From contig NMRA01000022.1 in assembly GCA_002633005.1 (NCBI GenBank), positions 679,715 to 743,714 of the forward strand: 64,000 nucleotides of DNA. The letters run 5' to 3'. Of the stretch, positions 1-64,000 are shown piece after piece. The stretch's first letter is position 1, and each line of letters starts with the position of its first letter. The notes below the pieces were generated by a model that saw only the letters and a list, made by a program, of their open reading frames with translations, did no database searches and was not told the origin of the DNA. Source of the stretch: Phoronis australis (taxonomy: Eukaryota; Animalia; Phoronida). Both the position numbers and the translations under genes were made by a program.

Positions 1-1356
1 GCCATTGTACAAACAAGACAAAGGAATGCAGGTGGATTAAATAAGTTTACATAATGCAAGTGATCACTATGTGTTCCCATGTAATAGTCCTGCCACTGCT
101 ACAGTACAAATATCAAAAATGTCCAAATTCAAGTTTGTAGCTGCAAAGGCAACAGTGCAAAATTAGAAACACTTACTTGGCCCTCTGAAAGACCTACTGC
201 ATTTTAAAGACTTTGAGATAGCACTGTGTGTGACTTTAAAATGAAGGACTATGTTTCTAGTTATGAGGTACTGAGCATTGTTTGTAAAAAGCAACTGGCT
301 ACTTTAGTTACCAAGGTTCAGATTTCTTAAATAACATTTTAAGTAAAATTAGTAGAGCTATAAAACTATATTTTTATAATCCTTATTGATCATGAAATGT
401 TATCATGTGCACAGATTTCAAAATTATTTTTGATGTTATACGTTCTACTTTAATACGAAGTCAAGATGAATATCTTTTATTCTGCGCTCGAGTCTATTGT
501 GGTTTTATAATGAGTGTCTAGTCCAAGTGTGCACTTGTATTACACCATTAGGTTTTTCTGTCAAAAAACCTGATCTTTATGGAGATTGTCCTATTTTCTG
601 CAAAACTTTCAAATTCTGATTTTATTCTATTAGCTAATAAAGAGTGCCTGGAGTTTTTTGTGTGGACTTTTAACTCAGGAACTTTGTTTGCAAAAATGAA
701 GTGTTCTGTGTTTTAATTGAATATTGATGTCTTCATTGTTTACATTGGAGTTCTCAAACTAAAGGTACTTACATGAAAATCCTCCTTTAGAAAATGCAGT
801 CACATTGTTACAAATATCTTGGCATTAGTGTTGCCCATATAAAATTCTGTGGTCTCCTAGGATTTTCATTTTATGGGTCTACTATTAATACATACAAAGT
901 TATTTAAGAAATTTGATCTGTAGTAACAAAGGTACCCTAATTCTCGATTTTGGGCAAAAATAATTGCCAAAATTTGTCCATTTCTTATGTTGATTACCAG
1001 TGATGAAACATAACCAAATATTGTTTTATGATATCTACACAGTACAAACAATCTAAAGATAGACTGGTATTTTTTTAATCTTTTTCTTTGTGGAGAAATT
1101 TGGCAGAGTAGAATTTAACTTGTCCACCATATTGTGAGCTAAATAGATGAGGAATTACTGTAGCCTACTACCTTAGTAAGAATTCTGGACTATCAATTAG
1201 TCGAGTGGTTTGAGACTTGAAAAGACGTTTAGGTTAATAGTCTTAGCACTGTTGTATCCTTGTCAGAATTCTCCTCTCTTGAGTTATTTATACAATGCGG
1301 ATTTCATTGTCTGTTTTGTTTTACTATAAGTTGATATCTCTTAACCCTATACTTAA

Positions 1357-1675
1357 AGCTGCATTTTGCCCTATTTAGCCAGCTAAACACAAAAACTGAA
1401 TGTGTCCTTTCACTTTCACAAAATCTATCTTGTAATGTCCCTTACTACTTCCGTTACGAACAAGAACATCGACACCATCAGGGACTGTAGAAAACGCTTC
1501 AAAATTAATTGGGGTTGGACAGCCCTAAAATTGTAAATTTGAGAATGGTGCACGTTTGCGTTGGTAAGCTTTGGAATCCTATCATGGTAAGAAATTGTAC
1601 CAGTCCGGTTTTATGAGGGTAAAAGGTCTTATTTAATTTTTATGTTTAGCCATCTATACAGAGAAAAAGGCAGCT
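1357..1675. mobile_element. Kolobok-like MITE (TTAA TSD, about 30-bp imperfect TIRs)
   Basis: ttaa|agctgcattttgccctatttagccagctaaac ... gtttagccatctatacagagaaaaaggcagct|ttaa. A degraded paralog lies at about 17405-17714. Confidence 0.6.
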
Positions 1676-4600
1676 TTAAAGATGTCCCCAAGGCAAAATC
1701 ATTGGATGTTGGTTTAATGCAAATGTAAGTTTTTATCATTTAGTACAATCTATTTTGTTTTTATAATGCAGAGATTAAATCTTTGTGCTTTACATTGATG
1801 CTGTTTAGTTTTAGACCATTGCAAGTTATTGTTATAGGACTGGATGTACATATCTATAACGCTTTCTGTTGTATGGTTGTTGAAATCTTTATGGTTAAAA
1901 ATTTAACTTTTAATATTTAGTTATGCGTTGATTTTAATCAAGTTTAATTAAACGTTCTCTTACAATTCCACTACGCAAACTATTTTAAGAACTTTCATAG
2001 TAGTGTGTATAGCTGTTATGTACTCTTAAATATTTTTATTAAAAAAGTACTTGGTTTCTGTTCACATGTTTGGGGAGATTTGATTATGCAAGTTTTTATC
2101 CAGATTCCAGTTTGAAATCAGAAGAGGTTCATTATCCATCTATTATGACAATGTTTTGGATAAAACTATAACAGCTCCATTTTATCTGGGTGTTTTGGGA
2201 ACTACTCATGTGGATTTTAGTCAGAAGTAAATGTCAATTTTTTATACCAAGGCTTTGAATGAATATGGTATTGCAAGTTAAAATGAAAATAAACTGTTTG
2301 ATTGCTGTGCTTGCTTTTAATTGCTATATTGGCCGTGCTATGGAACACTGTACAGAATATATTAAACAAATATGGACTCATCTGGCGTTTCATATTTTAC
2401 AAACATGTATTTTTCCTAGTGATGTCATCAGGTTATGCCGCCAAGAGAGAGAGAGAGCAGTGTTGCCTTTGACCTTGGGCAGTGTTGGTCTCCCGAGATG
2501 GCGGAGATGTCGGACTATACGTGTTTTATTATTGTACCACAGATTCTTTTTTTCCGCTCGCATGTTTTTATTTGTTTTGAAATATTGTCAGTTACTGTTC
2601 ACTTTGTTTACATGGTCAAGGGTTTATGTTTTCTGCAGGCTACATATCCTCGTCCCCAAGCCTCGAGATGGCACTGATCGGTTTAACATAACCAGATAAG
2701 GCTTTGGTGAGCAAATATCCCTTCTGCGCGCCAATTGGCTGTAGACGACGTTCACAGCCGACAAGAATGACACAAGAAACCTTCTCAGAATACTTAAATA
2801 CCTGTTCTTGGAGATGATTGTCCTTACGTCTTTGATGTGATAAATTTGGGTGTTTTTTCCTGAAACTAAACCAGATCCAAACGCAGATTTAAAATGATGC
2901 TAAACCCAGTTTTATCCTATTAGCAGATGCTAAAAACTTTCCCATCCAGTTCTCTAAAACTAAATGATGCTCTGTAACCCTCGACAACCTTCAAAAGTTT
3001 GGAGGAAAATTTGAAAACTGCTTTTAAGTGTGCTAAACGGGCAAGCGTGATCACCTACAGATTTAGCCAATTACACTGGGAAATACCACCCTCCAAGGAC
3101 CGCAATATGCCGATTTTGTTATAAGTACGTAAAACCTATAATTTTGGAATTTGTCCAAGGTGTTGCATACAAAACATTTTATTTTATTGATATCTGTCTT
3201 AATTTACGGAGACAGCTGCGATAGGATCAAAGTAGAGCTTAACTCATGATATTTTATTTTACTGTCACCATCGTAACGAAGTAGCCACTGGCGTAGCCGT
3301 GGGAAAGACACGGTCCCCTTTATAGGAAAGTTTCCGCACAAGAGGACACATTTCAGTCCCCCGTTCCTCCCGTTGCTAACATTCATGTTTGGCTGCGCCA
3401 GTGGAAGTAGCGCAATAGATAGGTACATCTTAATTTGACCACAACATGTAACGGGATTCTATTAACCTTCGCACTACACTGTTGCGGTGAGCTTGTCCAA
3501 GAAGTGTAGATTAAAAAATAAATCTTATTAAAATTAATTTGTCGACATCTCAGTCCGTTCACAGTCTCTTGAAGGTTGAAGTTGGAACGTACACATGCAG
3601 AATCGCTTCTACAGCAGAAATCCCAATATCAGGGAACCTTTACCTAATATAGGGTTCAATATTCTTTCGGAACAAGTTTAACCCACAAACTCGATATGTT
3701 AATGTGAAATAAACTTGCATAACTTTAACAATTACAGCAAAATTGTGCCCGACGCCAATGCACTCGCCTGCCAGTAAAAGTTCAGAAACACTTTTCCAGC
3801 CTTGCGACTATCATTGCTTACATTGGTAGTTAGAATTCTTTACTGACTACCGTAAAACCTGATCATATAAGACACTAAATAGCAAGCAGTTTATGTAGTA
3901 TGCACCACCGCCTTATTTCACCATTTCTCATCACAACCGACAACCGTTGGAGCCACGAAATCAATTCACAAAAAACTTTATCGGTGTATTAAAGGTGGTC
4001 CCTTCATCAGTGTAGTCATGGGACCTAACATAGTGAGCACAGCTGGGAAGATGGGCTCTTTGAGGCTACTCGCTGGTCGTCTGTGTCTGGTTAAGTTTTC
4101 TTTACAAGCTGCACTGCACCTATGATGTAATAGTATCCCTCCACAGAATCGGAGGAATACGTGGATGGTCATCAAGGATTGTTTGGTGAATAAGATCGCC
4201 AATAATTGAAATAAAAAACAATAAATGTTGGCAATGGTTAAAATTTATATTATTTGATTCACTTGTAATTTGCTCTAGTGCAATGCCAATTTTATCAAAG
4301 TGAACGTGATTCTTTGAGTAAACTTGGTGCTAAGTTTTCTCAGGTATTGCAATTTCACTCAAATACCAGTCTTGAGATTAAGCAGAATTCTAAGCTCAAG
4401 CATACCACAGGATTCGACAAGTGTTCCTCAGCCACAGAATTAACTGACACTTCGCCGGACTTTCAGCTTTTAGTGGTGAAGAACAATTGGACTAAAAATT
4501 TAGTAAAAAAAAGCTGATATAAAGTCAGTTTACCTTGAAAAAATTCGACCTCATGTTCAAAGAGCATTGCTTGGGCTTCGGTTTCGAGTAAAATGGTTTT

Positions 4601-4764
4601 CGATAATATTCGTTTCGTGAAGTTTTTAACAAAAACGAAGCGGAAAGAGCGTCTTTAATGTGGGACTATACACGTCGCGTAAACATAATAAGGCACTATT
4701 TCATAAAGCATTCATAATTAGAGCAGCGGAAGAATTTAACGAAAAGGGACGCATGTGCGACGGT

Positions 4765-7700
4765 TCAAGAAGCCGATTGGCTAATTGGGATACACGTGAT
4801 CCTGAAGGGTTTAGGTGCGTTGACGACGCCTCCACTACCGTCTAGGGATGGTCTGACGTCACCAGCGGGCAATGTGAACTTAAATTGTTGAAGCAGCGAG
4901 GTGAAGAACAAAAGCAACTCCATACTTGCCAAAGATTGCCCCAAACACTTCCGTTTGCCTGAAAAAATGTGTTTTTAATGAGGTGCGAAATATACTCACC
5001 TGTTCTTTAAACGTAAAATGAACGGAGGTATTTTCATTGTATAGCTATTCAAAAGCTTTCATTTGAAACTCGTGTTCATTTTACATGAAAACTCAGTCGT
5101 GAATACATACTACATTAATTTTGCCATAGCAGTACGTTACATTTTCGACAACGATGCGGATGGAACCTTTCAACAAGACGTCATTATGCGCTTTAATAGC
5201 TGGATTTTGCTAATGGAGATCAAACATTATAAACTAAATTTAAAAAAACTCTGAAAACAAATCTTCATCGCCTTGGTTTTCACTATCCAAACATGATTTC
5301 TTTGCTGTCTTACTTTGGCCGAAAACTAGTATTAGCAAACTTCGGGTAATTAGTCTAGCTGATCTTACCTATTCCAAACGGTGAAACCTGGTCAGCTAGC
5401 GAATTGTCGAATTGTCCATTTGTCGTCAAAAATCTCTCAGGTCTGAAGACTTCTGGTGCATGGAATACATCTTCGTTCATGTGAATGGAAGCTAAGTTGG
5501 GAATTATGATGGTGTCGGATGGTATTGAATAACCTCTAAAGGTGATGTCTCGCGAGGTTTTGTGAGGAAGAGACATGTATACGGTGTTTCCTAAAAACAC
5601 ATTACAAACTGTGTCAATCACGAACTGTTAAATGCTGTTTACGAATCGCATTACTTAGTATGTGTAGTTATGAAAATTAAACTACAAACTATAAGGAAGG
5701 TATATGCTTTAGACGTGATACATCGGCCTCAAGTTCTCACTGTAAACAAACGGCACTCGCCTTTCATTCTGTTCGGCACGAGAAACCTGCTGTGTTGTTC
5801 TCAGCGTGAATTCGCGGGGGGGGGGCTCAAATGAGCCCCCCAATTTGGCGAATCGGGCAAACAGGTCCGCCTCAGTGAGTAAACGAGACAAAAGTCTACA
5901 AAATTTACCGGAAGTCGGCGCGGTTGCAAAAACTGTGGGCCTGAACCTATTGGCCCCGTTTTTTTTAGTCCTCGCTGATTTCTTTCAATAAAAGGTGCAC
6001 ATACCGAAAAATTCGACTCCCCTATATTTTAGGCTGGGTGCACGGATTAATATTCTTGAATTTTGTAGAAGCATTTTGGATTTGTATAGGTATTTGAGAT
6101 TAACAGGCCTTAGAACTTAAAAAACATATTTTGATTTAGAACATTTTCCGTTATAAACCCGCGTTCTATAGAACTCTAGTGAGAACTTATTTTTGATTAA
6201 AAAATGACGGACTAGAGTTTAGTAAATAATACGAGCTAAGCTAATATTAGATAAAAATTTTCGTGTTTTATACATCGAAACGAACCATGATCTTTGATCA
6301 GAGTACAAAAATCTCAAAAGCTGTGTGTGCTTGCATTGCCAAACAATAATTGCAAAAATTTAATCGTGTTCTCCTGAAAAACTGGATTCACGATCTATTG
6401 TTAGAGTATGCAAGGACTCCGGCTTTCAACATTTCTGTACCAGGATAAAAGATTACGATTCGTTTTGATGTATATGTAAAAAATTCGATTTTCATACTAG
6501 ACTGATATTAGTTTTAGCCATCCTATCTAACCAAGCGAAAGTTAGTTCAAGTTGTCTGATGTCCCTGGGTTTCCAGAGACAAAATGCGAACATTTACATG
6601 AGCAATTGAATTCGAAAAAAACGACCACAACACTCTTTCCCAAAAATTACTAACCGACTCTTTGAACTTCAGTTAGGACAGCTTGCGTGTAAGGCATATC
6701 TTTTTTGTCTTTAAAACTGGGATTCCTTTCAGCCCCAACTACATCGAGGATTTCCGCGCGTACTTTATCTTGCACATCCGGGAATGTAATCATGAAGAGC
6801 AGAGCCCATTGAAGTGTGGTTGTGGTTGTCTCGGTACCAGCAAGGAAGAAGTCAAACGTCAACTTCGCTATTTGATCATCTGAAATAATTTCATATAACA
6901 AGGGCCGTACGGAGCTATTGTTATCATCATTATCATTATCTTTATTGTCGTTATTATTTTAATAAGGGGGTGGGAGGGAGGAGGGAGGGTAGGCACATAA
7001 AATTTTTACTTGCCTCATAGTCGGTGGCTTTCAATTTCCGCCGTCCCACCCATCATAATTCCCCGGTAGTCTCCTCTTTTGCACCCCTTTGTCAGCAGTC
7101 GAAACCACGTGCCTCAGTCCCCGCTTCCTGCTGTCCTTATGGTCTGTAACCCGACAAGAACGCGTATCCCAGCAAAAGTTACATTCGTTTTTACAGAACA
7201 AAAAACCATTAATTTGTGGCAATCTGAATTACACTGTTTAGTTTAAACTCTAGAACGAGGTTTTCCTTTCCCAAGTTAGCTTCGATCATGGGTGGCGCAC
7301 CATAGAAGGCTGGGGGAGCTATAGCCCCCACTTTTGTCAGTGCTGCGGTGCCCATGGTCTATGGGCGGTGCACCACAGAGGGGTTAGGGGGCTATAGCCC
7401 CCACTTTTTTCAGTACTGCGCCGCCCATGTCGATTCAAGCTGGTATTCCATTTGGTCCCACAGAGCACAACAGAACTCGGTTTTAATCTGATGATACTAC
7501 CTTGCAAAATCCGAAAAACGCAAGTGCCCGGGTACTCGCGTTTTGACTATACAATACTTTGGTGGCTGACAAAGGACATCTGAGTCTAGAATAAGCATCT
7601 AATCTCAGACCCGATTCACGGGCTCAGACTCAAAATTGAACCGATCACAATGCAAGTCCAAGATACCCATATGTACCGGCGCGCAGCTCAGGCCACAGAA

Positions 7701-9018
7701 TTCTTTTCTCGCGCACGCGTTTCCCCTCTTGCGGACGCACATTCCCACCTCCCAGACCACTTTTCGGGTCTCGCGGACGTACTTCTTTGCTCGCGGACGA
7801 ACCAGGCCTGCTCTCGCACATTATCTTTATCCACGGTGCTACTTCCCCTCTCAGCTCACAGATCAACTCGTCGATCGAACTGCTGGAATAATTTGGGGTA
7901 AACCTCTTACGATTGCTTTTTAATTTTTCACTAAATGATTTGACTTGAACCACCCTAGACTTCAATGGCCAGTTGCATGAAACAGTCCCAAACAGAGACT
8001 CCATTAAGTTTCCTAAATCAACAAAATGAATGTATTTGTGTATTTGTGAAAACACCGACTATCCTTATTTGTTGTGTTTTAGTTTCCTTACGAAGTTTTT
8101 TTGGCTTGATACAAATCAAAGTGAACTTCACGTTGAATTCTCAAAATTATCGAAAATAAGTAGGAATCTTTTAATGCAAGGGCCCTAATTTAAGGACTAA
8201 GTCCCCACTTATTTTCATTAAAGTCGGGGCCCAGTTTCTATTAATTATTATTAGAAAATGTAACTAGTCAATGAGGAGCTCATTATAAAGATAACATGAT
8301 AGAAAAAAATGTCTGGCACACAGAAAAACACAAGTCAGAATTATTTGTTGTGAAAGTCAACAAATAAATGCATAACACTATGAACTTTTAAAAGTAGCGA
8401 TTAAATTGAATCTGTGACTGAAACAACAAAATAATGATGTCACAGAATTGGCAAGTCAGAAAGCAGATATTGCACATTACAGCGATTCTGTCAATACACA
8501 TTAACGTACCTTCAAAAATGACATCAGAGACTTTTCCAGTGTCAACAACTCCGTGCTTTCCCAACAGATAGGCGTTCATGAGGTCGCTGGTTGAAGTCTT
8601 CTCTTTATCAAAACTCAACTTGTGTTCATCAAAGTGTCCAAGAATAACGCTTTTTATCTCGTTAAAAATACGTTGCCTCTTGTAAAAATGATTGCTGAAT
8701 GGAAGAAACCGCATCGCCAAAGGAATAGACACCACATAATCAATCAATTTTAATAGTCTTTGGAACTCCTTGCTCTCGTAATCGTACCCTTTCCCGAACA
8801 CTAAGCGACATATCACATTGGACACTGCATTGCCAAGCAACGGACGAATATCGATGGTGTCATTGTGTCCACGCAGAGCGAGCAAAAGCTTGTTTGTTTC
8901 GTTGATAATACTGGATTCCACTCCTTGCTTACCAACGCCAAGATCTCGAAGATGGCTCAAGGAAAATCGACGATTATCTCTCCAGACGTCGCCTTCAGCA
9001 GCCAGGACACCTGGTAAT

Positions 9019-9063
<45 letters not shown>

Positions 9064-12016
9064 GTAATACTAACAATAATAATAACAACAACAATATCAA
9101 TAATAACAACAATAATAATAACAATAACAATAATAACAACAATAATAATAACAATAACAATAATACTAATAATAACAAGTACACCTAGTTAAAAAATCAA
9201 TGTAATTATCGGTCTTGCATGAGTATGTATTTTCTTATGAAATTTTAAATTTGAGTGCATTTTTTGCGACAACCGCGCAATGTTCTCGTAGCGGGGGCCA
9301 AGTTCACTGTAGACTGACAGCCACGCTTCGAATGCGAAGGAAAAATTACGTCCTGAAACCCTTTTCATGTAAGCACCCAAGGGGGGTTCGGAAGGGAGAC
9401 TCAAACGAGCCCCGCTATTTGGAAATCTTGGCAAAAACGTCCGCCTCAGAGAAACAAAAACTCCGAAAAAAGTAGAAAACGAGACAAAAGTCCACTAAAA
9501 GGCACCCTTCTGTGTAGCACTCTCCAATATGGCGTCATATTGACAACGCGAGCTGCATATATCTGAGTGGCGCGCGCCCGGTCTATTTGATGTCTACGGT
9601 CCACATTCTTAAAAATTCGAGCCCTTGTTTTTAGGCTAGGTGTTCTTTTTCGTACTAAAATGTTGCCAGCAGCCAAGTTGTGCAGCGGGACGCTCACTCA
9701 ACGCCGGAATGACGCCGTGCATGGAAATTCTATTGCCACAAACTATAACCATTACCATAATCTCCGCTGCAATACATTAAATTTTTACAAAGGATTAAGG
9801 AAAACTATTTTATTCCATACGCGTTGAATCTGTCGAGGGAAAAACGGCCATGTAATAATGTTTTCCGTATTCACCTCCCGCACTACTTCAACAATGACCT
9901 CTGACATCGGAAGGTTCAAAAGGTAGGTCAATGTCGACTCGACGTCGTTAGCCGGTTACATCATGGTTACATCTTCCAGTGAGCTGGTATAGCTAATTGG
10001 ATCATCAAACTTTCCGAAAAAAGTTTAAAGTAAAACAATTATAGCAGTGTAAATACAACTCAACATGCAATCAGGTCTCAATCGTAACATCTGGAACAGG
10101 AATGTTAATTATATGACAGTTCTGTCTCGGTTTTCAATTTCTATATATTATATCGTCTGCAACTCAGGTGCCGATTGATCGGTAACTACAATATTAAACA
10201 TTGTTGTTATTTAGATATTTTCAGGAGATGTTACAAGTTCAATGCAAAGTTACCATTGTTTTCATCTTTGTTATCCCTTTTCAAGTAACAAATCGTTACA
10301 TTTAAAACTGTTTCTTTTACTAGAGAAAACTTAACGCGCAAGTACATACATATAGGATGTAATCCGCCACGTGATCAGTCACAGTGAAGCATTTAAAAAA
10401 TCTGCGGAAAAAACGAAAGAAACTTAGGAATTCGAAGCGCATGGGATAAATACAAAACATACCTCGATTGGCGTAGATGGAGTAACTTCCCACTCTACAT
10501 TAATATCTCGTGGGATATTACTTCATCTACGCCACTCTCGGTACGTTTTGTGTATACAACACAACTTTGGACAATTTCTTTAAATATTTAAGAATTACTA
10601 AAGGTCATGGGTTCGAGTTCCACTCAGCCCACTACAAACTATTGAGTCAGGGTTTCTACCTCCTCAATTTCGTTTTAACTTTAACTATATATTAATAACA
10701 AAAACATAAAAATGGTTCCAGATGATCACTGCTAGATGTCCACCTGAGCGGCCTGTGCACGTCTGTTACAACGTGAAATAGACCGCCTGCAGTTAATTGT
10801 TGTTCTTGTTAAGAATATACATGGCTATTGCAGTCAGTTGAAGAACGGTGCTCAGGGCTACCTAAATACACATATGAAACTGTATAGTGAAACGCAAAGC
10901 ATGTTGCTAGAATTCAAAAACTTAAACAGACGCGAGAAATTTGATACCAAGAGAAGAAATTGAACTTTTGCATCTTAAACTGATGTGTACTTTCACCAAA
11001 GTCCGATATTTTGATCTCAAAGTGGCCGTAAATGTTACGCAATTTTTGACAAGAGACACCAACGTTATAACTTCCTTTTTGTGCTATAGATATGGCCTAT
11101 TTCCGAACATGCCCCGAGACCGAACCAGCAGTCTTCTCCATTTCGTACGTTTCTCCCCCCAAAAAAAATTAACGGTATGTTGTCCGGCGATATTGTTTGG
11201 AATCTTTAAATCTCAGCTAAAAGCCTTTTATTGCGACATTTTTAGGTACTTTACTGCACCTTGCGAGGTTCTAGTACCTCTTCTGGCTAAAGAAGAGCAA
11301 TTAAAGACATTCCCATTGAACACTAAACATATACATTTTTGCACGAGATATTTATATTGTATTCATGTGATGCTGGTAATATCCTTGTGGTCGATCTCGA
11401 CCACTGGGCTGCATGGAGTCATCAACAGACTACAGCCGTCAACTGATTGACGTTGAAGAATAAAACGGGGATGGAGAAAAAGAAGAACACGGTAATAAAG
11501 AAGAAGACGAATATTGTGATGAAGAAGAATACGGTGAAAAAGAAGAGGAAGAATAAGACGTAGAAGAACCAGTGCACGATTTAATTTTTAAACGACTTGA
11601 GTAAAATGGAAACGAGTACTCAATGATAAAAAACGTTTGTACACTGTACCAGAGTTCACCGGAAACAGTCCCATGAAGTCCTGCTCTCGGGGTCGTGCGT
11701 TGAAGTCGTCGCCTTGCTTGTTGAGTGCATCTCGGATGACGCCATGAGTGTTCAGCACGATCGCACGCTTGCTACCTAGCCATATTGTGAAAATTTTTCC
11801 GTGAATATTGGACAACCGTTTGAAAACGACGTGCAGTTTTCCTCCGGCAATGAGAGTTGGAAGATTTCCGATGAGCGGCCATGGTTTGGGTCCTGGTGGT
11901 AACTTCGTTCTGTCCTCACGGGATTTATGGAACAAAACAGCTGCCAAAACGAGAAGACTACAGCTCAGAATCCACTCCAACATTCCTGCCGCACTAATGG
12001 CTGTATAGCCTGTCAT
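4765..12016 (-). CDS. Cytochrome P450, CYP2 clan, copy A (5 exons, about 502 aa)
   Basis: Exons 12016-11650, 9010-8510, 6879-6655, 5590-5369 and 4958-4765. All introns are GT-AG and phase 1; the total is 1509 nt in frame. Motifs: N-terminal TM anchor, PPGPKPWP hinge, WxxxR (WRDNR), I-helix AGTETT, EVQR (ExxR), PERF and heme FGIGKRKCLG. Confidence 0.95.
5813..6045 (+). repeat. Dispersed repeat family (other copies about 9322-9645, 18556-18722 inverted, 24590-24812)
   Basis: Shared core gggggctcaaatgagcccccc...aggtccgcctcag...aaacgagacaaaagtc. Confidence 0.65.
7287..7429. mobile_element. Dimeric MITE with CATGGG(C/T)GGCGCA TIRs and a 5-bp TSD (TCGAT)
   Basis: The empty site is present in the paralog at about 22295-22305. 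Confidence 0.85.
9020..9178. repeat. (AAT)n/(AAC)n microsatellite next to the CYP A exon 2 acceptor
   Basis: Direct reading; absent at the paralogous site in copy B. Confidence 0.95.
9805..10555 (+). mobile_element. Hairpin-ended non-autonomous element (Crypton-like, tentative)
   Basis: Homologous to 63027-63769 and, inverted, to about 12950-13355. It has a subterminal inverted repeat plus a terminal palindrome whose centre is deleted in this copy. Confidence 0.6.
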
Positions 12017-12112
12017 GATCAGTTGAACTGTGCCGCTCTCCGATAAGCTCCCATTCATGTCACCTCGCGAAAACTCACTTAGCGCAGGTAGTCTAGTGTT
12101 TGCTGACAGGGA

Positions 12113-12119
12113 TTTTATA
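12113..12119 (-). promoter_or_regulatory. TATA box of CYP copy A
   Basis: TATAAAA on the minus strand about 100 nt upstream of the ATG. It is conserved in copy B, along with a CACGTG E-box about 100 nt further upstream. Confidence 0.6.
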
Positions 12120-12949
12120 GGGTGGTTGTTTGCAACAGGGCGGGTGCATCAAAAGGTAATCCTGATGTCATCGTGTTTGAAAGATTGATCAAATGAATGG
12201 AAAAAGTCATACCACGTGATAACTGTGCGTACATTCCCTTTTCATAGTTGTAAAAAATATTATGGAAAATTTGCAAATGTGTTTATAAGCAAATATTATT
12301 GTTTCAATCACACACCACTGTAATCCATTCAATATCCACTATGGCGTTTCCTTAATGAAAACACGCTAATGAGTATGCCTTTCGTCAATTCCCTAACGAG
12401 TAGCATGCCTTACATTTGCTGTGCGTCGTCGAATAAGCCGGGAATTTGAAGCTTAAAGGTTTAGTTCTTGCAAGATACGTTAAACGGATAGTTGGGACAA
12501 TAAGCCGTAAAACCAATTTTTGTACAGGTAAAATGAAAACAAGATTTAGAAATGCATCTTTTCGTAGCTTTTGAAACGAGTGTCTATGTAGCTGAATTAC
12601 TGTAACGTTTGGTTTTAGGTTACATTTGGGACACCCTGTGGTGTACATGCTTTTTTTACCCAGGGCAATGACTTGACAGAATATGACCAGCTTATTGTTT
12701 GCATAAGAGATCCAACATCGATAGATGTTTAATGTTTCATATCCTAGAATGGAAAGTAGTCGTTGTAAAGGTTTTTATGAAGTAAAGGCTAAGAAAATGT
12801 TATTGGCAATTCTGAGTATTCGCATCGTGGTTCTTCGTGGGCCCGTATTGTTTTAAGTAACTGTGGTGTGGCTGAATGGCAATTTCTTTACAGACAAGCC
12901 GAAAACTTATAAGTTTTCTCTAGCAAAAGAAATAGTTTTAAATGTTATG

Positions 12950-13355
12950 ATTTCTTACTAGTGAAAAGAGATAACAAAGATCAAAACAACGGCAATTGTG
13001 CATTGAACTTGTAACATTTCCGGAAAATAGTTATCATAACAACAGTATTTGATATTGTAGTAAGAATCGACGCCTGAGTTGCAGACGATATAATATTCAG
13101 CAAATAAAAACTGAGACAGAAGTGTCATATTATTAACAGTTTTATTTCAGATGTTACGCTTGGGATCTGATTGCATGTCGAATGTTATTTATACTGCTGC
13201 AATTGTATTACTTTAAACTATATTCGGAAAGTGTGATGATCGAACCGGCTATCGACGTCGAGTTGACACTGTCCTATCTTTTGAACTTTCCATATCAGAG
13301 GTCACTGTTGAAGTTGTGCGGAAGGTGAATACGGAAAACAATATCACATGGCTGT
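12950..13355 (-). mobile_element. Inverted partial copy of the 9805-10555 / 63027-63769 element
   Basis: For example gaaggtgaatacggaaaacaatatcacatggc is the reverse complement of gccatgtaataatgttttccgtattcacctc, with mismatches. Confidence 0.75.
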
Positions 13356-15375
13356 ATGGGATAAATATGTATGTGCTTTTGGTTATATTTAATCAAAAGG
13401 ATTGTGTTCTCTGACCAACTCTTCCTTATTTAAAGGCCTCATGTCTTCGAAAATCATTTTCTTCGTTGCAAAAGTAACAAATTTCTTCATTTTCTTGACT
13501 TGAGTTTTCAGTGAATCAAATTGATAAGTCAAGTACAAAGACGTTTCTAGGCAGTCAAAATTTGGTCGGATCTTAGAAGTTTGCACACCTGTAACACTAG
13601 CTCTCTCTTCGTGGCTGTCTCAGATTGGGAGTAACTTCCGCACGTAGACCGTCAGGGTTAAAGGTTTACAAATGTAGGGTAGATGGCGCTATGCAAAACG
13701 ACAAAGTATCTGATGTGATAATGAGATCACACAAATGTGCGTACTTAGGGAGTTTTTCGAAAATTTCGTCGTTACCGCGTCTATGATGAACCTGTCCGAT
13801 TTCTGAGCACCTACCCAGACGAAGATTATTTTCCACTATCTTGCTATTTCATATCGCGTCATGTCATTGGTTTTCCACGTACGGTGATGCTAATATTAAG
13901 TTTCTGTCTAAACACTATAAAAATGAAAGCCCGCACAGAAGTTTAAATTTTACGTTATTCAGAGGATTTCATCTACGGCGCTGCTGTCGTTTTTCAAATG
14001 CATTGTGGGACGGTTATCGACTGGCTAAACATCCGCTGACATCACACATAACCTGTGGACGTGTAAACGGATAATTTGCTTTTCAAGTAGCGAGATTTGA
14101 TTTCAGATCGGATGACACGTATCGAGAAAGTTCCTCGCAAAAAGGCTTGCTGATCAGTGTAATTATTCGATGCACTTTGAGGCTTCTATTCTACACGTTA
14201 TTATGCTACAGTGGTTGCTTTTACTCGCACCACTGAAAAGCGTGTTCAGTGCACCCATACTGGTGCCCAAAAGTGACCAGTGTTGTTCTTCCCATTTCCC
14301 GTCCTTACTTCGCATGTTTGAGCCCGTCCTTTCCATTGGCAGTCCAACCAATACTCAGGGTTGGTTTACCGACTACGGCAGTGCATTTTATCTAAGCCCA
14401 TCAAAGGTTGTTCTAGTCTGTAAAACAACCCTAAGAGCTTAATATTGGCTAAGGTTTCTCAGGCTTTTATGTTTATTTGCAATGTTGCAAAACTACAAGA
14501 CACTGTTGGCCAACTAATTGCTTGATATACACTAGATGCATCGCGTAATGGAATTTGAAGAGTGGAAGTTCTACAGACTATTGGAGTGTTTTAACATAAT
14601 GTTGGAGGTGTGCATAAATTTATTTCTAAATTCATCCTAGTATAAACCATGAAAGTTCACACACAAAAATCATTCTGTATAAATATATAATACAGATCAG
14701 GAAAAAACAACTGATTTCACACATGCAATGCAGCGTGTTCCTTAAAGAAACAAAATTTGTGATTATTTTCCTCTATTTTTCTTAAAATATCTCGTCCCTA
14801 CTGAGTCAACAGTAATTTTCTATCCGTCTATCTGGACTTGCAGAAACAAATGAAGCAAATACGAATGACAACACCTACAAAGACGTCGCTGCAAACGAAC
14901 GTCGTGTCACGGAAGAAACCGATTAGTATTTCGTGTGTGTCGTCATTTGCACGAGTCGTCATTACATTGCTTTGCTGGTGATGTAGTTCATTTCTACTTC
15001 TTCCACTGCCTGCTTGCGACGGATACGAAAACAGAACGGCCCTGAGGCATGCAGCCGGACTGGGCACTGTCCGGCGAATGTATGCAACCTGGCTTCGGCC
15101 ATGATCACGTGAGGCCTTGTGCTACGGACTGGAATGGTTGTAACACTTTGACTCAATAGACTCAAGATTTGACCAAGGACGAATTTTTGTTTGAAAGTGA
15201 AATTTTCTTTTGTAGCATATCTAACAAATCAAACGACTTTGCTGCCAGCGAATCAGAATAAAGAGAGATTTCGACAAAACCATTCCTTAAAACTTCAACA
15301 AACTTCAGACTTGAAGTGAAATAGGAATTAGTCTCAAACACTAGACGCATGTAGAGATAGTAAGAGTCTTTGGCA

Positions 15376-16925
15376 TTACATCTGGTCTTCGTCACCGCGT
15401 TTGATAATTCGCACGAATTTCTCGTAGTTGAATTTTCCCGCGGAGATGGGAGCTTCTTTCCATGTCTGTTTAATCTGAAAAAATAAAATGCATTTTAAGT
15501 GAATGAAATTCGAAATGCTACACATGACTGGCACCACGTAGAAAGCCTGTAGAAGGGCAATCTCCATTTAATTAGGTCACACAATCCGGCCTTTTAAGTA
15601 CAATTTATCAAAAAGAAAAGTGCATTGGTAGTAAAACAACGCTTTCAAGAACATGATAAACGTTATTCGATTGAAATCTTCAAGGTGAGATCCCAAAACG
15701 CTGCAACGGTGTTCTAAAATATCATTTCGCTTTGATTTTGTGCAACCATAGACGCTACTGCAACTTGAGATTTTTTCACAAAAATCACATATTAGCCCTC
15801 ACAACCTGAATTTTTGATATTGTATGACTTTTCCCGCGAACAATCAGTAGTTTTCTTTAGCTAAGCTTTAAAACACTTTCGCAAACTTTACCTCTTCTTT
15901 TGTGAAGTTATTTTTTATTCTCCCAGTTCAACCTAAGCAAGGACAAAGGTCTGGGCTTCCCTTGCCTTACCTTACAATTTAATGAAATTAAAGTTTACTA
16001 AGTTAAATGTATACTTGAACCGGATTTTAGAAATTATACATGTAAAGAAAAAAAACATACAAGACAGTGTAGTAGTATATGGCTCTGAAAAGGGGAGATA
16101 GTATTTTGGAATGATAAAATATCCTTACATTGCTATTAAATAATGCACTTGTGACCATCTGTTTGTAAATTTTTCTTTTTGTAAATTTTTTGAATAAATA
16201 TATTTTTCACATGAGTAATAACTGTTAATTTCAAGTTGAAGTGGAGCGTTCACACACACAAAATAACTCGCACGAGGCGGAAGTTGTTGCTCCGTACCTG
16301 GAAATGAACAGCTGATGCGAATACGGCGCGCAAAAGAAAACCCGTTTTTATGTAACCGCAGGTAATATGTTCTCACAAGTGAGGCATATCGCATTAGTTT
16401 TAATGGCGTCCAGACATCCCTCAAACCTAGAGACAACTCGTTCCAGGAGTAACATGTTCTAAGGTAAGTCTCTGTGTGGATGGCACTAAATACATTGTCT
16501 GCTGGAGTATCGTTACATCACATTATGTGATTACATTCACATTATCTCCTCACAAAAAACCCGAAGTTACAAATCTATAAGGAATCTACCCCATAAGAAA
16601 ACTCAATTTGCTTTCCGCTTTCGCTGGCACCTTAAAAGTTTCAAAAGTATTTAACTACCTTATGATTATGATTAACGCAAAACTCGTTCTAAAATTTCGT
16701 TTGCACCAAACCAACATCTAAACAGAACTCGAGTGAAATAATGTTTGGCCGAATACGAACATCACTACTGAACTCACCATCACAAACACTAAACAACAAA
16801 ATGACTGACTGACTAAATGACTGTCAGTGTTGCAAGCCTAAACCAATGGATTAATGACGTAATTATAAAAAAACAGGAAACTACTTACTTCTCCACATCC
16901 AGGAATCCGCTGCCAGCTGGGTCAA
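15376..16925 (-). pseudogene. Orphan duplicate of the MRLC 3' end (truncated 5b at 16889-16925, broken 6b at 15892-15909, intact 7b at 15376-15474)
   Basis: Paralogous to 35217-36971. Exon 5b is cut by the duplication junction, exon 6b has lost its 5' part and acceptor, and exon 7b encodes an identical peptide. Confidence 0.88.
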
Positions 16926-18159
16926 GCAAAGGTGCAGTAATTCTCAAATTACTTTGCACAAAAATAATTGCCAAATTTGTCAATTTCTTACTAGGCTGAT
17001 TACCAGTGATGTAAACAACCAAATGTTGTTTTATGATATCTGCACAGAACAAAGCAGCTAAACACTGTTGTTTTGGGACATCTACAAAGTACAAACAATC
17101 TAATGATAGACTGGCATTTTCTTAATCTTTTTATTTGTGGAGAAATTTGGCAGAGTAGAATTTAACTTGTCCACCATATTGTGACCTAAATAGATGAGGA
17201 ATTACTGTAGACTACTACCTTAGTAAGAATTTTGGACTATCAATTAGTCGAGTGGTTTGAAACTTGAAAAGACGTTTAGGTTAATAGTCTTAGCACTGTT
17301 GTATCCTTGTCAGAATTCTCCTCTCTTGAGTTATTTATACAATGCAGAGTTCGTTGCCTGTTTTGATTTGTTTTAATGTAAGTTGATATCGCTTAATGGT
17401 ATACATAAAGCCGCATTGAGCGCTATTTAGCCAGCTAAAAACGAAAACTGTATTTGTCCCTTCACTTTTACAAAATCTATTGTCCCTAACCACTTCCGTT
17501 ACCACCAAGAACATAGACACCATCAGGGACTGAAAAAAACGTTTCAAAGTTAATTGGGGTTGGAGAGCCCCAAAATTGTAAATTTTAAAATGGTGCACGT
17601 TTGCGTTGGTAAGCTTTGGAATCTTGTCATGGTAAGGAATGGCACCAGTCCAGTTTTATGAGGGTAAAAGGCCTTATTTTTATGTTTAGCCAGAGAGCAA
17701 AATGCAGTTTTAAAATATCCGCGAGGCAAAATCATTGGATGTTGGTTTAATCCAAATGTAAGTTTTTATCATTTAGTACAATCTATTTTGTTTTTATAAT
17801 GCAGAGATTAAATCTTTGTGCTTTACATTGATGCTGTTTAGTTTTAGACCATTGCAAGTTATTGTTATACGACTAAAATCGGATGTACGTACCTATAACG
17901 CTTTCTGTTGTATGGTTGTTGAAATCTTTATGGTTACAAATTTAACTTTTAATATATGGTTATGCGTTGATTTTAATCAAGTTTAATTAAACGTTCTCTT
18001 ACAATTCCACTACGCAAACTATTTTAAAGAAATGATTTGTTTCATAGTAGTGTGTATAGCTGTTATGTACCGATAGGTCTTAAATATTTTTATGAACAAA
18101 AGCACTTCATTTCTGTTCACATGTTTGGGGAGATTTGATTATGCAAGTTTTTATCCAGG

Positions 18160-18230
18160 GCCTTCTTGGAAAGCAGTGCTATCACTGATGAGGCCACCCT
18201 CATTTTAAATATCACAATAATAATAATCCA
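18160..18230 (+). mobile_element. Short truncated retro-insertion with an (AAT)n tail
   Basis: Flanked by an atccagg duplication, absent from the paralog at about 2100, and homologous to about 62090-62155. Confidence 0.55.
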
Positions 18231-19914
18231 GGTTCCAGTTTGCTGTGATAAATTTGAATATTTTTCCAGAAACTAAATCATATCCAAACGCAGATTTAAA
18301 AGGACACTGAACCCAGATACTAAAAACTTTCCCATCCAGTTCTTTTCTCAACAACCCTCAAAATTTGGATAAAAGATTCAAAACTCCTTTCGAAGTGTGC
18401 TAAACTGGCAAGCGTGACCTATGCATTAAGCGAATTACACGGCAACTGTGGGAAACTACCACCCACCAAGGAACGCAATATGCCGATTTTGTTATAAGCA
18501 CGTAAATACACGGCATAATGCGTCCACATATAAATATGTAGGCGCATAAAAAACAGGGCCACTAGGTTCAGGCCTGACAATCGTGCATCCGCGCCGAATT
18601 CCTGTAGACTTTGTGGACTTTTGTCTCGTTTACTCGGTACTTTTTGTTCCACCGAGGCGAACCTTTTTGCCCAATTCGCCAAATTGGGGGCTCGTTCGAG
18701 CCCCAAACCCACCTGGGTGCGTCCATGAAATTAATTTGTCGACATCTTCGTTCACAGTCTCTTGAAGCTTGAAGTTGGAACGTACACATGCAGAATCTTT
18801 TCTACAGCAGAAATCCCAATATCAGTGAACCTTTACCTAATATAGGGTTCAATATTCTTTCGGAACAAGCTCAACCCACAAACTCGATATATTAATGTAA
18901 ATAAACTCTTGAATATTATTAACAATTACAATTACAATTACAGCAAAATTGTGCCCGACTTACCGACGACAATGCACTCGACTGCCAGACAAAGTTCAGA
19001 AACACTTTTCTAGCCTTGCGACTATCATTGCTTACATTGGTAGTTAGGATTCTTTGCTGACTATCGTAAAACCTCTGATCATATACGAGACCCTAAATAG
19101 CAAGCAGTTTATGTAGTATGCACCACCGCCGTAAGTCACCATTTCTCATCACAATCGACAACCGTTGGAGCCACGAAATCACTTCACAAAAAACTTTATC
19201 GATGTATCAAAGGTGATCCCTTCATCAGTGTAGTCATGGGACCTAACATAGTGAGCACAGCTGGGAAGATGGGCTCCTTGAAGCTACTCGCTGGTCGTCT
19301 GTGTCTGGTTAAGTTTTCTTTACAAGCTGCACTGCACCTATACGATGTATTAGTATCCCTTAGTGCTCCGGAATTAGTGTCACAGAATCGGAGGAATACG
19401 TGGACGGATAATCAAGCATCGTTAGGTGAATAAGATCACCAACAGTTGAAAAAAATATTAACATGTAATTTGCTCTACTGAACTGCAAATTTTATCAAAG
19501 TGAACGTGATTCTTTGAGTAACCTTAGACCTAAATTTTCTCGGGTATTCAAATTTCACCCAAATACGATCTTGAGATTAAGCATAATTTTAAGCTCAAGC
19601 ATACGACAGGATTCGACAACATTGTTCCTCAGCGATTGCACAAAAAAACTAAAAATTAAGCTAAAAAGCTGGAATAAATTCAGCTTACTTTGAAAAAAAT
19701 CGAAGTCATGTTCAAAGAGCATTGTTTGGGCTAAGGTTTCGAGTAAAATGGTTTGCGTAAAGATCCGTTTCATGAAGTTTTTAACAAAATGAAGCGGAGA
19801 GTGTCTTTAATGTCGGACTAGACACGTCGCGTAAATTACAAGGATATCATATCATAAAACATTCACAATTTGAGCATCGGGAGAATTTTACAAAAAGAGA
19901 CGCATATGTGACGC

Positions 19915-21883
19915 TCAAGAGGCCGATTGGTTAATTGGCATACATGTGACCCTGAAGGGTTTAGGTGAGTTGACGATGCCTCCACTACCGTCCAGGGATG
20001 GTCTGACGTCACCAGCGGGCAATGTGAACTTAAATTGTTGTAGCAGAGAGGTGAAGAACAAAAACAACTCCATCTTTGCCAAGGACTGTCCCAAACACTT
20101 CCGTTTGCCTGAAAAACGTGTTTTAATGAGCTCCGAAATACATACTTTAAACGTAAAATGAGCGTAGATGCTCGGAGGTATTTTCATTGTATAGCTATTC
20201 AAAAGCTTTCATTTGAAACTGTCGTGTTCATTTTACATGAAAACTCGTGAAAACATACTACACTAATTTTGCCATAGCAATACATTACATTTTCGACAAC
20301 GATGCAGATGGAACCTTCCAACAAGACTGCATTATACACGTTAATATCTGGATTTCGCTAATAAAGATCAAACATAGAATAAATAAAAAACTCGGAAAAC
20401 AAATCTTCATCGCCTTGGTTTTCACTATCCAAACATCATGTCTTCGCTGTCTTACTCTGGCCGAAAACTAGTATTAGCAAACTTCGGGTAATTAGTCTAG
20501 CTGGTCTTACCTATTCCAAACGGTGAAACCTGGTCAGCTAGCGAATTATCGAATTGTCCATTTGTCGTCAAAAATCTCTCAGGTCGGAAGACTTCTGGTG
20601 CATAGAATACATCTTCGTTCATGTGAATGGAAGCTAAGTTGGGAATTATGATGGTGTCGGATGGTATTGAATAACCTCTGAAGGTGATGTCTCGCGAGGT
20701 TTTGTGAGGAACTGACATGTATACGATGTTTCCTAAAAATACATTACAAACTGTGTCGATCAGAAACTGTTGAATGCCCCAAAACTGTTTACGAATCGTA
20801 TAACTTCATTTGTAGTTATGAATTTTAAACTACAAACTAAAACGAAGATATATGCTTTAGGCGTGATACACTGCCCTCAAGTTCTTTTACAGAGTCCTCA
20901 CTATAAACAAACAGCACTTGATTCATTCTGTTTGGCACGAGTGTGATGTTCTCTGCGTGACGTCGCGCCACCATAGAGGAGGGAGAATTTTCGAGGCATT
21001 TGGTTGAAGTATTTCAATATTCTTGAATTTCGTAGAAGCATTTTGGATTTGTATAGGTATTTGAGATTCGTAAAGCGGTGATTAACATATCAATTTGATT
21101 TAGAACGTTTTCTTTTATAAACCTGCGTTCCATAGAACTCTTGTGAGAACTTATTTTTTGATTAAAAATTGACGGACCCGATTTTGGCAAATAATACAAG
21201 ATAAAGCTAAACTTAGATAGAAATTTTCGTATTTTATACATCGAAATGAACCATGATCTTTGATCTGAGTACAACAATCCCCAAAGCTGTGTGTGCTTGC
21301 ATTGCCAAACAATAATTGCGGATTATTTATAATAGGGTTCTGAAAAATTCGATTTATTATTTATTGTTAAAGAATGCAAGCACTCCGGCTTTGGAGATAT
21401 TTTTGTACCAGGATAAAAAGATTACAATTCGTTTTGATGAAAATGTACAAAAATCGATTTTCATATTAGACCGATATTAGTTTTAGCCATCCTATCTAAC
21501 CAAGCGAAAGTTAGTTCAAGTTGACTGATGTCCCTGGATTTCCAGAGACAAAATGCAACATTTACATGAGTAATTCAATTCGAAGAAAACGACCACAACA
21601 CTCTTTCCCAAAAATTACTAACCGACTCTTTGAACTTCAGTTAGGACAGCTTGCGTGTAAGGCATATCTGTTTTGTCTTTAAAACTGGGATTCCTTTCAG
21701 CCCCAACTACATCGAGGATTTCTGCGCGTACTTTATCTTGCACATCCGGGAATGTAATCATGAAGAGCAGAGCCCATTGTAGTGTGGTTGTGGTTGTCTC
21801 GGTACCAGCAATGAAGAAGTCAAACGTCAACTTCGCTATGTGATCATCTGAAATAGTTTCATATAACAAGGGCCGTACAAAGC

Positions 21884-21949
<66 letters not shown>

Positions 21950-24900
21950 CAGTACCATCAGCACTATTGTCATTATTTTAATAAGGGTTCCGGGGGGGGA
22001 GGGTCGGCACATAAAAAATTTACCTGCCTCAGAGTCTGTCGCCTCCACTTTCGCCAGACCCGCTCCCCCCGATCATAATTCCCCGGTAGTCTCCTCTTTT
22101 GCACCCCTTTGTCAGCAGTCGAAACCACGTGCCTCAGTCCACGCTTCCTGCTGTCCTTATGGTCTGTAACCCGGCAAGAACGCGTATCCCAGCAAAAGTT
22201 ACATTCCTTCTTACAGAAAAACATTAATTTGTAGCTATCTGAATTATACGGTTTAGTTTAAACTGTAGAACGAGATCTCACTTTTCTAAATTAGCTTCGA
22301 TTCAAGCTCATATTCTATTTGGTCCCACAGAGCACTGTCATATATTAAGAACTCGGTTGATGACAATACCTTGCAAAATCCGAAAAACGCAAGTGGCACG
22401 CGCGTTCTGACTATACAATACTTTGGTGGCTGACAAACAACGTCTGAGTCTAGGATAAACATCCGACCTCTGACTCGATTCACAGGCTCAGACTCAAAAT
22501 GTAACCGATCACAATGGAAGGCCAAGTCACCCATATGTACTTCCAGCCCGCGCACAGCTCAGGCTTGCCGCGCACAAAATTCTTTTGACGCGCACGCTTT
22601 TCCCTTCTCGCGGACGCACATTCCCACCTCACGGACCACTTTTCTGGTCTCGCGGACGTACTTCTTTGATCGCCGACGAACCAGGGCTGCTCCCGTAAAT
22701 AATCCTTGTCCACGGTGATACTTCCCCTCTGAGCTCACAGATCAACTCGTCGATCGAACTGCTGGGATATTTTCGGGTAAACCTCTTACGGTTGCTGTTT
22801 CATTTTCCACTAAATGATTTGACTTGAGCCACCCTAGACTTCAATGGCCAGTTGCATGAAACAGTCCCAAATAGAGACTCCATTAAGTTTCCTAAATCAA
22901 TAAAGTTGTCGTCAACTTGTGAAAACACCGTTTGTTCTTATTTGTTCCGTTTTAGTTTCATTACCAAGTTTTTTTGGCTTGATAAAAATCAAGAGTGAAC
23001 TCAACGCTGAATTCTTAATATTATCGAAAATAAATAGGGATCTTTTCATGCAAGGTCCTTAGTTTAAGGATTAAGTCCCCACTTATTTTCATTAAACTCA
23101 GGGCTCATTTTTTCCAATTATTAGAAAATGTCAATAGTCAAAGAGGGGCTCATAAAGAAGGTATTACATGATAGAAAGAAAGATTACAATCGTGAGTTAT
23201 GAAAGTCACAAATAAGCAAAAGACTTGACCTACTTAGTTGAGTCTCTATTTGGGACTGTTTCATGCAACCGGGCACAGGAGGTTACCCAGATCATCAAGA
23301 ATAGAAAGCAAGGTCGTCATCTGCAACAGAGTCTGACGTTGTGCAGTGCAAGGTTTAGTATAGGATTAGCCAAGGGCTTGTGATGCAAGTAGGAGAAAAT
23401 ACAAATTATGTAATTTTAAAATACACTATTATTATAATAATAATGATAATAATAATGATGATGATAATAATAATAATTATAATTATCATTCTCATTCTCA
23501 TTATCATTATCATTCTCATTATCATTATTATTATTATTATCATTAATGTTTAGCGCACAGAAAAATACAGGAATCATTTACTGTGAAGGCCCACAAATAA
23601 ATTAATAAAGAACATTATGAATTTTAAGTAGCAACTAAACTGAATCTGTGACATGAAATAACAAATGATGTCTCAGAATGGTAAGACACAAAGCAGATAT
23701 TGCACTTTACACAGATTCTATCTACACACATATTAACTTACCTTCAAAAATGACATCAGTGACTTTTCCAGTGTCAACAACTCCGTGCTTTCCCAACAGA
23801 TAGGCGTTCATGAGGTCGCTGGTTGAAGTCTTCTCTTTATCAAAACTCAACTTGTGTTCATCAAAGTGTCCAAGAATAACGCTTTTTATCTCGTTAAAAA
23901 TGCGTTGCCTCTTGTCCGAATATCTTTTAACCATGGGACAGAATTTGAATCTGAGTGGAAGAAATCGCATCACCAAAGGAATAGACACCACATAATCAAT
24001 CATTTTTAATAGTCTTCGGAACTCCTTGCTCTCGTAATCGTACCCTTTCCCGAACACTAAGCGACATATCACATTGGACACTGCATTGCCAAGCAACGGA
24101 CGAATATCGATGGTGTCATTGTGTCCACGCAGAGCGAGCAAAAGCGTGTTTACTTCGTGGATAATACTGGATTCCACCCCTTGCTTACCAAGGCCAAGGT
24201 CTCGAAGATGACTCAAGGAAAATCGACGATTATCTCTCCAGATGTCGCCTTCAGCTGCCAGGACACCTGGTAATTAAAAAAATATAATAATAAAAAGTAG
24301 ACCCCGTAACCAAATCAATGTTAATTTAGTGCGTTTTTGCAACAACAGCGCAATGTTATTGTCACGGGGGCCAAGTTCACAGTAGACCGACATCCACGCT
24401 TCGAATGCAGTGCTGTAGTGGGGCGTAGGCGCACGTAGGCGCAGCCAACCACCTTTGGGCATTTGAACGTAGCGCCTACGCACCACAAGTTACGTTCAGT
24501 GCTCAAGGTGATGCAGTGGGCTTTGGGCGCCTACTTACCTCTAATTTTACCACTACAGCACTGTTCAAATGGGAAGGAAAAATTAAGTCATGCACTCAAA
24601 CCAGCCCCCTGTTTAACAAAGCGGGCAAAAAGGTCCGCCTCAGAGAAACAAAAACTCCGAAAAAAGTAGAAAACAAGACAAAAGTCCACTAAAAAGGCAG
24701 GAACTAACAAAATTCGGCGAATGCACAGTTCATAGCTCTGAACGAACCCCATGATTCTTAGTAAAAGGTCTACATTCTCAAAAATTCGATCCTCCATTTT
24801 TAGGATGAGTGTGCCCCTCGGGTGATAATTCTCCAAAATCCACGAGGGTTCTAGATGAGGGGGATAACGACTGAGAACATGTAATAATCTATTTATACCA

Positions 24901-27900
24901 CATACTAAACGAGAAACATTGCAATGAATCGATCTATCTTTCTCGACTCGCCTCGGCTTTGTAACTACTTCCTATGTCAGAGGCCCGGGGTTGAAGGTCG
25001 TGACCTTTTAAGAAAAGCCGAGCTATTTTTGTCAAATAATGCGTTTACTCAAAACCAATTGAAAAATTAAACAAAATACAAATAAAGTGAATCTATAAAT
25101 TAAGGTTTAGCAACTACTATAGCTTACTACACATTTTATCACGCTAAGCTTCGACCGGGAAAATATCGTCTGCTAAAGTAGGTTACCACTAGTAACTGAG
25201 TATAATGCTCAAGTCAAAGGATACCGACGACAGCATACCCGCATTCAAATTGGAAATCGGTGATTTACAAGTGAGAGAACACGAGAGAAAAATTTCTCTG
25301 AACTAAAATATTGTTTTTATGGTAATTATGAGTCTTATTTTTCATAGCGTATAAATGTCGGTACAATGCCCTTTGCTAAACATGCGATTGTTGCGCGTGC
25401 TCATTTAAACAGTACACACCATGGATTTTTGCACATTTTGAATTACCGGTGGCCACAGACTAAATGTATGACGTAAAATTTAGCTAAACCCATGTTTATT
25501 TTGTGTAATTAGCTCGAAATTTTGATTTTTCTTTCAATTTTGCCAATTTTCACATTTGCCGCCATGTGACGTCATGGGTTGACCACAAGAGATCAGTGAA
25601 TAGCATTGAACAATGGCAGAGAGCAGGGAATTTGAAAGCGACTACGATTATGAGCAAGAACTGAACAAATACTATGAAGAAACGTACGGGAATGGTGGCC
25701 AGGATGAGGAAATGGGGTTGCACGAAAGCGAGAACAAGTTTAATGTGCTTCCGGCTGCGTACTTTTCTACTTTGAGCCTTACGAAGTGGATCCTCCCGCG
25801 AGAGAAGCGGCCACGGGCTCAGCGAGTCAACCCAGTCATCACAGACGATCCTGAATTAAGAGCTAGATGTTTCTGAATGATAAATATTGTCCTTTATTGA
25901 ACCAGGCCTTCATCGTAACGTCTCCTGTGACTGGAGTCGAAACACGAATTCTCAAAGTGGGCAGAACACAGAGTGGCCCCGGACTGAATCGCTTGGTCCA
26001 CGATGACGTCCCACACTCTCGTTCGGCGCACGAAGCGATGCCACTTCTGCGCAACTTTGGTGTCCTTCGGAACACCGAGACGTTCTCCGCCTGGCTGCTG
26101 AGAACCTTCTCGACGCTAAATGTCCTTTGCTTTCACTTCACTCTATACACTTTGTATCTGATCCGAACAGTATGGCGAACGACTTGGGTTCAACCCATGA
26201 CGTTGTACATAATTATTATTTTTTCAATTTTTGCGTGTTTCTTTATGAGCTGTGCACTGAAATCAAGTAAGATATAATAATAAAATCTATTTTGAGGTAC
26301 TAGAGTCATGTTGTGTACACTTTAAGTAGGAAAAGGTAAATCGATTCATTGCAATGTTTCTCTTTTAGTATGTGGTATAAATAGATTATTACATGTTCTC
26401 AGTCGTTATCCCCCTTATCTAGAGCCCGAGTGGATTTTGGAGAATTATCACCCTCGGGGCTAACGCCCCTCGGGCGATAATTCTCCAAAATCCACTCGGG
26501 CTCTGGATAACGAGGGATAACGACTTCGCCATGTAATGATCTATATGTAAATAAAACAACAAAAATGGATCACTGAAATTTTCGGATATAACAACATCCT
26601 TCGTCAACAGAAACACTATATGGCAATTTACATCTGATATATGGCGTAATGAGCATGATATATTGTTGCGAAAAAAGTAAAGGATATAATTTAAGAAGTC
26701 TTTGTGTTCAATCCATTAGGTTCAAGTGTGTTGAGCTTATTTATCCAAAGTTGTTCTCCTTCGAGTCTGTGAGGGGTACTGGGGTATTGAAGTTTCTCTA
26801 TTATTTGTACAGAAAGACCTTGTAGATTATGATTTTGGAATTGAAATGATTACCTAAAGTATTAGAAATGTTTTTATGTATTATGTTAAGTCTATGATTG
26901 CGAAACCGTTTCGCAAGTTATGTTGACTAAATTGTATCCAGAGTCATGGTATATATGCATATTTCATTCGATCTAATTTGCTGTATTTTGAAATGAGTAA
27001 CTTTTTATAGGGATGTACAATCGCCCCTGTATGCCGTCGGCATTCAGGGCGATGTAATTGCCTAGTCTACACAAGCTCGACACGATCTGAACATAGAACA
27101 AGCGCTGACTTTTAAGACCAACGAGTCGGGCTGTGAGCTTGGCTGGCTTTTCCTTGATTTGCAACTAAGGGAGTCGATTCGGCAAGTTTGAAAGCCAAAA
27201 ACAGAAAAAAAAAACAAAACAACGCGACCAAATCAAATCAAAGACCTAAATGTCGTTCCCGGCAAAGTGTTATCGCCTCGTCTGCTCTTCAGTGAATGGC
27301 AGATTCAAGGCTTTTTGGAGAGAGTGCGAGGAACCAACGAATACGCACTTTTTCAGTAAATACAGTTTGAGAAAAGCAAACTGTATATTGTAAACGAGTA
27401 TACAGCACAAAGCAAATAATAAAAATGTGAAATTATGTCCATTCACGTTAATGTACTCTGTCCCTAAGTTTAGTAGAACATGGCCATTGGTAGCCGCTCG
27501 TGGAACTATTTCCGTGACAACGATAGCACGCTCACAATTCGCTGTTTCAGATCATGCTCTTACACCGCTTTCTGTTTTTAACCACCTGACTTGAGCCAGA
27601 GCAGATTCGCGAGTAGGTAAATCCTATGGGAAAGTCATTCAGCGACGTAACATGATTATGAAATGTGTAACAAGCGCAGGGATACATCTATTGCCACAGG
27701 TCGTGGGTCGAGGGGGTTGTGGGTCGAGTCGTGGGGGTTGTGGGTCGAGGGGGTCNNNNNNGGGGGTTTTAGAACAATCCCTTTAAAACCACTGGCCCTG
27801 GCTTCAAAGCCAGCTGACTGGACTGCAAAATCCAATGGCCGGTGTTCCAACTTGGTGGTCGGACCTCAAAACGCGATGCCCGGTACCTCAAAACCAGATG

Positions 27901-30185
27901 GCCGCACCCCAAAAATGGTTGGCTGGACCTAAAACGGGTTGGCCGATGCTCAAACACAATGGCCGCTCTGCTTTCAAAGCGAGTCGCTGACGATGTCCGA
28001 CTGTCGTGTTTGATCACCGGCCAACTCGTTCTGGCACCGGCCATCGATCGTGGTTTGGGTCCAGCCAACTAGTTTTTTTGGATGAGGCCATCACGTTTTG
28101 AAGTCCGGACAACATGTTTGATCACCGGCCAATTGGTCTTGTAGTCCAGTGTACTGGTTTTGAAGCCCGGGCAAGTGGCTTTGAAATCCGATCAATTGTT
28201 GACCCAATGGCGGATCTAGGATATCATCAGAGGGGGGGGACAACATTTTGTCTCGGGGGGAATCGCGCAAAGCACGATTGCGTGGGCGAACCCAGCCTAA
28301 AATATAAGGGTGCTCGAATTTCTGAGGGTGTGGACTAAAAAAAGAAAGTGCAATCGGACACTTTCAAGCGGGTATGAGCACCCCCTCACACACAAACTAA
28401 AACTGCACACGTTAAATATTGTTTCAGCGGCATCTAAATTACCGGGGTTAGTTAATAACTCAATATTTCCTCACGCACTTGGTGTTTTATTTTTTCCGTC
28501 AGCCAATGCAAGGGGGGGGAGGGGCCCCTCCTAAATCCGCCTATGTAACTCCCCTCGTATTTTTGCGTCCAAAGCGTACACGTATGTTTGCGCGTATTCC
28601 CGTGAACAATGTATTTAAATCTTTAAGAATTACCCAAAGCCAGATATATTGAATCAGGTCTCTATCTCCAGAGTTCCCTTTTAACTTTAACTATATAAGC
28701 CATGAAAGTGGTTCCAGGTGATCAGTGCTAGATGTCCACCTGAGCTGCCTGCGTACGTCTGGCACAACGTGAACTAGACCGCCTGCAGTTATTTGTTTTT
28801 CTTCTTAAGAATATACACGACTATTTTAGTGAGTTGAAGTACGCTACTCTGGGCTACCTAAATACAAATATAAAATTATAGTGAAACGAAAAGCATCTTG
28901 CTAGAATTAAAAACTTAAACAGGCGCGAGAAATTTGATATCAAGCGAAGAAATTGAACTTTTGCATCCTAAACCATGGGCGGCGCACCATAGGGGCTTGG
29001 GGGACTGTAGCCCCCACTTTTTCAGTGCTGCGACGCCCATGGTCTATGGGCGGTGCACCACAGTGGGGCTGGGAAGGTTATAGCCTCCACTTTTTTCAGG
29101 GCTGCGACGCCCACATTAACTGAGTGTACTTTCACCAAAGTCCGATATTTTGATCTCAAAGTGGCCGTAAATGTTACGCAATTTGTGACAAGAGACACCA
29201 ACGTTGTAACTTCCTTTTCGTGCTATAGATATGGCCTATTTCCGAACATGCCCCGTGACCAAACCAGCAGTCTTCACCATTCCGCACGTTTCTCCCTCTC
29301 CCCCAAAACTCAAGCGTTTGACCGACAATATTGTTTGGAATCCTTAAGTCTTAGCTAAAAGGCTTTTATTGTGACATTTTTAGTTACTTCACTGCACCTT
29401 GCGAGGTTCTAGTGCCTGGAAGAGCAATTGAAGACATTCCGATTGAACACTTAACATATGCACCTTTGCACGAGATATTTATATTGTATGCGATGCTGGT
29501 AATATCTTTGTGGTCGATCTCGACCACTAGGCTACATGGTGTCATCAACAGACTACAGCCGTCAACTGACTGATGTTGAAGAAGAATACGGTGATGAAAA
29601 AAAAGAATACGGTGATGAAGAAGAAGAATACGGTGATGAAGAAGAAAAATACGATGACGAAGAAGAAGAATACGATGAAAAGGAAGAGGCAGTAGAAGAA
29701 CCATTACACGATTTATTTTTTAAGTGTCTTGAGTAAAATTTTTGCACGCTCGTATTTGACCTCGTAGCTGCATTGCAATGTAAACGATCACTCAATGATA
29801 AGAAACGCTTGTACACTGTACCTGAGTTGTCCGGAAACAGTCCCTTGAAATCGTTTTGTAGAGGTCGTGCGTTGAAGTCGTCACCTTGCCTGTGTAGTGC
29901 ATCTCGCATGACGTCAAGTGTGTTCAGCACGATCACGCGATTGCTACCTAGCCATATTGTGAAAATTTCTCCGTGAATATCGGACAACTCTTTGAAAACG
30001 ACGTGCAGTTTTCCTCCAATGAGAGTTGGAAGATTTCCGATGAGCGGCCATGGTTTGGGCCCTGGTGGTAACTTTGTTCTGTCCTCAAGGGATTTATGGA
30101 ACAAAACAGCTGCCAAAACGAGAAGACTACAGCTCAGAATCCACTCCAACATTCCTGCCGCGCTAATGGCAGTATATCCTGTCAT
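19915..30185 (-). CDS. Cytochrome P450, CYP2 clan, copy B (5 exons, about 509 aa)
   Basis: Exons 30185-29822, 24266-23742, 21847-21623, 20732-20511 and 20108-19915. GT-AG, phase-1 introns, 1530 nt in frame, same motifs as copy A. Confidence 0.95.
21886..21950. repeat. (ATT)n/(ATC ATT)n microsatellite; similar tract at 23430-23545
   Basis: Direct reading. Confidence 0.9.
22845..23275. mobile_element. MITE with about 35-bp TIRs (Harbinger-like termini, tentative)
   Basis: ccagttgcatgaaacagtcccaaatagagactc ... gagtctctatttgggactgtttcatgcaaccgg. Only the left end survives in copy A (about 7967). Confidence 0.65.
24813..26546. mobile_element. Element with a 130-bp inverted repeat plus terminal hairpin (Crypton-like, tentative)
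   Basis: 24813-24942 is inverted at 26330-26460 and partly repeated again at 26465-26546 around a 4-nt loop. Confidence 0.65.
25409..26321 (-). mobile_element. Nested Kolobok-like element with a THAP-domain remnant
   Basis: TTAA flanks, short TIRs (acagtacacac / ttgtgtacact) and a subterminal IR gtcatgggttga. A minus frame at about 26073-25921 reads VPKDTKVAQKWHRFVRRTR...LCSAHFENSCF, the THAP core. Confidence 0.65.
27700..27766. other. Short G-rich tandem repeat and assembly gap (N at 27756-27761)
   Basis: Direct reading. Confidence 0.95.
28206..28544. mobile_element. MITE with GGCGGATCTAG..TAAATCCGCC TIRs
   Basis: TIRs are visible and related to the element at 56157-56298. Confidence 0.55.
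28974..29115. mobile_element. Second copy of the dimeric MITE (TSD TAAAC/TTAAC)
   Basis: Homologous to 7287-7429; the empty site is in the paralog at about 10975-10982. Confidence 0.85.
29576..29700. repeat. GAA-rich 21-bp minisatellite in CYP B intron 1 (degenerate paralog at 11455-11570)
   Basis: gaagaagaatacggtgatgaa units. Confidence 0.85.
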
Positions 30186-30284
30186 GATCAGCTAGTGAAA
30201 TGTGCCGCTCTCTGCTAAGCTTCCATTCACGTCACCTCGCAAAAACTCACTTAACGCAGGTAGTCTATTGTTTGCTGACAGGGA

Positions 30285-30291
30285 TTTTATA
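30285..30291 (-). promoter_or_regulatory. TATA box of CYP copy B
   Basis: TATAAAA on the minus strand, at the position paralogous to copy A. Confidence 0.6.
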
Positions 30292-33029
30292 GGGTGTTTG
30301 TTTACAACAGGGTGCATCAAAAGGTAATCCTGATGTCATCGTGTTTGAAGACTGATCAAATGAATGGAAAAAGTCATACCACGTGATAACTGTGCATACA
30401 TCCCCTTTTCATAGTTGTTAGAAGTATTATGGAAAATTTGCAAAATGTGTTTATAAATACGAATTATTGTACCACACACACAACTGTAATCCATTCAATA
30501 TCTACTATGACGTAGACCTATACTTATTGAATTCATGCTGATGAGTATGCGTTTCGCCAATTCCTAACAAGTAGCGTGCCTTATATTTGCTGTGCGTCGT
30601 CGAATAAACCCGGAATTTGAAGATTAAAGGTTTAGTTCTTGCAAGATACGTTAAACGTGATTGCGACAAGCCACGAAACCTATTTTTTATAGCCGTCCGG
30701 GAAAATGAAAGCAACATTTTGAAATGCATCTGTTCGTCGCTCATCACCGCTGTTGTTCTCGTCTTCCTTTTGAAATGAAAATCTATGTTGCTGAATTACT
30801 GTAACGTTTGGTTTTAGGTTACATTTGGGACACCCTGTGGTGTACATGCTTTTTTACCCCGCAGGGCAATGACTTGAAAGAACGTGACCAACTTATTGTT
30901 TGCACAAGATATCAAAAATTGGTAGGTGTTTAATGTTCTATAGCCTAGGACGGAATTATTCGTTTCCCTGCTACAATGTATTCGTTGGAAATGTTTTTAT
31001 GAAATAAAGGCTAAGAAAAAAAAACAATTATTGGCAATTCTGAGTAATTGCATCGTGGTTCTTCACGCTGCTGATCTGCCCATGTGGTTCCAGTATCCGA
31101 AAATACTTACTACATAAAATTTTATTTTCGACACCCTTTCTTTATATTCTTTTCGCCTTTCTTGTCAAAAGCGATTTTTGAACAGTATTTGACCCTTCTC
31201 TCTGAGCGTATGATTACCTGTTGTCATCGGTTATTTCGTACCCACATTTCCGGCTCATCAGTTCAGGAACTTGTCCTGAACGCCGCCATTTTTTCCTTGT
31301 AACTGAATGTGCTATCGCTTGCTCGAAAAGTCTTCATTATTTTGTTTTATTAGTAATATCTCGTGATTCGTTTGCATATGTACTGTATTTATTGTTTGTA
31401 GTTAGTGGTCGTTGATTTTTTTGGAATGTTACGCGTACTTAGTATGTTAAAATGGCATTGGTGTTTAGTTCCTTACGTAGGCCGGTCGAACCTAGGAACC
31501 AATATGAGTCGAACCAATTTTTTTCGGTTTTATTTTTTTTTCTCGTTTTGAAAAAGTACTTTGCTATCATCGGAAAAGTAGTGCATTCTACTCAGTAAAA
31601 ATCGAAAAAGTATCAAAATCGGGGCAAGCAGTGTAAAGTTATTGCAAGTTTTGTGGCGAAATTTGCGGGTCACTTTGTTTGGATCGCGTCGGCCATATTG
31701 GAGGACAGCGGGATAAGTTACGAGTTCAAAAATTTGTGTAAATTGTTTTTGCCAACAAATTACGGTGAAATTTAGTTAGACATATCTTTACTTACTATTC
31801 TGCACGATTTAACAGTGTTCACCAAATTTCAGCCTCGCAGTTGTTACTCATTAAGTGATAAATGTGCTCACAATTCCCGTTGAACTTCGTCTCATTTCTG
31901 GCGGCACCGACAACAAGGCGACTTTTGCTAAACTGAAAGGCATGTTCAATCGGCTACTTTGTAATTTGTGAAGATTTAACGTTGATACATTTTGACAAAC
32001 GTTGCTACAAAAAAGAAAATTTGTTCAATTTTCGTTTTTTTGTGCAAAAATATAAGATGTACTAACCAGCCCGTAATTTCATGTCTGAAACCACCCTTGA
32101 ATATATGCAGCATTTATGATTTGACCATTTTACTTCGACAAAACAGCTTGCAACCGCATGCGTTTACCGTTCGCCAGTGTCTGGTCTCGATCGGCACCGG
32201 GTCCGATAGGCTGTGGTCCCGAGTCTGGTAAAATAATTTCTGTCAAAATTTATTCGCCACATTTCTTCAGCAAATTCGATAAACTTGTCCGTATTTTGAT
32301 TTTATTAAAATTAAGGCGCGCTGTCGATTATTTTATCCCCGTTTGCAGGCTGGTAACAGGTACTCACACTGACGGCGTTTTCTTAGCCTGGGTTCCTGAA
32401 TGAATTGTACTTCCGGGTTCGCGGCAAGTTCAAAATGGCGGTGGTTCTTCGGGTGCGAATCGTGAGTGGCGCGTTCATTTAAACTTTTTTCCAGTACGGA
32501 TCGTGTATTAGTTATGGGGTAGGTACCTCTTGGATCCTTATAAAATCCTCTAACCATGTAATAAGGATTAACAACGCGTGAGAGGAGGACTTTAAGCCGG
32601 GGGGAAGGCAAGGGGGCCATGTCCCCTCCTAAAATTCTCCCGAATTCCACTTGGCAGTACTGGGGTGCTAATGTTTGACGTCAAAAATCCAGACTAATAC
32701 TTTGCCCGTCCCCCCACCTATCTCAAAATCCTGGACGCTGCTGATCGCAGCGTTTCGGAAATAATGACACGCCGAATTGGGAACGGGATGTCTGATTAAT
32801 GGTGCCATTTACTAAATTTTAAATATCGTCGACCTTAGATCAAATCCCCGTAATTAATTCACTTTTGGCATGAAGGTGTGTCCTAAGTTTAGTGAGCACA
32901 ATGAGTTGCTTTCATGACAATTTTGAGAAAGAGCACAGTATTAGCATGACGAATAGAAACATTAGTAAAAAATTCATTTTGTGCTCGAAAACGCTGAGAG
33001 TTTTCGTGCAGCAGCAAAACAAAGGACAC

Positions 33030-33225
33030 GTGGCGGAACACGTATCTTTTTTGTTGCTTCGATAACAACCAGGAACACAGCAAGTGAAACCACCCTTGCC
33101 AGGCATATATGTTCCCTGTTCGCGTCGATCGTTTTCATGTGTTTATTCGCTCCTAAGTTACTCAATTTCCCAAGATGCAACACGCGGCGCTAAATTCCAA
33201 ATGGCGGATTTGCACATCGGCTATT
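33030..33225 (-). mobile_element. 5' end of a THAP-transposase element (fragment)
   Basis: MPGKGGFTCCVPGCYRSNKKD matches the THAP N-terminal CxVxxC motif. It lies in a block (about 31066-33587) that is absent from duplicate unit 1. Confidence 0.5.
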
Positions 33226-35216
33226 TCAATTGAACTGTTTGCCTAAGGATGGTAAGGAAAGCTTAAATCTTGTTAACGATGACCGTCTGGCTCAGGTCAC
33301 AAATGTTGATGAGATGTCCGACCATCTTCACCAAAGAAATACAAAAAGCACCTTTGTTTAGATTTTTTCGATGCAATAATTAGAAAAAAATCATTACACA
33401 ACATCACTTGAAAGGTACTGTCCAAGACCTGATAAATGACTTATGGGGTTTGTGGCCAAGTGTGTTCTTATGCAATTTTCCGAAGCTTTCCTCGTTAACG
33501 CCATGCCCATACTCAATATATACATGCAAATAAATGAAACTTTATTCAATCGAGCCTCAGAATCCTTATTAGAGTCAGATATTACAAACGTCTATGCTGA
33601 ACCTGTCCGATGTCTGAGCACCTACTCCGACGATGACTATTTTCCACTACCTTGTTATTTCATATCGCGTTATGTCATTGCCTTACCACGTGTCAAACGG
33701 TGATGCTGATATTAAGTTTCTGTCTAAGCACAATAAAAATGAAAGCCCGCACAGAAGGTCAAATTTTGCGTTATTCGGAGGATTTCATCTATGGTGCTGT
33801 TGTTTTCCAAATGCATTGTGGGACGGTTATCGGCTGGTTAAACATCCGGTGACATCACAGATAACCTGTGGACGTGAAAACTGATAATTTACGTTTCAGG
33901 TCGCGAGATTTGACTTCAGCGTAATCGGACGACGCGTCTCGAGAACGTTCCTTGCAAAAAAACTTGCAGATCAATGTAATTATTCGATGCATTTTGAGAC
34001 TTCGTTTCTATCTCTAATTATACTACGAGGGTTGTTTTGTCGTACTCGCACCAAAAGCATGTTCAGTGCACCCGTACTAGAGCACGCAAGTGAAAAGCAT
34101 TGTTCTTCCCATTTCCCGTCCGTACTTCGCATGTTTGAGTCAGTCCTCCCCATTGACAGTCCGAGCCAATACTTAGGGTTGGTTTTCCGACTACGGCAGT
34201 GCGAGCTTCGTTGTCAACATTTTAGCTAAGCTCATCAAAGGTTGCTCTAGTCAATAACCCAACTCTTAAGAGCTGAATATTGGCTGAGGTTGCTCAGGCT
34301 TTTATGTTTAGTTGCAATGTTGCAATATTACAAGAAACCGTGGGCCAGCTAATTGCTTGATATACACTAGATGCATCGCGTAATGGAATTTGAAGAGTGG
34401 AAGTTCTACAGACTATTGCTGTGTTTTAACATAATGTTGGAGGTGTGCATAAATTTATTTCTAAATCCATCCTAGTATAAACCATGAAAGTTCACACACA
34501 AAAATCATTCTGTATAAATATATAATACAGATCAGGAAAAAACAACTGATTTCACACATGCAATGCAGCGTGTTTCTTAAAGAAACAATTTAGTGATTAT
34601 TTTCCTAGATTTTTCTTAAAATATCTCGTCCCTACTGAGTCAACAGTAATTTTCTATCCGTCTATCTAGTGGACTTGCAGAAAGAAATGAAACAAATACG
34701 AATGACAACACATACAATGACGTCGCTGCAAACGATCGTAATGTTACGGAAGAAACCGATTAGTATTTCGTGTGTGTCGTCATTTGCACGAGTCGTCATT
34801 ACATTTGCTTTGCTGGTGATGTAGTTTATTTCTACTTCTTCCACTGCCTGCTTGCGACGGATACGAAAACAGAACGGCCCTGAGGCATGCAGCCGGACTG
34901 GGCACTGTCCGGCGAATGTATGCAACCTGGCTTCGGCCACGATCACGTGAGGCCTTCTGCTACGGACTGGAATGGTTGTAACACTTTGACTCAATAGACT
35001 CAAGATTTGACCAAAGTCGACGAATTCGTCTTTAAAAGTGAAATCTTCTTTTGTAGCATATCTAACAAAACAAACGACTTTCCTGCCAGCGAATCGGAAT
35101 AAAGAGAAATATCGTCAAAACCATTCCTTTAAACTTCAACAGACTCCAGACTTGAAGTGAAATAGGAATTAGTCTCAAACACTAGACGCATGTAGAGATA
35201 GTAAGAGTCTTTGGCA

Positions 35217-35315
35217 TTACATCTGGTCTTCGTCACCGCGTTTGATAATTCGCACGAACTTCTCGTAGTTGAACTTTCCCGCGGAGATGGGAGCTTCTTT
35301 CCATGTCTGTTTAAT
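35217..35315 (-). CDS. MRLC terminal exon 7b
   Basis: cag|[32 protein letters not shown]; candidate AATAAA at 34459-34454. Confidence 0.92.
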   Translation of the reverse strand: MKQTWKEAPISAGKFNYEKFVRIIKRGDEDQM

Positions 35316-38300
35316 CTGAAAAAATAAAATGCATTTTAATTGAATGAAATTCGAAATGCTACACATGACTGACACCACGTAGAAAGCATGTAGAAGGACA
35401 ATCTCCATTTAATTAGGTCACGCAATCCGGCCTTTTAAGTACAATTTATCAAAAAGAAAGGTGCATTGGTAGAAAAATAACGCTTTCAATAACATGATAC
35501 TCGATTTAAATCTTCAAGGTGAGATCCCAAAACGCTGCAACGGTGTTCTAAAATATCATTTCGCTTTGATTTTGTGCAACCATAGACGGTACTGCAACGT
35601 GAGATTTTTTTTATGAAAATCACATATTGGCTCCTCACAACCTGAACTTTCGACATTGTATGACTTTTCCCGCGAACAATCAGCAGTTTTCTTTAGCTAA
35701 GCTTTAAAACGCTTTCGAAAACTTTACCTCTTCTTTTGTAAAGTTGTCTCCCATGTTGGTTAGCAGATCTTCTACACTGAAAGACGAAATAAAATTAAAT
35801 CCAGTAAAAGAAAGTCGCTTTACACGGGAAACAGCTGTCACGGAGCAACTAACACGGAACAGCTGATCGGGCGCACGTCTGACACGGAGCAAGTTGACAC
35901 CGCAGCGGCCATTTTTGACACCAGTTTGAGAGGTAGAGCGAGTTGCTCCAGTGTCAACTACAGGTCTAAACACAACTGGGACAGGACGGAAAGGGATCGT
36001 CTGTCAATGAGCTTGAGCAATAGCGTATATACGGGTGATCTGCATGGTTTGAACGTTCGCCATTGTTTATGGGAGCATGCGCAGACAGTCTTTGTGTAAA
36101 TGACTCATGCCGATCCAGTTTCACATCTAAAGTTGTGTAAATGCGACTTAAGCAGAGCAAGTCACACCGTGACAATTGTTCCCCGCATAAATAAAGGTAT
36201 CAAAAGTTCCGTCCACACACAAACTTACTCTTGAACAACTTGGACTAGTGCAACTTGCGCCACTTGAAGTGAAACGTTCACATCTGGGAGTTTGATATTG
36301 GTTCACACACACAAAATAACTCGCACAAGGCGGAAGTTGTCGCTCTATACCAGACAATGAACAGCTGAAGCGAATACGGCGCGCAAAAGAAAACTAGTTT
36401 TTATGTAACCGCAGCAAATAAGTTCTCACAAGTGAGGCAAATCGCACTAGTTTTAATGGCATCCAGACATCCCTCAAACCTAGAGACAACTCGTTCCAGG
36501 AGTAACATGTTCTATGGTAAATCTCTTTGTGGATGGCACTAAATACATTGTCTGCTGGAGTATCGTTACATCACATTATGTGATTACACCACATTATTCC
36601 CACACAAAAAACGAAGTTACAAATCTATAAGGAATCTACCCCATAAGAAAACTCAATATGCTTTCCACTTTCGCTGGCACCTTAAATGTTTCAAAAGTAT
36701 TTAACTACCTTATGATTATGACTAACCCAAAACTCGTTCTAAAATTTCTTTTGCCCCAAACCAACATCTAAGCAGAACTCAAGTGAAATACTATTTGACC
36801 GAATACGAACATCACTACTGAACTCACCATCACAAACATTAAAGAACAAATGACTGACTGACTAAATAACTATCAATGTTACAAGCCAAAACCAATGGGT
36901 TAATGACGTAATTAATAAACAACAATCTACTTACTACTCCTCATCCAGGAATCCGCTGCCAGCTGGATCAAACATCTGGAAAGCGTTCATCAAGGTGCTC
37001 TCAGGGTCGGTGCCTGAAAGAAGGTAGACGTACTGCATAAATTAAACCCGAAAACTATAACGATTTCGATAGAGCGCAGCACGAGGTAAATTACCAGCCA
37101 AAACCTGAAGGTAAAATGAGTTTAAATTTCAATGTTGTAGTTTGTTAACACATTTGTCGCCATTGGAAATTTGGCGGTACACAAGAGGAAAAATTACCAA
37201 AACCTGTCTTTCAGTTTGATAGCTTTATATCAGGTTGAATAACTTGGTCTTTAAAAATGCTTGTAAATAGTTTACACTAGGAAAGTTTGCAACACGGGTT
37301 CGTGGGTAGGAAACACAAGGGAAGTATTCAATTTTGTCAAAACAGAGTTGCGTTCCGTAGACTTGAGACATTAGCAACGCACTTGCGGCGATAATTTGAA
37401 TCTTTGCTAATGGAAAAGAAACAGCGAAATTTATGAATTCTGTCCAATCATGCAACATTCCAAACTCGCCGACAAATCACTTCAGATGTCGCCATTTTGT
37501 AAACTTACGCTAAGTTCTCGCATACTGGCGAAACAGCCGTGATTTTTGTGTTCTTTTTGTGTGACTCTTACGTGATATAGCTTGGACTAAGGAACGCTAC
37601 TAACTTTGGATACATTTAAATCAGGAATTCATCGAACATTGGGACTCAGAATGCGTTGACTTACAAGGCAAGATTAAAATGGGCAGTAATTCACACAATA
37701 TCTTTAACACAAATTGCGAATTATTTACACACATTTGACCATGCATATTGAGAAGACAAACAATAAAGCGTTGTTTGTCGCTTTGCAGTACTAAACTACA
37801 AACATAAAGACGCAGACCTAACATGCAGGGAGTTTCAGCGAGGAGAGAGGCGGAAGCCCACGTTGGAAGACACACTGACAAAGTAATGAACGCTCTACTT
37901 ACCGCTATCCATGTAATACCAGCAAGTCAACATCAGGCATATAAACAAGAAATTATATTGCTGCTTTACGGTCGCACTAGGTTAGTTGTAAGGTGCTTTC
38001 CTTTTCATCAGTACATGCGTTACATTTCGTACAAAGAAACGTTAACAATTCAGTCACAACATGTTCCGCAGAAAATTTATTCTGAAATACAGACTTTTTT
38101 AAACAATCCACAACTTACAAAGTACTCCTGCCGGTGCACAGCGATGCAACCACTGTATTACGCCAATCACCATTCTACATTTTAGGACTTGCAATAACGC
38201 ACCCCATATACAGATTTGTATAGTAAAAAATGCTAAAAGGTCATTCTAAACGATAAGTCTCAACCCTACAGGGCCAACAGTCATTCAACAGAAGAACTGG

Positions 38301-41300
38301 CAACTGATCACCAAATGGACTGCCTGCTGCTGTTTCTCAGATTGTTGCCGATTTCTCTTCTGCAGAATGTTTTGGGAGCGATGTCAATCGAACGCCGGGC
38401 AATGTAAGAACTGGGCTTTTCCCTTAACAATGCTTACGTAAGTTCCCTTGTCAAGCAACTGTGTCAGTATGGAATGATTGGTCAACTTTGGCCCAGTAAG
38501 CTTGAGATGACATTGAAACTACTTATGTGGTACAACACGATGGAAAGCACAAAACTCCTCAACCATTACGCAAGGAAAATCAGTAGAGATTCTAATTTGG
38601 TTCTATTCGCAAACTAACATAAACAAAGCTGACAATCACATTGATCTGATGAGATTTAGAATTAAGAGTAACAAAAGTTAATTGGTGACATTGTAACTAC
38701 ACTCTCTCTTGATAAAGAAGTTCTTCCATGACGAAGAGAGTGATGTGTGTCTATTGTATCCATGTTAAATTTACAAGATAACCGAAAGCAGACAACACTG
38801 CCGACGGTGACTGTCTCTGGTCAAATATCACGTGATTTATTGTTCGTCCTGTTGTCCTTTCAAAAGTTTCACCATGGCCACGTAGTCGAACTTGCCTGCG
38901 GAAATTGGGGCTTCCTTCCAAGTCTGACGCATCTGAAAACGTACCAGAAATGTTGCTCGTTTCCAGCACAGTTTTACGTGTTTCATCAAGTACATATAAC
39001 CAGACGGTAGTGCTTACAGGTAGTAAATGCCACATAGTTGTCTCCAATACGAAATGGCAAATCAAATTGAGAGACGTGGTCTCGAAGAAAGGAAGTGAGC
39101 TTACCTCTTCTTTGGTGAAGATATCTCCAACGTTTTCCAGTAGATCTCTTACACTGGAATACAAAAAAAGGTTGTTGAAACTAACTTCCAACCATTGTAC
39201 TGTATGCACAAGTTTTAACCGAAGTTGTCTGCAGGCAACGAGTTAGCATTGCGTTGAAATTAAAATTAGCTGCTTTGACACTGTTACTTGTTGTAGTTGT
39301 TGTTGAGCAATGAGATACTTGGGGGGGGGGGGGGGGGTTAGTTTCTAGCCGGGAAAGGGGTGGTTTGGGAGACGTCCTCCAGATCCGGAGATGTAGTCCA
39401 TTTCTCCCATAATTTAAGAGGGGGGCGGTGAGTCCTCAGACATTCACATATAACGTGCTCTGCTGTTTCGTCACCCAGACTGCATTTTCTGCACACCGTT
39501 GACATTGTTGTAGCAGGTAAGTTATAACATTTAAATCGCTTGTTTTCAGAATGTAATCCTGTTTTCTCATTTAGCATATTGCTTAAAGACTGGCTGAGGG
39601 TAACTTAACATAGGAATTCAGAATTATGCAATGAACTTTAATTTTTACTCTTGAACGAGTCATTAGTCCGAAAACGGTAGTTAAATTTACACAATGGGAA
39701 AACACTTTATATACCATGGGAATACAAATAAACGTTTGCGTTAATGGTTTTTTTGATTGTGTTATCATTAAGTTATCTTGAAACAATTAACAAGAGCAAC
39801 GCCGAGCGTTGAAATGCGCCCACGAATGCATTGCAAATGGTGTGCTTTTAAGGTTATTTATTTGTATAATAAAAATGGCCACTAGATGGCGCAAAAACAT
39901 ACCATCCATCCATCCAAAAACAGGAACATGCCATATTTCATAAAAATCTGTCAAGGAACTTCAGAGAAACAAAGGAAAACAGAATAAAATGAAATTGCCA
40001 CTAGTGGGCACAGTGTCGTTGTATCTGCCTAAAAGTGGTCGTTGTCTGTTGTTATCTTCATATAAATACACTTACAAAATTTAGTAAAAGATCTTGCAGT
40101 GGGTTTAAGAGATACAACTATGGGCGCAATACAAAACTGCCACTAGGACGCGCCACAGTAATCAGTCAACGTCATCAAACGTCGTCTTCACACGAAGAAC
40201 ATATATGCCAATTTTCAAATGATTTGTTCGATACAGTGGTGGACATCAAAAACAAGATTTGAAAACAGCAAAAATGGCCACTAGGTGGAGCAAAATACCT
40301 CGATTCCATCCAAAAACAGGAAGATAGCCTATATTCAAAATTTTATGAAAATCTATTGAGGACTTTTTAAGATACTAAGTTAAACGTAAAAAACTAAAAT
40401 TGCCGCTAAGGGACGCAGCAGTAATCAGATTTGTCCGAAAGTCGTCATCCGTAGTCAACATCATATAAATACACTTGCTAAATTAAGAAAAGATCCTGCG
40501 AACGGTTTAGGAGATACAGCCATAGGCGCAACAAAAACAAAACTGCCACTAGGAGGCGCCTCAGTAGTCAAAATCGTCGGAAAATCATCGTCAACCGTCC
40601 TCTTTATAGTAAGCACATACATGCTAATTTTCACAATCATCCTTTGAGCGGCTTGGTTGATAGAGGGGTGGACGCAAAAAACAGACTCGAAAACAATAAA
40701 AATGGCCACTAGGTGGCGCAAACTACGACGAATCCATCTGAAAACGGGAGGATAGCGTCACCTCACTAATAGGTGCCTACATATTATATTTCATGAAAAT
40801 CCGTTAAGGACTTTTGAAGATACAAAGGTAAACGTAAAAAAAATAAAATTGCCACTAGGGGGCACACCGGTAGTCGGATCCGACCGAAAGTTCGCTCATG
40901 CCGTCCCATTCATGAATGGAACATATGTGCCAAATTTCATGAACGTATGTCAAAGGGTTTTGGAGGTAGAGCAGCGGACGCCGGACGGACGGAGATGACG
41001 GCATAATGCGTCCACATATAAATATGTGGGAGCATAAAAAGCAATCAAATATCTACACCAATTGTTGATCGTCTGTTTTATTGCTAGTTGGATAGTACAA
41101 AACGTAAGGAAGCAAACATAAAAAGAGCGAATATTCATATTTTTTTATACTCACTATTCCTCAGGGAGGAATCCGGTGTTCAGATCATCGAACATTTGGA
41201 AAGCATTTTTGATTGTGGCTTCAGGATCAGTACCTGGGGGGAATACGACCAAATAACAAAGTTGAATTCCAGAATTCCACAATCAATGACTTGCGTTCAT

Positions 41301-44300
41301 ACATTTAACTGACAATTGAATGTTAAAGCAAAAGGTAAAACCACACACTTTGGTTCATGTGCTAGGCCTATGTACGAAACATTTGAGTGAAACCAAAGAA
41401 ATTTAATGAATAAACGTAAACTAAATCCGCTACAGTAGATGACGAAATGATTTCAATTTAATTGAAAATAATTAAGAACGGATTTAAACGTTCAAAAAAT
41501 CCAGTTTAAGATAATGGCCGTGTGAGTGAAATGCTTGAGCAAAGGTTTTTGAAAAAATGCGTCGTTGCGAATATAGGCGCTCGTTTACTTCGTTAGTCAA
41601 CTCTAGTGGGTAATATCTTACTGATATTTGGCCAGTTATCCCTACATGTTACCTTATGAGAGTATTTTCAGTTAAAAACGTGACATTATCTTGCAATTTC
41701 AGGCATCAAAAGCAACACCAAGGACCTTTTTAACTGGGCTTCGTGATTTTTGTTGCTTCATTACTCGAAATGTTTTCAATCCCGATTTAAAACGGCTCTT
41801 TGCTGAACAATTTCTTGAGCGGGGTCACGTAATGTAGGCGATTTCTGTGAAATGTTGTTTTGGAGATCTAGGTGAGCCAACTTGCGATCGAGTCGGTCAC
41901 GCCATCTGGTATTTTCAAACGAAAAAAGCATCTAGTAAAAACAACCACCAAAAGCAATTCCAAGTGATGATTTCTCCTTTCGATAACCATGGTTCTTTTC
42001 TTCTGTTTCCCTTATTCGTAAATTGTCTCGTCGCGGAACTTTCTCTTGAGCGATCTCCACGACATTTTGTTTAGTAGTTCTTGGTAAGCCGATTCGCGTA
42101 CAAGCCGGTATCGTCACTAAATGACTACGCGCATATACGGTTTTCCAGAGTTGTCGAAACACTAATCATCGAAACTACCTCAAATTCTTAATTGCATCAC
42201 ATAGTATACCATATCTGACCAGTCCGTTTTACTCACCTAACTTCACATCCAACGTAAGTTTAAGGTCGACTATGTTCACTTACCGTGTGCCTTTTCACCA
42301 AAAAGTGTAAGAAAAGCCGTGAAGTTGAGCTGTCCTGGGCACTCGGCAAGCATCGCCTTGAGAGTTTCAACCTTGGGTTCCTGGCCTGGATTGTATAAAG
42401 TGCAAAGGCGTCAGCAGATGCAACCAAAGCTCAGGGATCTAAGCAAGGCTAGCAAGCACAGGAAAGCAGCCGAACTCTTTCGCGTGCAGACGAACAACTC
42501 GCGGGAAATATTTCACGGTTTGTACGGAACAGTGAGCATTGACTATGCCTGTGTCAGATAAGGATATCCACGATTGTATTTAGCAACATGATTTTCCATG
42601 TAGTTTTTGTGTCATACTAGTAAACTAAACACTGCCCGTTTCCACGAGCAACCATTCGTCCGCAGGCGAGAAGAAGCCAACTAGAGTCAGGCACTACAAC
42701 TACGCGACAGCGGCGACGGTTGGCTATACAGTCTTACCGCACAGCTTTTCTCCAAAAATCGTTAAAAACATTGTAAAATTAAGAGGCCCCGGCGCTTCCT
42801 TGACCATGTTAGCCAGGACATCGTCTGCGGGGATTCGACCTGAAACACACACACAGAGAGAAACACACACCAGTTAGACGGGAACACACCTAAACGACGT
42901 TTGGAGTGAATGCTACACGCAGCTCTCACTGAACAAATCACAGCTGTTAGGATAGTGGGATCAATGCTGGAACTTAAATCCGAAGGCAACCTTTTTTCAT
43001 GTCATTTTTAGCAAAAATAAGGTTCGTTGATTACCCAGACATATTTTTCACTTATTTACTGCTTTTCGTAATTTAATTAATTTCTCGTCGTCTACTCCGG
43101 AAGTGACGTTTTGGGAGGCAAGAATTTCGCGCCAATTTCTTTTCATATAGTCTGACTGTGAGAGCAGTCGAGTCAGTCATTGTGCTACTTCGGTTGTGAT
43201 AAGTTTGGTCGTCGTTTGCTTTTGCTTACGAGTCAGTCAACATGCCACGCTCTTGCTGCGTACTGGGGTGTACTCATTATCGTCTCACGTACAGAGGAAG
43301 AACTGTCCCACTTGCCCGAGTGTCCCGCGACACACTCCCACTGAAGGGTGATCTGAGCACCCAAACTGCTTACATTCCGCCGTGTGACTCCCTCGCCACA
43401 CACCTGGAATCTTCCAAATAGCTCCAATACAAGTCCACAATAAACTTATAAAACTTAGGCTCACCGATCTGTTCATTGGATGACGAACTGTCCTCTTCAC
43501 TGGGTGTCGAACTGGGCCTGTATTCACTCCCACTACTCAACATCGCTGCAGGGCTGCTTACAGGCTCTGGGCTAGAGACAACAGCACAGGGCGAATCACT
43601 GCTAGTTCCTGGAATTGCACGCAATGGAGTACGTTCGGAGGCACGGGTGACAGTAGATGAAGTGCCTCCAGTCACTGCATATAGTGGCCACAGCTCGCGA
43701 GGCTTCTCGCTTCAAAAACGCTTTTCTTGGGGTTGGCGACGACGCACTGCCGGGAATCAACAGCGACGGTATGGTACCCTTCTTCAGGCTTTGTTTCGCA
43801 GGGACCTTCATCAATTCAGCGTACATATCTGTCATAATCTGACGGCAGAAAATGCTTGCCACACACTCTGTAATCCTCTACTGCTTTGTACGTTGCGTGG
43901 ACGGGTAGCGCTGCGTTCTTCACATGAACGAGCTAGCCAAGTACGGCGAAGTGTGTCATCCCTCGGAAAGCGACGCAAGGTACCCAAAGCGTGTGTGAGA
44001 AGATAATGAGTACATCTCGGCACGCAGCAACAGCGTGGCATGTTGTCTGACTTGTAAACAAAAGCAAACGACGACCGAACTTATCACAACCAAGGTAGAA
44101 CAATGACTGACTCGACAGCTCTCACAGTCAGACTATAATGAAAAGAAATTGGCGCGAAACTCTTGCCTCCCAAAACGTCACTTCCAGAGTAGAGGACGAG
44201 AAATTAATCAAATTACGAAAAGCTGTAATTAAGTGAAAAATGTGTCTGGGATAATCAACGAACCTTATTTTTGCTAAAAGTGACATGAAAAAAGGTTGCT

Positions 44301-47300
44301 TTCGCCTTTAAGTATTGACTGCGATAGGAAATAATTTGGAGGACAACAGATCGGGCGTACATTCAGAGCAGTGACATCCAAAGGTGGGAGGTTATGTCGA
44401 TTCTGAATAACTATCACTGATATGAAAAGGTTACAAGTGGCCTTGGCAATTTCGCCAAGGAAGAGATGTGCAGTTATCAGATCACTAACCCGTTGGCTCA
44501 AAAACCTTACTACTGGAGGACACTATATTGTGAAATGAAAAAAGTGTACTGTCAACTTTTCAGTTTTAATTCACGTCGGTGTTTGATTATAAAGGGCGAG
44601 ATCTTAAGTTTGTACGTGAAATATTAGTCCCGAGTAAAGAAACAACCAACCATAAAGTACGGTAATACTTCCCCTAATTCGCACAAAAATAATTGCAGAC
44701 ATTGTAGTTTTCCAGTGTTCAAATGCCGGTTAGTTTGTTACAAATAAGTGAAACTGTACTAAATGTTATTTTATGACTTCTAAACAGTACAGCGATGCCA
44801 ATAAAAGACTATTTGCTTTTTCTTTGTTTTTCTTTTTGTGGAGAAACTAGACAAAATAGAATTCCCCCTGTGGCCACATTGTGTGATAAATTAGCGACGT
44901 AGTACCTTATTAACATACTCAAACCGTTTTCCAAGGATATCAAAGTCTCTCTCAGCTTGTGCAGAGCAGAATGGAGGTACTTATACGTCGAATGGAGGGT
45001 GACATGCAGGCACGGACAGGCCACACGGAACTGGCGGGATACTCAGGGGAAGTGCATTCAAGGAAGATAAAAATATTATCTCAATTTTTGATAAAATGCT
45101 ATTCTTTTCAGCGCTGCGTTTCGTAGAGCACGTTCCTTGCAAGAAAAGCGAGTGATTGCACTAGCTTTACTCGCGAGTGTCTTGCGTCTACGGAACGTGC
45201 CCAGTGTACACAGTTACAAGTACACGTATGACACTAGAAATGTCCAGACAACAGCAAATTGTGTCAAACAAAAGAAACGCCAAGGATTTCTGTTTTGAAT
45301 TGTTAGATTATTTTGGCGTATCAGTTGTTCGTAAAACCTTACCGCTATCTGTCGGTGCCACTCAAAACTTACCTAGTGAGGCGTACATGTCCTTCAGGTC
45401 TTCAACATCGATGAATCCATCCCTGTTTTGATCGATCATGGTAAAGGCCTATAAAAAGATTTTTCAAATTTTAAGGATTTTACAAAAATAACAGAAAGTC
45501 ACAACAGTAAAATCTCACCAACTTAGGACACAAATGAATTTTTTCATTCTATATCAAATATTTGTAGTCTTGTTCATTTGAAGTTCTGTACAATAGCTGT
45601 CATCACGCAATGATAGTTCTATACAATAACTGTCATCACGCAATGATAGTTCTATACAATAGCTGTCATCACGCAATGATAGTTCTATACAATAGCTGTC
45701 ATCACGCAATGATAATTCTATACAATAGCTGTCATCACGCAATGATAGTTCTACACAATAGCTGTCATCACGCAATGATAGTTCTGCACAATAGCTGTCA
45801 TCACGCAATGATATCATAAATTGTGAACATTCACAGCAATTTTTCAAAAATTGAAAAAGGTCAATATTGGCTATAATTCATGTCCGAAATTGGTGAGAGA
45901 ATAGTACAAATACAACAGGGGTAGCAAACTGTCAAGTTTACGAACTGTGTAAAGCAGCTTTCCGAACAGGCTTAAATTTCGAACGCAGTAGCACCCGAAC
46001 CACGGAACCATTGGTCTTGCAAGTGCTCAACCACTCTCCCAGAGCACAATGGATTTGGATCAGAAGAGTGATTCACATATCAGATTTCAACGTTCGGCAT
46101 GTCGATTTCTCCATTCGAAAAGCTGATTGATTCCACCCTGTACAAGCAACCTTTCACTGGAATCCGAGAACCACGTGTGTCTACATACGCACTTGTTACA
46201 GAGACTTGCAAATGATACATTCATAACAAAACTCTAGTTCTACATTCACTTCGTAAAACTACTACACGAGTATACATTTACAAACGTAGACTAAAACAAA
46301 AACATATTTTAAACAGCTAAGAAAAAATCATTGAATTAGTAACATATACAAAATACTAATCTTACAGAAAGAATATTTTCTAAACAATTTAGTTAAAATA
46401 ATCACGAAAAACTCATGTTTAAATATCTGGTCGAATTAATTCGCTTTCTCATTGTTGAATTTTCAGTATCTCACCAAAAAATACAATGAAAACGCTCTGA
46501 GTAGCGACACTAGGCGAAATCAAATAAAAATTTATAAGTAAGGTCGACGACGAAACCAAGAACATCAACAACTACGATCCCGACGCCTAATACAGCAACA
46601 TACAGTAAGTGATAAACCGGTAAAAGAACAGCGAGGAATCAGTCAATAAAATACATCAAATCAGGAATACTTGAATAAGTCGAGAGTGCTACGTGTAACT
46701 GGTAGCGAGAAACCTATCACACACTGCAGATAGCCCCTCAGGAGATTTATTAAAATACACAATATTGCGAAGATTCGGTCAAAGAGGATTCGGCCAAAGG
46801 ATGGCAGAGCAGGAGCTACGCAAACATTGGGAAAATGGCCGTCACAGTGCCATCTTGCGTCCCATTGCGCCCAAAAACAAAACAAAAACTTCGAGCTATT
46901 GACCAGATAAATACTGTGCGTAAATTTCCTATTGATCAAACGAAAAAATGTCCTTTCTAGCACAAATATGATAGGCCAACAAAGTGCAGCAAGAAATAAG
47001 TCAATAAAAAAACAGTCATCTAAACAGTAAATCTCGAATATCTCGATAACGCTAAGTCGTACAGAGAAACGGCTTTCACGGGGCTGATGTTGCTTGAAAA
47101 GATCTATCCACATACCAAATTTCAGACAGGCCCGTCAAGGGCACAAAAGCTCCATTAATTCGAGAGCAGTCCTCACAAAATCTCGAATAACTCTAGAACG
47201 GTACGTCCTAGAGAGAAACAAAAGCATATTTCCCCATAGCCTGTGAAATGGTCTATCCAAAGAAAACCCTATCAAAAAATCCCTCCAGAAACAGCGGGAC

Positions 47301-50300
47301 GGTGGCTCCTCAAACCAACACAACGTCACCTTGCGTTCGATTTCACAATAAGCTTCGAGCTATTCATGAAACACAGCCTCATCGGATAGGAAATGCGACC
47401 TGTAGCGTGCGAACAAAGGAACAAACAAAAACAAAACAAAAAGTTTACCGGCGACAAAGCAAAAGACTTGGAAAAATTCCATTTCACCAAGTAATACAAT
47501 TCAAAAACGATAATTACAAGGATAATGAAACACTCCACACGTCATGCACGTTTCTTGAGTTTAACTTATGAAAACACCTTTACAGTGCGAATGCCAAACA
47601 CTAAAAAAACACGTGGGACATACGGTTAGATGAGAGACCATATTCGCACTTAACAAACGTCATGCAAAATATCTCCAGAAATATATTAAGAATTATCAGT
47701 AAATAGGTTTTCGAAAAGTTCCCCATTAATTTGTGAGACAACGAATACGAAACAGATGAAAAACACAAACTGGAACTATAGTTCAACCGATTCAACATGC
47801 GCATTCAACAAGTCACGTGATGTCATTCGACAACCATAGATCATTTTGAAGAAGTGTATGCAAAGGATCCTATCGGTTATAAAAGTGTCCCCTTCAGTCA
47901 AGACTCGCCAAAGGTTAAAGCGACAATGAATCTGCCTTCCATGTTAAGAAAAGACAAGTTTTGATTCAGACCCCTTACCGTTACAAAATTGGTCCTAAAT
48001 TGTTCCTTAATGAAAATGGAGTTGATTTCTGTGTATCGAAAGAACTGGCAGTTCGTTATTGCACGAGACCAACCTCTATACGTTGGCTTGTCACGGAGTG
48101 TCATTTTATGCACAGGAATATGTTTCAAGGAAAAACGAATTGTCAGTTCCTTGTAAACCCAGAAATCACTTCTCATCTGAACAAAGAACAAGTTGCGACC
48201 AATTTCGAAGAAGTGAGTGGTCTGAAACAAAAGTTTGCAATTGGACGGAACGCGGGTTCATAACCGCTTTGAGAAAAACAAAGACCATATTAGTTGGGAA
48301 GTGATGCGACGCAATAACATGGGCATCAGCTGACAGATTGCAATGTTCAAGTGACGTAACATCAAATTTTTTGGGGGGTGGTAACGAGAATTCATATGAA
48401 AAGAGTGCCGAGAGATGAAAAAAATGTAAATAGGAGATTTCTTTAGGCAGGGTGGTGACGCGAATCAACGCAAAAATCGAACTTCGAGAAGGATATATCC
48501 GTCACATCTGAAGGAACTATCGTTTTTGTGCCCAAATCGTTCAAATTTTGGCATTTCAAAGAAATACTAAACAAGAAAACTTATTTCATTATCAGCTTTT
48601 TCGAAATGGTGTCGCAATGTTAAGATGTGAGATTTAAATTTTCTCTCGAATTTAATGGCTGCTGTTTCTACAATCAGTAGTGTTCATTCTCAAGTCACAC
48701 GAGTTGCGATTTACACATCGAACTGATTCAAAGCTAAAGCAAGAGCACAATTTGACAGGAAATGCATTGCTGCCATACTACTTGATTCAAACAGTCCCAA
48801 CAATGGCAACAAAACAAGAGGCACTTTCATGAAAGGAACGATTACAACTTTCCAATTGTTAGGCCACAGCTTTAGAAACAGTTCGACGAGTAGAGCGCAC
48901 TGAAGGCAGCCCCATGAGTGGATAGTGTTAAGCGTCACGTGACAGGCGTCATAGGGTGAGGTAACAACCACGGCAAGCAGCCACGGGCGGCAAGCAGCCA
49001 TGGGTGGTGTCGACACACTTTACCTCCTTGAATTCCTGTATCTGCGCTTGTGGGAACATACCCAGCACATTTTTTGATTTTCTTCCCTATTTTCGGCATA
49101 TGTATAAAATTATTAACACCATACTTATAACAACAGTATTGTACCGCCATGTTCAATTACCATCGTTGCTTCAGTAAAGATATTATATTGACCATCTTAC
49201 ACCACAGTCCAAATGCTCAAGTCCAAATGCTCAAGTCCAAATGTCGAAACAATTCATATGAAAAGTATTTCATCGAACATCATCTGGGATTTTTATGAAA
49301 AGTGGACGTGGTGGCAGACACGGCATGAAAAGCAGACGATGGTTTCTGATATTTGCGGTTGAACAAACCTCTTTAAATTCCTGGATCTCGGACTGTTTAA
49401 ACATTGAAAAAACATTCGAGGTAGCCCGCTGAGCGCGTTTTGGCTCCTTCGCTCGCTTAGCTGCCTGTAAATAGTCCGACAGAAAAACAACCACGATGAA
49501 ATCACAATTCACAACATGGCCGCATAACACTCGGGTCTTTCGCATCTTCTTATCAATTGGTAGTCCGCTGTCACGCACAGAATGTGGTCACGTATCATGC
49601 TAATCTGTGCCCCTGCATCTACAACTAATCATACCTTCATTCGAGAGCAGCGTCGACTCAGTGTCCTACAAAGCAAAAGACGCCCATGCTTTTTAGTGAC
49701 TTTTTTACCTCCTTCAATTCTTGGATTTCTTGCTGTTTAAACATAGAGAATACGTTCGACTGCCTTCCGCTGCGTTTCGATTCTTTCGGTTCACCACCAT
49801 CATCAGCCTCGGTGTCCTTGGCCTTTGCAGCGTCACCACGCTCTCTAGCGGCTCTGCTTGCTCGACTCGCCTGCATAAATACCGAAGGTACCCAGTTGCA
49901 AACTTTTGGGTTACTGACAACATTCTAATCGCTATAATATGTATTATAGTTATTTGAATTCCCAAACCCATACTTTCAGTGTATGGGCAATATTTATACA
50001 AATTCTACCATTTACAATTTATTCCTAAATGTCTAAACTTGAACTTTAAGTTCTTAGGCAGACCTTTTCAATAATCTGCCTGAAGTTTCATTTCACCTCG
50101 ACACGGAATCTACAATACAACACCATTACTAGTCTACGAGTTTACCATTCCTTAAGTAAGTCAGAGCCAACATTTTATAAATAATCCCTCCCATTATTCA
50201 GCCTGTTTGTTCAATCCCGCATGACAGTAGCGTGTGTATTCTAATAACACCTCGTCTTTGTTGACATTTTCTCTTAATATTTACACAAACAATATAAGTG

Positions 50301-53162
50301 TCCTAAATTTCCGCGAGAAGGATCACGAACGCCGTGGTCGTTTCATGTTTGCAGGTAGGGATGAAAGGACACAACGGAAATTCGTTAAAACTCCTCCATT
50401 TTCGCATCATGGGGAATCACAACGGCGACATGCAACTGTACCACTAGCTTACTTTCAATAAACAAAAAAGTAAACCAGAAAAAAGTCTCAGTGTGAGGTT
50501 TCTCTAATAGTATGACCACGGTTTAAGTGAAAGCACTCTTGAATTATGTTGCCCGAAAGATGAAAATTATTTTGGCTGAACGATGACAGTTATTGTGGCT
50601 GAAGTGGTCCATCGTTCTACTAATCAATGGATATCTGTCTGGCTGGGGTTCAATCCCAGTGTTTTCTCTGCTATAATTGTCTTCACATCTCGCAATTTCG
50701 CCGCACTGTGCGCCCTTAGTTCATGTTCATTGTTTTGATACACTCCAGGGTGCCATCAACAAGTGTTTCTATGGCAACGAGATTAGAAAAATTTCTGACA
50801 TAATAGAGTGAAAGCGAATCTTACAATTTTAGTTCCATTAGATGGTCATATACGACAGTTATTGGTGGAAAGCGATGGTCGAAACAAAGTAGAAGTTAAC
50901 ACTGTTGGAGAAAAAAGCAGTGGTTGATAATATTCACAATTTTATGAATATCTCAGGAGCAGGGTTCGACTCTAATACCACAAATTAGCTGAAGCTGATA
51001 AGGAATCATTATAGCCGAAGGATTAATTAATGGATTTGATGCCCAGTTGCGCATATGTGTATACCGTAGAAACTGATTTACGGGCCATCATTGAGATCCA
51101 ACCGCGCGGTATAAGTGGTGTGTTGCCTCCCGCAACTCGGCTGTTTCCTACACCCTTCTTTGCAGCCACGCCCAATTATTCGGACCCACTGAAGAGTGTT
51201 TCCCAAGGACATTGGCGATTTAAAAGCAAACCCTGACTGAAGGGTGCTTGCCAACTCAAACCCAAGCCACTATGTTTAAAAAAAGTACAACGTTCTTGCT
51301 CACTCCCAACAAGTAACACGAAGATGCGACAATGTTAAATTCATTTCGATATATTGCACGATTCTTAAACATTTGTCTAAATCCCCATCTGCAAACAAGC
51401 CTTCCGTATCGCACTACAGTTCAGTTCATTACTGCTAAAACTCACCATTACTACCGGAACTCAACTTGATCGTCTAAAGAACCTTCGCACAGAAACTCAA
51501 CGCGTGAGAACGACCGTCTTAAATATTCCTTGAGCAGGCTCCTTGTGTTCTCGGGCTCTAACTCTCCTTGGTGGCTTTATACCATTTAAGGTCGAACCAT
51601 GACAATAACTATTGTTTGTCCAACTTCTAAGAGCTTCTTTTTAAGGACGACGAGTCCACTAGCTTCTACAGGGGTGTGAGACAACTTATCGCGTGAAAAT
51701 GAAAAACGGAAATAAAAATTTAAGTAACATGTAACAACTCTTTTCATTAGATGTTTGTTTATATAAATGGTTGTTATTTTCTTCTATCTTCGTAATGATT
51801 GACCGGGAATTCTTAACCGATAAAAGTATTTGAGTCCCATGCATTCCAATAATGCCAGTGGCTAATTACGCCGGAGTTGGCAGAAAGCACTTGTGAGTAC
51901 ATCTTCAACGAAGAACTGTGAATCTACATATTTTGTGCGATCACTCAAAGGCATTTGAAAATAAATTAATGGATATGGAAATTTAAATCAATTAATTAAT
52001 TCGCCCAGTCTAAGTCATTGAAGCAACTTAAAAGAGCATATTTCAAAACAAAAAGCCAAAGGAAAAGCACAACATCAACACAACATCTGAATCTGAAAAC
52101 AAAGAAAAGCGAATAAATTAGAATTAAGCTAAGGGGAAAATGTTTGTTAGTTCAGTTTTCACTAAACGTGCATTTCCTGAATGACCACCAGGTGGCAGGG
52201 CAGGTCTCAGTTGGCCTCTTATAACTCAGAGACTGGTTACAATCCGTCAGCAATGCTGTTTAAGAGATATTCGAGAACGCAAATCCAAAATGGTAAAAAA
52301 CTGAACACCAAATACCATTGCCACCTGGCGGACATAGTTGGAACTCATAATAACGTGGCTTGCAACGGTCGTGCCGTATACGGAGTAACAGTTATTATGA
52401 TTCTTTGTTCATAAAATTTTATGTAACAAATCATAATCCACCACACATAGTTCAGGTTGTGCATAGTTAATACCACAACCTCTGATGAGAAATATCGTCA
52501 AGCAGCGGGTTTTTTTTTGTTCCGACTCTCAACATAAGAAATCCTTTCACTTCTCAAATCTGTATTATGTGAATGACAACCACATCATTTCATGTCTCCA
52601 TTGTCCACCATCAACAGATTTAGAGAAATTACCCAATTACTTCTAAGCACTACGGCTAAATAGCCATTAGTCCACTCGTTAGGAAGACTATCATACTTTC
52701 TCATCGGAGGTTCTAATATTAGTCCAGCTCGGATTCCGTTCCTGTCACGTATCCTCGAAAGAAGGCGTAATTCAACACAGGAATCTATAACAGGTGCACA
52801 TAGGATAAAACATTTGAAAACACCAGACAAGCATGAAGATAAAAAGATGTACAGAGAAATCACGCCCATTGGCTTAAAAATGACAGCAACACAGCAAATG
52901 AAAAGCACAGTACACAAATGCGAAAAATATTTACAGAAACGAAACTATTTAGAACTTGGTAAATATAACAAATAACACGTGCATTTTAACACTATGAACT
53001 GAAAATTAGGCAAAAATTCTTGGAAACGTTTACATGACGACGTGGACGTATCTATTTCAATTTTAATTTGAAACTCGCCACACACTTCAGCACTTAGTTA
53101 ATTTTCGACTAACAAATAACAGATGAAAATTGACCAAGGAGTTAGCTTACCTCTTCTGCCAT
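35217..53162 (-). CDS. Myosin regulatory light chain (MLC2/MYL9/sqh family), alternatively spliced gene
   Basis: Assembled exons give a complete RLC: RATSNVF...QEFKE|[18 protein letters not shown]|...[14 protein letters not shown]|GTDPE..NAF|..DLL...GD.FTKEE|..WKEAP. Splice phases (0,0,1,1,2,0) are consistent across all alternatives. Confidence 0.95.
35728..35776 (-). CDS. MRLC exon 6b
   Basis: cag|[16 protein letters not shown]|gtaaag; 49 nt. Confidence 0.92.
36935..37013 (-). CDS. MRLC exon 5b
   Basis: cag|[27 protein letters not shown]|gtaagt; 79 nt. Confidence 0.92.
38837..38932 (-). CDS. MRLC terminal exon 7a
   Basis: cag|[31 protein letters not shown]; candidate AATAAA at 38081-38076. 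Confidence 0.9.
   Translation of the reverse strand: MRQTWKEAPISAGKFDYVAMVKLLKGQQDEQ
39105..39153 (-). CDS. MRLC exon 6a
   Basis: cag|[16 protein letters not shown]|gtaagc; 49 nt. Confidence 0.92.
39285..39785 (-). mobile_element. 3' fragment of a non-LTR retrotransposon
   Basis: [18 protein letters not shown] is a LINE C-terminal CCHC knuckle, followed by a (CAA)n-like tail. Confidence 0.6.
39789..41040 (+). mobile_element. Non-autonomous Helentron/DINE-1-like element with internal tandem repeats
   Basis: Starts aacaagag. The subTIR atgcgcccac pairs with the 3' gtgggagcat. It also has a (GACG)n microsatellite, a 3' hairpin and about three 400-bp higher-order units. The same 3' end recurs at about 18510-18552. 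Confidence 0.75.
41155..41233 (-). CDS. MRLC exon 5a
   Basis: cag|[27 protein letters not shown]|gtgagt; 79 nt. Confidence 0.92.
42284..42385 (-). CDS. MRLC alternative exon 4b
   Basis: cag|[35 protein letters not shown]|gtaagt; 102 nt, same length and phase as 4a. Confidence 0.92.
42738..42839 (-). CDS. MRLC alternative exon 4a
   Basis: cag|[35 protein letters not shown]|gtaaga; 102 nt. Confidence 0.92.
42978..44307 (-). mobile_element. Kolobok-like element: TTAA TSD, about 315-bp TIRs, frameshifted THAP-transposase fragment
   Basis: [18 protein letters not shown] / RVCGKHF / LKKGTIPSL (THAP, in shifted frames), then [11 protein letters not shown]...[12 protein letters not shown]. Confidence 0.85.
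45373..45448 (-). CDS. MRLC exon 3 (only shared exon; EF-hand 1 metal-binding loop)
   Basis: tag|[26 protein letters not shown]|gtaagt; 76 nt. Confidence 0.95.
45583..45813. repeat. 33-bp minisatellite, about 7 copies
   Basis: Unit caatagctgtcatcacgcaatgatagttctata, contiguous with no spacers. Confidence 0.95.
46400..48300 (+). mobile_element. Heavily decayed L1/Tx1-like LINE
   Basis: A-rich plus strand with colinear degenerate motifs: NQEYLNK (like DQEKAFD), RGFGQ (like RGVRQG), PHRIGNATC and [13 protein letters not shown] (like the CCHC knuckle). Many stops and frameshifts. Confidence 0.4.
49024..49086 (-). CDS. MRLC alternative exon 2c (21 aa, short, no RATSNV motif)
   Basis: tag|[21 protein letters not shown]|gtaaag; not shown in this frame in the ORF track. 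Confidence 0.85.
49369..49464 (-). CDS. MRLC alternative exon 2b (32 aa, canonical MLCK/ROCK site)
   Basis: cag|[32 protein letters not shown]|gtttgt. Confidence 0.92.
49709..49870 (-). CDS. MRLC alternative exon 2a (54 aa, long charged N-terminal extension)
   Basis: cag|[54 protein letters not shown]|gtaaaa. Confidence 0.88.
51446..51448 (-). CDS. MRLC start option 1b: first exon ending in ATG
   Basis: GTAGTA ATG|gtgagt. An ATG-only first coding exon is typical of myosin light chain genes. TATA and CArG lie about 130 nt upstream. Confidence 0.7.
51576..51591 (-). promoter_or_regulatory. TATA box abutting a perfect CArG (SRF) box, MRLC proximal promoter
   Basis: Minus strand reads CCTTAAATGG-TATAAA. 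Confidence 0.6.
53151..53162 (-). CDS. MRLC start option 1a: 17-nt microexon (53167-53151) encoding MAEE
   Basis: tcttttcag|AAACA ATG GCA GAA GAG|gtaagc; phase 0, compatible with all exon-2 variants. Confidence 0.75.
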
Positions 53163-53935
53163 TGTTTCTGAAAAGACAGAAACACAATTAAAGCGGTATG
53201 CGGTGTAGATAAATGTTACTTGAAGACGTCACGATGGTTTGAGGATGGATTGTTAAATGAAGCATAACTACCAATGGATATGTCAGTTGACGGACTGTTA
53301 ACGGCCTAGATCATCTAAGACTGTAAACATTTTCAATGCAACAGAGAGAGCAGGCGTATTTTGAAAAACAAAACAGCGGGAAAATATGAGGAAAGAGTCG
53401 GGAGTTCATTGGGACAGGATGTAAATGACGTCAGCACAGTGACCCACTAATTAAAAACATATGGGTTCAACTTTCAAACAGAACGGTTATATAAAATTGT
53501 GCTTTCACACAATAACATATGGAGAGAAATGTGAACAGCCATAAAATTTGTAGATAGTTGCACACACTCCTCAGCACGATCCATTTACGTAACTAACGTA
53601 AGAGATGTACTAGTTGACTCGTTCTGTCAAGTGGCGTCCACGGACGGTACGGTTCGTCTAACTATTTAAACAACCATGTCGTTCCCGATATTAACAGTTC
53701 AGGCTTAACCCAGTTCAGTTTTACAGAAACACGTGCAATCATAAAAGTGACGGTCAGCTATACACACCCTATGACCGGAACTATAGTCACCTACGTAGAA
53801 ACTACAGCTAATCCAGTTCGTGATCACATTTAAATGCTGCACTGATTTTTCTAGAAAGGGAAAATTGTATCCTGGATACCGTTCAAGTTCAACAATTCCG
53901 TAAATAAATGAGAAAGTCAATAAAACTTCACTTAC

Positions 53936-54013
53936 ATTTCGAAAGTTCGTATTGGAGAAGAGACGCAGCGAACAGGCAGAGCGACCGGAAGGATTGAACG
54001 AAGTGAACGAACT
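53936..54013 (-). other. Candidate non-coding first exon of MRLC (distal promoter)
   Basis: Inr-like TCAGTT at 54015-54010, a pyrimidine-rich leader, a perfect GTAAGT donor at 53935 and a CArG box at 54031-54040 just upstream. Confidence 0.5.
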
Positions 54014-54030
54014 GACGGAGGTAGCCCGTG

Positions 54031-54040
54031 CCAAATAAGG
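54031..54040. promoter_or_regulatory. CArG box at MRLC distal promoter
   Basis: CCAAATAAGG, about 20-27 nt upstream of the candidate Inr. Confidence 0.45.
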
Positions 54041-55440
54041 CAAGCCAAGGCTAATAGGATAAGCCGGCGGTAATAGATCACAGGTAAACAAACAGTGTTA
54101 GGGGGCTAAGAATGATTGATGGATCCGTGAGTGCAAACGGAGACGAGTTACTAAGCTGGAACTGGGGAAGTAAATGTAATCTAAAAATCTGGTCGCTAAT
54201 AAATTAATGTCCAAGATCATTACATCGCATTCACTAAAGTGAATTAATACAAAACGTCACTCAAACGATGAACCTTGCGGTCATTGCTTGTCCAAAGGTA
54301 AGAAGAAGGGCAGACATAGGGGCACTTTATATCAAGGGGCCAGGAACCGGGACTCCTCTGAATCCGCACCTTGACCCGTATCTGTAGTTTAACAAAACGT
54401 GAAAAATTCATATTCCTTTTTGTTGTTGCCAACTTTCTACCTCTTAGCCTCAGACTCCGGAACAGTCAAAGGGTTTTAATGAAGGATACAGGGTGAATTC
54501 AGATCGAACCCAATCACCTCAAAACAAGACCTACGGGTATCAAATGGGGCTGCCGCACCAGAAAACGCGACCGACGCACCTAAAAATATGACCGCCACAC
54601 CACAAAACAGGATCTCCGGTGACTGAAAACTGATGACCACCGGGCAAAATCTTATCAATGCCTGTGTTTGATACTCATATATAAAGAACATAGAAACAAA
54701 AATCTAATTCAACATGGCGACGCACCGCTAAGTACGAAAAATCCCATATGAGTGGTACTAAAATACGAAAAGAAATGCAAATCACACGAACTGACAGGCT
54801 TTTCAGAGCAACATCGACGAGATTAGAGAACAGGTTGCAACATGATGTGCGGAAACGGAAAATCTCAAATCATTAATTGTAAATGTTAATCACAACGTCC
54901 AAAAGCCTCGTACCTGAGATTCTTCACATATGCCGGTAAGATCCCAAGAGGTGAACCAATTTTCAGCGTTGTAAGGCCTAATTCACTAAAGAGGGCACTG
55001 AAGTGGCCTTTAACAAGACAAATATTATTAAGCTCGTGAAGCGATAAAGTCCCTGTATAAATGGTTGTATTGTACTGGAGCCTTGATTACACTCATTTAG
55101 ATGACAATTTCCGCTGTTTATGGTCCAAGAATGTGAACTGTAAATTCCTGCCGTTAGATAACAGCGTACACACAATGTATTAACAAGTCGAAGACACTAT
55201 TCCAGTTTCTTGCATTCATATGATCATCCGGGAACTCCATGTCATAATTTTCTTACTTGATTTCATTCACCAATTTCGTTTTTATTTATCTTGAAGTTGT
55301 CACAAGCAAATTGTGACTCTATCATACGTAGTTTTGATAAAATGCATTCTCTAGGGGGTATTTTAGGTAAAATTTACTCGTTTACTTTTGCGAAGGACTT
55401 GCGTTTCTGCTTAATGGATGCATATAGTGACACAGAAGCA

Positions 55441-56150
55441 TACCTCGAATTTCCGAAAATAAGCTCACCCAAAAGTACGCCCATGGGCGTATTTTCGGAC
55501 ATTTCTCCAAAAGTACGCCCATGGGAGTATTTTCGGTAACTGTTTACATGTTTTGAAAAATCTGACAGATTATTCTAAAATACGTGTGCAATATGTTTTG
55601 GTGTAAACTTTGGTTTACTTCGGGCAGCCATTATATTTTGAAATAGCGATTTCAATTAAATGACAGTCATTTAACGAGATATTAGGCGAAAGATAGTTTG
55701 ACGCCGGCACTTTGTTTGCTGAATGCGAAATAAGTAGGCCTATGAACCAATTCGTACTCTGAGGTGAGATACATACATTAAAAAGGACGTGTTTAACTTC
55801 ACAACTAATGTTTGTTTAACAAAACGGCAGAAAAATATTCGTTGCATATGTTAATGAGTAATAAGCCTACTCTATCACTTTCATCAAACTATTGCCACCT
55901 CAGAGTCTTCAAATGCCTCCCCTTCGCTGGAGACTTCAGATAGATGCTGTACTTTGAAAACAGCATTGATTACATAATTAATGATAGCTATTTGATTTAA
56001 AGAGGATCATGGAATATTTGACACAGTTTCCGAAAATACGACCATCAATCCGAAAATTCGCCCAAGGGTATATTCGGTTTCATTTGACGTTTTTGAAAAT
56101 TCGTTTTCAAGAATATCAGCAAATGGGCCTATTTTCGTAAATTCCTAGTA
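55441..56150. mobile_element. TA-flanked Tc1/mariner-pogo-like non-autonomous element
   Basis: tacctcgaatttccgaaaataagc ... cctattttcgtaaattcctagta TIRs, with repeated subterminal cgcccatggg motifs. Confidence 0.55.
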
Positions 56151-56156
56151 CTAGTT

Positions 56157-56298
56157 CAGGGGCGGATCCAGAATTTTTATTTAGGGGGGGGGGTTCAGGC
56201 CAGAGTATTAGCCAGGATTTTGCCCGAACTGCCAAATGAAATCTGGGAGTTTGGGGGGGGGGCATGACCCCCTTGGCCCCCCTTTAAATCCGCCACTG
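56157..56298. mobile_element. MITE CAGGGGCGGATCCAG..TAAATCCGCCACTG
   Basis: TIRs with tagtt/aagtt flanks (possible 5-bp TSD). Confidence 0.65.
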
Positions 56299-56464
56299 AA
56301 GTTGACAATCATCAAGTCTGTGTAACCTTTTACCTGAACTACCGTAATGACACGAGTTTTTAGGTGTGTATTATTGCTTGTAGGTGGTATATTTAACGAA
56401 AATTAATTTATTTGAGTTAACTGTTTGCAGGACTACCAGCACTGATATAATATATTAAAAAAAT

Positions 56465-56690
56465 ATTTGCAGGCGGTCTGATACACGTTGTATCAGACGT
56501 GCGCAAGCCTCGCATGTGGGCCCATTGCACTGCTCACCTGGAAATATTTTTATGCTTTATTGATATATGGTTAAAACCGAGCTGAGGAGCTAGAAACCCG
56601 GCTCAAGGGTTTAGCAGTGTGACCTGGTGGGACTTGAACCCACAGTCTCGAGTAAAGAAAGCGGGCACTTGTCAACCAGGCCAAACTGCC
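56465..56690 (-). mobile_element. tRNA-derived SINE with conserved central domain (older copies about 10605-10795 and 28655-28790, + strand)
   Basis: A-box-like TGGCCTGGTTGA and B box GGTTCAAGTCC, followed by a body shared with two other copies (cataaaaat..ttccaggtga.cagtgc..ccacatg..cgtctg..caacgtg..agaccgcctgca). Confidence 0.7.
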
Positions 56691-59600
56691 TCCTACCAGC
56701 AAGCAGAAATACGTTGTGTATAACAAGACTGAGTGATAGGTTATCACAGAACCCTTTTTTGCAAAACGTAAAACGTACTTGTTCCAGTTTGTGACGTCAT
56801 ACAAACAGCAACGGCATTATACAGCATTGTGCGCAGCTTGAACACAAAGACTATTTTTTGAAATAAAATCTTTAAAATAAGCCATGTAGGAATTGATCTA
56901 ATAAAACAAAAGCAATTAATTATTATAAATGTCTACTTTATTAATTAGTTGTGCTATGTTGTCACAAGTTTTCACCAACTCATGGTCTGCCCACACGATT
57001 GAAAGAAATTCATTTTTTGCTATGGGTTTTTGAGAGCTTGAGATCTTTACACTCTTTCAGTACAATAACACTGAGAAAGAGAATTTGGGAACATTAGTTC
57101 ACGACCTAGTGCTTGTTACAACAACCGTAGCCATTTGACAGTTATTACCAATAGGCGGCGTGGCTGTTCATATATCTCAACACGAAACATCTGTTCAGTG
57201 CTTATTATGGCAATATATACTAGGGTTTCGAATTTCCGAACAATGCTGAGCATGTAGCAATGTGAATGTGCAAGATCTGGTGCAGATACCAAGCGTAATA
57301 TGTAACGAGAAATACAGTCATGTTACCATTGAAGAGCGCCCATTCGTAAACATTATTTCTGGTGATTGTTTTAATCAAGTCAGAATTCAGCATGTGACAG
57401 CGGGGGAAGAAAATTCCAATTTCCGTTAGACGTTTGCCCTAAGTCCGAATTTCAATTACCACTTAACCTCCTAATAGTCTTGGGTGGAACTCTATCACGG
57501 GGTTTATATCACTATTTGTTGCCAGGGAGTACAGCTGAGAAATTAGGATAGCCCTTGTTTAGAAAAAGCAACCACGTGGGGAGCCTCAGAGGAAAGACAC
57601 CCCTTAGTAAAGTATTGTTTCCGTGGTCACTTATTATTTCAATAAACGAAACCGTTACCTCAAACGTAAACTTTGTTTTATGGGAAATTCAGTCAGGAAA
57701 AATACATTAACTGATTCGCTTGAAAGTCATCGGAGGATCTAGGACATCGTGAGGGGGCTCACTGAGTCATGTTCAAACAGCAGGTGCTCGGATTCTGTGG
57801 GTACTTTTTGCAGTTTCAGGTGGGACTGATGTCCATTTCACCACCCAGCTCCTTCACCGCTTCAAAAAAACTTTCTCAGGTGTTCTCTACTTCATTATGA
57901 GTGTTACGGGTGCCGACGCACATTTAAAATCTAGACTAACGGAAAATCTACCAATGGAACCGGGCCTAATTTACCAAAGACAATAGCAGGTGATGACAAA
58001 GCCTACCCGAGACAATGCCACTCTCTCCCAAATCACTTCTTCCTTAGTTTACTCACCAGAGCCAATAACTGTAAAAACCAAACCACCCAAGTTGGAGGCA
58101 CGTCCCTACCAGCCCCTGTATAGAATGACCCCCGTTTTACAGTTGTGGGGAAATTCGATTCCTCCTATTTTAAAGACAGGGTACCACGTATTGAGTTCTG
58201 TTTTAAATTCATTATTCTCAATGCCTCCTAGTTCGATGCATTCCGAATCCGAAGATCATCGGAGAAATAAAATTCACTGTCCAGATAGCATAACGTCATA
58301 TCACTTCAGTTCTGGCCTGCAATACCAAATCTGGGCAGATTTCTCAGTCGCTCTTCGCACAGTTTACCACTCAGGCCAATGACTCGCCGTATTGGTCTGA
58401 GGTTGCAACAAGCGCCAGTGTTGGGTTTCACTACGTCAGTCCAGACAAAAACATATAACGTTTGCGGAATGTTTCAAGAGCTTTTCACCATCGTCTGAGG
58501 TCGATGATTCCATCGTCATGCTAAGAGAAACAATAACAAATGCCAACTGTTTCTTGACTAGCTTGTTATATTTATCATACGGCATATCTCTATGGTTACG
58601 AGGACCTAATCGACAAATTTGTACATTTAGCCAAATATCTACAAAACTTTATAAATAATTCAGCAAAAGTAGAACTTGCATTGAATTCGAGTTTTGACTA
58701 TACACCAATCTGCCACCAATGAGGTCACGTGATCTTGCTTCTTAGAAAAATTTAGCTAAAATAAAGGTGTAGTCATAGCAAAACAACAAAACGTGAACAC
58801 TTTTCCTATTATATCAATGTTTAGGATAAAATCTCACGAAACTGTTACAGTTTGATGAATTATTGTTTTATGCAACTTTAAAATCCATACAAATCATAAG
58901 TCCTCGTGAAAAAATGGAAATAATTTTAAAAACAATTCCCATCAGCGTTTCTGGAAACAGTGTATATAAAGCATATTATATGATCAGCCATCTCCAAATA
59001 TAGACAAACTGGATATTTTTCTTAAGTGACTTAAGTCCTACTGCTGTACACAACCTTAAGAAAAATTATAGTTTCATCGACTTAGCTATCAAAGTCAATT
59101 TAGAAAAATAACACTAATGAAATCATTTAGACTTATTTGCAATATTTGATGATTGGTATCCATCATGTTTCTTCCAACGAAAAATAAACACTTCGACTTG
59201 GGATCATTCATCGAGACACCAACATAAATTCAACTGAGATTCAGCAGAGAATGTATACCGAGGGTGGGGCGGTGAAGTTAGGAAAAAGCTGAACATCGTT
59301 CTGGAAACACACTCTCTGTTGCCTCGGAATTTTCGCTCCCTCGCCAATTGCCACTTATTTCCCGCATTCCACCCACTGCCCACGTACGACACTTGGAAAG
59401 GTTGTAATTATGAATTGGACCATTTCCAAGGCAGGGAAGGGCAATGTCGAACAACCCTTCTGATTTCACCTTTGTGGACTACGGAATAGGGAGGAAGCTG
59501 ACTTTCTGCACCACTAGACAATCAGCATCAAGAAGGGCAAATTGCCAGCCTGTATAGTGGTAACACAATGATGCAAAAGTTCTCCTATTTTTCCCACGAG

Positions 59601-62600
59601 AAAAGCTTGAAGAAGAAACAGATTGTGTGCGCAAACGACTGAAATGAATTGAGATTTAGCTGATCAAACTGCATAGCTGCGTAGAAATAAATTTGTTTTA
59701 CAGAATTGAGGTAATGAGCGAGCAGAAACATACGTAGAACACAATGGCTGGTTAACCCAATGGCCCAATAAACAAACATTCCTTCAAATCAACATTCTGA
59801 GATAGCGAGTAATTTCGCAAGAACTACATTAAATCGTACTTAATGGGAGTCAGTCACCAGAGATGTCTCGAGTAAACGTGGTGTTAATTGGATAAGAATA
59901 AGCTAAAACATCGTCTTCAAATAAACTATAATGAGCTGATAAAATGTTTCAAAAGTTGTGACCAAGGCCAGTTGTACTCACTTTTACGTTAGAATCAAGC
60001 GAGCGTCCAGGCGAAGCCTCCAGTCGATGTTACACACCAGCAAACAGTGAGAGACGAATACCTCTGCAAACCACGTAACCCTACACCTTGGTTCATGCTA
60101 AATGGGGAACAGCCGAGTAAGGCAAAAGGCCAAGCACATCGTTTAGTTTAACTGCCCTTCCTGTGAACTTGTAACCGTGGCAACGAGAGAAGGTATTTTT
60201 TGTGGACTGTATTTGTTCTTACAGGAGCGCTAAAACAAGTTGTTTCATGAAAGTTGTATTTGAGATCAGAAGATATATGCCAGGTTGAGACGTCTTCGTT
60301 GATATTGCAAACCCAGAGTCGAATCTATGAACTTAAACTCGACATCAAATTATTTTTGACATTCTACCATTGGCATTCAAGCAATATAAATACCTAAAAG
60401 ATTGTATGCTCAAATATTGAGGCCCTGTATTATGGTTTACCCCTAGAATGGATTAGCCACGAACTCGAAATCCAAATTCGAGGTTCCGATTCTTAACTTG
60501 CGAATCGAACTTACGACGTGATGCTTGGATTGTCCAATGCAAACTGTACCACACCAGACATACCTCTATGTCAACCGTATGCGGGCTCAATTACTAACAC
60601 AATCAGAAACACCGTCTTAAATTCGAAAGTAAAGGCAAGATGTAAAAAAGTTCGGAGATGAAATTCCGTCCCTATGTGTTGTTATATTAATATTTTCTAG
60701 CATAAGACGTACGAGTCGAGCAGTGGGCACTAGCCAGCGAGAGCGTGAAACGTACAAGCCTCTTTTAAAGGACCGATAAGGGTTTTACGGCCGTTGTCTG
60801 CCAAACATTTGCTGAAGCGAACACCGTTGATTTTACCATGCGCTTAAAATACTCCGAGGTGCCATTTATCGGCTGGGATATAGCTCCCCCAGCGACCGAG
60901 GGATACCAGGCTTGATTTCGCGCTGAGGCTGATCTCATAAAATTCCTCTTCTCGCCGATTATGTGCGTTTAAAGCTACAGTAACTATCTTGTTTTCATTA
61001 GTTCAGAACAAAGAATGGTGTCGGACAACCGAATGATAAGCGACTGCAACAGAGCCGACGCTGCATTTGTATAAAACTCGATTTCTTTTTATTTTCTAGG
61101 CTTATAAGAAGTGAATCATTGCAAACAAGTATGACGTCGAATTTGCTGGTGCAACACCAAAAGACTAAAAATGAAATTTAGCGATGTTTAAAGAGGCATT
61201 GAACGCGAAAGCTCTTCAAAAATATCATTTAAACAATTCCTGACGAAAGCACCATCACGCAAAGTCTAGTACGTAGTAATTCACTTTCCCCTGTGAGGAA
61301 ATTTCCAGGAAAAATCCCAAAATTTACAATTTTTGATATACGCACGAAGGAAAAACTCCGTGGTTACCACAGAGTTTCTAATCTCCCTCCCACTTATGAT
61401 AAATGCACGCATGCGCCCAGTCAGCCGCTTAAAGTCAACGATCACATTTTTCATATAACAAGAAAAGTGCTATGTTTTTGTCTTGCTATACCAAATAAGG
61501 AGACCTGCTTTGCTTTGAGGGAGAAAAATCGACAAAGTGGCGAGCAGTTGACCGATCGTTTTTTGAAATTTGAAACTAAAAGAAAAGGATTTGATATCAA
61601 CAGAAATTAAAAATCTTTACGAACAATCCCTAAAAATACCTGGTGAGCTGGTTGAATTCTATTTCAGTGGCAGAAAACAACTTTCATTATTGCAATTTAA
61701 TCTGTTTATCGCGTTCCAGGCCTCCTTCACTGTTACCTTGAGACACCCGTTTCCCGATTGTTTTAATTTAATTAGGAGTGTCAGAAAAATGGAGTTGAAT
61801 AAGGCAAGTTAACACTTTTTGTTTTCTAAGACTATACTCTTGTCGGGATGGAGCTCGTAGGTGTTATTTTGGATTAAAGAATCGAATTATTCTTTTCTTA
61901 TCTTAGTTTGAAAGTGGTCATTTTGTTCCTCTGATGTAGCACTCTAAATAATATGAAAATGAAATCTTTATGAGATTTTGTCTAAAAAGAAAAATGATGT
62001 TATGTTGAAAGGGAATTCAGTATTATATGTATTTAATTATTGTTTTATTGTATTATAATAACTGTTTTATAATTTGTTGTTGAGAGCCCCCTTGGAAAGC
62101 AGTTCTGACGTTGAAGAGGCCACCCCCATTTTAAATATTATAATAAATAAATAAATTAAGGGATTAGAGTTTGACTTAAGTGGCTCCACAGGCGAAGTCT
62201 TTAACTGGAATGAATAGCTGAACTGTGCCTGTTGGTCAATTGTAAATAATTTAGGGGTACACGAGCCATAAGATACCTTGCGTGTCTGCCATGCTCGAAC
62301 TGCTGGACAACATTTCCAGGTATTCAATAATAATGGGTCGAACGAGGTACGTTCAGGTACTAAGGTTCAGTACACATAATTAATAAATGGTATGTCATGA
62401 CTGGTCATGAACACGGGTTTCCTTCGCCCTAAAATCTGCAATTTTTAAGAAATAAAAACAAAACTGTTCATTTGCTAAGTATATCGTGATAAAATGTTGT
62501 GGCATCAAAAGAATTGCAAAGTATTCGTTCACCACGCTTACTGGCAAAGTTACGAATTTTACTATTAATGTGCAATAATTCAAACTCGTTCATGGATATG

Positions 62601-63026
62601 ACAGGTGGTTTTTGTTTCCGGTAAATGATAAACTTGGTAAACTTGGGTTGCATTTGCTGAAAAAACAAATGCCTCTGAATCATAACTACAGAATAAAGTA
62701 TGTGAACTTTTACCAAAATGGCAAAAAATCAACGAAAACTATACATAATTTTATTTTCTTGTGAAGTTGTCAATCAAAATATTGACATTTTAAGTGAAGA
62801 TCGACTTTACTACAAGTCTAAAATATGATACGCAGTTCGTTAAAGAAACCCGAATAAAAATTTCATAAAATTAAGACAATGACACACATATAAGCTAGTT
62901 TTAAAGTACAATATATATATCACCCTAGACGTCATATTAAATATAGGATCCAAAATGTTATTGTTGTCAGTTGAAGTTCAATTATCGTGGAATGATAACA
63001 ATGCAATGTTCTGCCGGTGTTGCTGA

Positions 63027-63769
63027 TTTATCCCAAATGAATCTGTCGAGTGGAATACGGCCATACAATAATGTTTTCCGTATTCACCTCCCGCCCTACT
63101 TCAACAGAGACCTCTGACATGGAAAGTTCAAAAGGTAGGTCAATGTTGACTCCACGTCGTTAGCCAGTTCGATCATCAAACTTTCCGAAAATAGTTTAAA
63201 GTAATACAATTGCAGCAGTGTAAATAACACTCAACATGCAACCGGGTCCCAATCGTAACATCTGGAACAGGACTGTTAATTATATGACAGTATTGTTTCA
63301 GTTTTCAATATCGTCTGCAACCCAGGCGACGATTCCTCGGTAACTACAATATTAAATATTGTTGTTATTTAACTATTTTCAGGAGATGTTACAAGTTCAA
63401 TGCACAGTTACCGTTGTTTTCATCTTTGTTATCTCTTTTTCAAGTAATAAATCGTTACATTTAAAACTGTTTCTTTTACTTGAGAAAACTTGCAACCTGA
63501 CGCGCAAGTACATCCATATAGGATGTGAACCGCCAAGTGAACAGTCTGAGTGAAGTATTTAAAATCTGCAGAAAAAAGAAAGAAACTTAGGAATTTCGAA
63601 GAGTATGGGATAAATACAAAACGTACCGAGAGTGGCGTAGATGAAGTAATATCCCGCTCTCGACATTATTCCGCGTAGTCGACGGAGACCGAAGGTCGAG
63701 GTCGATATGCGGAATAATGTCTCGTGGGATATTACTTCATCTACGCCACTCTCGGTACGTTTTGTGTAT
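63027..63769 (+). mobile_element. Hairpin-ended non-autonomous element, most complete copy
   Basis: Terminal palindrome of about 155 nt at 63614-63769; the body is homologous to 9805-10555. Confidence 0.75.
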
Positions 63770-64000
63770 GTATTGACAACCAGGTAAAAGTCAGTCTTCG
63801 TTTCTTGTCATGTTTTTTACGGTCATTGTCCTGCACCATAAGGACTTATTCATTTGTTATACTGTAAAACCTCATGAAGATCTGAAAAAGGTGAACCACT
63901 GACCTTTCGAGAACAACTATTCAATCATTTTGAGCCTAGGCAACATAAAAATCTCAAACAAAATGGCTAATACAGTCTAAATGTCTTGCAGCACTCACGA

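Follow-up and report, generated by a model that had tools for sequence, protein, structure and literature searches.

The window (the whole 64-kb stretch of Phoronis australis DNA analysed here) carries on its minus strand a gene for the myosin regulatory light chain (RLC). In the reading that we consider likely, this is a single muscle-type RLC gene whose transcripts follow two locked 3' routes, A and B, giving two main proteins that are 68% identical and that probably serve fast muscle in one case and slow or tonic muscle in the other. The main product of route B (MAEE-2b-3-4a-B) has 170 aa and includes a phosphorylation motif; the main product of route A (MAEE-2c-3-4b-A) has 158 aa and lacks a serine at the position that we take to be equivalent to Ser19. 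The two share 108 of 158 aligned residues, which bears out the earlier note on this DNA in its proposal that splicing of one gene yields proteins as different as paralogues.

Exon map and transcript starts

The gene consists of three copies of exon 2, a single exon 3, two copies of exon 4 and two copies of the exon 5-6-7 module, all of which have GT/AG ends and matched phases and lie where the earlier note had placed them. Exon 2a (49709..49870, 54 aa) is rare, exon 2b (49369..49464, 32 aa) contains the ten-residue phosphorylation motif, and exon 2c (49024..49086, 21 aa) has a lysine at the Ser19-equivalent place and a weak, purine-rich acceptor with a pyrimidine share of 0.45; each was placed by its joints to exon 3. 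Exon 3 (45373..45448, 76 nt) was identified from sequence and joints and encodes helix B and the EF-hand 1 loop, whose 12 residues, with Asp at position 12, are of the metal-binding type. Route B continues through exons 4a (42738..42839; 4a->5b joints and loose ends), 5b (36935..37013; 5b->6b joints), 6b (35728..35776; 6b->7b joints) and 7b (34450..35315), the last of which has its stop at 35217 and its own 3' UTR, whose end is approximate (an X1 contig spans 34491-35315, and AATAAA occurs at 34830 and 34459). Route A uses exons 4b (42284..42385; 3->4b and 4b->5a joints), 5a (41155..41233; 5a->6a joints), 6a (39105..39153; 6a->7a joints) and 7a (38064..38932), which has its stop at 38837, its own 3' UTR and its own poly(A) site, as indicated by AATAAA at 38081 and by X1 contigs that run into a loose poly(T) end at 38064. 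Exons 4b to 7a, with the poly(A) site at 38064, form one contiguous block inside intron 4 of route B, so that a single choice after exon 3 would set the whole of the C-terminal 100 residues.

A sensitive tblastn search of the 64-kb window with the exon-3 peptide found no second exon 3, in agreement with the earlier note; the next-best matches (E 0.13-0.9) were the EF-hand-3 loops of exons 5a and 5b and chance matches. No extra copies of exons 2 or 4-7 within the gene were present among the tblastn matches listed.

The RNA data came from four of seven listed runs and comprised X1 contigs and stranded raw reads from three runs of one study (X5, X6 and X7; ~18-19% of each read), and joint counts are given throughout in the order X5/X6/X7. 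The X1 contigs break at exon 3. Most transcripts begin at 60033, in a 52-nt non-coding first exon (59982..60033) at a distal promoter, which was located by pattern match and is supported by joints to the MAEE exon and by read ends at 60033 (8/28/325 molecules). This exon lies 6 kb beyond the span of 35217..54013 that had been given for the gene, and that span has to be extended accordingly. A second, minor non-coding first exon at a proximal promoter (53936..54003) is documented by splice joints (10+7, 10+5 and 243+158 reads) and by read ends at 53999/54003 in X7. Both splice to a 17-nt microexon with the start codon (MAEE; 53151..53167), read from the letters between the first exon and 2b or 2c, and from there to 2b or 2c, with promoter-by-exon-2 usage differing between runs. 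The MAEE microexon is common to both main isoforms; exon 3 is single, as the earlier note had it, but it is not the only shared exon, since the microexon and the non-coding first exons also belong to both main products. A candidate ATG-only first exon, recognized by sequence (51446..51560, 5' end uncertain), has a TATA-like box near 51580, and no joint from it occurs among the best 15 of 21 joints listed. Because M+2a aligns along its length with the N-terminus of Lingula X1-X3 and Lineus X3 begins with a lone M, this start is probably real and rare, probably feeding exon 2a.

Locking of exon 4 to the 3' module

Route B was represented by the joints 4a->5b (95/107/658), 5b->6b (125/156/806) and 6b->7b (100/154/779), and route A by 3->4b (11/84/1367), 4b->5a (9/70/1004), 5a->6a (8/79/1212) and 6a->7a (8/103/1431). 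The 3->4a joint falls in a row masked as repeat (42841-42873) and was seen instead as eight loose ends in X5 and as read depth on 4a (130/132/876). If exon 4 and the 3' module were chosen independently, 8/42/397 cross joints of each kind would be expected. No 4a->5a joint occurs among the best 15 of 21 joints listed, of which the smallest has 4 reads, and no 4b->5b joint among the best 15 of 59 listed, a direction that is less tightly bounded. The loose ends of reads exiting 4a (100/102/695, 897 in total) give the 5b consensus at agreement 1, and reads exiting 5a (8/81/1191) match 6a at agreement 1. From the missing cross joints and the 897 agreeing reads it follows that the choice of exon 4 fixes the 3' module, 4a being locked to module B and 4b to module A, and that the MAEE-started set is capped at six forms, two of which dominate.

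The earlier note had proposed that light chains of smooth/non-muscle-like and striated-like type are built combinatorially at this locus, in up to 24 in-frame proteins of about 155-192 aa. When the exons were spliced in silico by their coordinates, 24 of 24 combinations were indeed open (155-192 aa), and it is this that speaks for free assembly; the figure is nevertheless a count on paper and not what is spliced. The locking seen in all three runs, the six reads for exon 2a, the ATG-only exon without a listed joint and the position of both forms outside the non-muscle clade (see below) make free assembly very improbable.

The duplicate exons might instead belong to two ordinary genes in tandem, or the assembly might have collapsed and dropped a second exon 3, and a 16-kb tandem segmental duplicate does lie adjacent to the gene, downstream of it within the window. 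In the raw reads, one exon-3 acceptor serves both 2b and 2c, and one donor precedes both 4a and 4b; no other letters appear at exon 3 among the best 40 of 41 rows listed, and the exon order is interleaved. We regard this explanation as extremely improbable; with no second exon 3 and more than one path expressed, neither of the outcomes that the earlier note had named as refuting it applies, and the locus is one gene, as had been claimed. The downstream duplicate carries a further intact copy of exon 7b (15376-15474) together with truncated copies of 5b and 6b. Since the 5b copy lacks its 5' half and the 6b copy its acceptor, this 7b copy was rejected as a third last exon and is probably a by-product of the segmental duplicate.

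The duplicate exons inside the gene are old, judging from their divergence: the protein identities are 17/33 aa for 4a/4b, 17/25 for 5a/5b, 12/16 for 6a/6b and 17/31 for 7a/7b (52-75%), and silent differences occur at 33 of 60 codons for the same residue.

Route A accounts for ~8%, ~38% and ~62% of reads in X5, X6 and X7, and the route ratio varies eightfold between runs. In bulk RNA the locking is almost complete, as it would be if the routes were locked in cis, by RNA pairing or by exon definition across 4b-5a, and were linked to stage or used in the same cell, not bound to muscle type. The eightfold shift between runs argues against such an arrangement. Between the intron after 4a and the intron before 5b, no inverted repeat longer than chance was found; the longest arms were 14-25 nt at 72-93% (among the best 25 of 30 arm pairs in one listing and all 25 in another; without a shuffle control). 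Locking of this kind appears quite unlikely to us. Nor would the locking arise from frame or size constraints: all copies of exons 2 and 4 are multiples of three in length, so frame is unable to enforce the choice. In the preferred reading, cell-type splicing programmes would switch the 4b-7a block, and mostly also 2c, on or off together.

Choice of exon 2

Joints from exon 2 to exon 3 numbered 90/114/668 for 2b, 17/132/1763 for 2c and 3/1/2 for 2a. The 2b->3 counts equal those of 4a->5b nearly read for read, and the shares of 2c and route A climb together across the three runs. The 2c share (0.16/0.54/0.73) exceeds that of route A (0.09/0.40/0.60) in each run (Fisher p 0.14, 0.004 and 7e-16), so exon 2 is not fully tied to the route. 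Part of the excess may come from the shorter path via 2c, since a read starting at 60033 needs 132 nt to get to exon 3 through 2c and 165 nt through 2b; what remains suggests a minor 2c+B form of ~5-15%. Taking these marginal counts, all from three runs of a single study, together with three relatives, we infer that 2b goes mostly with route B and 2c mostly with route A. The relatives (P0175, P0195 and P0224) are transcript-sized and carry the 2c-3-4b-A path at 86-89% identity, one of them without its first residues. In two of the three, exon 5 has a slightly better score against 5b than against 5a, and the whole layout may not be common to their genes. No close relatives of path B were found among the best 120 matches, the best reaching 73-74%; a pattern scan of metagenome contigs for such relatives returned one flatworm-like transcript (L001), which was of no use.

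It is also conceivable that exon 2 is a switch separate from the 3' route, with at least four forms being abundant (2b-A, 2b-B, 2c-A and 2c-B), the co-variation then reflecting a mix of tissues. The excess of 2c over route A in all three runs and the varying use of promoter with exon 2 would suit a separate switch, as would the RefSeq sets, where Lingula has the full 2 x 3 forms and Mercenaria 2 x 2; such sets, when they are assembled from short reads, may include untested combinations. A scan for splicing-factor motifs, in which 26 windows were compared with the rest of the gene for 7 motifs, points in the same direction: YGCY clusters stand out downstream of 2c (8 in 120 nt), downstream of 4a (5) and upstream of 4b (6), with a gene mean of 1.45. 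On the positional map of Muscleblind action, this pattern would favour 2c with 4a and not with 4b. The clusters are thus a lead for Muscleblind-type control, yet one that mismatches the 2c-4b pairing. Against a separate switch stand the near-equality of 2b->3 and 4a->5b, the rise of 2c and route A in step, and the phasing of 2c with 4b-A in three of three close relatives, and on balance we think it unlikely.

Class and predicted regulation of the two chains

The RLC identity of the products extends over the full length, in that P0175 (89% to path A) matches solved RLC chains at E 1e-58 to 1e-36; for exon 7b alone, RLCs were the first matches. An RLC binds IQ2 of a myosin II heavy chain, and the window encodes no heavy chain. 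In phylogenetic trees both isoforms group with the muscle RLCs of molluscs, annelids, flatworms and brachiopods, apart from non-muscle RLCs, and the split between muscle and non-muscle chains has support of 100/100 in the tree of exons 3-7 and 100/99 in that of exons 5-7. These trees hold 37 rows, of which 4 are on the non-muscle side, and are midpoint-rooted; they include no vertebrate row and hence no vertebrate smooth-muscle row, and of 51 database rows considered at first, 16 were omitted, one of them for lack of the anchor motif. Among the named rows Lingula comes closest to path A, separated from it by a long path and with no starred support. Path B is 60% identical to non-muscle rows versus 73-74% to muscle-type rows. 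PMC5167519 dates the divergence of smooth/non-muscle from striated RLC genes to the bilaterian stem. By their sequences, both proteins are classed as spiralian muscle-type RLCs and not as smooth/non-muscle chains by descent. The smooth/non-muscle-like chains of the earlier note are thereby reduced to one trait, the smooth-type phosphorylation motif, which only 2b has: the light-chain-kinase motif is present in 2b, altered in 2a and absent in 2c.

The equivalents of scallop G117 and K149 are kept in both modules, by a hand count on the alignment with solved RLC chains. These two residues are described in PMC4914028 as needed for Ca2+ control of myosin through the essential light chain. Because both equivalents are kept, both chains would be regulated by Ca2+, and only the 2b form would add control by a kinase.

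Assignment of the 2b-B chain to slow or tonic muscle and of the 2c-A chain to fast muscle is proposed by analogy with the phosphorylatable RLC of catch muscle and with the fixed exon sets of the scallop heavy chain. For catch muscle, PMC12040844 describes an RLC isoform that has a phosphorylation site, and PMC3912159 describes fixed exon combinations of the scallop heavy chain in catch and striated muscle. Two scallop-type PDB chains, 2os8_B and 3pn7_B, differ solely in the exon-2 stretch, which fits splicing from one gene. Scallop RLC isoforms were reportedly traced to splicing of a single gene by Perreault-Micale et al. in 1996.

Comparison with other spiralian light chains

We surveyed RLC isoforms in 14 named groups, taken as far as they were returned and not as complete sets. 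Three of the 14 (Babylonia, Patella and Haliotis rubra) differ in all segments and represent separate genes, so that these snails have separate RLC genes instead of splicing. Each of the other 11 sets has variation in the N-terminus or in exon 2, three vary at exon 4 (Lingula with three forms, Mercenaria and Ruditapes) and one at exon 6 (Lineus), and exons 3, 5 and 7 are alternative in none of the 11. Three further database proteins, one of them named Paralvinella, hold two different exon-4 stretches in tandem.

The RLC of Lingula anatina (RefSeq XP_013392924-929, X1-X6) has an identical exon-3 peptide and, as in Phoronis, a single exon 3 flanked by alternative segments for the N-terminus/exon 2 and for exon 4; its long N-terminus resembles ATG+2a. 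It differs in having one 3' end, exons 5-7 being identical in all six isoforms, as well as three exon-4 forms and all combinations listed. In bivalves (Mercenaria X3-X6, Ruditapes and the chains 2os8_B and 3pn7_B), a swap of exon 2 gives or removes the RATSNVF motif, as it does here, and venerid clams likewise have two exon-4 forms; their exons 5-7 are single, and isoforms vary in one or two segments, where those of Phoronis differ everywhere except in exon 3 and the start. In the nemertean sets (Tubulanus X1-X3, Lineus X1-X3), MAEE is followed by one of three forms of exon 2, of which one resembles 2c, and Lineus adds two exon-6 forms and the lone-M start; the annelid model Paralvinella P0203 has a tandem exon 4, but with the exon-4 types in opposite order. 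Unlike Phoronis, the nemertean and annelid sets have no duplicated 5-6-7 block. Many spiralians therefore have exon-level modularity around one exon 3, and RefSeq already contains it. The earlier suggestion that modularity of this extent was without description does not hold for the alternatives of exons 2 and 4, and the new part is the duplicated, locked 3' module, which occurs in 0 of the 11 sets. In the full-text literature covered, mostly outside subscription journals, no description was found of a 5-6-7 module that is duplicated, has a 3' UTR to itself and is locked to exon 4.

The scallop myosin heavy chain offers a parallel, in that duplicated exons are used in fixed combinations, there bound to muscle type, and not all combinations are made. 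In that large protein the alternative exons are a small part; in the Phoronis RLC they cover ~80% of the chain, including the last exon and the 3' UTR.

Significance

The two chains are as unlike each other (68%) as either is compared with RLCs of other phyla (65-74%). Exon duplication here stands in for gene duplication, giving two chains from one promoter set with 30 shared residues. It is possible, although we put this forward tentatively, that the muscle RLC has split into two functional paralogues without gene duplication, by a doubling of all coding exons except the start and EF-hand 1, with a cell-type switch picking either a fast chain or a phosphorylatable, tonic or catch-like one. 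If so, the paralogy inside this gene would be nearly complete, and the fast/catch split seen in bivalves would have been reached here independently; the single exon 3 would correspond to the one surface that has to fit a heavy-chain hook common to both chains. The locus also carries a warning, as gene models that list all exon combinations, such as those of Lingula, may not match what is made. For this little-studied spiralian, the locked routes would be ready splice markers for muscle cell types, and they would amount to a natural swap experiment on which parts of an RLC set fast versus tonic behaviour.

Duplication downstream of the RLC gene

Downstream of the gene for myosin regulatory light chain (RLC), the minus strand bears exons from a tandem pair of cytochrome P450 genes (PF00067; 29562-30191, 23722-24273, 11588-12148 and 8388-9188). 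This region carries a tandem segmental duplicate of ~16-20 kb (927-16928 vs 16927-36974) that begins midway through exon 5b (36935-37013) and contains the RLC 3' end together with a cytochrome P450 gene copy. The long blocks of the duplicate are 82-91% identical, compared with ~99% identity between RNA alleles; because the alleles are so alike, the duplicate is unlikely to represent an uncollapsed haplotype. Within it, a copy of exon 7b is found on the minus strand at 15376-15474, which retains an intact acceptor and encodes the same peptide as 7b, with two silent changes, and the 5b and 6b copies upstream of it are cut. This copy could act as a spare last exon.

Repeats within the RLC introns

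Intron 3 harbors an element with terminal inverted repeats (42972-44313; 319-bp repeats, 91.5%), inside which we detected a THAP-like domain with a frameshift; its E value of 0.0004 falls short of the Pfam cut-off. RNA reads indicated that related copies of this element are transcribed from both strands. Intron 5a contains an interspersed repeat with internal tandem units (39760-41040), whose heavy RNA read coverage derives from diverged copies elsewhere, and the intron preceding exon 3 holds a tandem array of a 33-bp unit (45582-45813).

Start exons and database sequences

The 17-nt start-codon (MAEE) microexon was skipped in a few reads of the stranded RNA run X7, with four reads joining the first exon to exon 2b (59981 to 49463) and four joining it to exon 3 (59981 to 45447); these are likely splicing noise. 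NCBI lists two animal RLC sequences, P0288 and P0354, as belonging to Clostridium perfringens and Enterococcus faecium, which probably reflects contamination. In run X5, of the same study, the candidate ATG-only exon was followed immediately downstream by low but raised intronic depth (1.3-2.4; within 50074-51996), and half of the exon-2a joints (3 of 6) came from this run. Taken together, the X5 depth and joints faintly hint at a third promoter.
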